From Planctomycetota bacterium (GTDB taxonomy: Bacteria > Planctomycetota > UBA8108 > JACQVS01): DNA of 64,000 bases. Shown here piece by piece: positions 1 through 64,000 of this stretch. Under the pieces are notes generated by a model. It was not told where the DNA came from, made no database searches, and saw only the letters and a program-made list of their open reading frames with translations. The translations under genes and the position numbers were made by a program. The stretch lies in the NCBI GenBank assembly GCA_016209605.1, contig JACQVS010000015.1, positions 87 through 64,086 of the forward strand. The letters are read 5' to 3'. The first letter of the stretch is position 1. Each line of letters begins with the position of its first letter.

Positions 1-13
1 CATTTTGTCTTCT

Positions 14-44
14 TCTTGGCGCTCTTGGCGTCTTAGCGGTTCAA
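14..44. repeat. One arm of the CGCCAAG-periodic intergenic palindromic element; remainder presumably outside the window
   Basis: CTTGGCGCTCTTGGCGTCTTAGCGGTT is the reverse complement (1 mismatch) of the left arm at 32596. Confidence 0.75.
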
Positions 45-113
45 CCAATTTCCGGACTCGTAAATTGATTTGTGTTCCGCCGCAGGCGGACGAATATCGG
101 TTGTAGGTTCTCC

Positions 114-1358
114 ATGCGCATCGGCATCGACCTCCTCTCCGAAAGCGGCGCCCCGGGCGGGGTTCACACCTACTCGAACCGGCTCATCGAGGCCCTCCTC
201 GACCTGGCGTCCAGCCGCTTCGAGGGCGCGGCCGCCGATCTCGAACTGGTCCTTTTTCTCCACGACGACTTCCAGTGGATGTTCGCCGAGGACAAGCTCG
301 AGCGCGGCCGGGTGCAGCGGATTTTTACCGGCCGTAAGAAGGTCCGGGCTTGCCGGCGCCGCTGGCTGGAGCAAACTCTCCTTCCCCGACTGCTCGACCG
401 GCATCCCGTCGATCTGCTCCACTCGGTCAACAACGTCCTGCCGCTCCGGGTGAATCTTCCGCGCGTGGTCACGGTGCACGATCTGTCGCCGTACGTCCTG
501 CCCGGCCGCTTCGGCTTCTTCAAGCGCACCTTCTTGCGCTGGGCGGTGCCGCGGTCGATCCTCGCCGCCAACCTGGTGATTGCCGTCTCCCAGAACACCC
601 GCACGGAGATCCTCCGCCGCATTGCCGGCGTTCAACCCGAGAAGGTGGCGGTCACCCCGGAAGGCTTCGACCTCCGCTTCCACCCGCGGCGGGACCCGGA
701 GGCCGAGGAGAAGATCCGCCGGCGGCACCAGCTCCCCGATCCGTTCCTCCTCTATGTCGGCGCCGGCGAGCCCGGCAAGAACCTCCTTGGGGTCAGCCGC
801 GCCCTGGCGCTGCTCCACGAGAAGTTCCAGCTGAACATTCCCTGGGTTCTCGCCGGCGCCTCCGGGCCCCATCTCGATTGGCTCGAGAGGCAGTGGCTGG
901 AGATGGGCTTGAAGGGGTGGATCCGGACGCTGGGACTGGTCCCCGATGAGGAGCTGCCCCACCTCTATCGCATGGCCAACGTCTTCATCTTCCCCTCGCT
1001 TTACGAGGGCTTCGGCCTCCCCCTGCTCGAGGCGCTGGCCTGCGGGACCCCGGCCATCACCTCGCAAGCCCCTTCGGCGCTGGCGGAGCTGGCCGGCAAT
1101 GCCGCCCTGCGGGTCGATCCCCAGGCTCCCGAGGAGATCGCCTTCGCCATCGCCAAGCTCTGGAAAAACCTCCGCGTGCGGGAGTCCTACAGCGGGATGG
1201 GGCTGGCCCGCGCCGCCGAGTTCAGCTGGGAGGCGACGGCCCTGAAAACCTTGCGGATCTATCAACAAGTGCTGGGCGGGAAACCCTCTGATGGATCAAT
1301 GGCTCTTCAGTCGCGCCCTTATTATAGCCCATCCAGGGAGATCAGGTACTCGGGATAG
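114..1358 (+). CDS. Glycosyltransferase family 4 (GT-B fold)
   Basis: N-terminal MRIGID, VTVHDL, and FPSLYEGFGLPLLEALACG (EX7E motif); ATG at 114 preferred over GTG at 72. Confidence 0.92.
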   Translation: MRIGIDLLSESGAPGGVHTYSNRLIEALLDLASSRFEGAAADLELVLFLHDDFQWMFAEDKLERGRVQRIFTGRKKVRACRRRWLEQTLLPRLLDRHPVDLLHSVNNVLPLRVNLPRVVTVHDLSPYVLPGRFGFFKRTFLRWAVPRSILAANLVIAVSQNTRTEILRRIAGVQPEKVAVTPEGFDLRFHPRRDPEAEEKIRRRHQLPDPFLLYVGAGEPGKNLLGVSRALALLHEKFQLNIPWVLAGASGPHLDWLERQWLEMGLKGWIRTLGLVPDEELPHLYRMANVFIFPSLYEGFGLPLLEALACGTPAITSQAPSALAELAGNAALRVDPQAPEEIAFAIAKLWKNLRVRESYSGMGLARAAEFSWEATALKTLRIYQQVLGGKPSDGSMALQSRPYYSPSREIRYSG

Positions 1359-1687
1359 TTCTCGATGGTTTCGGTCCGGCCGAACTGGTGGATTCTCTCG
1401 ACCAGCACCATCCACTCTGCGTATGCCTCCAGATCCGCAACCGCCGGGGCGGCGTTGACCGTATTTTCCTTCTGGAAATGCCCCACCAGGGTCTTCAAGG
1501 TGCCGCGCAGCCCTTTGGAGAGCACCTTGTTCTCGATGTCGCGCAGGAAAGCGCCGATGGAGACGGGGAGTTGCTGGGACTTGCGGGCGACGATATCGGC
1601 GATGCGGGCGACGAAGTCGAAGTGCTTGCCGAGGGGCTGGGCCCACTCTTCAGAAGCACCGCCGTGATAAGCACCAAAGCTGGACAT
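1322..1687 (-). CDS. Hypothetical helical protein (121 aa)
   Basis: AGGAAGG Shine-Dalgarno upstream of ATG 1687; protein-like composition; 3' end overlaps the convergent GT4 gene. Confidence 0.7.
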   Translation of the reverse strand: MSSFGAYHGGASEEWAQPLGKHFDFVARIADIVARKSQQLPVSIGAFLRDIENKVLSKGLRGTLKTLVGHFQKENTVNAAPAVADLEAYAEWMVLVERIHQFGRTETIENYPEYLISLDGL

Positions 1688-1842
1688 TGGAACCACCTTC
1701 CTTCTGGCGCTCCCGCCCATAAGAGGGGGAGCGGATTATCGGTACTTACCCCCATTCAGACCCATAAGCATACCCGAAACGGCGGCCCGGAGTCAACTCT
1801 AATTGACGGAAATGTTCCCTGCTCGATCCCTAACATCTTAAT

Positions 1843-2832
1843 CTACTTATACTTATTCCTTCGTGCCCTTCGTTTCCGACGCGGTTTAAATCTTTCCAGG
1901 ACCTGCCGCAAAGACCCCCCGGCCTGCCGCAGACGCCGCTCCGCGGCGGCCCGGCCGGCACCGAGGCGGGCCATGACAATGGCTGCCTTGACGCTGCGGC
2001 CGGAGCGCTCCAGCAGTCGGGCCGCGGCGGCGGTCTCGAGGCTGCCCAGCTTGGCGATCAAGGCGGTGGCCCGGCGGATGAGCTTTCGATTCACCGGTCG
2101 CACGTCGACCATCAAGTTGTCATACACCTTGCCCCAGCGGATCATGGCCGCGGTGGTGATCATGTTGAGGGCCATCTTCGTGGCCGTGCCGGCCTTGAGG
2201 CGGGTGGAGCCGGCGATCACCTCCGGGCCCGCCAGGAGCTCGATCAAAAAATCGACCGGCAGCGTTTTTTTCCGCCCCGGCTCGAGGCGATTCGAGGTGA
2301 TGAGGGCCGTGGCGGCGCCGCGGGCCTTCCCCGCCGCCAGGGCGCCGAGCACGTACGGCGTCGAGCCGCTGGCGGCGATGCCGCAGATCACATCCCTCGG
2401 CCCGGCGCGCCGCCGCCGGATCGCCCGGGCGCCGCGGCCGCCGCTGTCCTCCGCCCCTTCGATGGAATTCCTCAAGGCGCGGTCTCCGCCGGCGATCAAT
2501 CCCACCACCCGCCCCGGGGGAACGCTGAAGGTCGGCGGGCACTCGGAGGCATCGAGAACCCCCAGCCGCCCGCTGCTCCCCGCCCCTACGTAGATGAGCC
2601 GCCCGCCGCGGCGGAACGACTCCACCACCCGGTCGATCAGCGGGGCGAGCCGCTCCAGGGCCCGGCCTACCGCCAGCCAGGCGCGCCGGTCCTCGCGATG
2701 GATGACCCCGAGGATCTTCGGGGTGGGGAGGGCGTCGATGCCGATGGAGGCCGGGTTGACCGCCTCGGTGAGCTCCGCCGGGTCGGGCTGGAAGCGCGCT
2801 GCGGGCCGTTTTTCTCGTCGCGGCGATCCCAT
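1843..2832 (-). CDS. murQ: N-acetylmuramic acid 6-phosphate etherase
   Basis: GAGSSGRLGVLDASECPPTF, GPEVIAGSTRLKAGTATKM, GKVYDNLMVD. Confidence 0.95.
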   Translation of the reverse strand: MGSPRREKRPAARFQPDPAELTEAVNPASIGIDALPTPKILGVIHREDRRAWLAVGRALERLAPLIDRVVESFRRGGRLIYVGAGSSGRLGVLDASECPPTFSVPPGRVVGLIAGGDRALRNSIEGAEDSGGRGARAIRRRRAGPRDVICGIAASGSTPYVLGALAAGKARGAATALITSNRLEPGRKKTLPVDFLIELLAGPEVIAGSTRLKAGTATKMALNMITTAAMIRWGKVYDNLMVDVRPVNRKLIRRATALIAKLGSLETAAAARLLERSGRSVKAAIVMARLGAGRAAAERRLRQAGGSLRQVLERFKPRRKRRARRNKYK

Positions 2833-2843
2833 GTCGAATTCGC

Positions 2844-3854
2844 TCAGCCTCCGTACTGGGCTTTGCGGTAAATCTCGCCCCGCTTCTGGTTGGCGCGGCG
2901 GATGAGATCGGTGAAGGGGTACTTCTGGGCGATCTGCTCCAGGGCCCGCATCGCCTCCTCGTACTTTTTCTGGCCGACCAGCTCGTCCGCCTTTCTGAAG
3001 ATTTTCTCCGCCTCGGCGCGGTACTTCTCCGAGAGCGCCGTCACCTGTTCCAGGGACACCGCATCGAGCTTCTTCCGCTCCTTGGGGTCCTCGAGCGGCT
3101 GGAGGTGCTGGACGGCGGCCTTGGTGTCCTTCAGCTCCCAGGCGTAGCGCGACTTCTCGAGAATCTTGTCCACCTCCCTGGCCACCGCCGCCTGCCTCTT
3201 GTTCTGCTCGGCAAAGACCTGGATCTGGCGCTGCAGGGCGCTCAAGAGGGGCAGCTTGCCGGTGAATCGGTGCGCCACGCGCTCGCGGAAATCGACCAGG
3301 ATCACCGCCGGCACGCCGCGCACCAGCCCGAGCCTGGCGGCCGCGGTGTCGTCCTTCGCGACGGCCTCCTTTTTCTCGCCCGCGGGCTCCTTCTTGTCGC
3401 CCGGCTCCTTCCGGTCTACCCCATCCTTCTCGGCCTCCCCTTTCTTCGGGTCGCTTTTTTCGGGCTGGTCCTTTCCGGGGGCCGTTTTCTCGGCGGCATA
3501 GGCCGCGGCCAGGTCGTCGTCCTCGAGCTGGCAGGCCGGGAGCTGCTTCAAGGCCTGCTCGAACCGTGATTGGGCGAGGTACGACTTCCAGGCGCCGGGG
3601 AGATCCCCCTCCGGGGCCTGCCCTTCCGGCGATTTATAGCCGGCCCCGCCGCCGTAATAGACCAGGAAGGGCCGGTACTCGGCGCGGCACTTTTCGAGAA
3701 CCTTCGGCAAGGGGAGGAAGACCGCCCCTTTTTCCGCTCTGGAAGCTTTTTCATCCTTGGGCCTCACGTCAGCGACGAGGGCCAGGGGCAGCAGGATGAA
3801 GACGGGGAAGAGCAAAATTCTGATACTGAGCGGGTGGATGGTTTTCATAATCAA
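2844..3854 (-). CDS. Exported hypothetical protein, possible thioredoxin-like fold plus TPR-like C-terminal helices
   Basis: Signal-peptide-like N-terminus, K/E-rich linker, C-terminal KKYEEAMRALEQIAQKYP. Confidence 0.7.
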   Translation of the reverse strand: MIMKTIHPLSIRILLFPVFILLPLALVADVRPKDEKASRAEKGAVFLPLPKVLEKCRAEYRPFLVYYGGGAGYKSPEGQAPEGDLPGAWKSYLAQSRFEQALKQLPACQLEDDDLAAAYAAEKTAPGKDQPEKSDPKKGEAEKDGVDRKEPGDKKEPAGEKKEAVAKDDTAAARLGLVRGVPAVILVDFRERVAHRFTGKLPLLSALQRQIQVFAEQNKRQAAVAREVDKILEKSRYAWELKDTKAAVQHLQPLEDPKERKKLDAVSLEQVTALSEKYRAEAEKIFRKADELVGQKKYEEAMRALEQIAQKYPFTDLIRRANQKRGEIYRKAQYGG

Positions 3855-3937
3855 TCTCTATTTTAAAGAAATCCCGGTTAAAATGAACTTGTTTTTGCAG
3901 TCCTGAATCCCTGGCCGCAGCATGGAAAGGACTCTCC

Positions 3938-4696
3938 GTGTCCGGAGCGTTGACCGCCAGCAAGGATCCTCGGCGCATCCGTCGGATGTTCGCCGACATC
4001 GCGCCGACTTACGACTTCCTCAACCACTTCCTGAGCGCCAACCGCGACCGCGCCTGGCGCCGGGAGGCGGTGCGCCTGGCGGGGATCGGCCCCCGGCATC
4101 GCGTCCTCGATGTCTGCTGCGGCACCGGCGATCTGGCCCTCGAGGCCTGGAAGCGCCTGGGCGAAGAGCCGGCGGGCGTCATCGTCGGCGCGGACTTCTG
4201 CCCGGAGATGGTGCATCGGGCGATGGAGAAGAAGCGGATCCTCGAGCGCCGCCGCGAGCGCCCGGCCGCGGCACCCTTCGAGCTGCTCGTCGCCGACACC
4301 CTCCGCCTGCCGTTTCCGGAAGGCGCCTTCGACTTCGTCACCGTCGGCTTCGGCATCCGCAACGTCTCGAGCCTCGAGGCGGGGCTCCGGGAGATGCGGC
4401 GCGTCCTCCGGCCCGGGGGCCGGGCGGTGATCCTCGAGTTCGCCACGCCGCGCTCCGCCTGGTTCCGCAAACTGTTCGAAGTCTATTTCCATCAAGTCCT
4501 GCCGCGCCTTGGCCGCTGGCTTTCCAGCGCCCCCGACCCGGATCTCGACAACGCCTACAAATACCTGCCCGACTCGGTGGACCTTTTCCCGGAGCCCCAG
4601 GTCTTGTGCGACGTCCTGCGGAGCGCCGGCTTCGCCGAGGTCGCCTATCGCTTGCTGACTTTCGGCATCGCCGCGGTACACTTGGGGGTCAAATGA
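3938..4696 (+). CDS. menG: Demethylmenaquinone methyltransferase (UbiE/MenG)
   Basis: MFADIAPTYDFLNH, VLDVCCGTGD, GFGIRNV, AYKYLPDSV. Confidence 0.93.
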   Translation: MSGALTASKDPRRIRRMFADIAPTYDFLNHFLSANRDRAWRREAVRLAGIGPRHRVLDVCCGTGDLALEAWKRLGEEPAGVIVGADFCPEMVHRAMEKKRILERRRERPAAAPFELLVADTLRLPFPEGAFDFVTVGFGIRNVSSLEAGLREMRRVLRPGGRAVILEFATPRSAWFRKLFEVYFHQVLPRLGRWLSSAPDPDLDNAYKYLPDSVDLFPEPQVLCDVLRSAGFAEVAYRLLTFGIAAVHLGVK

Positions 4697-5574
4697 GCGA
4701 CTCTCCGACGATCCCACGCGCCCTCATCCTCGAGCCCGGCAGCCCGAAGCCGGATGCGGAGATCGGCAGGGTCCTGGCCGCCGAGTTGGGGCTGTTCCCC
4801 TCCGACGCCGTGGCCCGCGTGCGCTACGGGGGCGGCATCCTGGTGGCCAGGGCCGCCGCGGCGGCGGTCGACGCCATTCTGGCCAGGGTCCAGGCCCTGG
4901 GCGTCCGGGCGCGGGCCATCCCGGTGGAAGCGCTGGAGGAATGCCACCGCGGCTACCGCTCGAACCGGCTGGAGATCCTCGAAGAGATCCTCTGCGCTCG
5001 GCTGGCGGGCGGCGGCGAGATCGTCATCCTGCGCGAGGATCTGAAAGCGATCCAGATCGGCGGCCTTCCGGGCCAGGACCAGCCCCTCCCGGCCCCGCCG
5101 CGATCCGAGCAGGGCCGCAAGGACGCCCCGCCTCCGGAAAAAGCCCTCGAGCCTTACTTCGCCGAGCTGGCCGCTACCTCCCGGATCAGCCCGCGCGGGC
5201 AGAAAGTCCTGAGCTGGCTGCGCGAGTTCGAGGGGCCGCCGCCCCGCTTTTTCCTGACGCTTTATGCCAGGGACCCGGCCGGGCCCATCCGCCTCGAGCG
5301 CGAGGAGATCGACTTCTCGCCTCTGGGGGAGAAGAAGCTGGCGCACAGCCTCGACAACTTCCTGCTCCTGGCCGAAACCTTGATCGGGCAGTTCCCCAAC
5401 CTGCTCAACCGCGAGCGGGTGGCCGGCTTCCTGGAGCGGCTCGATCCGGCGGAGATCCTCTTCTTCAAAGAGGAGGAAAGCCAGAACTTCGACCGCTGGA
5501 TCCAGGCCTGGATCCGCGCCGAAGAGATCGCCCTCCAGCCGCCGGCGCCGGCGAGAAACCCATCGAGCTCCTGA
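4693..5574 (+). CDS. Hypothetical protein inside the menaquinone operon
   Basis: ATGA overlap with the menG stop; C-terminal part of the 3922-5574 ORF, starting MSDSPTIP. Confidence 0.8.
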   Translation: MSDSPTIPRALILEPGSPKPDAEIGRVLAAELGLFPSDAVARVRYGGGILVARAAAAAVDAILARVQALGVRARAIPVEALEECHRGYRSNRLEILEEILCARLAGGGEIVILREDLKAIQIGGLPGQDQPLPAPPRSEQGRKDAPPPEKALEPYFAELAATSRISPRGQKVLSWLREFEGPPPRFFLTLYARDPAGPIRLEREEIDFSPLGEKKLAHSLDNFLLLAETLIGQFPNLLNRERVAGFLERLDPAEILFFKEEESQNFDRWIQAWIRAEEIALQPPAPARNPSSS

Positions 5575-5580
5575 TCGCCC

Positions 5581-6246
5581 ATGACCGACGAAGCTTGCAA
5601 CCGACCAGACCGCCACGAGCCGCCGCCTCCGGGAGAAGGCGGATCGCCTGCCGCCTCGAGGGCTCGGCGGGTGGTGGTCGGCGTCACCGGGGCGAGCGGA
5701 GCGATCTACGCCCACCGCCTGACGGCCGAGCTGCTGCGCCGCGGCGCCGAGGTCTTCCTCGCCGCCTCCAGCGCCGGGCGGCAGGTCATCCAGGAGGAGA
5801 TTCCCGAGCTGGCCGGCCCGGCCGACCGGATCTTCGCCCGCTTGCCTCCGGGCGAGCTGCGGATCTTCCACGAAAAAGACTTGTTCGCCCCCTTTTGCAG
5901 CGGCTCCTTCGCCTTCCACGGCATGGCCGTCGTTCCCGCCTCCATGGGAACGATCGGCGCCCTCGCCTCCGGCTGCGTGAGCAACTGCATCCACCGCGGC
6001 GCCGAGGTCGCCTTGAAGGAGAAACGGCCGCTCGTCCTGGTTCCCCGCGAGACCCCCCTCTCGGCCATCCATCTGGAGAACCTGCTGCGCCTCGCCCGCG
6101 CCGGGGCCGTCATCCTGCCGCCCATGCCGGCCTTTTACCAGCATCCCCGGACCATCGGCGATCAGGTCGACTTCGTGGTCTCGCGCGTCCTCGACCATCT
6201 GGGCTTTGACAACGACCTTTTCCCCCGCTGGACCGAACGGCCATGA
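5581..6246 (+). CDS. ubiX: Flavin prenyltransferase
   Basis: VVGVTGASGAIYA, PASMGT, LVLVPRETP, PPMPAFY. Confidence 0.95.
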   Translation: MTDEACNRPDRHEPPPPGEGGSPAASRARRVVVGVTGASGAIYAHRLTAELLRRGAEVFLAASSAGRQVIQEEIPELAGPADRIFARLPPGELRIFHEKDLFAPFCSGSFAFHGMAVVPASMGTIGALASGCVSNCIHRGAEVALKEKRPLVLVPRETPLSAIHLENLLRLARAGAVILPPMPAFYQHPRTIGDQVDFVVSRVLDHLGFDNDLFPRWTERP

Positions 6247-7199
6247 GCCCCGCTGATTACCCGCCGCCTCCCGGAGGCTCCACCGCCGCCACCGAGCCGC
6301 TCCGCCCGCCCGCCGCAGCCCGCGGCCGGAGCCTCCTCGAGTCGGTGAAGACCTTCGGCGAGATGATCAAGATCTCGCACTCGGTTTTCGCGTTGCCTTT
6401 CGCCGTGGCCGCCTTCTTCGTCGCCGCCGGCGGCGCGCCGGACTGGCTGCTCTTCCTCAAGGTTGTCCTCGCCTGCGTCTTCGCCCGCACCGCCGCCATG
6501 TCCTTCAACCGCTGGGCCGATGCCTCGATCGACGCCCGCAATCCGCGCACCCGCGGCCGCGCCCTCCCCGCCGGACAGCTCCACCGCGGCGCCGTCCTGG
6601 CGGCGTCGGCGGCCAGCGCGGCCCTCTTCATCGCCACCGCCTTCTGGATCAACTCTCTGGCCTTCCGGCTCTCTCCGGCGGCGCTCCTCGTGCTTCTCGG
6701 CTACTCCTACACCAAGCGCTTCACCTCGGCCTCGCACCTGGCCCTCGGGCTCGCCCTGGGGCTTTCGCCGCTGGGGGCATGGGTGGCGGCGCGCAACGAG
6801 CTGGCGCTCTTCCCCGCCCTGCTGGGCCTGGCGGTGCTCTTCTGGACCGCCGGCTTCGACATCATTTACGCCTGCCAGGACCTCGACTTCGACCGCCGGG
6901 AGAAGCTGTTGTCGATTCCGGCGCGCTGTGGGATCGCCCGCGCCTTGTGGATCTCCCGCCTGTTCCACCTGCTGACCCTGGGTCTCCTGGCCGTCTGCGG
7001 CTGGATAGCGGGCTTAGGCCCCGCCTACTTTTCTGGTATCATGATAGTTGGCGCGCTGCTCCTCTACGAGCAATGGGTTGTTCGCGGAGATGACCTGACG
7101 CGGGTCAATGTCGCCTTCTTCAACCTGAACGGTTTGATCAGCGTGATCTACATGACCGCCACCTTGATCGACCTTTTTCTTTTCAAACGCCAGCCATGA
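6243..7199 (+). CDS. ubiA: UbiA-family polyprenyltransferase (MqnP-like)
   Basis: IKISHSVFALPF, FNRWADASIDARNPRT, YSYTKRFT, GFDIIYACQDLDFD. Confidence 0.92.
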   Translation: MSPADYPPPPGGSTAATEPLRPPAAARGRSLLESVKTFGEMIKISHSVFALPFAVAAFFVAAGGAPDWLLFLKVVLACVFARTAAMSFNRWADASIDARNPRTRGRALPAGQLHRGAVLAASAASAALFIATAFWINSLAFRLSPAALLVLLGYSYTKRFTSASHLALGLALGLSPLGAWVAARNELALFPALLGLAVLFWTAGFDIIYACQDLDFDRREKLLSIPARCGIARALWISRLFHLLTLGLLAVCGWIAGLGPAYFSGIMIVGALLLYEQWVVRGDDLTRVNVAFFNLNGLISVIYMTATLIDLFLFKRQP

Positions 7200-8263
7200 G
7201 CTCGACCGAAGGATTTCTGCTGTCTGCTTACCTGCGCTCCAAAGGTCCGGTTCCTTACTCCAAGGCGGCCCGGATCGCCTGCGAGCTGTTGAAAATTCTG
7301 GAGAAGGCGCGGCAAGGCGGCGGCCCGGCGCCGCTGGCCATCCATCCGGGCCGCATCCACCTCGACGCGCGGGGGAAGGTGGATCTGCTGCCGGAGGAAT
7401 CCGGCGCGGCGCCGGAGGCGGATCGCCTGCTGGCATACCAGGCGCCGGAAGTGCTCGCGGGGAAGGCGGGCGACTGGCGGTCGGCCCTCTACTCCCTGGG
7501 AGCCACGCTCTTCGAGCTGCTCACCGGCCGGAAGGCGCGCTCCGGAGCCAGCGCCGCGGAGGTTCTGAAGGAGAAAGTTCCCGAGCTGCGAGAGCTCAAT
7601 CCAAGCATCCCCGTTTCCCTCGCGGCCATCGTCCAGTCGCTGCTCGCCGGCGATCCCCGGGCGCGGCCTCAGAGCCCCCTCCAGGTCCTGGAACGGATCC
7701 AGCAAGCCATGGGCTACGGCGCGAGCGCGGGCGCTGCGGCTCCTCGGCCGGCCGCCGCGCCCGCGCCGCGGCGGCCGCGGCCTGAAAAAACGCCGCGCCG
7801 GACCCCCGTCCCGGAGGAGTGGGAAGAGGAGAGTCCGGAGCGCTACGTGGTGGTCAAGCCCCGCCAGCGATACTTCACTTACGGCGGCATCGCCGTGGGC
7901 GGCATGATCTCGTTCTTCCTGGTCTTCACCGCGCTCAAGCGACACGACCAGCTTCCCAAACAGCAGGCCCAGCTCCTTCAAGCGCAAACCGAAGCGGCGG
8001 CCAGGGCCGTTCTCACCCAGCGCCTGGGCGAGCGCCGCCGGCAGTTCGAAAAGGAGGAGAAGGAGGCGGCCAGGCATCTGGAGCAGAAGCTGCAGCTCAA
8101 GATCTCCGACAACATGAAGATCACCGTCCTATCCGGCATGGTGGACCACTACTTTCACACCCCCAGCGGCCGGCTGATGGCGGAGGAGGTGGCCAAGCTG
8201 CGTCCGAAGCCCCAGATCGGCAATCCGGACCGCCCGCCGCCGAAAAAACAGGGTGAGAATTGA
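7196..8263 (+). CDS. Membrane-anchored Hanks-type pseudokinase (C-lobe only)
   Basis: YQAPE, ALYSLGATLFELLTG and DPRARP retained; no Gly-loop, VAIK, HRD or DFG; Pro-rich linker and one TM helix. Confidence 0.8.
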   Translation: MSSTEGFLLSAYLRSKGPVPYSKAARIACELLKILEKARQGGGPAPLAIHPGRIHLDARGKVDLLPEESGAAPEADRLLAYQAPEVLAGKAGDWRSALYSLGATLFELLTGRKARSGASAAEVLKEKVPELRELNPSIPVSLAAIVQSLLAGDPRARPQSPLQVLERIQQAMGYGASAGAAAPRPAAAPAPRRPRPEKTPRRTPVPEEWEEESPERYVVVKPRQRYFTYGGIAVGGMISFFLVFTALKRHDQLPKQQAQLLQAQTEAAARAVLTQRLGERRRQFEKEEKEAARHLEQKLQLKISDNMKITVLSGMVDHYFHTPSGRLMAEEVAKLRPKPQIGNPDRPPPKKQGEN

Positions 8264-9018
8264 ACAAACCGCGTCAGCGTCATTTGCTCTACTTCTTGAC
8301 CGGCCTGGTCGCCCTGCTCGTCTATTATCTCCAGCGCGGCGGCTTTCCACCCGCGTCCCAGCCTTCCCTCCCCCCCGACGATGCGGCGGTGTACGCGGAG
8401 CTCTCGCAAAAGGCGGAGTTCTCGCAACAGACTGGGCGCGGCTTCGGCCGCCTGGAGGGGCCGGTCGGCCGGGCCATTGACGGCGACACCATCCAGCTCC
8501 TCGATGGCACCCGGATTCGTTATCTCGCCGTCGACACCCCCGAGAAGGACGCCCCCTTTTACCGGCAAGCCCTGGAGCTCAACCGCCGACTCACAGAAGG
8601 CCAGCGGACCATCATCTTCACGGCCGCCAGACACCAAAAAGACGCCTATGGAAGGGTGCTGGGGGCGGTGTTCATCGAGACCGGCGGGCTCTCGGGCAGT
8701 TCTACCAATGCTTCCCCGACGGTCCTGCTCGTCAACGCGGAGCTGATCCGGCAAGGCCTGGCCCATCTTTACCTGAAGGACAGTAATCCGCTCACCGAGG
8801 CCCTCAAACCGGTCCTCCTCGAGGCCCAGGCCTGGGCCATTGACCACCAGCTCGGCCTCTTTCCGGGCGAGCTGAAGGCGGGCCAAGCGGTGCTGGCGAC
8901 CCGCTACCGCTACCACCGCCCCGGCTGCCAGAACCTCAAAGCCGGCGAAGGGAAGCCCATGGACCGCGAGACGGCGCTGCGCTCTGGCCGCAGTCCCTGC
9001 AGGACGTGCCGGCCGTGA
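8260..9018 (+). CDS. Thermonuclease (SNase family) with C-terminal Ada-like Zn-binding domain
   Basis: IDGDT, IRYLAVDTPE, DAYGRVLG, VNAELIRQGLA; C-terminal YHRPGC...PCRTCRP; N-terminal TM. Confidence 0.9.
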   Translation: MNKPRQRHLLYFLTGLVALLVYYLQRGGFPPASQPSLPPDDAAVYAELSQKAEFSQQTGRGFGRLEGPVGRAIDGDTIQLLDGTRIRYLAVDTPEKDAPFYRQALELNRRLTEGQRTIIFTAARHQKDAYGRVLGAVFIETGGLSGSSTNASPTVLLVNAELIRQGLAHLYLKDSNPLTEALKPVLLEAQAWAIDHQLGLFPGELKAGQAVLATRYRYHRPGCQNLKAGEGKPMDRETALRSGRSPCRTCRP

Positions 9019-9029
9019 GGGTTGAAAGG

Positions 9030-9887
9030 ATGGTTCGAATCATGCAAGAATCTCCAGAATTGCCCTGGTTGCGCGAGATGGTTCCTGAGGCCCTGGAAGG
9101 GCTCTTCCAGGAGAATGACGCCGAGATTCCCCGCACCGTGCAGCGGCTGGTTGAGCATATGGACTACGACCGCAACCTTGAGACCCAGCTCATCGAAACG
9201 CTGCAGACGGCCGTCGAGCAGCACAACGATGACACCCAGGGAGCCATCTGGATCGCTTTGATCCTTGGCGAAAAGCAGTGCCACCCGGCGATCCCCCTCC
9301 TCCTCACGGCCCTGGGCGAAGAGGAGGATGAAGAGCTGCAAGCGGCCGCGGGCATCGCCCTTCTCAAGATGGGCTCCCAGGGCGTCGAGTCCTTGATCGA
9401 ATCCCTGGAGGAGGAAAGTCCTTCGGTGGGTCTGCTGCAGGCCGGCTGTCGCCTGCTCGGCCACGTCGGCTACCTCGACGACCCCGACTTGCGCCAGCGG
9501 GCCATGGACTTCCTCCTCGAGCGGCTGGAGGCGGAAAAGCGCCGCCCCGGCGCCGATCTTCTGATCGAGAACATCGCCTCGGCGCTGGCCGAGCTGGGCG
9601 ACCGCCGAGCCATCCCGGCGCTTCAGGCCATCTTCCAGGAGCGCTTCCAGGAGAACAATGTCGCGCTCCAGGACGCCCTGGAAATGCTGGAGGAAAATCT
9701 CAACGGCCAGGCCCGAACCGGCGACTTCATCCCGGGGGAAGAGGATTACCGCTGGGCCTTCGAGGCGGAGCCGGAGTCGCAGGCAAAAAAGAAAGCAGGG
9801 GCCAAAAAATCCCGGCGCCGCCGGAAAGGCCTCACGAAGGATATGAAAAGATTCTACCGGGGCCTGGGAACGGAATTCGAGCCGTAA
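9030..9887 (+). CDS. HEAT-repeat protein
   Basis: PBS-lyase/HEAT-like repeats (ILGEKQCHPAIPLL, ALAELGDRRAIPAL); acidic body, basic tail; start uncertain. Confidence 0.8.
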   Translation: MVRIMQESPELPWLREMVPEALEGLFQENDAEIPRTVQRLVEHMDYDRNLETQLIETLQTAVEQHNDDTQGAIWIALILGEKQCHPAIPLLLTALGEEEDEELQAAAGIALLKMGSQGVESLIESLEEESPSVGLLQAGCRLLGHVGYLDDPDLRQRAMDFLLERLEAEKRRPGADLLIENIASALAELGDRRAIPALQAIFQERFQENNVALQDALEMLEENLNGQARTGDFIPGEEDYRWAFEAEPESQAKKKAGAKKSRRRRKGLTKDMKRFYRGLGTEFEP

Positions 9888-9968
9888 CTGAGCATGGGAT
9901 ACAATTCTTCGTGCCTTCGTGGTGATTCTTATGCCGGGTAAATCAGTTGGCTGTAGATTCAGGCGCGG

Positions 9969-11744
9969 CTAGAAGTCCGACTCATCCTCGTCCAAGTCGT
10001 CGATGAACTCCTCCCCTGGCGCTTCCTGGGCGCGCACGGCGGCTTTGGCGATATGCTTGAAGAGGAGAAGGTTCTCCGGGTTCTTGCGCAGCTGGTCCCA
10101 GCGAAAGTTCCAGGCCCGCTCCGACTGGTTTCCCGCCCCCAGGCTCGAGACGCAGGTGTTGGGCCACTTGTCGCTCAAGGAGTGGCGCAGCTGCCACGCC
10201 TTGCCGGAGTCGATGCCGCTCGCGGAGTCGAGCGCTTCCTTGGCATAGTACTTGGCCTGGTCGCGCAGGTCCCAGGCGCGCGGGTCTTCGGACCGGCCCA
10301 GCGTCTTGACGATGATCTTGGGGGCGCAGCGGAGGAATCGGACTCTCCACTCCCAGGACCGGTCGCTCTGCAGACCCCGCAAGCTCATCAGCACCCAGGG
10401 CAGGTACTCTTCGTGATGCTCCACGCGGATCTTCCAGGCCCGGTCGCTGTCGATGCCGCCCAGGCTGATCAGCAAGGCCGGGATCGCGGTGCGCTTGTCG
10501 GCCCGCTTCTCCCTCAGCGCCCAGGCCGGCTCGGAATCGATCCCTTGCAGGCTGATGAGCACCTCGTTGGGCGCCTTCTTGCGCAGCCGCTCCCGCAACA
10601 CCCAGGCCGAATCGGTCTCGTTGCCGCGCAGCGCCAGGGCGACCTGCTGGGGGGCAATTTCCGCCATTTGCTCGCGCATGGCGATGGCGCGGGGGTGGAA
10701 GGCCATTCCGGACAAGCTGGCGGCCACGTACAAGGGCTCGCGCTCCAGCAAGCGGGCCCGGAAGTTCATGCTCGGCTCGGAAACGCAGCCGCGCAGGCCG
10801 TGGGCGATCAGGGCCGGCTCCCGTTCGATCAGCTCCTCGCGGATCTCGTGGACTTCCATGATGTCAAAGCCGGAGATGAACAGCGCCGCGTAGGCGCTGC
10901 GGCCCGGCACCATGGCGCGGATCTGGTCGAAGAAGATCTTGATCGAGTGCTCCTGGCGCTTCTTGGCCTCGCCCATAGCCAACAGCTTCTCGACCGCCAC
11001 TTGAAGGGGAGAGGAGGTTTGTTTGTGCTTTTCGGCCTCCTCCAGGTTGGCCCAATGGGGATCGAGGATGGCGGGATAACCCTTCAACCTGAGGACCTCG
11101 CTGACGCGGTTGAAAATGCGCTGCAGCGACTCCTCGATGGTCGAGCGAGCGTTGTCGATGACGATCCAGGAGCCTTTGTTCTCCTCGGCCAGCTCCAGGA
11201 ATCCCTTGCGTATTTGCTCGCGGAAACCGATGCCCATGAGGCCCTTGCGGCCGAAATCCCCCAGCCGATGCTCGCGGATTTTCTGGAGCTTCTTGCGTAC
11301 CCGCGAGGTCAACGGATCGACATCGCAGTACACCACCAGATCCGGCCAGAGGCCGCCGGCGGCCATGCTCAGGACATGATCGACGATCTGGCGGTCGAGG
11401 CCGCGGCCGTGATGCGACTGGGTCAAGGCGGAGTAGAGGTACCGGTCGCTGAAGATGACATGACCCGGCTTCAGCTTGGGCCGGATGTACTCATCGATCA
11501 TCTGGGCATCGCGGGCGACATACAGCAGGAACTCGGTGACATCCGACATCCCCAGAAAGCTCGGATCGCGCGTCAGCTCGCGAATGGCGCGAGACACCTT
11601 GGAGCGGAAAACCCCCTGGTCGCGGGCGTGGTGCACCGGAATCCCTTGCGACTTGAGGTATTCGGCGAGGCGGTTGGACAAGGTGGTTTTACCACTCCCA
11701 TCGATTCCTTCAAAATCAATAAAAATCGGTTGCGGCTCCGCCAT
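9969..11744 (-). CDS. Thymidylate-kinase-like protein fused to C-terminal ~27-aa helical repeats
   Basis: FEGIDGSGKTT P-loop, DRYLYS, WPDLV; repeats of SLxGxDSxxAWxLR; AGGA before ATG 11744. Confidence 0.88.
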   Translation of the reverse strand: MAEPQPIFIDFEGIDGSGKTTLSNRLAEYLKSQGIPVHHARDQGVFRSKVSRAIRELTRDPSFLGMSDVTEFLLYVARDAQMIDEYIRPKLKPGHVIFSDRYLYSALTQSHHGRGLDRQIVDHVLSMAAGGLWPDLVVYCDVDPLTSRVRKKLQKIREHRLGDFGRKGLMGIGFREQIRKGFLELAEENKGSWIVIDNARSTIEESLQRIFNRVSEVLRLKGYPAILDPHWANLEEAEKHKQTSSPLQVAVEKLLAMGEAKKRQEHSIKIFFDQIRAMVPGRSAYAALFISGFDIMEVHEIREELIEREPALIAHGLRGCVSEPSMNFRARLLEREPLYVAASLSGMAFHPRAIAMREQMAEIAPQQVALALRGNETDSAWVLRERLRKKAPNEVLISLQGIDSEPAWALREKRADKRTAIPALLISLGGIDSDRAWKIRVEHHEEYLPWVLMSLRGLQSDRSWEWRVRFLRCAPKIIVKTLGRSEDPRAWDLRDQAKYYAKEALDSASGIDSGKAWQLRHSLSDKWPNTCVSSLGAGNQSERAWNFRWDQLRKNPENLLLFKHIAKAAVRAQEAPGEEFIDDLDEDESDF

Positions 11745-11878
11745 GGAGGTTTCCTGAACTGTCATGGATCTCATGGTCAAAAGATCTCTGAGAACAGGCC
11801 CATTTTACCCAAAAGATGCCTGAAAGACTACCGGGGTCCGACCTTTTCCCGGTCGTAAAATGCGGTTCCTTTTACGGG

Positions 11879-12805
11879 CTAGCTGGGATTCTCGGAGGAG
11901 TTTTCCTTGCTGTAATCCTGGCTGGAGTTGACGTTGGATTTTTTTCCCAGCCGGCGCTGGGGCGGCCGGACCTCCCCCGTGCCCCTCCCCCCCAAAGGCG
12001 TGTCGCCCATATTGAAGATGTCCGAGCCGTTGGCGCTGTCCAGCTCCCGGGTGAGCAGGTTGATGCTGGTGGTGAACTTCGAGACCCGCCGCGGCGGCAT
12101 GGATCCCAGTTCTTTCTCCAGCCACTCCGGATAGCGGTTCTCCTTGCACTTGATTTCCAGGATGACCTTGTTGATCGTCTGAATGGGCCTTCCCAGCGTC
12201 TGGCGGTTCAAGGACTCGACCCGGTCGTAAAGCCCGCGGACCGGCTGAAAAACCTCCAGATTTTCGTCAAAGGTCACTCTCAGCTCTTCTTCGTTCTTCT
12301 GGTACACCGTCCGCCGGTAGTTGATGATGGATCGGGGGCGAACGGTGTAATGCTGGAGATACCTTCTCAGCTCGTTGTAAACCTCCCCGAAATCATCAAA
12401 GGCCAGGCTGGGATCGGAGTTGACCAGCTGGTCCAGGATGTTCTTCCCCTCGAAAAGCTGGTTGATGAAGGATTTCGGCACCCTCAACCGCCGTTTGATC
12501 ACCAGACCTTCCACCCGTTGCTTGATCTCGACAAAGCAGCAAGGGAACCACTCGAGCGTTTTCCCATCGCCCAGCTCGTAATAATATTCCTTGACGCGAA
12601 TCTTGGTGTTGTTGTCGTAATGGTGAGTGGCGCGGTTGTAAAATTCGTAGAGATCGGTGTCGTAGTATATGGTGGAAATGAAGGTATGGGACCGGCCTCT
12701 GCGGAACTCGTAGAGGGGCAAATGCTTCGAAACCACTTCCTTGAGGCGCTTGGCCTCTTGCATCTCCAGCTCGTACTTGATTTCGCGTCGACCAAAGATA
12801 CTCAT
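11879..12805 (-). CDS. VTC-domain (polyphosphate polymerase-like, CYTH tunnel) protein
   Basis: RREIKY, STIYYDT, KIRVKEY, FVEIK, YRRTVY, LRVTFD, ILEIK, SKF. Confidence 0.9.
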   Translation of the reverse strand: MSIFGRREIKYELEMQEAKRLKEVVSKHLPLYEFRRGRSHTFISTIYYDTDLYEFYNRATHHYDNNTKIRVKEYYYELGDGKTLEWFPCCFVEIKQRVEGLVIKRRLRVPKSFINQLFEGKNILDQLVNSDPSLAFDDFGEVYNELRRYLQHYTVRPRSIINYRRTVYQKNEEELRVTFDENLEVFQPVRGLYDRVESLNRQTLGRPIQTINKVILEIKCKENRYPEWLEKELGSMPPRRVSKFTTSINLLTRELDSANGSDIFNMGDTPLGGRGTGEVRPPQRRLGKKSNVNSSQDYSKENSSENPS

Positions 12806-13060
12806 TGACGTCTTCACCACGCTCTGAAAAATTCACCGTGGGGGATTATGGCGTGCGGTTAATGGGCGATTGGAAGCTTCCTCGGGCTCCCTTCCCGGCA
12901 GGCACCCGGGAACGATGCAGGAACAAAAATTCCTTATCCCCTTCACGGCCCTTCCTTCCCCGGGTTGAAAAACGGTTTACAAGCTTCACTCTATTACAGA
13001 CAACCGTTATCGGAAGTAAAGGTGCTGAAACTAGATACTCCACTGAGAAAATTCAAGTCC

Positions 13061-13088
13061 ATTATAGCCAGGAGGGGGTCGATGTCAA
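13061..13088 (-). promoter_or_regulatory. Consensus sigma70 promoter facing the VTC gene
   Basis: Minus strand TTGACA (13088-13083), 16-bp spacer, TATAAT (13066-13061). Confidence 0.75.
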
Positions 13089-13122
13089 CAACCAGAAAAA
13101 AAAAGTGCCGGTCACCAATTTT

Positions 13123-14712
13123 TTAAAAATTGATCAGCAGCTGCACGATGAGCTCGTTCGAGTCCACCGCGCCGGCGCCGGTGGACTCGCGGTTGAAGAC
13201 GTACTCGGTCTTGATGTAGATCTTCTTGGTGACCGAGAGCACCCCGCCGACCAGGAACTGCCGGCGGTCCCAGGTGCCGGGGAGGCTGGGGACCTGATCC
13301 ATGCGGACATCGAGGACGCCGTAGCGCACCGTCGGCTCGACATAGTGGAAATAGTTGTCGATGAGCGGCTTGGGAAAGGAGAGGCGGTAAGAGCCCTGGA
13401 CATACCAGCCGTCGCGGTCGAGGTTGCCATCCTGCGCATCGATATACTGGAAGAAAGCGTATAGCCCATCCCCCTTGCGGGTGTCCATCAAGTCGAGCCA
13501 GTCGCGCAGCAGGTGGTAGGCCTCGAGGTGGTAGCCGGCGCTGAAGCCGATGCGCTTCTGGTAGTCCTTCTCGGAGTTGCCGTAGCCGGCGGTCGGAATG
13601 CCCGCCAGATCGCGGACGGTCAGGCCGTCCTGCAGGAAATCGATGGAGTCCTGATTGAGCCGGTTGTCGAAGAAAAAGAAGAGGAAGTCCAGCTCGCCAA
13701 GGAAGTTGAAGTCGCGCTCGTAGCCGATGCCGAAGCCCAGCTCCCGGAGCGACAGGCCGGTCTTCACGTTGCGGTCATCCTGGACGATCTCCTGGAGATT
13801 CGCCTGGTCCTTGCCGATCTCCTTGACCCCGAGAGTGTGGCCATCCCCCACCGAGAAGTGCAGGACCAGGGCGCCGGGATTGTTTTCGAAGTCGAACGGC
13901 TCGTGCTCGGTCGAGGAGGTCTGCGAGGCCCGCCCGTTGACCTCTTCCAGGGCCGGAGGGGCCTCATCCTCAGCGGCAGGGGCGGAGCGCCGGCGGGGAG
14001 GTTTCGGCGCCTTGGCCGGCTTGACCGGTTTCTCCACCTTGGCGCCGCGCTTGTTGCCGATGGTACCCTTCCACATCAAGGCGATCTCCTCATCGCGCCA
14101 GAAAGCGGTGCCGAGGAGCGGATAGGTCTCCGAGAGGCGGGCGCTGGGGCCGATGTGGATGAAGCGGTCGTCGAGGCCGATCTGCGACTCGGTACGGAAC
14201 CACCACTCGTGCTTCCAGTCGTGAAAGAAGCTCATTTCTTTAAGAAGGGTGTTGCCCCGGTCCGGGCGGAAGTCGAGCTGGCCGCGGATGCCCACGGCCT
14301 TGCCAACGTCGAGCTCGGGCTCGAGGCGCAGGCGGTCGAACTCGAGATGGGGGTCGGGATTGTCGGTGGTGCCGAGGAGCGAGTCGTGCTCCGACTCGGT
14401 GTCGACGAAGTTGAGCTCGAGCTTGCCGCCCAGGCGCAGCTCGGCGGCGCCGATGGTGATGACGCCCTTCGAGTAAACTTCCTTGGCAGCCTCGACGATG
14501 CTCTTCTTGACTTCCTTCGCGATCTCCTTCTCGATCTCCTTCTTCTGCGTCTTCTCGGTTTCGGCCTTCCATTGCTCGAGCTCCTGGAGGCGCAGCTCGA
14601 TCGACTCCCGGGAAGCCGGGCGCTCGCGCGGCTGGGCCAGGAGCGGGTCGCGGGGAAGGAAGGAGAACATCCCTCCTCCCAGGATCAGCAAGGTCAATAA
14701 TCGGCGCTTCAT
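13123..14712 (-). CDS. Outer-membrane beta-barrel / porin-like protein
   Basis: Signal peptide, N-terminal coiled coil, amphipathic strands (GWYVQGSY, IKTEY), terminal Phe. Confidence 0.8.
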   Translation of the reverse strand: MKRRLLTLLILGGGMFSFLPRDPLLAQPRERPASRESIELRLQELEQWKAETEKTQKKEIEKEIAKEVKKSIVEAAKEVYSKGVITIGAAELRLGGKLELNFVDTESEHDSLLGTTDNPDPHLEFDRLRLEPELDVGKAVGIRGQLDFRPDRGNTLLKEMSFFHDWKHEWWFRTESQIGLDDRFIHIGPSARLSETYPLLGTAFWRDEEIALMWKGTIGNKRGAKVEKPVKPAKAPKPPRRRSAPAAEDEAPPALEEVNGRASQTSSTEHEPFDFENNPGALVLHFSVGDGHTLGVKEIGKDQANLQEIVQDDRNVKTGLSLRELGFGIGYERDFNFLGELDFLFFFFDNRLNQDSIDFLQDGLTVRDLAGIPTAGYGNSEKDYQKRIGFSAGYHLEAYHLLRDWLDLMDTRKGDGLYAFFQYIDAQDGNLDRDGWYVQGSYRLSFPKPLIDNYFHYVEPTVRYGVLDVRMDQVPSLPGTWDRRQFLVGGVLSVTKKIYIKTEYVFNRESTGAGAVDSNELIVQLLINF

Positions 14713-14749
14713 TTTCTTCTCCGGTTATCGTTAGTTCATGACACTTTTC

Positions 14750-17700
14750 TTAACGGCATTCGAGATCATCCGGCGTCAGGTCCACACCCTCCTGCGGGTA
14801 AGGTTCGGGTATCCTCTGGCCGGCCTTGAACAGGAAGTTGAGCAGGAAGAGGCCATCGGCCACGTCCAGTTTGCCGTCATCGTTCGTGTCGAAGGCATCC
14901 AGGCAGGTCGGCCGCGGAACCTTCTCGAAGAGCACCCGGAACAGCCAGGCCGCATCGGAGATGTTGACCAGGCCGTTCTTGTTGGTGTCGCCGCGGATGA
15001 ACTTGCCTTGCGGGCAGAGGTCGACGGGGAACGGCCCCGCGTTCAGCTCGCCGCCGCGGGTGTCGACGAGATGCACGGTCACCGTCATGGCGCCGGCGCT
15101 CCCCGCGCTGAAGATCGCGTTGAAGCCGATGCGCGCCTGGCATGTCGGCGGCGCGGGAGTGAAACGGCGCGACAAGCTGAGCGGCATGGTCTCCTTCACC
15201 CCATCCCGGTCGATGATGAGCTCCGCGGTCCCGAGGCCGAAACCCGCCGGGCGCAGGACGACCTCGCGCAGGAAGACCAGGGAGTCCCCCTCGATTTGCA
15301 AGGTGTCGGCCGGCTTGACGCACTCGCCCGGCCGGCCGCCGATGACCTTGATGTTCACGGCCCCGGGGATCTCCGGCGCCTTGTAGAAATCACGGCAGTT
15401 GGTCTCGCCCGGCGTCGGCGCGGGGACGTTGAGGAGCTGGATGGTCGGATCGCCGTCCGGCAGGCGCCCGAAGGCGCGGTCCGGCCGCGGCGTGCAGTCG
15501 TTGTTCGTGAAGAAGCTCCAGGTGATCCGGTCGATCGGGCAGTTGCCATCGGCATCGCGCGAGAGCACGTGGAGGATCTCGTTGCAGTTGTCGAGGAGGA
15601 TGGTGTGGACGAGCAGCGTCTGCGTTTTTATGCCTTTCGCCTCCAGCACCTTCAGGTCGGGCTGGTCGTTCAGCGGATCGACGAAGAGGAAGAGCAGGAA
15701 CTCCTTGGGGGGGATGATGGTGCCGGCGGGGATGCGGTACTCGCGCACCTTGCCGATGAGGCCCGCGGGGCAGCCCGGCTGGTCCTTTTCGTCGGCGAGG
15801 AACATGTCCCCCACGTCGAGGGGCGAATCGCCGGCGTTGTACAGCTCGGCGAAGTCGGGCGGCTCGAGGTTGGGGTCGTCGTAAAGCTCCTTCAAGGTCG
15901 CCTCGCTCAAGGGGAGCGCCTCGTTCCAGACGAGGGGCGGCTTGGCCGGGCTGTAGGCGAAGCGGAAGGAGGCCAGGGGCGAGGCCGCCTCATCGTGGAT
16001 CGTCGGCTCGGCGAACGACGGGTCGATCTCCCCCTTCGCGGCCCGCTCCGCCAGCACCAGATCCTTGGCGCGGAAGAAGAAGGTCACCAGGGTCCCCCGC
16101 GGCCCCTCCGGCAGCACGGCGCTGAGGCGGTAGGCGGTGGCGCCGGCGACCGGCGCGGGATTGAAGCACTGGCGGTCGACCACCTCCGAGAGCGGCTCGA
16201 CGGTCAAGCCGTTCTGCCGGCTCAAGGTGACCGGCGCGGCATTGCCGGCCTGGTAAACCAGCTCGACCTCGAAGCTCGGCTTCTCCGGCGTGTCCTCCTT
16301 CACGGTGTCCTGGTCGATGCTCACGAAGGCGATGATCTGGGGCTTGTCGGCCGGCGGCTCCTCGATGGCCCGCGGGCAGCGCGGCAGCACCCACACCAGC
16401 TTCTCGAAGGCCGGCTTGATGTCGCAGGCCAGCAGGTTGGGGCCGCCGGGGGTCGGGCAGGTGAAGCGGCAGCCGGGCCGGAGGGTGCGGCGCTCCCGTC
16501 CGTCTTCCTCCTCAACGGTGCTGAGATCGCACTCGGAAGACGCTGGATGCTCGCCATCGCCGCCGCCTCCATCGGGATAGCGGCCGAAGGAGAGGTCGGG
16601 AGCGACCCCATCCGCCCCCTCCCCGGAGAAGTCGAACTCGGCGAGATCGACCACCTGGGTATCGGGGTCGAGGAGGGCGATCAGGTCGGGATCCAGTCTG
16701 CTCAACTGGAAGTCGGCGGAATACAGCCGCGCGCGCGTCCCCGGCTGGCCCGCTTCATAGTAGGTCTTGAAGGGGGGGTTGTCGCCGTCGGCGACGATCA
16801 GCAGGAACTCCTTCGGGTCGATGCGGTCGATGCAGACGGCATCGAAGCGCCAGAGGAACAAGCACTCCGGGGGGGTCGGATCCTCGAGGGGGCAGAGGTT
16901 GGAGAAGTCTTTATCGGGGGCGAAGCAGAGCGGCCTCTGGTCCGGTTTTCCCAGCTCGCCGAACTTGGTCAAGCCCACCAGCGAGTAGCCCTTCAGGGAG
17001 ACCGGCTGATCGCCGTAGTTGTAGATTTCGATCCAGTCGGAGCTCACCGGCCCGGACCCGGAGGGCTCCTCTTGAGCGTTGAACTTGTCGAAGAGGATGG
17101 TGCTGTGGTTGCGCGGCTGGTACTCGTTGATGACCACCGGCGGCAGCGGCCCGCCGACCACCTGGCAGTCCTCGCGGATGCTCTCCCCGACGATGTTCTC
17201 GACGCGGATGAGCAGGTCCAGCTTGGTGCCTGCCGGGCGGCGCGGAATCATTGCCGAGAGAACGATCCGGTGCATGGTGAAGCGGCAGGTCTTGCACGAC
17301 GGGAAGGTCTCCCCTTTGAAATTGCGCCGCGTTTCCTGAACGTCACTGCGGCGGATCTCGGTGAGCGGAATGGGCCCGGGAATCACCTCCAGAACCTCGC
17401 CGCGGGGGCAGGCGCTGACGACGCGGATCTCGACGATTTCCTTGGCGAGCAATTCGAGGTCCTCAAGAAGCGTCACCGTGACCGGAATCAGCTCCGGCTC
17501 GGGCCCCAGGGCTCCCAGGTTGCTGCGCCCAAGGTAGCGCGGCGGCTTGATGCCGATGGGCTTGTTGGGCATGCCGGGGGTGGGGACGTAGATGACCCCG
17601 TAATTCTTCTCGTCGCTCTGCGGCAGGCCATCGGGGTATCGACCGACCGCGACGTTATCCTCCTGCAGGGCGTAGCCGCGCTCCTCGAGGAGGCCGCGGC

Positions 17701-18211
17701 CGCGGCCGCCGAAGAGATGGAGCTTCTCGCCGCCCCCTCTCAGCCTGAAGGGAGCGTGCAGAGGCCCCTTCTCGGGCTGGTTGTCGCAAATCACCACCAG
17801 GAAGCCTTTGGCCGGGATGACCATGCCGTCGGGGAAGGTGAAGCGGCGCGGCCGGATGCGGTCATCGGAGAGGCTGTAGTCGGTGAGGTTGACCGGCTTC
17901 TCCAGGGGGTTGTAAATCTCCACCCAGTCGACCGGCTGGCCATCGGCATCGAGCGAGATGGTTTTATCAACTTCGGCGTAAAAATCGCTGAAGCGAATAG
18001 CCTGCGGAGCGGCATTGGCATTGGCGAAGATCTCATTGATGACCAAGGGCTCGAATCCGGCCCCTCCTCTCGAGCGCTTGCAGGAAGAGGCCGAAAACAA
18101 TAAGAGCGCCAGCCCGGCGGAGATGAGCAGGCGAAAAAACAGCTCTTCTCCGGCTCGCCGCGGGAAGTTGGGAAGGAACTGGATGTGGGTCAACAAACCC
18201 GGCTTCACCAT
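14750..18211 (-). CDS. Large Cys-rich lipoprotein with three lamin-tail domains and a C-terminal dockerin-like domain
   Basis: LVINE..DWVEIYN..GRYPDG, VVINE..DWIEIYN..GRYPDG, VWNE..DFAELYN..GRLPDG; FIRGDTNKNGLVNISDA; lipobox-like SASSC; start uncertain. Confidence 0.85.
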   Translation of the reverse strand: MVKPGLLTHIQFLPNFPRRAGEELFFRLLISAGLALLLFSASSCKRSRGGAGFEPLVINEIFANANAAPQAIRFSDFYAEVDKTISLDADGQPVDWVEIYNPLEKPVNLTDYSLSDDRIRPRRFTFPDGMVIPAKGFLVVICDNQPEKGPLHAPFRLRGGGEKLHLFGGRGRGLLEERGYALQEDNVAVGRYPDGLPQSDEKNYGVIYVPTPGMPNKPIGIKPPRYLGRSNLGALGPEPELIPVTVTLLEDLELLAKEIVEIRVVSACPRGEVLEVIPGPIPLTEIRRSDVQETRRNFKGETFPSCKTCRFTMHRIVLSAMIPRRPAGTKLDLLIRVENIVGESIREDCQVVGGPLPPVVINEYQPRNHSTILFDKFNAQEEPSGSGPVSSDWIEIYNYGDQPVSLKGYSLVGLTKFGELGKPDQRPLCFAPDKDFSNLCPLEDPTPPECLFLWRFDAVCIDRIDPKEFLLIVADGDNPPFKTYYEAGQPGTRARLYSADFQLSRLDPDLIALLDPDTQVVDLAEFDFSGEGADGVAPDLSFGRYPDGGGGDGEHPASSECDLSTVEEEDGRERRTLRPGCRFTCPTPGGPNLLACDIKPAFEKLVWVLPRCPRAIEEPPADKPQIIAFVSIDQDTVKEDTPEKPSFEVELVYQAGNAAPVTLSRQNGLTVEPLSEVVDRQCFNPAPVAGATAYRLSAVLPEGPRGTLVTFFFRAKDLVLAERAAKGEIDPSFAEPTIHDEAASPLASFRFAYSPAKPPLVWNEALPLSEATLKELYDDPNLEPPDFAELYNAGDSPLDVGDMFLADEKDQPGCPAGLIGKVREYRIPAGTIIPPKEFLLFLFVDPLNDQPDLKVLEAKGIKTQTLLVHTILLDNCNEILHVLSRDADGNCPIDRITWSFFTNNDCTPRPDRAFGRLPDGDPTIQLLNVPAPTPGETNCRDFYKAPEIPGAVNIKVIGGRPGECVKPADTLQIEGDSLVFLREVVLRPAGFGLGTAELIIDRDGVKETMPLSLSRRFTPAPPTCQARIGFNAIFSAGSAGAMTVTVHLVDTRGGELNAGPFPVDLCPQGKFIRGDTNKNGLVNISDAAWLFRVLFEKVPRPTCLDAFDTNDDGKLDVADGLFLLNFLFKAGQRIPEPYPQEGVDLTPDDLECR

Positions 18212-18345
18212 AAAAGATCTAAGGAGCGCAAAATGCGTCCACTGGACATGGCTTGAAATCCATAAAGCCATATCCGCTCACTTATTCCAAACCACTTTCA
18301 ATGATAGCAGAAAGCCCTTCTTTTGACTATGCCGTTCCCGAGGCC

Positions 18346-19527
18346 TTACCCGCGGCGGTAGACCCGCTGGCCGCGAAGATAAGTCTCTTCGACCACGAGG
18401 CGGGAGGACAGCACCACCAGATCGGCGCCTCTGCCCGGGGCGATCTCGCCCGCGTCCTTCCAGCCCAGCAGCCGGGCCGGGGCGCGGGTCAACGCCGTGA
18501 CGGCGGCGGCGGGATCCGCTCCCACCGCCTCCACCTGCACCCGCAAGGCGCGGTCGAGGGTCAAGGCGCTGCCCGCCAGGGTGCCGTTCCGCCGGGCGAC
18601 GCGGCCGGCCTTCAGCTCCACGTCCACGCCGGCGAAGACGTAAAGGCCATCCTCCAGGCCGCAAGGGTGCACAGAATCGCTGACCAGGCAGATCAGATCG
18701 CCGGGCTTGAGCCGCTCCACCCAGCGCAGCACCGCCGGATCGACGTGGAAGCCGTCGCTGATGAGCTCCACCCGCACCCGCTCGTCTTCCAGAAATGCCG
18801 ACACCGGCCCGGGACGGCGATGGTGGATGCCGTCCATGGCGTTGAAGAGGTGGGTGACGTAGCGGATGCCGGCCTGGATGGCCCGCCGGGCCTCCTCGTA
18901 GCCGGCGCCGGAGTGGCCGAAGGCCGGCACCACCCGGCGGCGCCGGAGATGCCGGACCAGCTCGAGGCCGCCGGGGCGCTCCGGGGCCAGGGTCATGGTC
19001 CGCACCAGCCCCCGGCCGGCCCGCAGGTACTCCTCGAGCAGCCTGGGAGAGTAGGTCCTGAAGTGCCTTCGCGGCAAAGCGCCGGGATGGCCGGGATCCA
19101 GGAACGGCCCCTCGAGATGGAGCCCGGCGGCCGTTCCCAGGCCGGCGCCGCCGGCAATGGCCGAGGCAAGGCGCTCGAGCGCCGCGAGAAATTCCCTCTT
19201 CGGCCCGGGATAGAGGCTGGCGAGGAGGCGGGTCACGCCGTGAGGCAGGTAGTGCTCGCGCACCACCTTCTCGAGCTCCGCGGCGCCGGCCGAGTTGAAG
19301 TCGATCCCGAGAGCCCCGTGGGTGTGGAGGTCGATGAAGCCGGGGGCCAGGCAGCGCCCCTCGAGGTCGACGCGCCCGAGCGCCCTCGCCCGGCGCCTCC
19401 CCCGCCGCAGCGCCTCCTTTCCCAGCGCCGTGATCCGGCCCCCCTCCACCGCCACCGGCACGCCGGAAACGATCCGGTCCGGGAGGAAGAGGCTTCCCCC
19501 CCGAAAGAGAATTCCTGATGACATCAT
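18346..19527 (-). CDS. nagA: N-acetylglucosamine-6-phosphate deacetylase
   Basis: PGFIDLHTHG, GLHLEGPF, MTLAPE, THLFNAM, DGFHV, LAGSALT. Confidence 0.95.
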   Translation of the reverse strand: MMSSGILFRGGSLFLPDRIVSGVPVAVEGGRITALGKEALRRGRRRARALGRVDLEGRCLAPGFIDLHTHGALGIDFNSAGAAELEKVVREHYLPHGVTRLLASLYPGPKREFLAALERLASAIAGGAGLGTAAGLHLEGPFLDPGHPGALPRRHFRTYSPRLLEEYLRAGRGLVRTMTLAPERPGGLELVRHLRRRRVVPAFGHSGAGYEEARRAIQAGIRYVTHLFNAMDGIHHRRPGPVSAFLEDERVRVELISDGFHVDPAVLRWVERLKPGDLICLVSDSVHPCGLEDGLYVFAGVDVELKAGRVARRNGTLAGSALTLDRALRVQVEAVGADPAAAVTALTRAPARLLGWKDAGEIAPGRGADLVVLSSRLVVEETYLRGQRVYRRG

Positions 19528-19580
19528 GGGCCGGGTATTTTATTCTGGCGGGCATTGCAAATTGGAGCGATTTCTTGGAA

Positions 19581-20492
19581 ATGACCGATTTTTTTCTCGC
19601 CCTCCTCCTCCTCGCCGGTTTCATGGCTTTAGGCGGCGGGTGGTCTCCAGCGGCCGCCTGGGGGCCCGGCATGCACATCCATCTCGGCCGCAGCCTGCTG
19701 CAGCGCTTGCGCAGGAGCCCCAAGCCGAGCGTGGAGCAGCAGCTCGTCCTTTACCACCCCGACCACTTCTATTACGGGAACATCGCCGCCGACATCATCA
19801 ATTTCAAGAACTTCGGCGGCATCAAGAACAACTGCCACAACTGGAACATCCACGAGCGCCTGCTTTCCGAGGTGACCACGGACACGGAGCGCGCCTTCGT
19901 CCTCGGCTACCTGTGCCACCTCGCCGCGGACGTGATCGCCCACAACCACTTCGTGCCGTTCCATCTGCTGCACAAACTGCCTCCTCGCTACCTCGGCCAT
20001 CCCTACTGGGAAGCGGTGGCCGACGGAACCGTCGGCGACGAGGATTGGAACATCATCGCCGCCCTCAAGCGCAACCGCAGGCTGCGGCGCAACGACCGCC
20101 TCATCCACCGCGCCGTCCGGCGGAAAGCGCTGGGCATGCGCTCCAACAAGTGGATCTTCAACAACATCACCCTGATCAGCCTGCGCAAGGCGTGGCGGGA
20201 GTTCATCCGCAAGGCCCACCAGAGGGAAAGACGCTACCCCCTGCACGGCGAATTTTTCAAGGCGTGCTGGACCCGCTGCTTCGAAGACATGCTGAAGGTC
20301 TTCGATGCCGATCAGCTCCTCATCCTCAAGCTGCAGGACCCCACCGGGCGCGGCGCCCTGCGAGGCGCCCTGCATCTGCGCCGCGAGCTGCTCCGGCACC
20401 ACCCGGACGCCGCCGAGGCGCGGCGGTATTCCATTCCCATGGCGCACACGGTATACTACGCCTTTTTCCCCTCTTCCGTGGAGAAGAGATGA
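19581..20492 (+). CDS. Zinc-dependent phospholipase C / S1-P1-like protein
   Basis: Signal peptide then W-G-P-G-M-H; GNIAAD; GYLCHLAADVIAHN; HPYWE. Confidence 0.85.
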   Translation: MTDFFLALLLLAGFMALGGGWSPAAAWGPGMHIHLGRSLLQRLRRSPKPSVEQQLVLYHPDHFYYGNIAADIINFKNFGGIKNNCHNWNIHERLLSEVTTDTERAFVLGYLCHLAADVIAHNHFVPFHLLHKLPPRYLGHPYWEAVADGTVGDEDWNIIAALKRNRRLRRNDRLIHRAVRRKALGMRSNKWIFNNITLISLRKAWREFIRKAHQRERRYPLHGEFFKACWTRCFEDMLKVFDADQLLILKLQDPTGRGALRGALHLRRELLRHHPDAAEARRYSIPMAHTVYYAFFPSSVEKR

Positions 20493-20515
20493 TCCAGAAA
20501 GAGGCCTAGCCATTC

Positions 20516-21598
20516 ATGGTTCAGAAACCGGACTTCCAGCTCGCTTCCGAATCCTGCATCGCGTCGACTCACCGCCGCAGGGCCCAGGGTTGGAGCCCGG
20601 CGGCCATCCTCGAGTTGGGCAGGGAAATCCTCGAGAAGGAGGCCCGAGCCATCCGGAAGAAGAAGGAGAGCCTCGGCCCCTCCTTCGTCAACCTGGCCGA
20701 GCGGCTGTTCAACCTGCGCGGCAAGACCGGCGTCACCGGGGTGGGGAAGTCGGGGATCATCGGCGAAAAGATCGCCGCCACCCTTTCCTCAACCGGCACG
20801 CCGGCCCTGTTCTTGAAGCCGGTCGACGCCCTGCACGGCGACCTGGGAGTCCTGCGCGGCGAGGACTACCTCATCGCCATCTCCAACAGCGGCGAAACCG
20901 CCGAGGTGCTGGCCGTGGTGGAGTCCGCCCGCGCGCTGGGGATCGGCGTGGCGGCCATGACCGGAAACCTCAACTCCTCCCTGGCGCGGGCGGCTGAAAT
21001 CGCCCTCGACATCGGCGTGGAGGTGGAGGCGTGCCCCCTGGACCTCGCCCCCACCGCCTCCACGACCGTCACCCTCGCCGTGGGCGATGCCCTTGCCATG
21101 GTGCTCCTCGAGATGCGCGGTTTCACCCCCGAGCAGTACGCCCGGTTCCATCCCGGCGGCCCCCTCGGCCAGAGATTGAAGCATCAAGTCAAGAACCTCA
21201 TGCGCAGCGGCGACAAGCTCCCCCTGGTGCGGTCAACCAGCACCCTGGCGGAGGCGCTGGCCGAGATGACCCAGCGAGAAAACCTGGGGGTGACGCTGGT
21301 CGTCGACCCGGAAGGCCTCCTGGCGGGCATCCTGACCGATGGTGATCTGCGGCGCATCCTTCTCAAGTCAAAGCTCCTCAAGTCAAAGGAAGGCGGCGGC
21401 CTCGAGCTTCAAAAGGCCGTCGGCGATTGCATGACGCGCCGCCCCAAGGTCATCGAGCCCGAGGCGCCGGTTTCGGAGGCGCTGCGGCTCATGGAAGTCC
21501 ACAGCATCACCTCCCTCGCCGTGATCAATCCGCTCTCCAGGCCGGTCGGCATCATCCACCTGCACGATATCCTGGGGCGAGGCAAGATTCTGCTTTGA
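20516..21598 (+). CDS. kdsD: Arabinose-5-phosphate isomerase (KpsF/GutQ; SIS plus 2 CBS)
   Basis: TGVGKSG, ALHGDLG, SNSGET, APTASTT, HPGGPLG, TDGDLRR. Confidence 0.93.
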   Translation: MVQKPDFQLASESCIASTHRRRAQGWSPAAILELGREILEKEARAIRKKKESLGPSFVNLAERLFNLRGKTGVTGVGKSGIIGEKIAATLSSTGTPALFLKPVDALHGDLGVLRGEDYLIAISNSGETAEVLAVVESARALGIGVAAMTGNLNSSLARAAEIALDIGVEVEACPLDLAPTASTTVTLAVGDALAMVLLEMRGFTPEQYARFHPGGPLGQRLKHQVKNLMRSGDKLPLVRSTSTLAEALAEMTQRENLGVTLVVDPEGLLAGILTDGDLRRILLKSKLLKSKEGGGLELQKAVGDCMTRRPKVIEPEAPVSEALRLMEVHSITSLAVINPLSRPVGIIHLHDILGRGKILL

Positions 21599-21622
21599 AA
21601 CGCCGGCTTTCTTGAATAACTG

Positions 21623-21674
21623 GCCTTTTGCACATTTTGCGAGCTGTCTGCAGCTTGGAAAATGTGCAAAAGGC
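21623..21674. repeat. Palindromic element copy A (perfect 16-bp arms); may serve as the kdsD terminator
   Basis: GCCTTTTGCACATTTT-N20-AAAATGTGCAAAAGGC. Confidence 0.8.
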
Positions 21675-21778
21675 TTTAATTTCACAGTTAATTATCGCCT
21701 ATGGACTTACAATTCGTATAATACCTGGAATTTCGGTGCGATCCCAGTTCATCTGGGATTAGTAAAAAATCCACTTAG

Positions 21779-21822
21779 CTTTTGCATATTTTTGCCCGCA
21801 GACAGTCAAAAATATGCAAAAG
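21779..21822. repeat. Palindromic element copy B, inverted relative to A
   Basis: CTTTTGCATATTTTTG-N12-CAAAAATATGCAAAAG; loop GCAGACAG is the reverse complement of CTGTCTGC in the loop of copy A. Confidence 0.8.
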
Positions 21823-21843
21823 TACAGAAAAGATGAGAGGCGC

Positions 21844-21993
21844 ATGAAAACCAACGTCAGAAAGTCGAACATCAAGCGGGAGAAGCGGGGCTTCCGGTAC
21901 CGCATGAAAACCCGCGGCGGCCGCCAGGTCATCAAGCGCCGCCGCGCGCTGGGACGCAAGCTGCCGGGCTTCAAGAAATCGCGAGGTAAATAA
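21844..21993 (+). CDS. rpmH: 50S ribosomal protein L34 (49 aa; absent from the ORF track)
   Basis: Manual translation MKTNVRKSNIKREKRGFRYRMKTRGGRQVIKRRRALGRKLPGFKKSRGK; GAGG Shine-Dalgarno. Confidence 0.93.
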   Translation: MKTNVRKSNIKREKRGFRYRMKTRGGRQVIKRRRALGRKLPGFKKSRGK

Positions 21994-22327
21994 AAAGAGC
22001 ATCCCGCCGTGTTAGAGCCTATTTCAGTAGACCATTCGGCCGCTCTTTTGAAGGCACGGGGCCGGCTGCGAAGACGCCATACTGCGTTGGGCCCCGCCGG
22101 TCGAATGCTCCGCATTCGCCTCCGGGCGGCCCTCGCAGCCACCAGCCTTCGGCCGGTGCCGGCTGCTCCGGGCGCTCGCTCCTACGCCAGCTCGGAGCTC
22201 GCCCTCGCCTTATTTCTCCGGTTAATAAGGCTGCGTCGGCCCGCCTTGTCTGGCGCCTTCTCGCTCGGCCTCGGGCCTCGAAGCGCCTACCGAAACAGGC
22301 TCTTATTCCCGGCGGGATGCTCTTTTT
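21992..22327. terminator. Bidirectional intrinsic terminator between rpmH and the actin gene, interrupted by a MITE
   Basis: Perfect 18-bp arms AAAAAGAGCATCCCGCCG (21992-22009) and CGGCGGGATGCTCTTTTT (22310-22327). Confidence 0.8.
22015..22302. mobile_element. 288-bp non-autonomous MITE with IS5-family-like ends
   Basis: TIRs GAGCCTATTTCAGTAG / CTACCGAAACAGGCTC (14/16 match); TTA direct repeat at 22012-22014 and 22303-22305; no transposase. Confidence 0.82.
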
Positions 22328-22354
22328 CTGGTTCGAGTCAGGGTGGTTCAGTTC

Positions 22355-23551
22355 TTAGAAGGGCACCTGCCACTGATCGTCACGGACGTTTTCCGCAATC
22401 TTCAGGGCGCCGCGCGCCACCAGGTGCTTGTAATCGGCTGGCTTCAGGGTCGTGGCCTCGTCGAAGCCATCGTTCCTCAAGGCCTCCTGCACGCGCTCGC
22501 AGATGCCGTCGATCTGGCTGCCTCCGCCGGTGAGGATGATGTTCTGGAGGACCTTCTCGGTGACATCCGAGTCGCAGCGCTTGAGGAGAGTCTTCACGCC
22601 ATTCACGAGGTCGGGGACCAGCGCCTCGCAAGCCTCATGGATCAGCTCCCCGAAATCGAGCTGCTGCGGCCGGCCATCGACGTAAACCTTGACCATGGCG
22701 TGGCGGACGCCCTCGCCCACGTAGGAGTGCTTCTCCTTGAGCTGGGTCAAGGTGACGCGGGTGAGCTTGAGGTCGGGATACCGCCGCTGCACCAGCTGGA
22801 AGAGGTTTTCATCGATGAAGTTGCCGGCCTTGGCGAAGCTGATCTGGTCTTCCTCGGTAGGGAAATAGCCGCGCACCAGGCAAAGGTCGGTGGTGCCGGC
22901 GCCGATGTCGACGATCAGCGAATGCTTGGTAGGGTCGCTGGCGGCGCCGTTTTTCTTGAAACCCGCATCGTCGCGCAGGCCCATGGCCGCCAGGAACGGC
23001 TCGGGAACGACCACCATGCGGTCGAGCACGCCGACCATGGCGGCGCGGATCTCCTTCAGGCGCTCGGGCGTGGCGTGCGCGGGGGATCCGACGACGCCCC
23101 ACAACCGGTGCTCGCCCTTGGGATCGATCATCCTGCGGAGATGGGCCGTGAACTGCTTGCACACGTTCACATCGTCGACAAAGCCGTCCTTGAGCGGCCA
23201 TTTCAGGTCGAGATGGATTCGGAAGTCCAAGGCCTCCTCGCCGAAGAGCACTTCAGCGTCCGAGGGCAGGATCCCGGGAATGATGCCGGCCTTGGGATAG
23301 CCGACCAGACTGAGGAGGAAGTCCTGGTCGTGAGGGAGCGGCTTGCCGTCCTGACTGACCTGAAACACGGTGGTGTTCGTGCCCAGGTCGATTCCGACCC
23401 GCAGCGCGGTGCCGGCTGCCGCCATGGCCCTGCCTTCTGCCGCCATGGTACTGCCTTCCTTCATGCTGGCGGGGCTGCAAAGATTATCCTTCTCGGCAGG
23501 ATTGTCGAGAGACTCGGAAAACTTGGATTTGAGGGTGGCGATTTTGGGCAT
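22355..23551 (-). CDS. MamK-like bacterial actin
   Basis: GIDLGT, SLVGYPK, PEPFLAAMG, IVDIGAGTTDLC, EDQISFAKAGNFID, ACEALVPD, VLQNIILTGGGSQI, RGALKIAE; several SD-preceded ATGs possible. Confidence 0.85.
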   Translation of the reverse strand: MPKIATLKSKFSESLDNPAEKDNLCSPASMKEGSTMAAEGRAMAAAGTALRVGIDLGTNTTVFQVSQDGKPLPHDQDFLLSLVGYPKAGIIPGILPSDAEVLFGEEALDFRIHLDLKWPLKDGFVDDVNVCKQFTAHLRRMIDPKGEHRLWGVVGSPAHATPERLKEIRAAMVGVLDRMVVVPEPFLAAMGLRDDAGFKKNGAASDPTKHSLIVDIGAGTTDLCLVRGYFPTEEDQISFAKAGNFIDENLFQLVQRRYPDLKLTRVTLTQLKEKHSYVGEGVRHAMVKVYVDGRPQQLDFGELIHEACEALVPDLVNGVKTLLKRCDSDVTEKVLQNIILTGGGSQIDGICERVQEALRNDGFDEATTLKPADYKHLVARGALKIAENVRDDQWQVPF

Positions 23552-23883
23552 GGAGGTCCTTCCTTGCATCGGTTGAACTGGAATGGAAACCTGATTCACT
23601 ACCTTCACTTTCACAACGACATTCAAGGCCGGCTTGGAGGGATGGATTGGGCAACAAGCCTGCCCGTCTCACCGTCTCCGCAACGGAGCCTGGAGGGGCC
23701 AGGATTTAGGTTGATCGTGCCGGTAATCTGGACTTCCCGAACTTCCAGTTTACGATTCAAATCTGGACGATCCGGTTCGTTCCGGGAAAACGCCGGAGGC
23801 CGCCCCGGTAAATTCTCGGTAAATTTTCTGATTTTTTCGGATCTTCACGCTTCCAAGATTCCAGAACAAATGTCTTTTTTTGG

Positions 23884-23940
23884 TGCTATAATGAAACCCA
23901 ACTCGGCCGAAATCTCGTTCTTGAAAAAAAATTCGGCCGA
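23884..23940 (+). promoter_or_regulatory. Extended -10 promoter followed by two palindromic operator-like boxes
   Basis: TGCTATAAT at 23884-23892; TCGGCCGA at 23903 and 23933. Confidence 0.55.
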
Positions 23941-24031
23941 GCCAAAATCACTTTGACCAACTTCTGGACACCATCGGAAAATACAAACTCGGTTTGTAGG
24001 CAAATTTACTGGTGCGTTCATGGTCTTCTGG

Positions 24032-24748
24032 ATGAGCAAGGAATTGACTTGCCCGATGTGCCTATCCCGGCTGTCGGGCCGGGAAGTCGGTGGAGGTTTC
24101 GCGCTGGGTCAAGACTCGGATCTGCTCGTGCGCATGAAAGGAAAGCACATCATCCAAGCGGAAATCCATTCGTGCCAGACCTGCCGCTTCTCCGGCTTCG
24201 CCAGGGATTTTTCCATCAACAGCACGCCTGAAATGGGCGTCGAGTTCCGCACCCGGGTGACGCCTCTCCTCGCCACTGCTCCGAGCGTCCCGCCGGCGGC
24301 GCCGTTTCCGGATATCCAGTATTACTGGGCCTATCACTCCGCTGATTTCCTGAAACGCCCCTCGCTGGCGCTGGGCCTGCTGCTCCTGAGAGCCTACTGG
24401 TGCCTGCGCCTTCCCCCCACCTCCAACCTTCCCGCCACGGAACTGGACATGCGCCGGGAGCGGTACTTGCCGGCCTGCGTCGAACACTTGCGCCAGTCCC
24501 TGCGCGGCAGCCGCAATCCCCATCTCTACTATCTGCTGGGGGAGCTCTGCCGGCGCTTGGAGATGTTCGAGGACTCGGTCGCATACTTCGAGAAATTCCT
24601 CCGCCGGCCGGCGGCAGCCCGCTATCTGCAGCTGGCGACCCTGAAGCTGATGGCGGCAGCGCGCGAGCGCGATGGGCGCGAGCGCACCATGGAGGAGATT
24701 TTGTACGATCACAAATCCAAGGAATTTTACGATTCACTTTCCGAATAG
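24032..24748 (+). CDS. DUF2225-like Zn-ribbon/TPR protein
   Basis: TCPMC...DSDL...SCQTCRFSG, LRAYW, YLLGELCRRL. Confidence 0.8.
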   Translation: MSKELTCPMCLSRLSGREVGGGFALGQDSDLLVRMKGKHIIQAEIHSCQTCRFSGFARDFSINSTPEMGVEFRTRVTPLLATAPSVPPAAPFPDIQYYWAYHSADFLKRPSLALGLLLLRAYWCLRLPPTSNLPATELDMRRERYLPACVEHLRQSLRGSRNPHLYYLLGELCRRLEMFEDSVAYFEKFLRRPAAARYLQLATLKLMAAARERDGRERTMEEILYDHKSKEFYDSLSE

Positions 24749-24761
24749 GGAGGAGAAGGAC

Positions 24762-25085
24762 ATGGGGGAGTACCAAGACCTGGTCAAGTCCGAAGCCAAG
24801 AAATTTCTGGAGGGCTGCCTGCCGGAGTTCGAAAACGACGCCGGCGATTTCGGGGGCAAGTCCAACCTGCCCAACTTCGCCAAGTGGGTGGACCGCACCG
24901 CCAAGCTCAATCAGGTGATCGACGGATTGGTCTCCAAGTGGAGCCGCAAGGAGTTCCAGTGGGTACAGTCGAACACCCGCAATCCCAGCAGCCAGGGCGG
25001 CGACCCGAAATCAAACTGCTACGGCAGCGTGTACTCGGATATCCTGCACGAGATCAAGAAACTGAAGAAGCAGAAAGGAACATAG
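24762..25085 (+). CDS. Hypothetical protein (107 aa)
   Basis: Strong GGAGG/AAGGA Shine-Dalgarno; 13 bp after the DUF2225-like gene; host-like codon usage. Confidence 0.8.
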   Translation: MGEYQDLVKSEAKKFLEGCLPEFENDAGDFGGKSNLPNFAKWVDRTAKLNQVIDGLVSKWSRKEFQWVQSNTRNPSSQGGDPKSNCYGSVYSDILHEIKKLKKQKGT

Positions 25086-25113
25086 TGCGCTGACGCGCGT
25101 GTTCAGGGGTAAG

Positions 25114-26142
25114 TTAGACCTGGTTCAGCCGATCGATCAGCTGGCGCAGCCGGCCCAGGCTGCGGCGGTTGAAGGAAAACACCAGGCGCGGCAGGCGGGA
25201 CAGCTCGGGGCGGTCGTTCTCCTCCGGCAGCGCCATGGCCAGCTCGAAGCGCCCATGGCTCAGGAGATCGGCGAAGCGCTCGTTGATCTCCTCCAGCAGC
25301 GCCGCCCCCACCGGTCGATCGAGGCGGATGACATACTGGTCGCGAACGAAGCGCGAGGAATGGTAGTTCCGGTAAAAGCGGGTGATTTCCTCGCAAGCCT
25401 CATCCAGATCGTCGGTGATCTTGAACAAGCTCATGTCCTCGGGATCGATGAGCTGGGCCTTCAAGAGGTGGTCGTCGAGGTAGCCCTGCCAGCCTTTCCA
25501 GAAGCTCCCCCCCGGCTGGTCGATGAACACCAGCGGCATGGGATCGCACTTGCCGGTCTGGAGCAGGGTCAAGGACTCGAAGGCTTCATCGTGGGTGCCG
25601 AAACCGCCCGGAAAGATGGCGATAGCCGAGGTCTCCTTCACGAAAATCACCTTGCGGGTGAAGAAGTACTTGAAATTGATGAGCTTGGGGTCGCCGCGGA
25701 TGGTCTCGTTGGCCGGCTGCTCCATGGGCAATCGGATGTTCACCCCGAAGCTCCGCTCCCGGCCGGCGCCTCCCTGAGCGGCCGCCATGATCCCGCCGCC
25801 GGCGCCGGTTATGACCATGTATCCCAGACGCGACATGCGGTTGGCGAACTCGAAGGCGTGGCGGTAAACCGCCTCCTGGGGACCGGTGCGCGCCGAGCCG
25901 AAGATGCTGACCTTGCGATACTGGCGGTAAGGCGCGAAGACCTTGAAGGCATAGCGGAGCTCTTTGAGCGAGCTGAGAAGGATCTTGAGGTCGCCGCGCC
26001 CGGGTTTCTCCTGCGCCAGCTTGAGCCCCGTGGCGAGCAGGTCGACGAAGAGGAGGTTGTCAGGGTGGTCGCCGATCTGATCGGTGAAGCCCCGGAGGGC
26101 TTCCAGGAGATTGCGAACGGAGATCTCGGTTTCAGGGCTCAT
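25114..26142 (-). CDS. LOG-family nucleotide phosphoribohydrolase (long form)
   Basis: SIFGSART, ITGAGGGIM, FKYFFTRK, FPGGFGTHDE. Confidence 0.9.
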   Translation of the reverse strand: MSPETEISVRNLLEALRGFTDQIGDHPDNLLFVDLLATGLKLAQEKPGRGDLKILLSSLKELRYAFKVFAPYRQYRKVSIFGSARTGPQEAVYRHAFEFANRMSRLGYMVITGAGGGIMAAAQGGAGRERSFGVNIRLPMEQPANETIRGDPKLINFKYFFTRKVIFVKETSAIAIFPGGFGTHDEAFESLTLLQTGKCDPMPLVFIDQPGGSFWKGWQGYLDDHLLKAQLIDPEDMSLFKITDDLDEACEEITRFYRNYHSSRFVRDQYVIRLDRPVGAALLEEINERFADLLSHGRFELAMALPEENDRPELSRLPRLVFSFNRRSLGRLRQLIDRLNQV

Positions 26143-26225
26143 TAACAATAAAATTCTTCAGCCGTCCGGGCTGTTCAAAGAACTAGCATAATAGTCTTAC
26201 GGCTTACTGACCCGCCAACTTTTGG

Positions 26226-28430
26226 TCAAATCCCCGGCTCGATCGACAAGATCCGGTAATTTTCCTTGCCGCTCGGCAGCTGGACGTTGACCTCGTCATT
26301 GATCTTGAGCCCCAGGAACATCCGGCCTATGGGGGAGCGGTAGCTGATGACCCCGTCATCGGGATTGCCATCCCAAGGCCCGAGGATCCGGTAAACCTGG
26401 TTCTTGCCGGTCTGAATGTTGAGGAAGGTCACCTTGGAGCCCAGGGTCACCTCCCCCTCCTTCAACATGCTGCGCGTGATCAGGCGAGCCCGGTTCAGCT
26501 CGGCGCGGATTTCGGTCGCTTTCTTGGTGAGAAAGTCGCGGCTTTCCAGCGCCGCGCTGTACTCGGCATTCTCGCTGAGATCGCCGAAAGACGCGGCCCG
26601 GCCGATGTCGCGAAAGTTTTCCGGCAGCTTGACCTCCATGATCTCTCGCAGCTCCTCATGGCGCTTCTTCAATCCGGCCTCGGTGACATAGATGGTGTTT
26701 TCCTCCCAGACCGGCACATCCTGCGGCCGGGTCACCTCCGGCATGGTGCGCGTGATGATGTCCAGGGCCTCGATGCGCAAGGCTTCGCTGAGGCCGCTCG
26801 AGATCAGGATGCGCTCGTAAAGAGAGCGGCCCTTGACGCGGTCGAGGTCCTTCAAGACGCGGCGCAGCAAATCGTGGGAACGAGCGCCGATCAGGCTGCG
26901 GGCGCGAGCCAGCGCCTCTTTGGTGAGCTCTTTCCCCTCCCGCTCCCCCTTGCGCGCCAGGTGGTCCAGGAGATCCAGAATGCGTTCGAGAAGCTCGACG
27001 GGAGTCAGCTCGCTGACGGCGGCGAAGATCTCATCCTGGGCCCCATCTATACTCTTCCGCGCCGCCCAGACGAACAGGTCCGGAGCCATGCGAGGACCCC
27101 GCACCACCTCCGCGATGCGGCTGGCGATGCGATCGCGCCAGGGCTCCTTCCGGGACAGCTCGCAGATGGAGTCGCGGATGCTGTCGCTCCCGGCGGTCAA
27201 AAGGGCCAGGGCCGCCTCGGGCCACTTTTCCTTGACGACCTGCGGCAGGACCGCCATCGCCATACGTTGCTCCTCGCCGCCCTCGATTTTACAGACCATT
27301 TTTTGGGGATCGGAGCAGGTTTGCAGGGCGCACAAGAGAATGGAGCTGTTGGCAATCGGGGCTCCAAGGTTGAATTTTTCGAGCAATATGGCCGCTTCGA
27401 TGGCCTGCGGGCCGATCGCCTCTCTCACCACCCGCTGCAGATCCGCCGTGATCACCTCGTGCAAACGGGGATGGACCTTGCCCCGCTCCCGGAACACCTT
27501 CTTGGCGAGCGAGCGCCGCCCGCTCCAATCGCTCTTCTGGAAGGCCTTGAGGAGGTCCTCTTCATAGGAAACAGCCTGCTTCAGCCGCTCGACCGCGAAG
27601 GGGGCGGCATCTTGAATGCGGTAAAAGCCGGAAGCGCGGAGCAGCTTCTTGGCGCGGCCCCACCACTTCGACCAGTCATCGCTCGCGACCACCGCCGGGA
27701 TCAGATGGGACTTGATCGCCTTCAGCTCCAGCGGATTGCCGTAGCTATTGATCACCGTGTCGATCAGCGCCACCGGATCCGCTTCGCGCATTTCCTTCAG
27801 CCGCTCGCTTCCTTTGAACTTCAAGACCAGGAGATGGTCCTCGTGCAAAGGCTCGAGGATGGTCTTCAGGGCCTCAAGGGTGACGCGGTGATTGGGCTTC
27901 TTCTCCAGATTGACGGTGGCCTGGCGGAGGATGGGATCGATGGCGGTGATCTGGCCGGTCCCCCAGCCGGCGGGATGGTGGACGTAGGTGCCCTCGCGAA
28001 AGCGCAGGAACCGGTCCAGGTCATGAAAGGCCTTTTTGAGGTCGCCGGCTTTCTCCAGCCCCGACAGCTCCAGGTAAACCGTCTCCAGGGAAGCGCTTCC
28101 GTAGGCTTCGCGCCACAGGGAAATGAAGCGCTGGCGCAGATCGACGGAGGAGGGCGAGGCGAAGCACTGCAGGCGCAGGAAGCCCAGAAAGGCGCGGGGA
28201 TCGACCCGTTTTTCATACAGGGGGGCGGTAAGATCGAGGAGCACCTCGGCCTTTTCCAGCTGCGCCGCCTGAATCAGGCCGTCGGCGGCTTCCAGAAAGA
28301 CCGCCAGGTCCGGCGGGGTGTTGCCCGCCGCCCCTTCAATGGCCGACACCCACAGCGACTCCAACGTCTGAAATTCTCTCCGCCCGAGCAAGTCGCGAAA
28401 TTGAGTCCGAAGGTCGCCTTCATTTTTCAT
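26226..28430 (-). CDS. greA: Transcription elongation factor GreA with ~570-aa N-terminal extension
   Basis: C-terminal FGDLSENAEYSAA, VTLGSKV, ILGPWD, ISYRSPIG; internal VHHPAGWGTG. Confidence 0.9.
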   Translation of the reverse strand: MKNEGDLRTQFRDLLGRREFQTLESLWVSAIEGAAGNTPPDLAVFLEAADGLIQAAQLEKAEVLLDLTAPLYEKRVDPRAFLGFLRLQCFASPSSVDLRQRFISLWREAYGSASLETVYLELSGLEKAGDLKKAFHDLDRFLRFREGTYVHHPAGWGTGQITAIDPILRQATVNLEKKPNHRVTLEALKTILEPLHEDHLLVLKFKGSERLKEMREADPVALIDTVINSYGNPLELKAIKSHLIPAVVASDDWSKWWGRAKKLLRASGFYRIQDAAPFAVERLKQAVSYEEDLLKAFQKSDWSGRRSLAKKVFRERGKVHPRLHEVITADLQRVVREAIGPQAIEAAILLEKFNLGAPIANSSILLCALQTCSDPQKMVCKIEGGEEQRMAMAVLPQVVKEKWPEAALALLTAGSDSIRDSICELSRKEPWRDRIASRIAEVVRGPRMAPDLFVWAARKSIDGAQDEIFAAVSELTPVELLERILDLLDHLARKGEREGKELTKEALARARSLIGARSHDLLRRVLKDLDRVKGRSLYERILISSGLSEALRIEALDIITRTMPEVTRPQDVPVWEENTIYVTEAGLKKRHEELREIMEVKLPENFRDIGRAASFGDLSENAEYSAALESRDFLTKKATEIRAELNRARLITRSMLKEGEVTLGSKVTFLNIQTGKNQVYRILGPWDGNPDDGVISYRSPIGRMFLGLKINDEVNVQLPSGKENYRILSIEPGI

Positions 28431-28629
28431 AGAACCTTGGGCCGATTCCTTTCACGGCCAACGAAAAAAGTCTAATCATATACCCTAGAATGCGGAACTT
28501 TCAACTTTTAAAAACCGCTCCACTAAACCCTCGATTAATAAATGAATATCAGGTATCTTCAAGCTTTGTTTGTAACCGATGGACTTTTTTCATCCCATGA
28601 AACCGATTTTATTGCGCATGGAAAAGGAC

Positions 28630-29094
28630 ATGACCCCAGAAGAAAACCTTAACCGGCAGCATATCACCCTTCCGCCTCCCCCCAAACCTGTCGCCAACTA
28701 TGTCACCTCGGTCCGGACCGGCAACCTGCTCTTCGTTTCCGGACACGGCCCCGCGCCGGCGGAGGGCGTGAAAGGGTCCGGCAAGGTGGGGAAGGACTTG
28801 AATGTCGAGGAAGGCTACAGCTCGGCGCGCCAGACCGGCCTGTCGATCCTCGCCACCGTGAGGGCCGCGCTGGGATCGCTGGACCGCGTCGAGCGGGTGG
28901 TCAAGGTTCTGGGCATGGTGAACGCCGTCCCCGAGTTCGCCGATCATCCTAAGGTCGTGAACGGCTGCTCGGATCTCTTCGTGCAGGTGTTCGGCGAGGA
29001 GAAAGGGCGCGGCACCCGGTCGGCCGTCGGCATGGGATCGCTGCCGGGGAACATCCCCACGGAAATTGAGGCCATCTTCCAAGTCAAGGAATGA
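28630..29094 (+). CDS. RidA/YjgF-family imine deaminase
   Basis: PVANYV, LFVSGHGP, VVKVLGMVN, NGCSDL, TRSAVG; AAGGA Shine-Dalgarno. Confidence 0.9.
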   Translation: MTPEENLNRQHITLPPPPKPVANYVTSVRTGNLLFVSGHGPAPAEGVKGSGKVGKDLNVEEGYSSARQTGLSILATVRAALGSLDRVERVVKVLGMVNAVPEFADHPKVVNGCSDLFVQVFGEEKGRGTRSAVGMGSLPGNIPTEIEAIFQVKE

Positions 29095-29126
29095 GCTGAT
29101 TTCTGGCGTTCGAATCGCCTCCCCCC

Positions 29127-30263
29127 ATGCTCGATCGAGAAGCTTGCCGCCGCCGCATCCAACGCCTCTGCGACCTGGTAGGTCCGGGAAGCCAGCCGGA
29201 CCGGCCGCAGGCCATCCTGCTGTGCCGTCCCGAGCATCTCCTCTACTTCGCCAACGTTTCCCCGCTCCCCACCACCCTGAACTACCGCGCCCCCTGCTTC
29301 CTGCTCATTCACGCCACCGGCTCATCGACCCTCTTCACCGACAACTGGATCGGCCCGCCGCCCGACAACGCCGCCGACGAGGTGGTGGTCACCGAATGGT
29401 ACAACATGAAGAAGCCGGCCAGCCTTCGCGCGCAAGCGGTGGCCGAGGTGGTGGCGGAGCACCTCGAGCGGCTGGGCCTCCGGTCGATCGCCGGCGAAGC
29501 GGGGGCGATGCCTGCGCCCATGGCGGCAAAGCTCCAGGCCTTCGTCGATGTCAACCCGGACCTCCTCAAGCTGCGGGAGATCAAGGACGAGGACGAGGTC
29601 CGGGCCATCCAGGCCGCGGTTCAGGTGGCGGAAATCGCCCAGGAGGCCTGCCGGCAGTTCGTCCGGCCCGGCCTCCGGGAAATCGAGGTTTATGCCCATC
29701 TCCTCGAGCGCGTCACCAGCGGGATCGGCCAGCCCTTCCAGATGCTCTGCGACCTGGCCTCCGGCGAGCGATCGACGGCCGGCGGCGGTTCACCCACCGA
29801 CCGAATCTTGAAGAAAGGGGAGCTGATCATCCTCGATTTCTTCCCCATCCTCCAGGGATACCGGGGGGACATCGCCAACACCCTGGCGGTCGATGGGTGC
29901 CCGACGCCCGCCCAGGAAGAGGCCTTCGGCCTGGTTCTCGAAGCCTTGCAGGCCGGCGAACAGCGGCTGGGGGCTGGGGTGCCCGTGAGCGATGTCTTTT
30001 ACGCCATGGATGGGGTGTTCCGCCGCCATGCTTCCAAGGGCTGGAGCTTGATCCACCACGGCGGCCACGGCCTCGGGCTGGAGCATCCCGAGCCGCCGCA
30101 CATCGTTCCGGAGAGCGACCGCAAGCTGGCCGAGGGGATGGTGATCACTCTGGAGCCCGGACTGTACCACGACTCCTTTGGCGGGGTGCGGCTCGAGAAC
30201 GACTACCTCATCGCCAAGAGCGGCTTCGTGAAGCTCTCCAACCACCACCTGGGACTTAAGTAA
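29127..30263 (+). CDS. M24-family Xaa-Pro peptidase
   Basis: REIKDEDE, LDF..GYRGD, GHGLGLEHPE, TLEPG, GVRLEND. Confidence 0.9.
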   Translation: MLDREACRRRIQRLCDLVGPGSQPDRPQAILLCRPEHLLYFANVSPLPTTLNYRAPCFLLIHATGSSTLFTDNWIGPPPDNAADEVVVTEWYNMKKPASLRAQAVAEVVAEHLERLGLRSIAGEAGAMPAPMAAKLQAFVDVNPDLLKLREIKDEDEVRAIQAAVQVAEIAQEACRQFVRPGLREIEVYAHLLERVTSGIGQPFQMLCDLASGERSTAGGGSPTDRILKKGELIILDFFPILQGYRGDIANTLAVDGCPTPAQEEAFGLVLEALQAGEQRLGAGVPVSDVFYAMDGVFRRHASKGWSLIHHGGHGLGLEHPEPPHIVPESDRKLAEGMVITLEPGLYHDSFGGVRLENDYLIAKSGFVKLSNHHLGLK

Positions 30264-30287
30264 ACCGAACTTTCAAGAGAAACATCA

Positions 30288-31517
30288 CTACTGCGGTAAA
30301 CCGACGTCGCAGCCCAGGCCGTCCTGGGTTTCGTCGACCTGCGGGCCGCGGATCAGGCCGCTGGCCGCCGGGTTCACCGTGCCGTAGAGGGTCTTGAGCA
30401 GCTGGACGGGATCGAGGACCTCCACCCAGCCGTCGTCGTTGACGTCCGCCGCATCGGCGCACGGCAGCGGCCCCTGGGCAAAGAGATACCGCACCAGGAC
30501 GATCGCATCGGCAATGTTCACCCTGGCGTCGACATTGGCATCGCCGCGGATGAAGACGCGCGGCAGGTCGAGGAGCGGGCTGTGATCCCCGCCGCTGCCG
30601 TAGCGCTCATCGTCCGGATTGGACCGGTCATCCTGATAATCCAGCTCCCAGCTGTCGTCCGGTCCGGCCGCCGGCTCTTCGGCCGCCGGATTCTGGCCAT
30701 CGAGCTCCCAACTGTCCTCATCGCTCCAGACCATGCCCTTGGGGCCCCTGGGCAGGCAGATGAGCAGGCCCAGGAGCAGCAGGGTGATGACGGATCGCAT
30801 GCCGATGAGCAGGCGGATCCGCGACTTGCCCGATTTTTTTTCGTAGCGCATGGTGAGCTTGGCGATTTGCCGGGTCAATTGTTCATAAAATTCCGGCAGG
30901 TCCTCCGGGGGAAGGTTCACCGTGAAGTCGATGCGGACAAGGTTCGTGTCGCCAACCACCCGGGAAAAGCGCTGGGTCTTCTCCGGGGTCAAGTGGGACT
31001 CGTCCACGCTTTTCTGGGCGACGATGATGCAATCGAGGTCGCGGGCCTTCTGATCCACCAGGTCGCGATAAGCCTCCGGAGTGTTCGGGCAGCGGATGGC
31101 CGGCCGGGGCGACGCCCGGTAATGCCGGCCGGGCAGTTCCTTCACCTCGCCGGTCCGGAGGAGCTTCTCGATCGCCCGCTTGGCATCATCGAGGGTGAAG
31201 TCCCGCCACGGGCTGAAGATCGGCAGGACCTTTTCATATGCCTCCTCCAGGGTCAGCGCCTGGTCCTGGAGGATCCGGGCCAGCTCGCGCTCCGGCGACT
31301 TGGGATTCGAGCGCGAGTCCTTCAAGTAATTCTCGATGCTCTTCTCGGTGACGCCGCACCGGCTGGCCACTTCCTTCTTCTTCAAGCCGCGCTGGTGAAC
31401 GGCGATGTCCGCCACCATGCCGCGGAGCTCCCGCTCCACTTCCTTGAGGGCGAGGGACTCATCGACGATATGGTTTGCCAGGCGGCTCATGAGAAAATCG
31501 GGATGCTCGTCAGCCAT
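30288..31517 (-). CDS. HTH-containing protein with a TM helix and C-terminal dockerin-like domain
   Basis: GLKKKEVASRCGVTEKSIENY (HTH), wHTH-like segment, ITLLLLGLLICLP, FIRGDANVDARVNIADA; GAGGAG Shine-Dalgarno. Confidence 0.8.
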   Translation of the reverse strand: MADEHPDFLMSRLANHIVDESLALKEVERELRGMVADIAVHQRGLKKKEVASRCGVTEKSIENYLKDSRSNPKSPERELARILQDQALTLEEAYEKVLPIFSPWRDFTLDDAKRAIEKLLRTGEVKELPGRHYRASPRPAIRCPNTPEAYRDLVDQKARDLDCIIVAQKSVDESHLTPEKTQRFSRVVGDTNLVRIDFTVNLPPEDLPEFYEQLTRQIAKLTMRYEKKSGKSRIRLLIGMRSVITLLLLGLLICLPRGPKGMVWSDEDSWELDGQNPAAEEPAAGPDDSWELDYQDDRSNPDDERYGSGGDHSPLLDLPRVFIRGDANVDARVNIADAIVLVRYLFAQGPLPCADAADVNDDGWVEVLDPVQLLKTLYGTVNPAASGLIRGPQVDETQDGLGCDVGLPQ

Positions 31518-31677
31518 GGTATTCTCCTCGCGGCGGATGCGGTCGCATCCAACCGGGCTCAAATTCGTATCGGTCAACAATATAAACCGATTATACCAAA
31601 AAAGATCCGATGGGAAGCGCTAATTTTCAAACCGCCGCCCTTGCCCCCTCGCGCCGTTTTATGGTATGGATGGGTGG

Positions 31678-32577
31678 ATGCAGACGAACCTCTTCACCGG
31701 GATCATCCCGGCCCTGTTCACGGCTTACGACGACCGCGGCGATCTGGACCAGGGACGCCAGGCGCGCTTGATCGGCCATTTGATCGGCTCGGGCGTGCAC
31801 GGGCTCTTCGTCGGCGGCTCGACGGGCGAGTTCGCCCTCCTTTCCCTCGCCGAGCGAGAGCGCCTGGCCGAGCAGGCCATAGCCGAGGCCGGGAAGGCCG
31901 TGCCGGTGATCGTCCACGCCGGCGCCTTCGACACCCGCAGCGCCGTCCAGCTCGCCCGCCACGCCCGGAAGGCGGGCGCGAGCGCCGTCTCCAGCCTGCC
32001 GCCGCTCTACTACCAGCCCAGCGAGGAGACCATCCTCCAGCACTACCGAGAGATCGGCGCCGCCGCCGGCCTGCCCTTCTATATTTACCACATGCCGTCG
32101 CGCACCGGCGTCCGGATGACCGAGCGCCTGGCGCAGAGGCTCCTTGAAATCCCCAACCTGGCGGGGATGAAGTTCTCCCACGGCAACCTCCACGAGCTGT
32201 GGCAGTTCCTGGAGTGGACGGGGGGAAAGGTGCCGGTGCTCTCCGGGTATGATGAGCTGCTCCTCCCGGCGCTGGTCCTGGGAACCGTGGGAGCGATCGG
32301 ATCGACTTACAACTTCATGGCGGCACACTTCCTCGCCCTCTGGGCAGCCTGGAAGGGTGAGGATCTCCAGCGGGCGCGCGAGCTGCAGCTCCAGGCCAAC
32401 CGCGTCATCGACGTCACCTTGCGCTGGGACAACAGCCTCTCCGCCGGCAAGGCGGCCCTCGAGGCCCTCGGCCTCGGCTGCGGCGAGCCCCGCCCCCCCC
32501 TGCGTCGCTTCACGGCCGAGGAAAAACGTGCCTTGACCGCCGAGCTGGCCAAGGCGGGGCTTCCAGTCACGGGTTGA
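31678..32577 (+). CDS. nanA: DHDPS-family lyase, N-acetylneuraminate lyase-like
   Basis: GGSTGEF, GMKFS, SGYDE, GAIGSTYN. Confidence 0.75.
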   Translation: MQTNLFTGIIPALFTAYDDRGDLDQGRQARLIGHLIGSGVHGLFVGGSTGEFALLSLAERERLAEQAIAEAGKAVPVIVHAGAFDTRSAVQLARHARKAGASAVSSLPPLYYQPSEETILQHYREIGAAAGLPFYIYHMPSRTGVRMTERLAQRLLEIPNLAGMKFSHGNLHELWQFLEWTGGKVPVLSGYDELLLPALVLGTVGAIGSTYNFMAAHFLALWAAWKGEDLQRARELQLQANRVIDVTLRWDNSLSAGKAALEALGLGCGEPRPPLRRFTAEEKRALTAELAKAGLPVTG

Positions 32578-32593
32578 AAGAAAAGAAAAACTA

Positions 32594-32736
32594 TTAACCG
32601 CCAAGACGCCAAGAGCGCCAAGAAGAAAAAAAGAAAAAGAATTAAAATTATTAAGGATGTGAAAATATCCTATTTTTTAATTTAAACTCTGGATGTCTTT
32701 CTTGATCTTGGCGTCCTCCGCGTCTTGGCGGTTCAA
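32594..32736. repeat. CGCCAAG-periodic palindromic element with AT-rich core
   Basis: AACCGCCAAGACGCCAAGAGCGCCAAG ... CTTGGCGTCCTCCGCGTCTTGGCGGTT between convergent genes. Confidence 0.85.
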
Positions 32737-32763
32737 TTCTGTTCTTATTGTCGGCTACCGGCT

Positions 32764-34341
32764 TCAGTCTCTCGCTTGGCTCTGTAACCGGGGCGGGATG
32801 GCGAACGCCAGCCCCAACCCCGCCAGGAATCCTCCCAGGTGGCCGGCGTTGTCGATGTACTTGATGGCCAGGAGGCCCATGCCCAGGGTCAAGAGGACCA
32901 TCACGGGAATGGCCCAGCGGAAGCGCGCCCGCACCACCAGCGGGAGGCTGTGGGGCCGGCAGTACACCGCCCCCAGCAGGCTGCCGATGATGCCCATGAT
33001 GGCGGTCGATGAGCCGATGGAGATGGGGCGCGCCGCCGTCTCGGCAGGATCGAGAAAGATGGTCCAGAGGGAGTTCAGGTAATCTCCGGTCGCCTGGGCG
33101 AAGACGTTGCCGAGAAGGCCGCTGCCGAGGTAGAGGAGGCCGGCGCGCCACCAGCCGAAGATGCGCCCCAGCCAGGGCGCGATCACCGCCAGGACGAGCA
33201 TGTTGAGGGCCAGGTGGACCGCGTCGCCGTGCAGGAAGAGGGAGGCCAGGAAGCGCCAGGGCTCGTGGAAGGAATCCTCCGTGCGCGCCCCCAGGGCGAT
33301 CAGGCGGTCGCGGAAGGCTTCGCCGCTCGAGTTTTTCGCGGCCAGATCGAGGGGCCCGGAGATCAGGAAGCAGGCAGTGTTCAAGGCCACCAGCGCGCCG
33401 ATCCACAGGCGCGAGCGCAGGCGGTCGCCGCTGGAACCCCAGACCGGCAGCTCCTGCCGCTCCGGCGACTTTTTCTTGATCCACCTCAAGAACTGGCTGC
33501 CGAGGGGCGTGAGCACCGGCTGGATCCCGCGCCGCAGGAGGAGCGGCGAGCCGGCCGCCTTGAGGATGTCGAGGTGGAGAGGGATGCGGAAGCCGCGCCC
33601 CTCGATCTCCAGCTCGATCCCCTGGTGGCGCAGCCCGGAGACCTCGCTCCACGGATAAAACCGGCGGCGGAACAGCCGGCGGCGGGCGATCCCCGCGCCG
33701 TCAAAGCGGATGGATGAGGACCGGCGCCAGAGGAGGAGCCAGCCGTAGGCCAGGGCCAGGAGGCCTAGAAGGTACAAGGTCCCGGCGATGGAAACGGGCA
33801 GCTCCTGGTGCAGGTATTCCTCGTAGACGAGAAATCCCCCCACGCCCAGGAGGCCCAGGACAATGGAGAACGAATCGATCCGGACGGCGTACCGGAAATC
33901 GAACGGCTCGAGCGCGCCCGCGGCCGCGCCGGCGCTGCCGCTGGTCTCCTTGAAGATGGCCTGCTCGAGATCGTAGAGGACCTGGACGAACTCGAGCGAC
34001 AAGCTGCCATCGACTCTCTGGAGGGGCCCGCCGGGGCCGCGGTAGCGGAGGAGGTCGAAGCAGATCCAGGAACGGCCGTCGCTCAAGCCGAAGACGCCGG
34101 CCCGCAGGTCGAGGAAGCGGACCCGCGAGAAGGGGATCGCCACGCGGCCGCCGCGGACCTCTTTCCGGGCAAAGTCGATGGTGACCTTCGGCGCGCCGCC
34201 GCAAAGCCGGCCCAGCGCCTTGAGGCCTGCGGGCTGGAGGATGGCTTCCCGGCGGCTCTCCTCCTCGACCGCGGTCGCGGCGGGCGGGGCCTTGGGGGCA
34301 TCCGGAGGAGGCATGGGAGGAATGGAGGGATTGTCCAGCAT
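32764..34341 (-). CDS. Rhomboid intramembrane serine protease with extended N-terminal (PH-like) region
   Basis: PWR, FLHGDAVHLALN, IGSSTA (catalytic Ser), AGHLGG (catalytic His); start chosen to avoid overlap with the divergent gene. Confidence 0.85.
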   Translation of the reverse strand: MLDNPSIPPMPPPDAPKAPPAATAVEEESRREAILQPAGLKALGRLCGGAPKVTIDFARKEVRGGRVAIPFSRVRFLDLRAGVFGLSDGRSWICFDLLRYRGPGGPLQRVDGSLSLEFVQVLYDLEQAIFKETSGSAGAAAGALEPFDFRYAVRIDSFSIVLGLLGVGGFLVYEEYLHQELPVSIAGTLYLLGLLALAYGWLLLWRRSSSIRFDGAGIARRRLFRRRFYPWSEVSGLRHQGIELEIEGRGFRIPLHLDILKAAGSPLLLRRGIQPVLTPLGSQFLRWIKKKSPERQELPVWGSSGDRLRSRLWIGALVALNTACFLISGPLDLAAKNSSGEAFRDRLIALGARTEDSFHEPWRFLASLFLHGDAVHLALNMLVLAVIAPWLGRIFGWWRAGLLYLGSGLLGNVFAQATGDYLNSLWTIFLDPAETAARPISIGSSTAIMGIIGSLLGAVYCRPHSLPLVVRARFRWAIPVMVLLTLGMGLLAIKYIDNAGHLGGFLAGLGLAFAIPPRLQSQARD

Positions 34342-34432
34342 AACTTGATTATCACTGGTGAACGCCGGAGTGGAATCCAAAATTTCTGAAGAATTTGGTG
34401 TCGGGGGCCTGCGGGCCTCATACAATTCCGGC

Positions 34433-35245
34433 ATGGGAAAACTGGTGCCGCTCCTGATCATCCTCCTGATCATCGGGCTGTTCTTCTTCCACCGCGCCAT
34501 CCCCAACTGGACGCGCCGCCTGGGCCGCCGCCTCGGCGACATGAAGCGCGCCGGCGAGGAGATCATCTTCGATGAAGAGGTCCCCGGCAGCCCGCTGGCG
34601 GCTTATGAACTCGAGGCCGGGAAGGCGATGACGGCGCGCCTCCTGGCGGAGAACCCCCTCTCCGCCGACCTTCAGCAGCAGGAGCGCGTCTACCAGATCG
34701 GCAACCGGCTGAGCGCCCAGGCCGCGCGCCGCGAGGTGCGCTTCCGCTTCGCCATCATCGAAAGCGCCGAGCCCAACGCCATGGCCATCCCGGGCGGCAG
34801 CATCTTCATCACTCGGCCGCTGGTGGCCCTCTGCGGCGGCGACGACCACCGCCTGGCGGGGATCCTGGGCCACGAGATCGCCCACCTCGACCGCCGCCAC
34901 GCGGTGAAGAGCTACGCCGCCAGGGCGGCGGCGCGGACCGGCATGCGGGTCCTGGCGCTCGGCCGGGGGGTTCTCCTCTCGCAGGTGGTCGCCGGTCTCG
35001 AGACCTTGATCGCCCAGGGCTACAGCCGCGACCAGGAGCTGGAGGCCGACCAGGTCGGCGCCCACTTGGCCGCCGCGGCCGGCTACGACCCCCTGGCGCT
35101 GGCGCGGCTCTTCCGCGACCTGCGCGAGCGCCCCACCACGGGCGGCCACCCCATGCTCGAGCTGCTCCCCTTCTTCAAGAGCCATCCCCCCTTCGAGGAG
35201 CGCATCCGGGCGCTCGAGGCCCACTGGAGCGCGCGCCGGGCCTAA
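34433..35245 (+). CDS. M48-family zinc metalloprotease with N-terminal TM and amphipathic helix
   Basis: NAMAIPGG, GHEIAH, YSRDQELEAD, SHP. Confidence 0.9.
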   Translation: MGKLVPLLIILLIIGLFFFHRAIPNWTRRLGRRLGDMKRAGEEIIFDEEVPGSPLAAYELEAGKAMTARLLAENPLSADLQQQERVYQIGNRLSAQAARREVRFRFAIIESAEPNAMAIPGGSIFITRPLVALCGGDDHRLAGILGHEIAHLDRRHAVKSYAARAAARTGMRVLALGRGVLLSQVVAGLETLIAQGYSRDQELEADQVGAHLAAAAGYDPLALARLFRDLRERPTTGGHPMLELLPFFKSHPPFEERIRALEAHWSARRA

Positions 35246-35258
35246 TCCGGGCAAGGCG

Positions 35259-37001
35259 TCAGCGGTCGCGCAGGCGCAGGCGCTCCAGCAGGCGATTGGA
35301 AAGGGCGAGAAGGGCCAGGCTGCCGGCGGCGTGGAAGAAGACGAACAGCCCGAGGACCGCCTCCACATCCTTGACGTTTCGATTATGGAGGAAACCTTCG
35401 ATACACACGCCGTAAGCCATGAAGGGATTGGCGGCCGGCAAGAAAATTTCAAAGAAAGACCGACCTTGGCCCGACCGCAACCCCCAGAGGAGCGTGGCCA
35501 CCAGCGGGAAGAGGAGGAAGATCCCCAGGAGCGTCAGGTAGGAGCCCAGCAAGGCCCCCAGGGTGCGCCGGCAAATTACCGAGAAGAAGCAGGCCACCGA
35601 GACGGTGAAGAGGAGGGCGAGGGGGAGGACCAGGGCCGAGACCAGGTAGCACCACAAGATGGCCTCGTGGCGCGGCGGCGGATTTCCCCAGCCCCCCGCC
35701 CTCGAGAAGTGCGGGCTGACGAGGAGCACCAGCCCGGCGGCCAGAAGCAGGCCGAAGACGCTCGCCAGGCCGGCGAGGAACTTTCCCCGCAGGATGGCCC
35801 GCAGGGGGAGCAGCGTGCCGCGCAGGAAGTCGAGGTTGCCGTGCTCGATCTCCCGGGGGATGGCGCTCGCCGCCACTCCCGGGGCGATGAGGACGAGGAG
35901 CGCCAGCGCCGCCTCACCGACCGGCAGCACCTTGGCGTCGAGGTCCTTATCGATGAGCGTAAGAAGAATGAAGATGACGAGGGGCACCCAGAAGATCAGC
36001 CGCTGGTACCAGACGCGGCCGAAGAATTCCGAGCGGATTTCTTTCAGGAACATGGGACTGCGAAGGAGCGGGAAGCCGCCCTCCCCCAGGGCGAGGAGCA
36101 GCTTCGAGAAGAGCGGGCGGCGGATCCTCTTCGAGCCGCTGGCTCCCTTCCGGGCCAGCCTCCGCTCGCGGCGGCGGCTCATGACCAGGTCCGGAACGCG
36201 CACCCGCCGCAGGAGATAGAGGAAGTGCCCGAGGGAGAGGAGGCCGGCGTAGAGGAGATAGACCTGGAAAGGAGACACCGCCACCATGCGGGTCGGCATC
36301 TCCGGAAAGATGGCGAAACCGATGGCGCTGTAGGGGGAAAGGCCGAGCAAGAAGACCAGGAATTCTTCAATCCCCGAGACCCGAAACAGGCCCAGGCCCT
36401 CGCTCAGGAGCACCAGGACCAGCCCCAGGAGCATCAGCAGCCCGCCGTTCCAGAAGACCACCCACACCATGCCGCGGACCACGGCGTGGGAGGTGCGTCT
36501 CGAGCGCATGGAGGCGGTGAGGCAGATGAGCCCGGAGTGCAGGACCGCGAGGAAGGTGGCGAGGTAGCACTGGAGGATGGTTTCGAGGCCGAGGCCGCCG
36601 AGGAGGTAGAGGACGCACACCGACGGCGCCGAGGCGAGGAGCAGGAGGAGCACGTAGCCGGTGGCGGCGAGAACCTTCGAGAAGACGATCGACCAGGGGG
36701 AAAGCAGCGTAGTGTAGAGGAGGTCGTAGGTGTTCTGCTCGCGCTCGCCGGAGATGGCGCCGGCGGTGAAGGCGGGGATGATCAGGAGGGCGACCGAGAG
36801 CTGGGTCATGAAAAAGACCATGAAGACCGCGGTGTTCTCGTAGGCGTACCAGGCGGCCCGCTGGCCCTGCGGCCAGCCGAGAAGCGGCAGGAGGGTCGAT
36901 AGCGCCACCGCGATGAAGAGCAGCCAGAAGGCGCGGCGGGTGCGCAGGAGGCCGACCAGCTCGCGCTTGAGGAGCGGAAATTCGAGGAACGGCCGCTTCA
37001 T
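35259..37001 (-). CDS. ABC-2-type transporter permease (duplicated domain)
   Basis: AGAISGEREQNTYDLL and AIPREIEHGNLDFL; many TM helices; start MKRPFLEF. Confidence 0.85.
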   Translation of the reverse strand: MKRPFLEFPLLKRELVGLLRTRRAFWLLFIAVALSTLLPLLGWPQGQRAAWYAYENTAVFMVFFMTQLSVALLIIPAFTAGAISGEREQNTYDLLYTTLLSPWSIVFSKVLAATGYVLLLLLASAPSVCVLYLLGGLGLETILQCYLATFLAVLHSGLICLTASMRSRRTSHAVVRGMVWVVFWNGGLLMLLGLVLVLLSEGLGLFRVSGIEEFLVFLLGLSPYSAIGFAIFPEMPTRMVAVSPFQVYLLYAGLLSLGHFLYLLRRVRVPDLVMSRRRERRLARKGASGSKRIRRPLFSKLLLALGEGGFPLLRSPMFLKEIRSEFFGRVWYQRLIFWVPLVIFILLTLIDKDLDAKVLPVGEAALALLVLIAPGVAASAIPREIEHGNLDFLRGTLLPLRAILRGKFLAGLASVFGLLLAAGLVLLVSPHFSRAGGWGNPPPRHEAILWCYLVSALVLPLALLFTVSVACFFSVICRRTLGALLGSYLTLLGIFLLFPLVATLLWGLRSGQGRSFFEIFLPAANPFMAYGVCIEGFLHNRNVKDVEAVLGLFVFFHAAGSLALLALSNRLLERLRLRDR

Positions 37002-37009
37002 CGTCCCCC

Positions 37010-37999
<990 letters not shown>

Positions 38000-38042
38000 G
38001 TTCACACCTCGGCCCGAGATTTCGGGAGCTTCCCGGCTGGCC

Positions 38043-40268
38043 TCACCAGGGGAGCTCGCAGACGATCACGGTCATGCCCTTCCTTGTTCCCATGCTTTTC
38101 TGTCCTCCGGGAAAGACGGCCCCCCACTTCCAGGCGATTAAATACGCCGGCTGCTCTTCCTTGAGCTCCCGCCGCAGCGCGCGGGCTGGGCGATGGCTGC
38201 CGGGGTTCCAGATGTCCGCCGCCAGCACCGGATCCATGGGCGCGGCCACCGCCTTCAAGCAGCTCACGACGATGTGGTTTTCCATGGGTCGAGCTGCCAG
38301 GGTACGGAGGGGATTCTCCGATCCCTGGGCCTGCCAGCTGTAGCCCATGCCCGCGAGGTAATAGTCGGACGAGGGCTGGTTGTACCAGGGCACCGGCTTG
38401 AAGTCGGCCAGCCGCCCCTCGCCCGGCGCTTTCCGCCTCGAAAAAGTCAGCGCCGCTTCGGCCCCCGGCGCGATCGTCTGGAGCGAGGAAAACTGTTCTT
38501 GATAGAAGAGCAAGGCGCTCAGGGGCTCCGGGCCGGGATTCTTGAGAGCGATGGAGAGAGCGTCCTTCTTCTCCGGCTCCCCCCCGGCTTCGGGGCGGCC
38601 GAACTCGATGTGGAGGTGCGGGTCGAGGGGCAGGCGGTAGTCGTAGCGGAAGAAGCGCATGCCGTTGGGGTAGTGGAGGACGGGGGGCAGGCGCAGGCCC
38701 CCCGAGAGGTCCGCCTCGACGCCGGTGGCCGGGATCGAGGCCTCCCCCCCCCGCTGGCGGCGATAATAGAGGTCCTGTTGCTCCAGCTTGAGAGGCCAGA
38801 CCCGCGCCCCGTCGAGGCCTCCCCCGGCCCCCTCGGCCCCTGCCGGCCGGGGCTCCTCCAGGGCGATCTTTTCATAGGCGGGGGAGATGCTCCCCAGATA
38901 GCTCGAGGCTTCCGCCGTCCGGCCATCGGCATGGGCGCGCAGGATGGTCACCTCCTCGAGCTCCCTCCCCGGGAGGCCGGAGAGCAGGCCGTAGCGGAAG
39001 ATCGCCACCACGGCCAGAATCGCCGCGGCGGCCACCACGGCGAAAGTCCACTCCCGCCGGCGCAGCCGCTTGAAGATGAAGGCCGGCGCGAGGAAGCCGA
39101 GGAGAAGGTAGACGGCGAGGGCCAGCGCCACCCCGCCCCGGCCGGGGATGTGGAAGCCGGAGAGTGCGAAGAGGACGCCCGGCAGTAAGCCATCCAGATG
39201 CCCCAGGCCGGCTGGGGCGCCACCAGCGAAGGAAAGCGTCCGGGAAACCGGCGGGTGGAGAGCCTCGTAAAGCCGCGGCGCCTGGGCCGGGCCGGGAAAC
39301 CGGAATCCTTCCAGGGCCAGGCGGAAGGTGACGGTGCAGCCGGCTCCCTTTCGGGCTGCGATGGCGATGCCTTCTTCCGTCAATGCGGCCCCTTCGCCGG
39401 GCTGAAGATCGGCAAATAGCCCTCCCTTGGCGCCGTAAATCAGCAGCTCCTTCGAGACCGCCGTCTCCCTGGGTTCCTGGGAGATGCAGAGGAGCTTTTT
39501 CAGCCCCTCCGTCAGGCCGGCGCGCCACTCCGGGCCGGGAAAGGCGATCAAGGTGCCGCCTCCTCCCACCCAGCGCTCCAGCGCCGCGAGCTGGGGCGGA
39601 TCGGCCTCGCGCAGGGCCGTCCCCTGGAGGATGACCAGCGCGAAAGGATCGTAGGCCGGCGCCATGGACGGCAGGCTCCGGGGGGCCAGGTACGCCACGT
39701 GGCAGGGGGGCAAATTCGGAAGCGGAGTGTTCGGTTGGTTTCCCGCGCCACTTTCAGAGGTTTGCTTTTCAGAAGGACCTTCAAACGCGCCGTCCATCCA
39801 CCCCGCCAGCTCGCCGAAGTCCACCGCCGCCTCGCTGGCAACCACCAGGTTGATGCGGTCGGGAAGGGCGGCGATGAACGGCAGGGAAAAGGACCGGCGG
39901 TACCCCTCGGCCTCGAAGGCGGCGGTGACTTCCGACCACAGGCCGAGATGCACCGGGAGGGAGACTTCTCGGGTGGTGCCGCGGGGGATTTCCAGCGGTA
40001 GCCGGCAGGAGACCGGATCGCGGGCGCCGTCATCCCCCACGCCCCCCACCACCAGGTGCCCCTCGAACGGCCCGCCGCGGTTGGCGACGCGGACGCGCAC
40101 CAGGTTCCAGCGCCCCGGCTGGCAGACCCTCGCCAGGCCCGCCTCGAGCTTCACATCCTCCTTTTCGATCACCGGCGGGTCGGACTCGCCGCGGCGGCAG
40201 GAAGGTAAACCCAAGCTGCCGAGGAGAGGGGCGAGGACGATGACAAGGAATTTCCGGATCCGCTCCAT
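38043..40268 (-). CDS. ABC-associated membrane lipoprotein with GATase-like domain
   Basis: Lipobox-like LPSC, ALERWVGGGGTL, two internal TM helices; upstream of the ABC genes. Confidence 0.75.
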   Translation of the reverse strand: MERIRKFLVIVLAPLLGSLGLPSCRRGESDPPVIEKEDVKLEAGLARVCQPGRWNLVRVRVANRGGPFEGHLVVGGVGDDGARDPVSCRLPLEIPRGTTREVSLPVHLGLWSEVTAAFEAEGYRRSFSLPFIAALPDRINLVVASEAAVDFGELAGWMDGAFEGPSEKQTSESGAGNQPNTPLPNLPPCHVAYLAPRSLPSMAPAYDPFALVILQGTALREADPPQLAALERWVGGGGTLIAFPGPEWRAGLTEGLKKLLCISQEPRETAVSKELLIYGAKGGLFADLQPGEGAALTEEGIAIAARKGAGCTVTFRLALEGFRFPGPAQAPRLYEALHPPVSRTLSFAGGAPAGLGHLDGLLPGVLFALSGFHIPGRGGVALALAVYLLLGFLAPAFIFKRLRRREWTFAVVAAAAILAVVAIFRYGLLSGLPGRELEEVTILRAHADGRTAEASSYLGSISPAYEKIALEEPRPAGAEGAGGGLDGARVWPLKLEQQDLYYRRQRGGEASIPATGVEADLSGGLRLPPVLHYPNGMRFFRYDYRLPLDPHLHIEFGRPEAGGEPEKKDALSIALKNPGPEPLSALLFYQEQFSSLQTIAPGAEAALTFSRRKAPGEGRLADFKPVPWYNQPSSDYYLAGMGYSWQAQGSENPLRTLAARPMENHIVVSCLKAVAAPMDPVLAADIWNPGSHRPARALRRELKEEQPAYLIAWKWGAVFPGGQKSMGTRKGMTVIVCELPW

Positions 40269-40356
40269 GGCCGGAGGCATTGTAATTTAAAAATCAGCGA
40301 TCGACAGTAATTTTCCTACCCAATGCTCCAAGTGAAATCGCCATATAATGAGCGGC

Positions 40357-42537
40357 ATGACCATGCGCCGCTTCTTGAACTTCCTCGTCGGCCTCGCCGC
40401 GGCCGCCGCGCCGTTCGAGGCTGCAGCCGAGGGAGAGCCGCCTGAAATCCCCATCGGGCTCGATGCTTACCGGAAGTGGGAGCGCTGGCCCTATCTTCGG
40501 ATCGGGGCGCGTGCTTACATGCGGAGCACCTACGACCGCCGCGGCGGAAACGAGGCTGCTGACGCCAGTCACTTCCTCTACCAGCTTGCCGAGGACTTCA
40601 ACGTCACCCTGGATGTCCAGGGGCCGGGGGTCCTCTACTTCGCCCGCTTCAACCACTGGCACGGCAGCCCCTGGCACTTCGAAATCGATGGCACGGACCA
40701 TCTCGTGCTGGAGACCAGCACCCGAGATCCCGACCATCCGGTTCCGGACTCGATCTTCCTCCCCGAGGGTCTCTTTCCGAAGCCGCTGGCGTGGACCTGG
40801 TCGGTCACCCGGGGCGCCGACCTCCTGTGGGTGCCGATCCCCTTCGAGAAATCTTTCCGCCTGGCCTACTCGCGCACCCATTACGGGACGGGATACTATA
40901 TTTACCACCACTACGTCCGCGGCGCGCCGCTCTCGCAGCCTCTCAATTCGTGGGACGGGAAGATCCCGCCGGATAAGGACGTCCTCGAGCTCATCGGCCG
41001 CGCCGGGCAGGACCTGGTTCCCCCCGGCCTCGACGCCGAATCCGGGACGGTGGCGCTGGGCCCCGAGCCGGTGACGCTGGCGAAGCTGGCGCGCGCGCCG
41101 GCGCTGGTCCGGGCGCTCGAGATTACAGTCCCTCGCGAACAAGCGGCGGCCTTCTCCCGCGCGCGGCTCCGGATCATCTGGGACGACCGCTCCCATCCAT
41201 CAGTCGACGCGCCGATCGCGCTCTTCTTCGGGGCAGGGACGCTCTACAACCGGGATGGCCGCGAGCATCTGGTCAAGGCTTTTCCGGTTCACATCCGCCA
41301 GGATGAGGAGCGCGTCCACCTCGCGTGCTATTTCCCCATGCCCTTCTTCAAATCCGCCAAGATCGAGCTGGAAGGAACCTCTGGACGGACTTTCGCGGGG
41401 ATCCGCTGGAGGGTGCGGACGCAGCCATATCGCGATCCGCCGAACCATGCAGCCTATTTCCATGCCACCTACCGCGACCATCCCGTGCCCGCCGCGGGCC
41501 GGGACCTGGTCCTCCTCGACACCCGTGAGGCGGAAGGCGGCGGCGACTGGACGGGCCACTTCGCGGGCATGTCGTGGATCTTCTCTCATCGCGCCGTCCT
41601 CGAGACGCTCGAAGGGGATCCGCGTTTTTTCTTTGACGACAGCCAGACTCCGCAAGCCCACGGCACGGGCACCGAGGAGTGGGGCGGCGGCGGCGACTAC
41701 TGGGGTGGACGGAACATGACCCTGCCTTTCGCCGGTCACCCGGTGGGCGCGAGGAGCGCCAAGGAAGCCAAGGACCCCGAGGACCTGATCCAGTCGGCCT
41801 ATCGATTCCTGCTCGCCGACCTCATGCCGTTTGGAAACCGCGCCGTCATCCAGCTTGAGCACGGCGGGACCAACCAGGCCGCGGAGCATTACGAGACCGT
41901 GACTTTCTGGTACGGGCTGCCGGGAGCCTCGCTCGTCAAGACGGATGTCCTCCAGATCGGCGATCCCGAAAGCGAGAAGGCGCACCGCTACAGCTCCCCG
42001 GAGGCAAGCGAACCGGTCGAGATCGTCTCGCGCTACGAATGGGGTCCGGACGCCGTGGCGGGCGCGGAGATCTATTCCACTCACCCGGATCGCGGGCGGA
42101 CCACGAGAGGATCATCCGAGTTCACCCTCAAGATCGCACCCGGCAACTTCGGCATCCTCCTCCGGCGCAAGCTCGACTACAGCCATCCCAACCAGCGCGC
42201 GGAAATTTTCGTGGCCGAGGAGGGCTCGGAGGAATTCAAGGCCGCGGGAGTATGGTACCTGGCGGGCTCGAACACCTGCGTCTACTCCAATCCGCGCGAA
42301 GAGCTGGGGGCCGCCCAGCACCACGTCCAGACCTCCAACCGGCGCTTCCGAGATGACGAGTTCTTGATCCCCCGCGACCTCACCCGGGGGCGCGCTGCCC
42401 TCAGGATCCGGGTGAAATTCACGCCGGCCGAGATTCCTCTTTTTCCCGGCCAAGCTTTCCCTGTCGAGCCAGCCTGGAGCGAGATCCGGTACACCGCTTA
42501 CGCTTTCGTCCTCCCCCCGGCGCCCGGAGATCGTTGA
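40357..42537 (+). CDS. Exported DUF2961 / GH172-like glycoside hydrolase
   Basis: STYDRRGGN, LRIIWDD..PSVDAPIALFFG, YFPMPFFKSA, EGD, GTGTEE; signal peptide. Confidence 0.8.
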   Translation: MTMRRFLNFLVGLAAAAAPFEAAAEGEPPEIPIGLDAYRKWERWPYLRIGARAYMRSTYDRRGGNEAADASHFLYQLAEDFNVTLDVQGPGVLYFARFNHWHGSPWHFEIDGTDHLVLETSTRDPDHPVPDSIFLPEGLFPKPLAWTWSVTRGADLLWVPIPFEKSFRLAYSRTHYGTGYYIYHHYVRGAPLSQPLNSWDGKIPPDKDVLELIGRAGQDLVPPGLDAESGTVALGPEPVTLAKLARAPALVRALEITVPREQAAAFSRARLRIIWDDRSHPSVDAPIALFFGAGTLYNRDGREHLVKAFPVHIRQDEERVHLACYFPMPFFKSAKIELEGTSGRTFAGIRWRVRTQPYRDPPNHAAYFHATYRDHPVPAAGRDLVLLDTREAEGGGDWTGHFAGMSWIFSHRAVLETLEGDPRFFFDDSQTPQAHGTGTEEWGGGGDYWGGRNMTLPFAGHPVGARSAKEAKDPEDLIQSAYRFLLADLMPFGNRAVIQLEHGGTNQAAEHYETVTFWYGLPGASLVKTDVLQIGDPESEKAHRYSSPEASEPVEIVSRYEWGPDAVAGAEIYSTHPDRGRTTRGSSEFTLKIAPGNFGILLRRKLDYSHPNQRAEIFVAEEGSEEFKAAGVWYLAGSNTCVYSNPREELGAAQHHVQTSNRRFRDDEFLIPRDLTRGRAALRIRVKFTPAEIPLFPGQAFPVEPAWSEIRYTAYAFVLPPAPGDR

Positions 42538-42582
42538 TGGGATCGCCCTTGATCTCATGAATCGAAGAGGATGAGGCCGGCA

Positions 42583-43572
42583 TCAGTTTTCTTCCACTTC
42601 TCCAGGGCCGGTTTGCGGCGGCTTGGGGAGGAGGATCGAGGCGAGGATGGCCGAGGCGAGGATTCCGGCGATCACTCCCAGGGAGACCTGGATGGAGACC
42701 TCGAAGCGCGTTTCATCGAGGAACATCTTGACGCCGATGAACATCAGCACCAGGCTCAAGCCGACCTTCAGGTGATGGAAGCGGTCCATGAAGCCGGCGA
42801 GGAGGAAGTAAAGCGAGCGCAGGCCGAGGATGGCAAAGACGTTGGAAGTGAAGATGATGAAGGGGTCGCGGCTCTTCACCACCCCGAAGACCGCCGGGAT
42901 CGAGTCGATGGCGAAGGCGAGGTCGGTGGTCTCGACGACGATGAGCACGGCGAAGAGAGGGGTGGCGAGGAGCCTGCCCCCCTCACGGAGGAAGAACTGC
43001 GTGCCCCGGTACCCCGGGGTCATGGGGATGAATTTCCGGAAGCAGCGCAAGATGAAGTTCATCTCGAAGTCGGTTTCCTCGGCCTTGTGAAAGAGGAGCC
43101 TGATCCCGGTGATGATAAGCAGCCCGCCGAAAAAAAACAGCACCCAATGAAACATCTGCACCACGGCGCTGCCGATGAGGATGAAGCCCAGGCGCATGAC
43201 GATGGCTCCGAGGATTCCCCAGTAGAGGACGCGATGCTGCAGCTCTCCGGGAACCTGGAAGTGCCGGAAGATGAGGAGGAAGATGAAGAGGTTGTCGACG
43301 CTGAGCGACTCCTCCACCAGGTAGCCGGCGGTGAACTCGAGGGCGCGCTCCACCGAGCGGGTGCCCCAGTAGAGCCAGACGTTGAAGACCCCGGCCAGCC
43401 CCACCCACACCAGCGTCCAGAGCAGCGATTCGCGGATGCGGATGATCCGCCCCTGGCGGTGGAAGACGCCGAGGTCGAGGGAAAGCAGGCCCAGCACCAG
43501 AACGATGAATCCGGCCCAGTGAACAGGAGTGCCCAGCCCCGGCGATTCTGCGAGAATTAAAGGCGATTCCAT
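42583..43572 (-). CDS. TerC/Alx-family membrane protein
   Basis: YLVEESLSVDNLFIF, VETTDLAFAIDSIPA, TSNVFAILGLRSLYF. Confidence 0.93.
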   Translation of the reverse strand: MESPLILAESPGLGTPVHWAGFIVLVLGLLSLDLGVFHRQGRIIRIRESLLWTLVWVGLAGVFNVWLYWGTRSVERALEFTAGYLVEESLSVDNLFIFLLIFRHFQVPGELQHRVLYWGILGAIVMRLGFILIGSAVVQMFHWVLFFFGGLLIITGIRLLFHKAEETDFEMNFILRCFRKFIPMTPGYRGTQFFLREGGRLLATPLFAVLIVVETTDLAFAIDSIPAVFGVVKSRDPFIIFTSNVFAILGLRSLYFLLAGFMDRFHHLKVGLSLVLMFIGVKMFLDETRFEVSIQVSLGVIAGILASAILASILLPKPPQTGPGEVEEN

Positions 43573-43590
43573 TTTTAAGAAAGAGGTAGG

Positions 43591-43706
43591 AACCGCCAAG
43601 GCGCCAAGAGCGCCAAGATCGAAGAAGAGAATTCAGAATTGCTATATAAAGAACACTCTTCTCTCTTCTTATTCTTCTTGGCGTCCTCTGCGTCTTGGCG
43701 GTTAAA
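43591..43706. repeat. CGCCAAG-periodic palindromic element
   Basis: AACCGCCAAGGCGCCAAGAGCGCCAAG ... CTTGGCGTCCTCTGCGTCTTGGCGGTT. Confidence 0.85.
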
Positions 43707-43757
43707 TTCTAATTCCTGGTGCATTTATAAGCTTGATTTCGGATTTTCGCTCTATCT

Positions 43758-44060
43758 TCAATCCCAGAATTCCGGCCGGTCCTCCGGGCGGGTCTTGGGC
43801 GGGTCCTTCATTTTCTTCTCGAAGTCCTGGAAGGCCTTGCTCTGGCTCTCCTTCTGCTTCTTGAGAATTTTGTCGAAGCCATCCTGGTCGGGCTTCTTCA
43901 TGGCCTCGGCGAAGAGGTCAACCTCCACCCGCCAGAGGTGCAGGCGGTCTCCCTTCAGCTCGAACTCGAGGTAGCTCCCGGTCGTCCACTTCAAGGCCTC
44001 CATCACCTCATTGGGGAGCTTGATGGAGCCATCTGGATTGATTCTGATTCGTTGGCTCAA
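43758..44060 (-). CDS. AbrB/MazE/SpoVT-like DNA-binding protein
   Basis: RINPDGSIKLPNEVMEALKWTTGSYLEF; AAGGAGG Shine-Dalgarno before TTG. Confidence 0.8.
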   Translation of the reverse strand: MSQRIRINPDGSIKLPNEVMEALKWTTGSYLEFELKGDRLHLWRVEVDLFAEAMKKPDQDGFDKILKKQKESQSKAFQDFEKKMKDPPKTRPEDRPEFWD

Positions 44061-44083
44061 AGAGCACCCTCCTTTCCAATAGT

Positions 44084-45568
44084 TTATTCATCCTTGGGCC
44101 GCATCAGCGGGAAGGCGATGACATCGCGAATGGACGGCGCGTCGGCAAGGAGCATCACCAGCCGGTCGATCCCCAGGCCGACGCCGCCGGTTGGCGGCAT
44201 GCCGCAACCGATGGCCTTGACGAAATCATGGTCGATGGGATGGTGGGCGATGCCCGCCTTGTCCTTGCCCAGCCCCTTCTGGTCCTCCAGGCGCTGGAGC
44301 TGCTCCACCGGATCGGTCAGCTCCGAGTAGGCGTTGCCAAGCTCCATTCCGGCCGCCATGGGCTCGAAGCGCTCCACCACGCGGGGGTTGCCGCGCTTCG
44401 CCTTGGTGAGCGGCGAGATCTCCACCGGGTGGTCGCAGACGAAGGTTGGTTGTAGGAGCCCGGGCTCGACCAGATTCTTGAAAAGCTCCATGACGCCGTG
44501 CCCCCAGGTGAGCGGCTGCGGGATCTCGAGGCCGCGTTTCTTCAGCTCGGCGGCGAGGGCGGCCGCTTCCATGCCCTCGGCGTCAATGCCGCGCTCCTTG
44601 AGGCCGTCAAGGACCGTCAGCTTCCGCCACGGCGGCGTGAAGTCGATCTCCTGCCCCTGGTAGCGGATCTTCATGGCGCCGGTGATCTCCAGCGCGACGC
44701 TCGAGACCAGGTCCTGGAACCGCTCCATCTGGTCGTGGTAGTCGGTGTAGGCCTCGTACCACTCCAGCATGGTGAACTCCGGGTTGTGGCTGCGGTCGAT
44801 GCCCTCGTTGCGGAAGTTCTGGCAGATGGTGAAGACCTTCTCGAAGCCGCCGACGATGAAGCGCTTGAGCGGCAGCTCCGGGGAGATGCGCAGGTAGGCC
44901 GGCTGGTCCGAGAGCGCGTGGATCGAGGTGGCAAACGGCCGGGCCTCGGCGCCGCCGTAGATCATTTCAATGGCCGGCGTGGTGACCTCGAGGAAGCCGC
45001 GCTGCTCGAGATGCCGCCGGATGGCGGAGATGGCGCGAGCCCGCACCTCCATGATGAGGCGCGAGGCCGGGTCGGTGATCCAGTAGAGGTAGCGTTCGCG
45101 GTACTTGATCTCCGGATCGGCGAGCTGGAACCAGGTCTTCTCCTCGGTCGCCTTCTGGATCGGCACCCGCACCACCGCCTTGGCCAGGATCTCGAAGGCC
45201 GCGGCGTGGACGGTCAGCTCCCCCATCTTGGTCAGGAAGACCGGCCCGCGCGCTCCCAGGTGGTCGCCGAGGTCGACGGTCTTCTTGACGATCTTCCAGG
45301 CGGCGTCATCGAAGTCGTTCTTGCGGAACATCAGCTGGAGTTGGGCGCTGGCATCGCGGATGTCGGCGAAGACGAGCTTGCCGGCATCGCGATGGGCGGT
45401 GAGGCGGCCGGCCACCGCCACCTCCTTCCCCATCAGCTCCGCCTGCCGCTGGCGCACCTCCGCCAGGGTGTGGGTGCGGGAGAAGGAGTAAGGGTAGGGG
45501 TTCAAGCCCTGCGCCCGCAGCTCCCCGCGCTTTTCTAAAAGTTCATCATCGAAGGAGTGGTGGGTCAT
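44084..45568 (-). CDS. lysS: Lysyl-tRNA synthetase class II
   Basis: YRERY, GGAEARPF, LRISPEL, FRNEGIDRSHNPEF, GMPPTGGVGLGIDRL. Confidence 0.97.
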   Translation of the reverse strand: MTHHSFDDELLEKRGELRAQGLNPYPYSFSRTHTLAEVRQRQAELMGKEVAVAGRLTAHRDAGKLVFADIRDASAQLQLMFRKNDFDDAAWKIVKKTVDLGDHLGARGPVFLTKMGELTVHAAAFEILAKAVVRVPIQKATEEKTWFQLADPEIKYRERYLYWITDPASRLIMEVRARAISAIRRHLEQRGFLEVTTPAIEMIYGGAEARPFATSIHALSDQPAYLRISPELPLKRFIVGGFEKVFTICQNFRNEGIDRSHNPEFTMLEWYEAYTDYHDQMERFQDLVSSVALEITGAMKIRYQGQEIDFTPPWRKLTVLDGLKERGIDAEGMEAAALAAELKKRGLEIPQPLTWGHGVMELFKNLVEPGLLQPTFVCDHPVEISPLTKAKRGNPRVVERFEPMAAGMELGNAYSELTDPVEQLQRLEDQKGLGKDKAGIAHHPIDHDFVKAIGCGMPPTGGVGLGIDRLVMLLADAPSIRDVIAFPLMRPKDE

Positions 45569-45591
45569 GAATCTCTCTGGAATCCGGTCCT

Positions 45592-46791
45592 TCAGCTGCT
45601 CTTCAGCATCTCCTCCCACGTGACGGCCCGCCGCTCGTAAACCGCTTTGCGGACGAGCAGCCCCACCAGGGTGGCGTCGCGGCCGTTGTAGACGGTGGAG
45701 TGAGGAATCCGGTCGTGCCGGATGCAATCGATGAAGGAGTTGATGGCCAGGGTGGTCTCATCCTCGATCTCCGGCTGCACCAGCTGCGTCTTGTCCTTGC
45801 GGTCGGACCGGTCGGAGTAGGTGATCTTGCCGGCGGTCAAGTCGATCCCCCCCAGAAGGCCGATGAAGCGCTCGTGATGGCCGCTGAAGGCCGGGTCGTT
45901 GGGGGAGATCCAGCTGTGGCTGAACTGGACGATGAAATTGCCGGGGTACTCGAGGATGGCGCAGTAGAAGTCGGAGACGTCGCGTCCGGGATCGTTCGAT
46001 CTGAAGAGCTCCCGGTTGCCGAGGCCGAAGGCCTGCCTGGGGGTGGCGCCGGCGACCCAGTTGATGACATCCCAGGAGTGCACCGCTTGCTCCACCATCC
46101 AGTCGCCCGATTCGAGGACGCGGCTCTGCCAGGAGCCCGGCCCGCCGAGGCCGAACTTGCCGCCCCAGGCGTTGTTGAAGGCCGCCCGGCCCTCGACCAG
46201 CGGCCCCAGCACCTTGTCCTCGCGGATCAGCTTGATGCCTTCCATGGTGCGCGGGTTGCAGCGCCGCTGGAAGCCGATCTGCACCTTGACCTGGGGGTGC
46301 TTCTCCTGCTGGCTGACGATATCATCCGCCTCCTTGACGGAGATGCACATCGGCTTTTCGCCGTAGAGGTGCTTCCCCGCGGCGATGCAGTCCATGTAAA
46401 TGCGGTAGTGCGCCACGCACGGGGTGGCACTGAAGACCGCCTCGATGGAAGGATCCTCAAGCAGCTTGCGGTAATCGGTGTGAAGCGCCGGCTTCCGGCC
46501 GCCGGCGGCCTCCACCAGGCCCGCGGCGTGGTTGAGGCGGCCCTCGTCGAGGTCGCAAACGGCGGCGATGCTGACGTAATTGTTCTTGAGGGCGGTCTCG
46601 AGGTGGCGAGTCCCCCGCCCGCCCACGCCGATCAGGCCGGCGCGGACCGGGTCGCCGGGGCCGGCAGCGAGGGGGGCGGGGGGGCCAGCCAGGGCGCTCC
46701 AGCCGGTTCCCGCCGCCGCGGCGCTTGCGGCGCCCGCGGCCAGGAAGCTCCGGCGGCTGAGGGTTCGTTGGTCATCGGGTTTCCGGTTCAT
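45592..46791 (-). CDS. Tat-exported Gfo/Idh/MocA oxidoreductase
   Basis: SRRSFL twin-arginine motif, GLIGVGGRG, YGEKP, GFQRR. Confidence 0.9.
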   Translation of the reverse strand: MNRKPDDQRTLSRRSFLAAGAASAAAAGTGWSALAGPPAPLAAGPGDPVRAGLIGVGGRGTRHLETALKNNYVSIAAVCDLDEGRLNHAAGLVEAAGGRKPALHTDYRKLLEDPSIEAVFSATPCVAHYRIYMDCIAAGKHLYGEKPMCISVKEADDIVSQQEKHPQVKVQIGFQRRCNPRTMEGIKLIREDKVLGPLVEGRAAFNNAWGGKFGLGGPGSWQSRVLESGDWMVEQAVHSWDVINWVAGATPRQAFGLGNRELFRSNDPGRDVSDFYCAILEYPGNFIVQFSHSWISPNDPAFSGHHERFIGLLGGIDLTAGKITYSDRSDRKDKTQLVQPEIEDETTLAINSFIDCIRHDRIPHSTVYNGRDATLVGLLVRKAVYERRAVTWEEMLKSS

Positions 46792-48379
46792 GTTCCTTGC
46801 CTGTCCGTTTACCAGCCGGCCAGACACGGGCCAGCAGTTGAAAGCACCCTATCATAAAGAGAACGGCGGCAAGATGGAACAAGCAAAGCGCCGCCGGCGT
46901 TTCCAGGACGGTGTTGTAGTGGAGCAGCGAGTAAATGGTGAGCGGCACCGGCTGGAAGCCCGGCGGCGCCGCCAGGACGGACGCCGACAGCTCGCCGCTC
47001 TGGAAGATGAGGAAGGCGGCGGCGGCGAGGGCCAGCCCGGGGGCGGCGAGCGGCAGGTAGACGCGGAGGAGCCTGGCGTGGAAGGCGGCCGGCGAGAGCG
47101 CGGCGGACTCGAGGTACTCGAGCGGCACCGACCGCCAGCAGGCGCTCGCGGCGTGCCAGGCGATGGGGAAGAACCGCGCCACCCCCGCCACGATGAGAAT
47201 GCCCGGGCCGTCGTAGATGATCTCGAGAACGGGGCGGTTGTAAATCCGGATGAGCGCCGCCCCGAGGAGCGGGCCGGGAACGGCCAGGGGGAACCAGAGA
47301 AGGCACCGCAGCCAGGCGGGCGGCCGCCGCCGCGGCAGCATCGTGATTCCCGCGAGCAGCACGGCCAGAACCACCGCCGCCAGGCTCACCAGGGCGCTCC
47401 AGCCGAGATCGCGGCCGTGGAGATGCAGCACCGCCCGGGCGTTGGAGAAGAACCGCGCGCCGCCGGCCATGGAGAAGAGCTTGCCTAACGGCCAGGCCAC
47501 CCAGAGGAGAGCCAGCCCCCAGAAGAGCAGGCTCCACCCCTTGCCGAGCTCCAGGGGCGACAGGAAGCGGGTCGAGGCGGAGGGCGCGAAGCTGAAGCCG
47601 CGCTCGAAAAACCGGCCCGCGAGCGCGGCCGCCGACCCGGCGACCGCCACCGCCGGCAGCGCGAAGAAGAAAGCCGCCCCCGCATCGCCGGTGGCCTGGT
47701 ACTCGATGAGGATCTCGACCGGATAAGCGGAGAGGAGGAGCAGCGCCGGCACCTCGTAGTTGAGGAAGACGAGCAGGAAAACCAGGGCCGCGCCGGCCCC
47801 AAGGCTGGACGAGACCAGGGGAAGGATGACCCGCGCGGCGATTCGCCAGCGGCTCTCCCCCGAGAGCCGGGCGGCCTCGCCGATCTCCACCGGGATCGCC
47901 CGCAGGCCGCTCGAGAAAAAGGCGAGGATGAGCGGCGCGTAGGCAAAGCCGAAGATGAGCACCGCGAAGAGAAAGCGGACCTCCGGGCCGCGACCCGGTA
48001 GGTCCCCCAGCAGCCGGCGCCACACCGCCACCTGGTAGTAGGGCGGCAGGAGGAGGCCGGCGAGGGCAAGCAGCCGGAGCGCCGTCCGCCAGGCTTCCGT
48101 CATTTTCACGCTCTCGAGGATGACGGCCGCGCCGCCGCCGAGGAGCGCCGCCAGGGCGGTCGAGGAGCCGGCGAGGAGCAAGCTGCGGAGGAACAAGCCG
48201 GCGAGGCGCCCGCTCAGGAGGTCGCCCGGCCGCCAGCGGTCCGAAAGCGCCATTTCGAGGATCAAGAAAGCCCCGGGCAGGAAGACCAGAAAGGCCACCA
48301 GCAGCCAGCCGGCGGCCCTGGCAAGAAGGAGCGGCGCCTTCGAGGCCGTGAACGGGGGCGCGCGGCGCGGACTCTTCAT
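46772..48379 (-). CDS. Fe(III)-type ABC transporter permease (FbpB-like)
   Basis: Two EAA loops (EAARLSG, ESAALS); ATGA overlap with the binding-protein gene. Confidence 0.85.
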   Translation of the reverse strand: MKSPRRAPPFTASKAPLLLARAAGWLLVAFLVFLPGAFLILEMALSDRWRPGDLLSGRLAGLFLRSLLLAGSSTALAALLGGGAAVILESVKMTEAWRTALRLLALAGLLLPPYYQVAVWRRLLGDLPGRGPEVRFLFAVLIFGFAYAPLILAFFSSGLRAIPVEIGEAARLSGESRWRIAARVILPLVSSSLGAGAALVFLLVFLNYEVPALLLLSAYPVEILIEYQATGDAGAAFFFALPAVAVAGSAAALAGRFFERGFSFAPSASTRFLSPLELGKGWSLLFWGLALLWVAWPLGKLFSMAGGARFFSNARAVLHLHGRDLGWSALVSLAAVVLAVLLAGITMLPRRRPPAWLRCLLWFPLAVPGPLLGAALIRIYNRPVLEIIYDGPGILIVAGVARFFPIAWHAASACWRSVPLEYLESAALSPAAFHARLLRVYLPLAAPGLALAAAAFLIFQSGELSASVLAAPPGFQPVPLTIYSLLHYNTVLETPAALCLFHLAAVLFMIGCFQLLARVWPAGKRTGKEHEPETR

Positions 48380-49407
48380 CGGACGAAGAGTTCCTTCAGG
48401 AACGGCTCCGCCTCCTCCAGGGAGCGGGCCGCCGCTTCGAAGCCGACCTCGAGGAGGCGGAGGTCGGCCGGCAAGGAGAGTTCCGGCGCCGGCTTGAGCC
48501 CCCGGCGCACCGGGATCTGCGCCGACCCCGAGGCGGCGAGGCGCTGCTCGGTCTCCGGCGAGATCAGAAAGTCTAGCAATTTTTTCGCCGCCTCGGGATT
48601 GGGCCCGCCCTTCACCAGGGCGGCGGTGTTGGGGATGAGGAAAGCCCCCAGCGGCCGGTCCAGGCCGGGGAAGCCCGGCCGCTGGTCCGGGAAGACCATG
48701 CGGATGGAATCGCCGCGGCGGATGCCCTCCACGGCGTCGTCGGTGTCGGTGAGGCCGAGGGCGGCCTCCCCGGAAGCCACCAAGTCGCGCACCATGGCGT
48801 TGCCGGAGACGATCTGGACGTCGTTCTCCACGAGGCGCTGGAAAAACTTCCGGGCGGCCTCGGGCCCCAGCCGGGCCCACAGCGCTCCGGCGTGGGCGGC
48901 GGTGGTGCCGAGGAGCGGCAGCGCCATGGCCGCCCGGCCGCGCCAGCGGGGATCGTGCAAGGCGGCGATCGAGTCCGGCGCCTCCCTCTCCTCCACCCGG
49001 CGGATGTTGTAGACCAGGACGCGGACGCGCGCCGCGAAACCGGTCCACAGCGCCCCCTGGCCGCGGCAGGAAGGCGGGAGGCCGTTTTGCTGCGGCGACT
49101 CGTGCGCCGCCAGGAGCCCCTTCTTCGCCAGCGCCACCGTGCGCAGCGCCTCGGAGTTCCAGAAGACGTCGGCGCGCGGCCGATCCCTCTCCTCCAGCAG
49201 GCGGTGGTACAGGCCGGTGGTCTTGTCGGCCTCGGTGTCGTAGCGGGCGAGGACCTTGATCCCGGTTTTCTCCTCGAACGCCTTCAAGACCGGCTGGGAG
49301 TAGTTCTGGTCGAGGGAGCAGTAGACCACCACCTCGGGAGGCCTCTGGCCTCGGGGGCCGCAGCCGGCCAGCCCGCCCATCAGAAAAACGGCAAACCTTG
49401 CTTTCAT
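48376..49407 (-). CDS. Fe(III)-type ABC substrate-binding lipoprotein
   Basis: Lipobox LAGC, FEEKTGIKV, PRADVFW, GLTDTDD. Confidence 0.88.
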   Translation of the reverse strand: MKARFAVFLMGGLAGCGPRGQRPPEVVVYCSLDQNYSQPVLKAFEEKTGIKVLARYDTEADKTTGLYHRLLEERDRPRADVFWNSEALRTVALAKKGLLAAHESPQQNGLPPSCRGQGALWTGFAARVRVLVYNIRRVEEREAPDSIAALHDPRWRGRAAMALPLLGTTAAHAGALWARLGPEAARKFFQRLVENDVQIVSGNAMVRDLVASGEAALGLTDTDDAVEGIRRGDSIRMVFPDQRPGFPGLDRPLGAFLIPNTAALVKGGPNPEAAKKLLDFLISPETEQRLAASGSAQIPVRRGLKPAPELSLPADLRLLEVGFEAAARSLEEAEPFLKELFVR

Positions 49408-49494
49408 AAAACTCCCGCCAGCCCCATTTTTTCAAAAAAATTGCTGTCCTGCACTCATTTTTTGCGTATAAATAGTCGTTCGATCCGTGATGCT

Positions 49495-51711
49495 ATGGTA
49501 AGCGAGCCACTCGAGACCCCCGGCCGTCCGCCCACGCGGCCCCTCAGCTATCGGACCATCAAGAAGATCTTTCCTTACCTGTGGAGGCGGCGGTGGCTGA
49601 TCCTCGTGACCTTCCTTCTCACCGCCTCCTACAGCGGCTTGATGGCCGTCCGCAACCTCCTCCCGGCCATCTGGACGGATGGAGTCCTCCTCCCGGAATC
49701 CTTGGATGCTGACTCGATCTTGAACCAGAAACTGGCTCCGGTCTTGAAATGGTTCGGCCTCGAGCGCGACGCCCCCGATGGGGCCTGGCAAAAAATCCCG
49801 CTGAAAGGGGAGTTCCTGGACCTCCAGCTGGCGCGCTACAAGGCCTGCAGAGAAACTTCCGGGAGCCCCTTTTCGAACTCCGTGCGTTCAAAGCTGGATT
49901 ACACTTTTGAGGATGGCGAGGCCCTGTTCGTGATGCTGGGGCCGTCCGCCTCCAGAGAGCCGGCCAGGATCCCTTATCCGAAAGTTCCCTTCACGGAACT
50001 GTCCGTCAAAGCGCCGCCGGAGGCCTTTTCGAAAGATTCGAGCGGCAGGATCGTCTCGGTGCGCTCGGGAAGGCTGTCCTTGACCTGCCATCCGGTCAGG
50101 GCCGATTGGGAAATCCTCAAGCTTCTGGTCATCTTCGGCCTCATCGTCTGCTTTCTCATCACCGCTTGCGATGTCGGGCAGAAATACCTCGAGCAGTTCG
50201 TCATCCAGAACATCCTCGCCGACCTGCGGCAGGAGCTGATCGGCCACATGACCACCTTGAGCATGGCCTTCTTCAACGAGCGCTCCCGCGGCGACCTCCT
50301 CTCCCGCGTCTCCAACGACCTCAACCAGGTGAGCGCCAGCCTGCAGCTTATCTTTGGCGATCTCATCCAGAAGTTGATGCTCTTTTTGGTTTCGGCCGGG
50401 GCGCTGCTTTATCTCGAGTGGCGGGCCGCCCTGGCGGTGCTGGCCTTTTATCCCTTCCTCTTCGGCTACATGCTCAAGTCGAGCCACCGCGTGCGGCGGC
50501 GAAGCCGCAAGCAGTCCACCAAGCGCGGGCTCATGACCGTTGCCGTCGAGCAGCTTTTCAGCGGCATCCGCACCGTGAAGAGCTTCAGCATGGAGGAGCT
50601 CGAACAAGAGCACTTCCAGGAGAAGAACAGGGATGTGGTCAAGCAGGCCCTGCGCACCACCCAGGCCCGCATTTTTTCGCTGGCCTCCATCGAGCTTTTT
50701 TCCAATCTGGCGCTGGTCGTCGCCCTCGGGGCCGGCGGCTACTTCATCATCCGCGGCCTCTTCGGACTTTCGATCGGCCTGCTCATCGCCTTCGTCACCA
50801 TGATTCAAACCATGTACCTGCCGGTGAAGACTCTCGCCAAGGCCATCGCCACCCTGCAGGAGTCGATGGGGTCGATGGAACGGGTGATGGAGCTTTTCGA
50901 GACCCGGCCGACGGTCGTCGAGGCGACGGAAGCCAGGCCGCTGCCGCCGTTCCAATCCTCGATCCGCTATGACCAGGTATGTTTCAGCTACGGCCGCGAG
51001 CAGGTGCTGAAGGACATCTCCTTCGAGATCCCCGCCGGCGCCATGGTGGCGATCGTCGGCCCGACCGGCGCCGGAAAGAGCACGGTGGTCGACCTGCTCC
51101 TGCGCTTTTACGACCCCACGGGGGGGAAGATTCTCATCGACGGCCATGACATCCGCTCCGTCACCATGGACAGCCTGATCTCGCAAGTCGCCATCGTCAG
51201 CCAGGACCCTTTCCTCTTCGACACCACCATCCGCAACAACATCCGCTACGGCCGGCCCGGCGCCGGCGAGGATGAGATCGTGGCCGCCGCCAAGGCGGCC
51301 AACATCCACGACTTCATCATGAGCCTGCCGCAGGGGTACGACACCCCCATCGGCGACCGCGGCGTCATGCTCTCCGGCGGCCAGCGCCAGCGCGTCACCA
51401 TAGCCCGCTCGCTCCTCAAGAACGCCCCCATCCTCATCCTCGACGAGGCCACCAGCAACCTCGACTCCGAGTCGGAGGCGGCGGTTCAAGACGCGCTGGA
51501 AAGGCTCATCAAGGTGCGCTCCACCATCGCCATCGCCCACCGCCTCTCCACCATCCAGCACGCCCGGAGCATCATCGTCATCGACCAGGGCGAGATCGCC
51601 GAGCAGGGGAGCTTCGAGGAGCTGATGGAGAAAAATGGGCTCTTCCGCCGCCTCTACCAGCGCCAGTTCAAGGACGGCAACGACGGAAAAGAAGGTAAGA
51701 ACGGCGAATAG
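49495..51711 (+). CDS. MsbA-like ABC exporter with a large extracytoplasmic insertion
   Basis: GDLLSRVSND, GPTGAGKST, LSGGQRQR, ILDEATSNLD, AHRLST. Confidence 0.9.
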   Translation: MVSEPLETPGRPPTRPLSYRTIKKIFPYLWRRRWLILVTFLLTASYSGLMAVRNLLPAIWTDGVLLPESLDADSILNQKLAPVLKWFGLERDAPDGAWQKIPLKGEFLDLQLARYKACRETSGSPFSNSVRSKLDYTFEDGEALFVMLGPSASREPARIPYPKVPFTELSVKAPPEAFSKDSSGRIVSVRSGRLSLTCHPVRADWEILKLLVIFGLIVCFLITACDVGQKYLEQFVIQNILADLRQELIGHMTTLSMAFFNERSRGDLLSRVSNDLNQVSASLQLIFGDLIQKLMLFLVSAGALLYLEWRAALAVLAFYPFLFGYMLKSSHRVRRRSRKQSTKRGLMTVAVEQLFSGIRTVKSFSMEELEQEHFQEKNRDVVKQALRTTQARIFSLASIELFSNLALVVALGAGGYFIIRGLFGLSIGLLIAFVTMIQTMYLPVKTLAKAIATLQESMGSMERVMELFETRPTVVEATEARPLPPFQSSIRYDQVCFSYGREQVLKDISFEIPAGAMVAIVGPTGAGKSTVVDLLLRFYDPTGGKILIDGHDIRSVTMDSLISQVAIVSQDPFLFDTTIRNNIRYGRPGAGEDEIVAAAKAANIHDFIMSLPQGYDTPIGDRGVMLSGGQRQRVTIARSLLKNAPILILDEATSNLDSESEAAVQDALERLIKVRSTIAIAHRLSTIQHARSIIVIDQGEIAEQGSFEELMEKNGLFRRLYQRQFKDGNDGKEGKNGE

Positions 51712-51809
51712 CCGGGTAAATTTTGAATCCCTTGCTCGCCCGGAACGCCAGGGATACAATGCTCTCAAGTTCGGAAAAGGTTGTGTGAACTTTTACGGAG
51801 GGCCATGCC

Positions 51810-52676
51810 ATGAGCTTCAAATCCACGATCCGCGCCGCGGGATCCATCCTCATCGCGGCCGTCATCCTCGGCGCCGCCGGTCCTTTGGAGGGGGCCGGTT
51901 TTCTGCGCGGCGATGCGGATGGCAAGCCGCCCATCAACATCACCGATGGGATCCACATCCTGAAATACCTCTTTCTCGGGCAGCCGCTCCCGTGCAAGGA
52001 CGCCGCCGATGTGAACGACAGCGGCGAGATCGGGATCGAGGACGCGATCCATCTCCTGCTCTACCTGTTCGTCGCCGGCCCGCCCCCGCTGCCGCCCTTT
52101 CCTGACGCTTGCGGAGCCGATCCATCGGAAGACGCCCTGGACTGCGAGAAGAGCCCCTTCAGCGGGGAGGCCGTCGTTTATCTCATCGACCGCTCCGGCA
52201 GCACCGCCGGTGGGGATCTCGACCTCGAGAAGCGGGAGGTGCTCCGGGATATCGAAAATTTCTCGAGCTGCGTCGAGTTCGGGATCATTTTCTACGATAC
52301 CAACCTGATGAAGTTTCCAGCGGGCGGAAAGCCGGTTCCGGCAAGCTCCGAGTTCAAGGCCGCGGCCAAGGCCTTCATCCAATCCGTGCAAGCCGGCCAC
52401 GGCACCTGTTTCAAATCAGCCCTTCTCTCCGCGCTGGACCTCGCCGATCTGGCGCGCGCGGAAAGGAAGCGGATCATTTTTTTTAGTGATGGCTACGCGG
52501 CCTGCCCGGGAACCGACTCGACGGCTTACTCGAACCAGACGCTCCAGGAGGTCAAGACCCGGAACCAGGGCAAGGTTCCCATCCACACGGTGGGCATCGG
52601 TTCTGACATCAATGAAAATTTCATGAAGGCTCTCGCCGCTCAGAATAACGGGACTTACAGAAAAATCGACCGTTGA
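51810..52676 (+). CDS. Exported dockerin-like plus vWA domain protein
   Basis: Signal peptide, FLRGDADG..NITD..CKDAADVNDSG; MIDAS DRSGS, T, FSDG. Confidence 0.85.
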   Translation: MSFKSTIRAAGSILIAAVILGAAGPLEGAGFLRGDADGKPPINITDGIHILKYLFLGQPLPCKDAADVNDSGEIGIEDAIHLLLYLFVAGPPPLPPFPDACGADPSEDALDCEKSPFSGEAVVYLIDRSGSTAGGDLDLEKREVLRDIENFSSCVEFGIIFYDTNLMKFPAGGKPVPASSEFKAAAKAFIQSVQAGHGTCFKSALLSALDLADLARAERKRIIFFSDGYAACPGTDSTAYSNQTLQEVKTRNQGKVPIHTVGIGSDINENFMKALAAQNNGTYRKIDR

Positions 52677-52744
52677 ACCCGTTTGATATAGACGATAACT
52701 CTCAGAAACTGGTTGCGAGCCGTCGGAGTGAACTTGATCTTCAC
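52655..52744 (-). pseudogene. Truncated RelE/ParE-type toxin (29-aa N-terminal remnant)
   Basis: GTG overlapping the antitoxin stop; MKIKFTPTARNQFLRVIVYIKR..., then runs into the convergent vWA gene and stops. Confidence 0.7.
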
Positions 52745-53019
52745 AATGCTTCTTCAAGCAGAGCATCCGCTTCCTTGAGGACCTGGTCCAGGTCGTGCCC
52801 TCTGCCGGCCTTGATTTCATTCTCCCCACGGGCCAGCAAACGCAGGAGCTGCCTCTCGGACTCGGCACGCTCATATTCTTCAACGCTTAACAGCGCGGCG
52901 GCCGCCCTCCCCCGCTGCGTGATGACGACGGGATCCTTGGAAACTCGGATCTTTTTAAGGACCGCAGCTGCATCTTGGCGCAGATCGGTCACTGGAATGA
53001 GTTCATGAATCTTTGCCAT
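52741..53019 (-). CDS. Phd/YefM-family antitoxin
   Basis: IPVTDLR, PVVITQRGRAAAALLSVEEYE; GGAGG Shine-Dalgarno. Confidence 0.9.
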   Translation of the reverse strand: MAKIHELIPVTDLRQDAAAVLKKIRVSKDPVVITQRGRAAAALLSVEEYERAESERQLLRLLARGENEIKAGRGHDLDQVLKEADALLEEAL

Positions 53020-53162
53020 TTCATTACCTCCAAAAGTACATTTAAACATAGCGCTAAAATATCGATTCATCCAATGGAATCAATGGATTGCGCCTTTTTA
53101 AACGGCCCGAGTCTCGACTTCAAGCAGAAGGTCCTCGAGCTCGCCCGCTGTCGCCAGGCGGC

Positions 53163-55271
53163 TCAATCCCGCTTCCGCTCGACCCGCAGCAAGCACAGGG
53201 TCCGAGCCGGCAGCTCGAAGGCGACGCGGCTGCGCGGCCCCTCGACGCGGTGAGATCGCCGGAAGAGCACCTCGCCGGTGGCGCTCGCGGTGAGGATGCA
53301 ATCGTAAGGGCCGTCCGCGAGCAGGTAAAGCTCGGCCCCCATCGGGCGCGGCGCGCTGCCGAAGTTGAAAAGCCGCGCTTCGAAGTCGTGGCGGCCGCCT
53401 CCGGCGACCAGCGCGGCAAGGTCGCGCGGCGGCGTGATCCAGCGCACGCGGTTCAACGGGAACACCAGCGGGCTGCCGGGGTCGCCCGTGGCGGTGAAGT
53501 AAAGGAGGTCGGGCGCCGGTGCGGGTGGCGCCGGCCGAGGCAGATACTGGAGATAGTTCCGGGAAAAGGAAAGCACCCGGTCGGTCCACCGCATCTCGCT
53601 CGTGTAGCCTTCCCAATTCGAGCGGAATGCCTCGGCGTTGCGCTCGAGCGCCCTGGCCAGGGCGCGCTCATCGCCGCAGAGTCGATACTGGATGTAGCCG
53701 GACGCCTCCCTGAGCAGTAGGCGGTCGTAAGCCGCGTCGCCCGTGAGGAAACGGTACTTGGCGAGGGTGTCTGGAAGGAAGCCGCCCATGTTCCGCGCGC
53801 ACCAGGCTTCCGAACCTGGCGCCGGCGGATGCGTCTCGTCCGGATTCCGGAGGCGAATCGCCGCCATCGAACGGATGGGCTCGAGGTAGCGCTCATCCTC
53901 CAGCATGTGGCTGGCCAGCAGAAGCGCCCCGGTCATGAGCCGCGCGGCACCGGGCCAGTTGTAGAGCGCGTCATTGTGGCCAGGCGAAAAGGGCTGCCAC
54001 CACGGCTCACGGGGCGCGCCGATGAAGCCATCTGGCCAGCGCACCGCCGAGGGCATGATGCCGGCGGGCTTGCCGTTGCCCGCGCGGGCGGTAGCGTCTA
54101 TCCATAGCTTCAGCCAGTCGCCGAACAGCCCGCCGAGGGCGCGGTCTCCGGTGCGCTGCCAGCAGAGCAGGGCCGGCTGCACGACCGCCGTGTGGTAAAC
54201 GGTGTCGTAGGCCCGTGGCGGGCTGGCGTCCAAGCGGTCCGCGCTGAAGTAGATCGATTTGAACTGGAGGAAGCCGCGCTCGTTGCGGCCGGTCCAGAGA
54301 CCGCGCATCAGCTCGGCCAGCCGCATGGCCCGCTGCTTCCAGAGCGGGTCATCCGGCTTGAGATGCAGCATCGGGAGGATGGTGTCGGTGGTGTCCTCGT
54401 TCGAGTGCTCGACGTCGGTCAGGCGCGAGGTGAATCCCAAACGCATGTGCGGCTGGAGGAAGATGCCGCTGGAGAGCCGTTCCTGGGCGGCGTTCACCTT
54501 GGGATCGTCGAAGGCCAACAGCACCGGCGCCCACCAGCGCCACATCTCGACGTCGTCGCCCCAGCCGCCGCCAAACTGTCCGTCCGGCAACTGCCGCTCG
54601 TCAATCCACCAGCAAATGATGTCCGTGAGCTTCTCGAGCCCTTCGCGCTGGAGGTTGGCCCACTCGGGGGCGGCGTCATCGCGCGCATACGGCTTTGGCC
54701 AGGGGATCGGCTCGCCGAGGTACATTCGGATGACGCGGTTTTCCGGAAACGCTCTGACCGCCATTTCGAGGAGCCGGCGGCCTTCGCCGTAATATTCCTC
54801 GCGCCTTTCCGGCACTCGGAGCAGCGGACCGCTTTGAATCACGCGCCAGATGAGCATCCGCCCGCGATACAGGCACCAGAACGGCTGGAGCGGCGAACCC
54901 GGCGACGGCTCCGGCGGGTGCACAGGACCGGCGCCCGCCGGCTTCACCTTGCTGGTGATGAAGCGGCACAGGTAGCCGTTCTCAGCGGCGCGGCTGTGGT
55001 CCACCGCCACCTTGGACTTGCCGTTGGCCCAGTCGTCCACGACGGGGAGCAGCTTGCCGAGGTCGGCGCGCAGCGTCGGGTCGAGGTCGGGCAGCGCCTC
55101 CAGTTGATGGAGCAGCCGGCTGCGTGCGGCCTCATCTTCCGCGCTGCCCGCCCGGTGAATGAGTTCGGCGATCTCGTTCGAGCCGGCCGGCACCGCGGGC
55201 GTCAACGCGAGCGCTCCGAAAAAAAGAATGCCGGTGAGGCGCGGCTGGGGGAACCGGTTCTTGGGCAGCAT
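53163..55271 (-). CDS. Exported hypothetical protein, probable (alpha/alpha)-barrel glycoside hydrolase/lyase-like fold
   Basis: Signal peptide; Trp-rich helices; QLPDGQFGGGWGDDVEMWRWW. Confidence 0.7.
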   Translation of the reverse strand: MLPKNRFPQPRLTGILFFGALALTPAVPAGSNEIAELIHRAGSAEDEAARSRLLHQLEALPDLDPTLRADLGKLLPVVDDWANGKSKVAVDHSRAAENGYLCRFITSKVKPAGAGPVHPPEPSPGSPLQPFWCLYRGRMLIWRVIQSGPLLRVPERREEYYGEGRRLLEMAVRAFPENRVIRMYLGEPIPWPKPYARDDAAPEWANLQREGLEKLTDIICWWIDERQLPDGQFGGGWGDDVEMWRWWAPVLLAFDDPKVNAAQERLSSGIFLQPHMRLGFTSRLTDVEHSNEDTTDTILPMLHLKPDDPLWKQRAMRLAELMRGLWTGRNERGFLQFKSIYFSADRLDASPPRAYDTVYHTAVVQPALLCWQRTGDRALGGLFGDWLKLWIDATARAGNGKPAGIMPSAVRWPDGFIGAPREPWWQPFSPGHNDALYNWPGAARLMTGALLLASHMLEDERYLEPIRSMAAIRLRNPDETHPPAPGSEAWCARNMGGFLPDTLAKYRFLTGDAAYDRLLLREASGYIQYRLCGDERALARALERNAEAFRSNWEGYTSEMRWTDRVLSFSRNYLQYLPRPAPPAPAPDLLYFTATGDPGSPLVFPLNRVRWITPPRDLAALVAGGGRHDFEARLFNFGSAPRPMGAELYLLADGPYDCILTASATGEVLFRRSHRVEGPRSRVAFELPARTLCLLRVERKRD

Positions 55272-55319
55272 GGAAGCATCCTAACACGGCGGCGAGACTT
55301 TTATAAGCGGCATCGCTGC

Positions 55320-55570
55320 GCCGAGTAGAGGAGGGCTCGGAGCCGTAATTGGCACCGAGCCTCCCCCCGCACCGACCTCACCTGGCGGATTTCCCGCAGC
55401 GAGTTCGTCAAGCATGACTCTCCTTGCCAGCCCAGGGTCTTATGATCCATGGGCGAAGTAACGGATTGCGCTGGAGTATCTTTATGACTGTACTTTTGCA
55501 TCGAGGTGTATCGTGAATTTGTTCTTCCGGCTTCGCACCGAAATGCGTAAAGCCCAGAAAATCATCGTCC
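55320..55570 (-). mobile_element. Group II intron 3' remnant (RT/maturase fragments plus domains V-VI)
   Basis: Minus strand encodes DFLGFTHF...LQRNPLLRPWIIRPW*, then DV-like GAACTCGCTGCGGGAAATCCGCCAGGTGAGGTC and DVI-like hairpin ending CTACTCGGC. Confidence 0.75.
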
Positions 55571-56077
55571 GCTGCGCACAGCGCGTACAAAGAGAGCGAC
55601 GCCCTTGTCGACGGCGTCGACATGGCCGTCGTAGAACTGGATGAACCAGGCGTGGCCGGTGATATCGGCCGATGACGAGGACGACCAGTACAGGTCGAGC
55701 ACCCCAAACACCGGATCGATCGCCGGATCGACGCGCCCATAATCGACGATGCTCTGTAACTCACGCACGTTCGGAAGTCGCCAGTCCGCATAACCGGCGA
55801 CATCGAGATTCTCGCAGTACTTCAAGGCATCCTGCCAGTCGAGGATGTCTTCCATGCCGATCGACCCGTTCCCGCTCACGTCCGCCGTGTCCTTCTGCCA
55901 CATAAGCCCCGTGCAGGTGTCCGTCACCGTGCTTTCTTCGTAGAGCACGAACCTGCCTTCTTCCGGGCAGCCCGCCTGATAGAAGCCGTCCTGGCCGGGG
56001 AAATCGGTACTCGCGCAGTCGATCTCGTTGCCGGCGGCGCTGTCATAGCACTTCGTCTGCCCGGTGGTGTCTGGCAA
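55562..56077 (-). pseudogene. 5'-truncated DUF1566 (Lcl, C-type-lectin-like) gene
   Basis: TGQTKCYD, VTDTCTGLMWQ, DWRLPNVREL, YWSSS, VRAVR; no signal peptide or SD; abuts an unrelated fragment. Confidence 0.75.
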
Positions 56078-56100
56078 GCCTCAGCCCGGATCATAGGCAG

Positions 56101-56289
56101 GTGATACTGCTCTCTAGAGTCGAGGGATTGAAGATTAAGGAGGTTGCCCGGCTAATGAATCGTTCTGAGAGCGCAGCGAAAAACCTGCTTTTCAGAGCCC
56201 TTCGTGAGCTGAAGTCGTCGTTCGGGGACACGGAGAGTCTCAATTTGCCGGATAGGAGACTAGGGGAGTCAAATGACATCCAACGTTGA
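56101..56289 (+). pseudogene. ECF sigma factor region-4 fragment
   Basis: VILLSRVEGLKIKEVARLMNRSESAAKNLLFRALRELK; region 2 missing. Confidence 0.75.
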
Positions 56290-56497
56290 CTATCCGGATT
56301 CAGATTTGCAGAAAGACTCTCGCAGATCCGATCAGGATCTGGAAGATCTCGTGGCTGGATACGTCGATCGTCTGGCGGGAGGCGAGAAGCTGGATCGAGA
56401 CCAGATTTTGGCTGAACAGCCGTATTTCGGTCAGGAAGGTCTCCGTCGACCACCGCACGGACATCTACTCAACCGGATTCACATCCTAACGTTATAA
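56273..56497 (+). pseudogene. N-terminal fragment of an ECF-associated Ser/Thr kinase-like protein
   Basis: GGGGAG SD, overlaps the sigma fragment; LVAGYVDRLAGGEKLDRDQILAEQP resembles planctomycete kinase N-termini; no kinase domain follows. Confidence 0.55.
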
Positions 56498-56520
56498 ATA
56501 ACAATAACTTATGTAATTCG

Positions 56521-56549
56521 TTGACAATAATAAATATCGAAAATATAAT
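56521..56549 (+). promoter_or_regulatory. Perfect sigma70 promoter with no sense gene downstream
   Basis: TTGACA-N17-TATAAT within an AT-rich island. Confidence 0.65.
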
Positions 56550-56682
56550 CACAGCAATAATAGAAATAAGTGTCAATATTATTTTTTGTTTACGCATAAT
56601 TTTAATAAAACAAGTTGCCAGGATTTTCTTGCTGCACCAAGTTTAACAACGAATGGGGAGGATGGCCAGAACGCCTCGAAGT

Positions 56683-57735
56683 TCATTTCCCGAAAATCCC
56701 CAGGCGGCGGTCGAGCCTCTCGATCCTCTCCAGCACCTCCTCTGGGGATATGCCGCGCATGCAGCGGTGGTCGATGGGGCAGGTCTTGAGATGGCAGGGA
56801 CCGCAGGGGACGTCGCGGCGCACCACCTCGGTCTCCTCGAGGTTGACCGCCGTGTAGCGCGGGTCGGTGGGGCCCATGACCACCACCACCGGGATGTGAA
56901 AGGCGACGGCGTAGTGGCGGGTGCCGGTGTCGGTGGTGACGAGGAGCTTCAAGTCGCGCACCAGCGGCTTCAGCACATCGAGCGGCACCGGATCGGCGGC
57001 CGTGGAGATGGGCCGCCTCTTCATGGCCGCCTCCAGCTCCCGCGCGATCGGCTCCTCCCCCGGCCCCACCAGGATCACCGTCCGGGCCCCGAACTTTTCC
57101 GCGATCCCGTCCCCCACTCGGGCGAAGCGGTCCGGCGGCCACATCTTGCTCGAGCCGAAAGCGGCCCCGGGATTCAAGCCGACCAGCGGCTCGCCGTCCT
57201 CGAGGCCGAGCTTCTTCCGGCGCTCCCGCCAGCGCTCCTCCTCGCCCGCGGTGATGCATAGCCGCGGGCGCCCGCCCCCCCCCTCGATCCCCAGGGGGCC
57301 GAGCAGCCGGCCGAAGCGCGCCGTCATGGGTTCCGGCGACTTGGCGCCACCGGGGCCGGGGTAGTCGACCGGATCGGTGAGCAGACCCCCCCGCAGGTTG
57401 CGGCGGTAGCCCACCCGCCGCGGGATGCGCGCCAACCAGGCCAGGACGGCGGCGCGGAGAGAGTCGGGGAAGAGGATGGCCAGGTCGAAGCGCTCCCGGC
57501 GCAGCATGGCGGCGGTCTTCCAGAGACCGGCGAGCGAACCGCGCGAGCTGTCGAAGAGGATATCGTCGAAGTAGTCGCCGCCGGCCACCACCTGATCGCG
57601 GCCGGGCTTGAGGAGGAGGGTGATCCGGCTCTTCGAGCATGCGCGGCGGAGGTCGCTCAAGGCCGCGGTCGCCATCACCAGGTCGCCCACCCAGTTCGGC
57701 GCGCGCACCAGAATCTTCTGCGGCTCTCCAGCCAT
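56683..57735 (-). CDS. waaF: ADP-heptose:LPS heptosyltransferase II
   Basis: ILVRAPNWVGDLVMA, LNPGAAFGSSKMWP, TDTGTRH, GPTDP. Confidence 0.92.
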   Translation of the reverse strand: MAGEPQKILVRAPNWVGDLVMATAALSDLRRACSKSRITLLLKPGRDQVVAGGDYFDDILFDSSRGSLAGLWKTAAMLRRERFDLAILFPDSLRAAVLAWLARIPRRVGYRRNLRGGLLTDPVDYPGPGGAKSPEPMTARFGRLLGPLGIEGGGGRPRLCITAGEEERWRERRKKLGLEDGEPLVGLNPGAAFGSSKMWPPDRFARVGDGIAEKFGARTVILVGPGEEPIARELEAAMKRRPISTAADPVPLDVLKPLVRDLKLLVTTDTGTRHYAVAFHIPVVVVMGPTDPRYTAVNLEETEVVRRDVPCGPCHLKTCPIDHRCMRGISPEEVLERIERLDRRLGIFGK

Positions 57736-57783
57736 GGCCAGTTCTTATCCCTCCCCTCGGCCGGCGCTCCCAGGCTCGAGCGC

Positions 57784-58845
57784 TCACGCCCCCTTCTTGA
57801 GCAGGCCCTCGAAGCGCTGCTTCTGGGTGGCGTGCAGATAAGCGGTCTCGGCGGTGATCAGCCGATCCTTGTAGCGCTGCAGGAGGGCGTCATCCATGAG
57901 CTGCATGCCCTCGCCGCGGCCGGCCTCGATGAGGGAGACGATCTTGGCCACGCTCCCCTCGCGGATGATGTTGGAGAGGCTGAAGGATCCGAAGAGGATC
58001 TCGTTCACCGGGATTCGCCCCTGTTCGACCCGCGGCAGGAGCAGCTGGGCGCACACCCCTTTCATGGTCTCCGACAGCATGATGCGGATCTGGTTCTGCT
58101 CTTCCTCCGGAAAGACGTCGATGATGCGGTCGATGGTCTTGGCGGCGCTGTTGGTGTGGAGGGTGGCGAAGACCAGGTAGCCCATTTCCGCCGCGGTGAT
58201 GGCGAGGCCGATGGTCTCGTGGTCGCGCAACTCGCCGACCAGGATCACATCCGGATCCTCGCGGCTCGCCGCCCGCAGGGCAGCGGCGAACGATTCGGTG
58301 TCGACGCCGACCTCGCGCTGGGTGATGTAGCTGCGCTTGTTGCGGTGCACGAACTCGATGGGCTCCTCGATGGTGACGATGTGGCGCTCGAAGTTGGTGT
58401 TGATGTAGTCGATGAGCGACGCCAGGGTCGTCGACTTGCCGCTTCCGGTCGGGCCGGTCATCAGAATCAGGCCGTTCTTCAGCTCGGTGTACTTGAGGAT
58501 CACCTCCGGGACGTTGATGGCCCGGAGCGGCAGGATCTCCTCGGGGATCAGCCGGAATACGGCCGACGGGCCCAGGCGCGTCTTGAAGCAGGCGACGCGG
58601 AAGCGGGCGACTCCCCGCAGCTCGTAGGCCATGTCGAGATCGTTGCGTTCCCTGTAGATCTTGCGGCGGCGGTCGTCGAGGATCTCGTCGATCAGCTTGG
58701 CCATGTGCTCGGCATTCATGGGCTTGTCGCTCATCGGCGTCAGCCTGCCGTGGATGCGGATCTTGGGGAAGATGCCGGAGGCGATGTGCAGGTCCGAGCC
58801 CTGGGCATCCCTGACTTTCTTGAGATAGGCGTCGATTTCAGGCAT
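57784..58845 (-). CDS. pilT: Type IV pilus retraction ATPase
   Basis: SDLHI, GPTGSGKSTT, TIEEPIEF, REDPDVILVGELRD, TLHTNSA. Confidence 0.93.
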   Translation of the reverse strand: MPEIDAYLKKVRDAQGSDLHIASGIFPKIRIHGRLTPMSDKPMNAEHMAKLIDEILDDRRRKIYRERNDLDMAYELRGVARFRVACFKTRLGPSAVFRLIPEEILPLRAINVPEVILKYTELKNGLILMTGPTGSGKSTTLASLIDYINTNFERHIVTIEEPIEFVHRNKRSYITQREVGVDTESFAAALRAASREDPDVILVGELRDHETIGLAITAAEMGYLVFATLHTNSAAKTIDRIIDVFPEEEQNQIRIMLSETMKGVCAQLLLPRVEQGRIPVNEILFGSFSLSNIIREGSVAKIVSLIEAGRGEGMQLMDDALLQRYKDRLITAETAYLHATQKQRFEGLLKKGA

Positions 58846-58887
58846 GGGAGGAGTACCTCTCGGTCTGGCGGTGACTCGAAAGAAATC

Positions 58888-60273
58888 TTATTTGAAGCGG
58901 TCCGGATTCTGCGCCCGGAAGCGCGCCTCTTCCTTGGTGATGTGCCCCTGCCGCAGGAGCTCGGCGATGGAGTCGTCCATCATCACCATTCCCTGCTTGG
59001 CGCCGGTCTGCAGGATCGAGATGAGCTGGAAGGTCTTCCTTTCGCGGACAATGTTGGCCACCGCCGGGGTGGTGAAGAGGACCTCCAGCGCCGGCTCGCG
59101 GCCGGTGCCGTCGGCGCGGGGGATGAGCTGCTGGGAGATCACGCCGCGGAGCGACTCGGACACCATGGCGCGGATCTGGTCCTGCTCCTTGGGCGGGAAG
59201 ACGTCGATGATGCGGTCCACCGAACGAGTGGCGTTGGTGGTGTGGAGCGTCCCGAACACCAGGTGGCCGGTCTCGGCCGCGGTGATGGCCATGGAGATGG
59301 TCTCGAGGTCGCGCATCTCCCCCACGGCCATGTAGTCCGGGTCGGCGCGCATCGCCGATCGCAGCGCCGAGGCGAAGGTATGGGTGTGGACGCGCACGTG
59401 CCTCTGGTTGACGTTGCAGTTCTTGCTGGGGATGATGAACTCGATCGGATCCTCCATGGTGACGATGTGGTCGTACTGCTCCTGGTTGATGATGTCGATC
59501 AGGGCCGCCATGGTCGAGGACTTGCCGCAGCCGGCTGGGCCGGTAATGAGGACGATCCCCTGGCGGTACTTGGTGAACTTCTTCAAAGTGTCGGGAAGGT
59601 GCAGTTCCTCCAGCGTCGGGATGTGGTCGGGGATGATCCGGAAGATCGCGTCGATCCCCTTGCGCTGGCGGAGGGCGTTGGCGCGGTAGCGGCCGTGCCC
59701 CGCCTCGTAGCAGAAGTCGAGATCGTTCGACTTCTCGAACACCGAACGCTCGCGGGGGGTCATGATCTCGTGAATGCGCGGCTGGGTGTCCTCTTTGGCG
59801 AGGACCGGATGGTTGAGGTACACCACCCGCCCGTGCAGCCGGAGGAAGGGGGGCGAGTCGACCTGGAAGTGGAGGTCCGAGGCGCCGAGCTGGCGGGAGA
59901 TCTTCAAGTACTCATCGAGGGGCTTCCCCGCCAGCTTCTTGAAGTCCATGCGGGCGACCTCGGCCACCCTGTAAATCTGGGCCTTCGGGGGGGCTGCCTT
60001 GGGGGCCTCGTACGCAGGCGGTCCTGGCTCGGCGGCGCGCTCGCCTTCATCGGCGAGCTTCCTCACGCGGTTGGAGATCGCCTGGTAGTGGCCGGGTTTG
60101 ATGTAGCCGCGCTCGAGGAGCAGCCGCCCCAGCGTCATGCCGCCGTTCTTCCCCGGCGGGGCCGGCGCCTTCTCGATGAGCGCCAGGCACTCCCTGATCT
60201 GGGCATCGGTGGCGATTTTATTGTTGATCGCGATTTTTCCAAAAAGAATGTCTTCTCTGGTCGGTGCCGGCAT
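58888..60273 (-). CDS. pilT: PilT/PilU-family ATPase with extra N-terminal domain
   Basis: GPAGCGKSST, EDPIEF, GEMRD, TLHT; N-terminal FGKIAI...LGRLLLERGYI. Confidence 0.88.
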   Translation of the reverse strand: MPAPTREDILFGKIAINNKIATDAQIRECLALIEKAPAPPGKNGGMTLGRLLLERGYIKPGHYQAISNRVRKLADEGERAAEPGPPAYEAPKAAPPKAQIYRVAEVARMDFKKLAGKPLDEYLKISRQLGASDLHFQVDSPPFLRLHGRVVYLNHPVLAKEDTQPRIHEIMTPRERSVFEKSNDLDFCYEAGHGRYRANALRQRKGIDAIFRIIPDHIPTLEELHLPDTLKKFTKYRQGIVLITGPAGCGKSSTMAALIDIINQEQYDHIVTMEDPIEFIIPSKNCNVNQRHVRVHTHTFASALRSAMRADPDYMAVGEMRDLETISMAITAAETGHLVFGTLHTTNATRSVDRIIDVFPPKEQDQIRAMVSESLRGVISQQLIPRADGTGREPALEVLFTTPAVANIVRERKTFQLISILQTGAKQGMVMMDDSIAELLRQGHITKEEARFRAQNPDRFK

Positions 60274-60320
60274 GGCAGAATCCTCCATTTCTTACGATGA
60301 ATTCTATCATACCGTAAAAA

Positions 60321-61814
60321 TTAATCGCAGCGACTGATTTTTGACAGGATCTCGGTCGTGGAAATGCCCGGCAGCTGCTCCACCAGCTCGACGCGCCCGC
60401 CGTAGGACTCGACCAGCTCCCGTCCGACCACAATGCCGTCGCGATACTCGCTCCCCTTCACCAGCACCTCGGGCCGGAGGGCCTCGAGAAGTGCCATGGG
60501 GGTGTCCTCGTCGAAGAGCGTGACGTAGTCCACCGACTCGAGGCTGGAAAGCATGAGCATGCGCTCCTCCTGAGCGGTGACCGGCCGCGACGGCCCCTTC
60601 AAGCGGCGGATGGAGGCGTCGCTGTTCACGGCGACAATCAGGCAGTCCCCCTGGCGGCGGGCCTGGTTGAGGAGGTGGTGATGGCCGACGTGTAGGAGGT
60701 CGAAGCAGCCGTTCGTGAAGACGATCCTCTTGCCGCGGGAGCGCAGATCGCGCGCGATGGCCAGCAGCTCTTCCAGGGTCTTGAGCTTGGCGGCCCCGGG
60801 GTGGCCGTGGTAAGTGAGCTCCGCGAGGATCTCCTCCCGCGCCAGGGGAGTCGCCCCGAGCCGGCGGATCTCGATCCCGGCGGCGAGGTTGGCGAGCTGG
60901 ACCGCCTCCCCCATGCTGATGCGGGCGCCGACCGCAAGCCCCAACATGCTGAGGACCATGTCGCCCGCTCCGGTGACATCGGCGACCACCGTCGCTTGCG
61001 TGGCGTAGTGCTGCGACTCGCCGCCGGCGCTGCAGAGGAAGATGCCGTCCCGGTCCATGGTCACCGCCACGTGCTCAAAGCCGTGCTGGCGGGCCAGCTT
61101 TCGCCCGGCCTCGGCGCACTGCTCGGGGAGGTCGCAGGGGAGCGAGCTGGCGAGGGAGGCCTCGTAGCGGTTGGGGCAGATCAGGAACGAGCCGCGGTAG
61201 CGCTCGTAATTGTCGAGGCGCGCGGGGTCGACCAGCACCGGAACCGAGCCCGCGAGGCGCATCGCCTGCTGGAGGAAGTCCTCGCGCAGGAGCCCCTTGT
61301 GATAGTCGGAGATGAGGATGGCATCGAGCGATCCCGCCAGGGCCGCGAGGCGGTCGAGGAGTCTCCGGCTGACCTCCCATGGAACCGGGCCGGTGTCCTC
61401 GGTGTCGACGCGGATGAGCTGCTGCACCGCCCGGTCGGCGTGCTGGACGAAGCCCAGGTGCCGGGCCTTGAGGGTGGTCACCCGGCCCGAAACGGCGACG
61501 AGAGAGCCGGGATCGCAGCCGGCTGCGCGCAGCAGCTCGCGCGTTTTCTCCGCCGCCGCGTCCTCGCCCACGGCGCTCAGGAAGTGGACCTCCGCCCGCA
61601 GCCGGGCCAGGTTGGCGACGACGCTGCCCGCGCCGCCGAGGCGGTTCTCGCGGCGCGAGACCCGCAGCACCGGCACGGGAGCTTCCGGCGAGATGCGCGC
61701 CACTTCCCCCCAGACGTACTCGTCAAGGATCGCATCGCCCAGCACCGCCAGGCGCGGGCGGCCGATTTGCGAAAACGCCTTGATCAAGGCGCGGCTGGAA
61801 ACGGCAACGGTCAT
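60321..61814 (-). CDS. hldE: Bifunctional heptose-7-phosphate kinase / heptose-1-phosphate adenylyltransferase
   Basis: RISPEAPVPV, DVTGAGD, FTNGCFDLLHVGH; ATGA overlap with lpxK. Confidence 0.95.
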   Translation of the reverse strand: MTVAVSSRALIKAFSQIGRPRLAVLGDAILDEYVWGEVARISPEAPVPVLRVSRRENRLGGAGSVVANLARLRAEVHFLSAVGEDAAAEKTRELLRAAGCDPGSLVAVSGRVTTLKARHLGFVQHADRAVQQLIRVDTEDTGPVPWEVSRRLLDRLAALAGSLDAILISDYHKGLLREDFLQQAMRLAGSVPVLVDPARLDNYERYRGSFLICPNRYEASLASSLPCDLPEQCAEAGRKLARQHGFEHVAVTMDRDGIFLCSAGGESQHYATQATVVADVTGAGDMVLSMLGLAVGARISMGEAVQLANLAAGIEIRRLGATPLAREEILAELTYHGHPGAAKLKTLEELLAIARDLRSRGKRIVFTNGCFDLLHVGHHHLLNQARRQGDCLIVAVNSDASIRRLKGPSRPVTAQEERMLMLSSLESVDYVTLFDEDTPMALLEALRPEVLVKGSEYRDGIVVGRELVESYGGRVELVEQLPGISTTEILSKISRCD

Positions 61815-62860
61815 GTTTTGTTCAAGGCTCGATCGAGAAGTCTCTGAAAGTGCTCTCCGCCGGCCGTCATCTGGGGCCGGAGGCGCAGCCAGCGCCACTT
61901 GATTTTCGCGGTCCGGCGAGGCCAGCCCTCCGGGAGAATCTTGACGGCATCTTTCTGCGTGCAGATCACGGCCTCCGCCCCGGCGGCCAGGGCCCGCTCC
62001 TCGAGGCGCTCCAGGTCCCGGGGAGTATAGCCGTGGTGGTCGGGAAAGGCCAGCCACTCCACCAGCTCGAGGCCCAGGCCCACGAGCTCCCTCCGGAAGG
62101 CTTCGGGGTTGCCGATCCCGCAAAAAGCCAGGGCGCGGCAGCCTTTCAAGGCCGCCGGCGGCTCGGCGGCGGCAGGGGAGGCGCGCCAGGCCCGCCAGCC
62201 CTCGGGCTGGAAGTCGACTTCGCACTGAGGGATTCCCGGAAAGCGGCGGCGCAGGTACGAGCGCAGGACGGCGAGCTTGTGCCCATGGGTATGGCGGCAG
62301 CGGGTCAAGACGAAGAGGTCCGCCTGGCCGAGCGCCTCGATCGGCTCCCGGAGCGGCCCCGCCGGCAGGACCCGGCCTGAGCCGAAGGGATCGGTGGCGT
62401 CGATGAGCACCAGATCGAGGTCGCGATGCAGGCGGACATGCTGGAAGCCGTCGTCGAGAACGAGGACATCCGCGCCTTGGCCGAGAGCCTCGCGGCCGGC
62501 TGCGGTCCGATCGGGATTCTGGAGATGCAAGAGCCCCGGCAGGTTCTCCTCCAGCACCAGGAATTCATCGTTCACCGGCTCTCCAGCCGGACCGGAAGCC
62601 GCGTTCACGATGCGCCGCCGGTATCCCCGGCTCAGCACCGCCGGCCGCAGCCCGCGCCCCGCCAGCTCCCGCGCCACCAGCTCCACCACCGGCGTCTTCC
62701 CCGTCCCCCCCACGGTGAGGTTGCCGACGCTGACCCCCGGCGCCGCGAGGCAAACGGCCCGGGCGGCGAGCCTCTGCCGGCGGAGCCGGGCAACGGCGCC
62801 GTAAACGGCGGAAAGCGGCGACAGGAGATGCATCCACGGGGAGAGAAAGAGACGGCTCAT
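61811..62860 (-). CDS. lpxK: Tetraacyldisaccharide 4'-kinase
   Basis: SVGNLTVGGTGKTP, LSRGY, LDDGFQH, PAGPLRE, FPDHH, TQKDAVK. Confidence 0.95.
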   Translation of the reverse strand: MSRLFLSPWMHLLSPLSAVYGAVARLRRQRLAARAVCLAAPGVSVGNLTVGGTGKTPVVELVARELAGRGLRPAVLSRGYRRRIVNAASGPAGEPVNDEFLVLEENLPGLLHLQNPDRTAAGREALGQGADVLVLDDGFQHVRLHRDLDLVLIDATDPFGSGRVLPAGPLREPIEALGQADLFVLTRCRHTHGHKLAVLRSYLRRRFPGIPQCEVDFQPEGWRAWRASPAAAEPPAALKGCRALAFCGIGNPEAFRRELVGLGLELVEWLAFPDHHGYTPRDLERLEERALAAGAEAVICTQKDAVKILPEGWPRRTAKIKWRWLRLRPQMTAGGEHFQRLLDRALNKT

Positions 62861-62869
62861 GGCGGACCG

Positions 62870-63475
62870 TTACCTCTTGACGCCGGGCGGAAACGCCGGC
62901 AGCTCGCCGAGCGCCCGCCCCACCGCCGAGCGGATGCTCCGCTCCAGGTCCAGGGGGGTCACCCCGACGCCGGAGGGATTGCGGCTGGCGGCGCTGAGAT
63001 GGCCATTCCGGAAGTAGAGGCTCTCCTGCGCCTCCAGCCGGATGAGCTCCACCTCGAACCGCCCCTCGATTCCCGCGCCTTCAAAAGCCGGAATCCGGTC
63101 CCAGCTCAAGATCCGGATGCGCAGCTCCGCCGCCGGCTTGGCGCCCGCGCCCTCCGGCGCGGTTTCAAGGAGGGCGTATCCTCGCTTCTCGAGCGCCTCC
63201 TGAGCGCCGCGCCGGAATTCCTCCAGGACATTGACCGTTCCCGGCCCCAGGATGGCGCGCTGCAAGAGTCCGGCGGTGGAGTACTGGTCGAGGTTTTCTT
63301 TCCAGGTCTGATTCTCCACCGGCGCGACGCGGATGGGATTGGGGGCGATTTCCTGGAAGCGCGGGTGGATCCTGGCCGGGCTCTGGGCGCAGCCGGCGGC
63401 CGCGCCCAGCAGGATGAAAATCCATGCGGCGGGGTCGATACCACGGAGCGGAGGTTTCATGGCACGATGCTTCAT
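62870..63475 (-). CDS. Hypothetical lipoprotein
   Basis: Lipobox AAGC, IRVAPVENQT; same strand as and just upstream of lpxK; start 63475 or 63460. Confidence 0.7.
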   Translation of the reverse strand: MKHRAMKPPLRGIDPAAWIFILLGAAAGCAQSPARIHPRFQEIAPNPIRVAPVENQTWKENLDQYSTAGLLQRAILGPGTVNVLEEFRRGAQEALEKRGYALLETAPEGAGAKPAAELRIRILSWDRIPAFEGAGIEGRFEVELIRLEAQESLYFRNGHLSAASRNPSGVGVTPLDLERSIRSAVGRALGELPAFPPGVKR

Positions 63476-63495
63476 AATTGACCGGCCGGCAATTT

Positions 63496-64000
63496 TCAAG
63501 ATTTCTTTTTTTCCCAGACCTCGAGAAGCGCGTCGGACTGCGACTGGAGCCACTGCCGCTGCTGCATCTTCTCCACGAGATCCATCGGCAAGGCCTCCTC
63601 CCCCAAAAAGGCCCCGGACAGCGATCCGGTGAGGGCGCACAGGGTGGAGACCTCGCCGCCGGCGCGCAGCGAGGCGGCGAGGGTCTTTTCGAAATCGTAC
63701 GGCGATCTCAAAAAGTAATAGACGGCGGCCAGGAAGACGAACAGGCCGTGGTCGGGAATGCCGGCGTTGTACGTCGCCATGGGATCCCGCCCCGACTTGA
63801 AGGCGGCCAGATCGAACTGCTCGAGGGCGCGGTACTCGGTGAGGGAGAGGATCCGCGGAAAGTCCAGGATGCGCTCCGCCGTGTCGCCGTGGAAGCGGCC
63901 CGCCGCCTGGGACATCTGATCGAGGAGCCGGCCGAGGATGATTTCCGTCGAAACCACCAGGCCGGCCACGGCCGCCGCCAAAGCCGCCGCCGCCGCCGCG
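63496..64000 (-). CDS. ADP-ribosylglycohydrolase-family protein, C-terminal part (runs off the window)
   Basis: FEKTLAASLRAGGEVSTLCALTGSLSGAFLGEEALP matches the ARH C-terminal helix pattern. Confidence 0.7.
   Translation of the reverse strand, partial: AAAAAALAAAVAGLVVSTEIILGRLLDQMSQAAGRFHGDTAERILDFPRILSLTEYRALEQFDLAAFKSGRDPMATYNAGIPDHGLFVFLAAVYYFLRSPYDFEKTLAASLRAGGEVSTLCALTGSLSGAFLGEEALPMDLVEKMQQRQWLQSQSDALLEVWEKKKS

What the first reader, a model, noticed from the sequence alone, without database searches (positions are those of the whole stretch)
9969..18211. Lamin-tail/dockerin lipoprotein, porin, VTC protein and repeat-fused Tmk-like kinase: candidate surface-linked polyphosphate/phosphotransfer system
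Seen: four consecutive minus-strand genes encoding a 3x lamin-tail lipoprotein with a dockerin-like tail, a beta-barrel, a VTC-domain protein and a P-loop kinase. Known: the VTC domain is the catalytic tunnel of yeast Vtc4 polyphosphate polymerase; bacterial VTC genes commonly neighbour DUF4956 and CotH/lamin-tail genes, and their function is unresolved. Neither DUF4956 nor CotH is recognisable here. Inference: a trans-envelope module that makes or uses polyphosphate (or another phosphopolymer) and links it to a surface scaffold, with the Tmk-like enzyme as a dedicated partner rather than the housekeeping dTMP kinase.
Basis: partly seen in the sequence, partly recalled or inferred. Interest (0 to 1): 0.75.

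Follow-up and report, generated by a model that had tools for sequence, protein, structure and literature searches.

The report
Polyphosphate polymerase, kinase and porin cluster
A bacterial cousin of yeast's polyphosphate-making enzyme is kept next to an odd thymidylate-kinase-like protein and a phosphate-type outer-membrane pore in two distant bacterial phyla, which points to an undescribed phosphate-storage module.

Summary
The four minus-strand genes are real: an LTD x3/dockerin lipoprotein (14750-18271), a beta-barrel porin (13123-14712), a VTC protein (11879-12820), and a Tmk-domain protein carrying a 370-residue alpha-solenoid (9969-11780). They form two units: LTD+porin, and VTC+Tmk behind a conserved sigma-70-type promoter.

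In 80 VTC loci from species genomes, the Tmk-solenoid gene lies within 2.2 kb of VTC in 64. Among loci with at least 5 kb on both sides it is 44 of 47. This holds in Planctomycetota and Myxococcota alike. The genes around the pair are phosphate genes: a porin (OprO/OprP-like fold here, Pfam Porin_O_P in Myxococcota), a Na/Pi cotransporter (Myxococcota) and sometimes DUF4956. All nine Vtc4 catalytic residues are kept.

LTD occurs only in close relatives, where the whole ~17-kb neighbourhood is syntenic. The best reading is a phosphate-uptake/polyphosphate module whose core is VTC + Tmk-solenoid. The surface-scaffold idea is not supported.

It stays open whether the kinase is the housekeeping dTMP kinase or an exapted polyphosphate-linked kinase, like archaeal PPK3. 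The P-loop and DRY motif are kept, the 'EP' motif is lost, and TIGR00041 scores straddle the cutoff. No genome-wide search for a second tmk was possible.

The parts
14750..18271 (-). LTD x3 / dockerin lipoprotein-like protein (1173 aa from the first ATG; the likely start is Met21 at 18211). A lineage-specific neighbour, probably co-transcribed with the porin, and not part of the conserved core.
   Evidence: Pfam gives LTD at E 1e-24 in 3 stretches and Dockerin_1 at 25.4 bits. There is a 37-bp gap to the porin gene. Homologues occur in 13 of 19 Planctomycetota loci and 0 of 61 Myxococcota loci. The ESM Atlas gives only generic LTD/dockerin clusters, with scores of 0.83 or less.
13123..14712 (-). 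Outer-membrane beta-barrel porin with an N-terminal signal peptide and a coiled coil (residues 36-81). The fold is closest to the phosphate/pyrophosphate porins OprO and OprP.
   Evidence: The AF2 model has pLDDT 83.1. The top Foldseek PDB hits are OprO 4rjw (E 1.2e-11) and OprP 2o4v (E 2.5e-11), with general porins only slightly behind. One search found 41 homologues (one of them the window's own protein), none with a Pfam domain. The porin is present in 16 of 19 Planctomycetota VTC loci.
13061..13088 (-). Sigma-70-type promoter (TTGACA-16-TATAAT, 12 of 12 matches) in the 302-bp porin-VTC spacer. It heads the VTC-Tmk transcription unit.
   Evidence: Found by the promoter scan. A TTGACN-N15-19-TANNNT element occurs in the same spacer in 16 of 17 sequences (the window plus 15 of 16 Planctomycetota loci; L001 lacks it).
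11879..12820 (-). VTC-domain protein, a Vtc4-like triphosphate-tunnel enzyme and candidate polyphosphate polymerase. It has no SPX or transmembrane domain, and its C-terminal tail (about residues 256-313) is not conserved.
   Evidence: PF09359, E 2e-33. A family profile hits Vtc4 structures at E 5.5e-16. The nine Vtc4 catalytic positions map to K15, R75, K77, K100, Y168, R170, E222, S247 and K248. They are conserved in 78 sequences from both phyla.
11088..11723 (-). Thymidylate-kinase-fold P-loop kinase domain of the fusion protein (residues 20-231 of ORF 9969-11780).
   Evidence: PF02223 at E 1e-25 and TIGR00041 at 96.3 bits. The best PDB match is Aquifex Tmk at E 5e-25, against E 6.5e-11 for the PPK3-type S. 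tokodaii protein 2plr/5h70. The P-loop FEGIDGSGKT and the DRY motif are conserved, while the 'EP' motif proline is absent in 60 of 61 family members.
9969..11075 (-). C-terminal alpha-solenoid of the fusion (residues 236-603): about 12 helical hairpins with a period of about 27 residues, and a recurrent A-W-x-x-R motif. No Pfam family matches it.
   Evidence: AF2 gives pLDDT 92.8 and pTM 0.87. No PDB match reaches E<0.001. None of the 56 family members shows a consistent Pfam match. A profile of the domain finds 543 representatives at E<=1e-3, mostly Tmk fusions of 550-600 aa.
9810..9826 (-). Terminator-like hairpin followed by a T-run, about 140 nt downstream of the kinase stop codon. It lies inside the 3' end of the convergent HEAT-repeat gene.
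   Evidence: Found by the terminator scan and visible in the sequence.

Best explanation
The region holds a phosphate-acquisition and polyphosphate module. Its evolutionarily conserved core is a cytoplasmic Vtc4-like polyphosphate polymerase (VTC) co-transcribed with a thymidylate-kinase-fold P-loop kinase that is fused to an alpha-solenoid.

Proposed working, all of it inferred:
1. Phosphate crosses the outer membrane through the adjacent OprO/OprP-like porin.
2. It reaches the cytoplasm through transporters encoded elsewhere in this genome. In Myxococcota a Na/Pi cotransporter lies in the same operon.
3. VTC polymerises the gamma-phosphate of ATP into polyphosphate.
4. The Tmk-solenoid protein acts with VTC as a nucleotide/phosphoryl-transfer partner. 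It either couples polyphosphate to nucleotide phosphorylation or ties dTDP/dTTP synthesis to the phosphate store.

The LTD/dockerin lipoprotein is a lineage-specific neighbour of the porin, not a core part of the module.

Shown here: the domain identities, the retained catalytic residues, the operon layout and the cross-phylum linkage. Inferred: every enzymatic activity and every physical contact.
For: 1. Linkage. A VTC-profile scan of one genome per species returned 80 loci, 19 from Planctomycetota and 61 from Myxococcota. A Tmk-solenoid gene, matching in both the kinase and the repeat part, lies near VTC in 17 of 19 and 47 of 61 loci. Among loci with at least 5 kb on both sides it is 9 of 9 and 35 of 38. 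The median gap is 921 bp and the maximum 2170 bp, and 60 of 64 pairs are on the same strand. Counted by assembly, 17 of 18 and 46 of 56 have a linked locus.

2. Phosphate context.
- In Myxococcota the tight same-strand operon reads porin - Tmk-solenoid - (DUF4956) - DUF3108-like - VTC - Na/Pi cotransporter.
- The Na/Pi cotransporter (PF02690, E down to 2e-29) is present in 50 of 61 Myxococcota loci.
- The Myxococcota porins match Pfam Porin_O_P in 10 of 22 scanned, best E 2.8e-7, and match no other family.
- DUF4956 occurs in 3 of 19 and 8 of 61 loci. Counting L013, Pfam confirms it at E<1e-3 in 10 of 11 and above the gathering score in 7 of 11.
- In L012, L013 and L015 the cluster is porin-VTC-Tmk-DUF4956 with no LTD.

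3. The window porin model's best PDB hits are OprO and OprP.

4. All nine residues that bind triphosphate/Mn in Vtc4 are kept in 78 VTC sequences. This includes the Lys458 equivalent, which is lost in the inactive Vtc2/Vtc3 (passages of bioRxiv 10.1101/2023.01.27.525886). Only R266 is replaced, by Lys.

5. VTC-Tmk has its own conserved promoter in 16 of 17 spacers.

6. Precedent. Proteins with a dTMPK fold do act as polyphosphate kinases in archaeal PPK3. There the ATP site is kept and the TMP-binding 'EP' motif is lost (bioRxiv 10.1101/2024.08.28.610084, abstract and section 10). In the family studied here the EP proline is absent in 60 of 61 members. The residues aligned to Aquifex Tmk's A-Y-Q differ between the two phyla (T-H-S versus V-L-G/A).
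Against: - No activity was measured.
- The window itself lacks any inner-membrane phosphate transporter or DUF4956.
- The window's porin family has no sequence-level link to Porin_O_P. None of 16 members hit the Pfam model at E<=1. hhalign against the Myxococcota porins gives probability 1.7%. General porins score almost as well as OprO/OprP in Foldseek.
- Within close Planctomycetota relatives the entire ~17-kb neighbourhood is syntenic, so the porin linkage there is weak evidence.
- Three of 38 long-flank Myxococcota VTC loci lack the kinase (L041, L042, L055). Two of these (L042, L055) are extra VTC copies in assemblies that have a linked locus elsewhere.
- The kinase domain looks more like a true dTMP kinase than like PPK3 (E 5e-25 versus 6.5e-11). 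It keeps the TMPK-specific P-loop Asp (passages of PMC3169407; conserved in 58 of 61). It passes the TIGR00041 cutoff in 22 of 34 members tested.
- The solenoid is not basic overall (median pI 6.4, net charge -1), so it is not an obvious polyanion binder.
- The same repeat also occurs in unrelated transglutaminase-core proteins.
Confidence: 0.55

Rival explanations
1. The Tmk-solenoid protein is simply the housekeeping dTMP kinase of these lineages with an added scaffold domain. VTC and the phosphate genes sit beside it through co-regulation of the phosphorus budget or through inherited gene order, with no shared biochemistry.
For: - TIGR00041 (an equivalog model) scores 96.3 bits against a cutoff of 83.25 for the window protein, and is above cutoff in 22 of 34 family members.
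- The closest solved structures are genuine Tmks.
- The type-II TMPK P-loop GIDGSGKT with its TMPK-specific Asp, the DRY motif and the LID arginines are conserved.
- The kinase domain is the most conserved protein of the neighbourhood (70-78% identity in 13 of 17 loci, 62-64% in L012/L013/L015, 33% in L016), against 36-52% for VTC (29% in L016).
- The family is large: 557 clusters.
- No second tmk is present in the 64-kb window.
Against: - The same fusion stays in a tight operon with VTC in two phyla, with different gene orders. That is hard to explain by inherited synteny alone.
- The EP motif and the A-Y-Q positions of the dTMP site are not conserved.
- Twelve of 34 members fall below the equivalog cutoff, down to 37 bits.
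- One MAG carries two diverged copies of the whole cluster (L024 and L040, 78.6% nucleotide identity).
Confidence: 0.3
2. One reading: a trans-envelope system in which polyphosphate (or another phosphopolymer) made by VTC is passed outward and attached to the LTD/dockerin surface scaffold.
For: - The four genes are consecutive on one strand and co-occur in 11 of 19 Planctomycetota loci.
- Bacterial VTC genes beside secreted CotH kinases and a 4-TM protein are described in a Streptococcus pel operon, function undetermined (passages of bioRxiv 10.1101/2024.04.20.589940).
Against: - LTD is absent in 0 of 61 Myxococcota loci, and in L012, L013 and L015, which keep the other three genes.
- A conserved promoter separates LTD-porin from VTC-Tmk.
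- The window has no inner-membrane exporter, DUF4956 or CotH.
- Unrelated flanking genes are equally syntenic.
Confidence: 0.07
3. VTC here is not a polymerase. It is a triphosphate-tunnel hydrolase acting on a nucleotide or inorganic triphosphate, paired with the dTMP kinase for (d)NTP homeostasis.
For: - Triphosphate tunnel enzymes act on many triphosphate substrates (search listing and abstract starts only, PMC4641920 and PMC9582702).
- The partner gene is a nucleotide kinase.
Against: - The family matches Vtc4 specifically (E 5.5e-16), against 7e-08 for Vtc2 and 1.4e-04 for Vtc3. It keeps the Lys458 equivalent that separates active Vtc4 from Vtc2/3.
- The neighbours are phosphate-transport genes and DUF4956, not nucleotide-metabolism genes.
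Confidence: 0.08

Closest known systems
Yeast Vtc4 catalytic (central, TTM) domain of the VTC polyphosphate polymerase complex
   Same: The same Pfam domain (PF09359). A family profile hits Vtc4 structures at E 5.5e-16. All nine triphosphate/Mn-binding residues are retained.
   Different: There is no SPX domain, no C-terminal transmembrane domain and no Vtc1/2/3/5 partners. The protein is a 313-aa soluble protein. Its partner genes are a Tmk-fold kinase, porins, a Na/Pi transporter and DUF4956.
Firmicutes-type bacterial VTC clusters (VTC + 4-TM/DUF4956 protein + secreted CotH kinase), e.g. the extra genes of the Streptococcus intermedius pel operon
   Same: A stand-alone VTC domain with its catalytic residues. 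DUF4956 is found in some related loci (3 of 19 Planctomycetota, 8 of 61 Myxococcota).
   Different: The window VTC is only about 25-30% identical to that group. There is no CotH and no DUF4956 in the window. The Tmk-solenoid partner is not mentioned in the passages I read of that paper.
Archaeal/bacterial PPK3 (a polyphosphate kinase with a dTMPK fold; Saci_2019/2020, S. tokodaii STK_15430)
   Same: A thymidylate-kinase fold with P-loop and DRX motif kept and the TMP-binding EP motif lost. It is encoded beside other polyphosphate genes.
   Different: The window kinase is closer to canonical Tmk than to 2plr/5h70. It is a single gene, not a catalytic+regulatory pair. It carries a solenoid. Its neighbours are VTC and porins, not PPX/CHAD/Pst. 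In the Data S1 rows I saw for Planctomycetota and Myxococcota, PPK3 = 0.
Pseudomonas OprP/OprO phosphate- and pyrophosphate-selective porins (Pfam Porin_O_P)
   Same: They are the top structural matches of the window porin model. The equivalent operon position in Myxococcota is held by proteins that match Porin_O_P.
   Different: No sequence-level match for the window's family. The window porin has an extra N-terminal coiled coil. The arginine ladder was not examined.
Canonical bacterial type-II dTMP kinase (TIGR00041)
   Same: The P-loop GIDGSGKT with the TMPK-specific Asp, the DRY motif, a basic LID, and an HMM score above the cutoff.
   Different: There is a 370-residue C-terminal solenoid. 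The EP and A-Y-Q positions are not conserved. Family scores run from 37 to 103 bits around the 83.25 cutoff. The genomic context is VTC and phosphate genes.

Membership tests
VTC domain / Vtc4-type polyphosphate polymerase | Match to PF09359 above the gathering score | tested here: met
   116.3 bits against a cutoff of 23, covering residues 11-255.
VTC domain / Vtc4-type polyphosphate polymerase | Triphosphate/Mn-binding residues K200, R264, R266, K281, Y359, R361, E426, S457, K458 | tested here: met
   They map to K15, R75, K77, K100, Y168, R170, E222, S247 and K248 (alignment; residue list from passages of bioRxiv 10.1101/2023.01.27.525886). They are conserved in 78 sequences.
VTC domain / Vtc4-type polyphosphate polymerase | SPX domain and membrane-channel domain or partner subunits of the eukaryotic VTC complex | tested here: not met
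   The protein is 313 aa with only the VTC domain. No Vtc1-like or DUF4956 gene is present in the window.
VTC domain / Vtc4-type polyphosphate polymerase | ATP-dependent polyphosphate synthesis | not testable with these tools
   This needs an enzyme assay.
dTMP kinase (TIGR00041 equivalog / PF02223) | HMM score above the curated cutoff | tested here: inconclusive
   The window protein scores 96.3 against 83.25. Across 34 family members, 22 are above and 12 below the cutoff, with a range of 37-103 bits.
dTMP kinase (TIGR00041 equivalog / PF02223) | P-loop with the TMPK-specific Asp, the DRY/DRX arginine and a basic LID | tested here: met
   FEGIDGSGKT, D112-R113-Y114, and R160/R162/K163/K164/R178/K179 are conserved. 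The motif meaning comes from passages of PMC3169407.
dTMP kinase (TIGR00041 equivalog / PF02223) | dTMP-site 'EP' motif and the base/sugar-reading residues after DRY..S | tested here: not met
   The proline is absent in 60 of 61 members and the Glu is present in 22 of 61. A-Y-Q of Aquifex aligns to T-Q-S in the window, T-H-S in Planctomycetota and V-L-G/A in Myxococcota. The role of A-Y-Q is recalled from memory and comes from no call.
dTMP kinase (TIGR00041 equivalog / PF02223) | Being the genome's only (essential) tmk | not testable with these tools
PPK3 (dTMPK-fold polyphosphate kinase) | Placement in the PPK3 clade, apart from canonical dTMPK | tested here: not met
   The window kinase is closer to Aquifex Tmk (E 5e-25) than to the PPK3-type 2plr/5h70 (E 6.5e-11). 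The Data S1 rows seen for these phyla list PPK3 = 0. No joint tree could be built because no canonical sequences were on hand.
PPK3 (dTMPK-fold polyphosphate kinase) | A catalytic + regulatory paralogue pair in one operon | tested here: not met
   There is one kinase gene per cluster in the window and in the loci. The requirement comes from section 8 of PMC12995831.
Porin_O_P (OprO/OprP phosphate-selective porins) | Match to PF07396 | tested here: not met
   None of 16 members of the window's porin family match at E<=1. The Myxococcota counterparts match in 10 of 22.
Porin_O_P (OprO/OprP phosphate-selective porins) | Porin beta-barrel fold closest to OprO/OprP | tested here: inconclusive
   OprO and OprP rank 1, 3 and 4 (E 1.2e-11 to 2.5e-11; query-normalised TM-score (TMq) 0.45-0.46), but OmpT, OmpU and Omp32 follow at E 1e-11 to 1e-9.
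Porin_O_P (OprO/OprP phosphate-selective porins) | Lumenal arginine ladder / lysine cluster giving phosphate selectivity | not tested
Many invariant Arg residues exist, but their orientation is unknown.
Bacterial VTC-DUF4956-CotH cluster | Adjacent DUF4956 membrane protein and CotH kinase | tested here: not met
   The window has neither. DUF4956 is present in 3 of 19 and 8 of 61 related loci. CotH was not seen in any ORF scanned from the loci (only 35 ORFs were scanned).
Lamin-tail-domain / dockerin surface proteins | PF00932 and PF00404 above their cutoffs | tested here: met
   LTD scores 87.5 bits (cutoff 34.3) and Dockerin_1 scores 25.4 bits (cutoff 22.9).

The most novel reading that the evidence does not exclude
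The Tmk-solenoid family is a second, independent exaptation of the dTMP-kinase fold into polyphosphate metabolism, separate from PPK3. It would be a polyphosphate-linked nucleotide (or dTMP) kinase working as the obligate partner of a bacterial Vtc4-type polymerase. VTC would build the polymer, and the kinase would draw on it or prime it. The carrier genomes would encode a canonical tmk elsewhere.
Probability: 0.25. Interest if true: 0.85.

Novelty: new variant of a known kind. Interest (0 to 1): 0.62.

Why it matters
- I found no assigned function for bacterial VTC-domain proteins. In the one paper passage that discusses one, its role is said to remain undetermined.
- A partner gene kept across two phyla, inside a cluster with phosphate porins and transporters, gives a concrete and testable biochemical hypothesis for them.
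- If the Tmk-fold partner proves to be polyphosphate-linked, it would be a second case, after PPK3 (2024-2026), of genome annotation hiding polyphosphate enzymes under the name 'dTMP kinase'. It would also challenge that paper's conclusion that the fold was exapted only once (section 8 of PMC12995831).
- If the partner is instead the only dTMP kinase, its fusion to a solenoid and its fixed coupling to a polyphosphate polymerase would link DNA-precursor supply to phosphate storage in Planctomycetota and Polyangia-type Myxococcota.
- I found no paper on this pairing: 'DUF4956'+'VTC' gave 0 papers, 'thymidylate kinase'+'VTC domain' gave 0, and 'polyphosphate polymerase'+'Planctomycet' gave 0. Subscription journals are not covered by that library.

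Tried and rejected
- Co-folding of the Tmk-solenoid (alignment A6) with VTC (alignment A1): the job ran once and returned 'no answer' (score 0.00 in two runs, controls not folded). This counts neither for nor against binding.
- Profile-profile comparison of the window's porin family with the Myxococcota Porin_O_P-like porins: not significant (probability 1.7%). A profile search of the porin family against PDB sequences found nothing meaningful.
- ESM Atlas on the solenoid gave no usable hit. On the LTD protein it gave only generic LTD/dockerin clusters at 0.83 or less.
- Rfam scan of 9700-18600 at E<=1: no match.
- The long leader between the promoter and VTC is not conserved as an RNA element. 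In closer relatives, part of it looks like an N-terminal extension of VTC. I dropped this line.
- The idea that the solenoid's conserved arginines form a polyphosphate-binding ladder is weakened. The domain is not basic overall (median pI 6.4), and the repeat also occurs in transglutaminase-core proteins. I had no model coordinates to check side-chain exposure.
- I tried to infer VTC-less genomes by matching contig lengths. Contigs of 7,869,199, 1,857,803, 46,692, 24,790 and 13,265 bp list both the kinase and the porin but no VTC. I rejected this as evidence. The VTC of the 53,655-bp contig of L003 is present in the DNA but is also missing's list.
- Pairwise-distance correlation between VTC and kinase (r 0.75-0.88) is expected for any two genes sharing genomes, so I did not use it as evidence.
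- The listing of cluster members, intended to get organism names and neighbouring accession numbers, was switched off.

Full report
**What is in the window**

The window is high-GC chromosomal DNA (0.57-0.70). LPS genes elsewhere in it (LpxK, heptosyltransferase) and many dockerin/LTD proteins fit a Gram-negative bacterium. Every close homologue that carries a name is from Planctomycetota.

Four consecutive minus-strand ORFs occupy 9969-18271:
- A 1173-aa protein with three LTD copies and a C-terminal Dockerin_1.
- A 529-aa protein with no Pfam or NCBIfam match.
- A 313-aa VTC-domain protein (PF09359, E 2e-33).
- A 603-aa protein whose first ~230 residues are a thymidylate-kinase domain (PF02223, E 1e-25; TIGR00041 at 96.3 bits against a cutoff of 83.25).

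Pfam scans of 47 distinct window ORFs found neither. A phmmer search with a DUF4956 protein from a related locus over all six-frame ORFs of the 64 kb found no DUF4956.

**Anatomy**

- The intergenic gaps are 37 bp (LTD-porin), 302 bp (porin-VTC) and 98 bp (VTC-kinase).
- The 302-bp spacer holds a perfect TTGACA-16-TATAAT promoter at 13088-13061. A TTGACN-N15-19-TANNNT element sits in the same spacer in 16 of 17 sequences examined: the window and 15 of 16 related loci, with L001 the exception.
- A terminator-like hairpin follows the kinase gene at 9826-9810.
- The region therefore reads as two transcription units, LTD+porin and VTC+kinase.
- Rfam finds nothing in the region, and the leader upstream of VTC is not conserved as an RNA.

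**The unknown 529-aa protein**

With a 42-row alignment (the window, 37 of the 40 other hits, and three locus ORFs), AlphaFold2 gives pLDDT 83.1 and pTM 0.79. The model has a signal-peptide helix, a coiled coil at residues 36-81 and a beta-barrel.

Foldseek against the PDB ranks Pseudomonas OprO (4rjw, E 1.2e-11) first and OprP (2o4v, E 2.5e-11) fourth. General porins such as OmpT, OmpU and Omp32 are close behind, and the query-normalised TM-score (TMq) is only 0.45-0.46. It is a porin. 'Phosphate-selective' remains a lead, because the family has no sequence match to Pfam Porin_O_P (0 of 16).

**The VTC protein**

A profile of 49 family members (the window plus 48 of the 52 close hits; left out were the window's own P0001 and three low-coverage rows) hits yeast Vtc4 structures at E 5.5e-16. 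It hits Vtc2/3 only at 7e-08 to 1e-03.

The cryo-EM paper on VTC (passages read) lists K200, R264, R266, K281, R361 and K458 together with S457, Y359 and the Mn-binding E426 as essential. It notes that K458 is the one residue lost in inactive Vtc2/3. In the printed alignment these map to K15, R75, K77, K100, Y168, R170, E222, S247 and K248.

Across 78 VTC sequences from both phyla (ORFs of at least 230 aa, 78 of 80), each position is conserved. The only variation is Lys/Arg exchange at two positions and one or two odd rows. The enzyme looks catalytically competent. It has no SPX or membrane domain.

**The kinase fusion**

*C-terminal half.* Residues 236-603 fold with pLDDT 92.8 into about 12 helical hairpins with a period of about 27 residues. 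Seven copies of W-x-x-R (six of them A-W-x-x-R) are visible in the window protein.
- It has no PDB match at E<0.001 and no Pfam family.
- A profile of it finds 543 representatives at E<=1e-3 among 1.84 billion.
- Most of these are 550-600-aa proteins matched from about residue 250 onward, that is, the same fusion.
- There are also proteins of 950-2400 aa, of which 9 of the 14 scanned carry a transglutaminase core, and stand-alone proteins of about 350 aa.
- The repeat is thus a generic, undescribed solenoid module. It is not basic overall (median pI 6.4).

*Kinase half.* It is closest to Aquifex Tmk (E 5e-25). The S. tokodaii protein 2plr/5h70, now regarded as a PPK3 catalytic subunit, scores only E 6.5e-11.

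In 61 family members (ORFs of at least 520 aa, 61 of 65 hits), several features are conserved:
- the P-loop FEGIDGSGKT, including the Asp that passages of PMC3169407 call unique to TMPKs;
- the DRY motif;
- a basic LID.

Against that, the 'EP' motif proline is absent in 60 of 61. The positions aligned to Aquifex A-Y-Q differ between the phyla. TIGR00041 scores of 34 members run from 37 to 103 bits, with 22 above and 12 below the cutoff.

**Comparative genomics**

It returned 80 loci: 19 from Planctomycetota MAGs and 61 from Myxococcota (Polyangia, Nannocystales and Haliangiales types, including Paraliomyxa miuraensis).

I located the window's proteins in the loci with tblastn. I also ran HMMs built from families found in the loci. 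The counts are:

| Gene near VTC | Planctomycetota (n=19) | Myxococcota (n=61) |
|---|---|---|
| Tmk-solenoid | 17 (9 of 9 with >=5-kb flanks) | 47 (35 of 38 with >=5-kb flanks) |
| Porin | 16 | 39 |
| Na/Pi cotransporter (PF02690) | 0 | 50 |
| DUF3108-like | 0 | 51 |
| DUF4956 | 3 | 8 |
| LTD | 13 | 0 |

- The maximum VTC-to-kinase gap is 2170 bp, and 60 of 64 pairs are on the same strand.
- The 16 loci without the kinase are mostly cut by contig ends. The three long-flank exceptions are L041, L042 and L055. Two of them (L042, L055) are extra VTC copies in assemblies that hold a linked locus elsewhere.
- Myxococcota operons read porin - kinase - (DUF4956) - DUF3108-like - VTC - Na/Pi cotransporter, with overlapping or abutting ORFs.
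- Their porins match Porin_O_P in 10 of 22 scanned, and no other family.
- In the more distant Planctomycetota loci L012, L013 and L015 the cluster starts at the porin, with a divergent RACo-type gene upstream. It reads porin-VTC-kinase-DUF4956, without LTD.
In those loci UbiA, UbiX, a kinase-like gene, SNase, a HEAT protein, an amidohydrolase, a phospholipase C and SIS-CBS are also in place. The LTD linkage therefore carries no independent weight.
- A FastTree of 60 kinase sequences puts 15 Planctomycetota rows in one clade (support 100). L016 falls with six Myxococcota rows. This means either one exchange between the phyla or a binning error.

**Interpretation**

The conserved unit is VTC plus the Tmk-solenoid, embedded in genes for phosphate entry. 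The best-supported reading is a phosphate-uptake and polyphosphate module.

The role of the kinase is the open point. Two 2024-2026 papers show that dTMPK-fold proteins annotated as thymidylate kinase are the polyphosphate kinase (PPK3) of Sulfolobus. There the ATP site is kept and the TMP-binding EP motif is lost, and the genes lie beside other polyphosphate genes. (What I read: bioRxiv 10.1101/2024.08.28.610084 abstract, section 10 and passages; PMC12995831 passages, section 8 and parts of Data S1.)

The family here shares the lost EP motif and the polyphosphate context. It differs in four ways:
- it is nearer to canonical Tmk;
- it is a single gene;
- it has a solenoid;
- in the Data S1 rows I saw for these phyla, PPK3 is scored 0.

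It could be an independent exaptation, or it could be the housekeeping dTMP kinase. I could not look for a second tmk in the carrier genomes.

**Novelty**

- Bacterial VTC next to CotH and a 4-TM protein is mentioned for a Streptococcus pel operon, with function undetermined (passages).
- I found no paper linking VTC to a thymidylate-kinase-like gene, or describing VTC in Planctomycetota (0 papers).
- The library omits most subscription journals. The figures and PDF supplements of the PPK3 papers, which map dTMPK neighbourhoods, were not visible to me and may bear on this claim.

**Verdict**

A VTC-kinase partnership and a polyphosphate theme hold up. A surface-linked scaffold system does not.
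- It is a new variant of known polyphosphate gene clusters, of moderate-to-high interest because it yields direct assays for an unassigned enzyme family.

Noticed in passing
window 9969-11075 (-); proteins P0319, P0328, P0336, P0377, P0397, P0402, P0418, P0427: The A-W-x-x-R alpha-solenoid repeat of the kinase fusion has no Pfam model. It also occurs in 950-2400-aa proteins with a transglutaminase core (9 of 14 scanned) and in stand-alone proteins of about 350 aa. It looks like an undescribed repeat family.
   Followed up: partly
window 26226-28430 (-): A 734-aa protein whose GreA/GreB N- and C-terminal domains occupy only about the last 155 residues. It has a roughly 580-residue N-terminal extension with no Pfam match.
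   Followed up: no
window 22355-23626 (-): A 423-aa actin/MreB-like protein (MreB_Mbl E 9e-18, Actin E 8e-11, weak Salactin/Volactin hits), followed by a DUF2225 gene at 24020-24748.
   Followed up: no
window 30288-31580 (-): A second dockerin-bearing protein (430 aa, Dockerin_1 at residues 346-396) with no other recognised domain.
   Followed up: no
L024:1-2921 and L040:1800-6200: One Polyangiaceae MAG (DASUTR01) carries two copies of the kinase-DUF4956-DUF3108-like-VTC cluster. They are 78.6% identical over 1.8 kb. This is either paralogous clusters or a mixed bin.
   Followed up: partly
L016:223-2885: A MAG labelled Planctomycetota (SCS4bin.42) has the Myxococcota-style order (kinase then VTC). 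Its kinase groups with six Myxococcota sequences in the tree. This is either a transfer between phyla or mis-binning.
   Followed up: partly
Myxococcota loci, e.g. L043:9138-9932, L018:8516-9941: One or two DUF3108-like genes (PF21347, weak: one of three scanned is above the gathering score of 27) sit immediately upstream of VTC in 51 of 61 Myxococcota loci. They are absent from Planctomycetota, and their role in the cluster is unknown.
   Followed up: partly
window 12001-14000: GC drops to 0.573 here, against 0.63-0.66 on either side. The VTC gene has first- and second-codon-position GC of 0.52 and 0.35, the lowest among the ORFs of 300 aa or more listed.
   Followed up: no
window 5581-9887 (+): A plus-strand run of UbiX-like flavoprotein, UbiA prenyltransferase, a partial protein-kinase-like protein, an SNase-domain protein and a HEAT/PBS-lyase repeat protein converges on the kinase gene. 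It is syntenic in the close Planctomycetota relatives.
   Followed up: no
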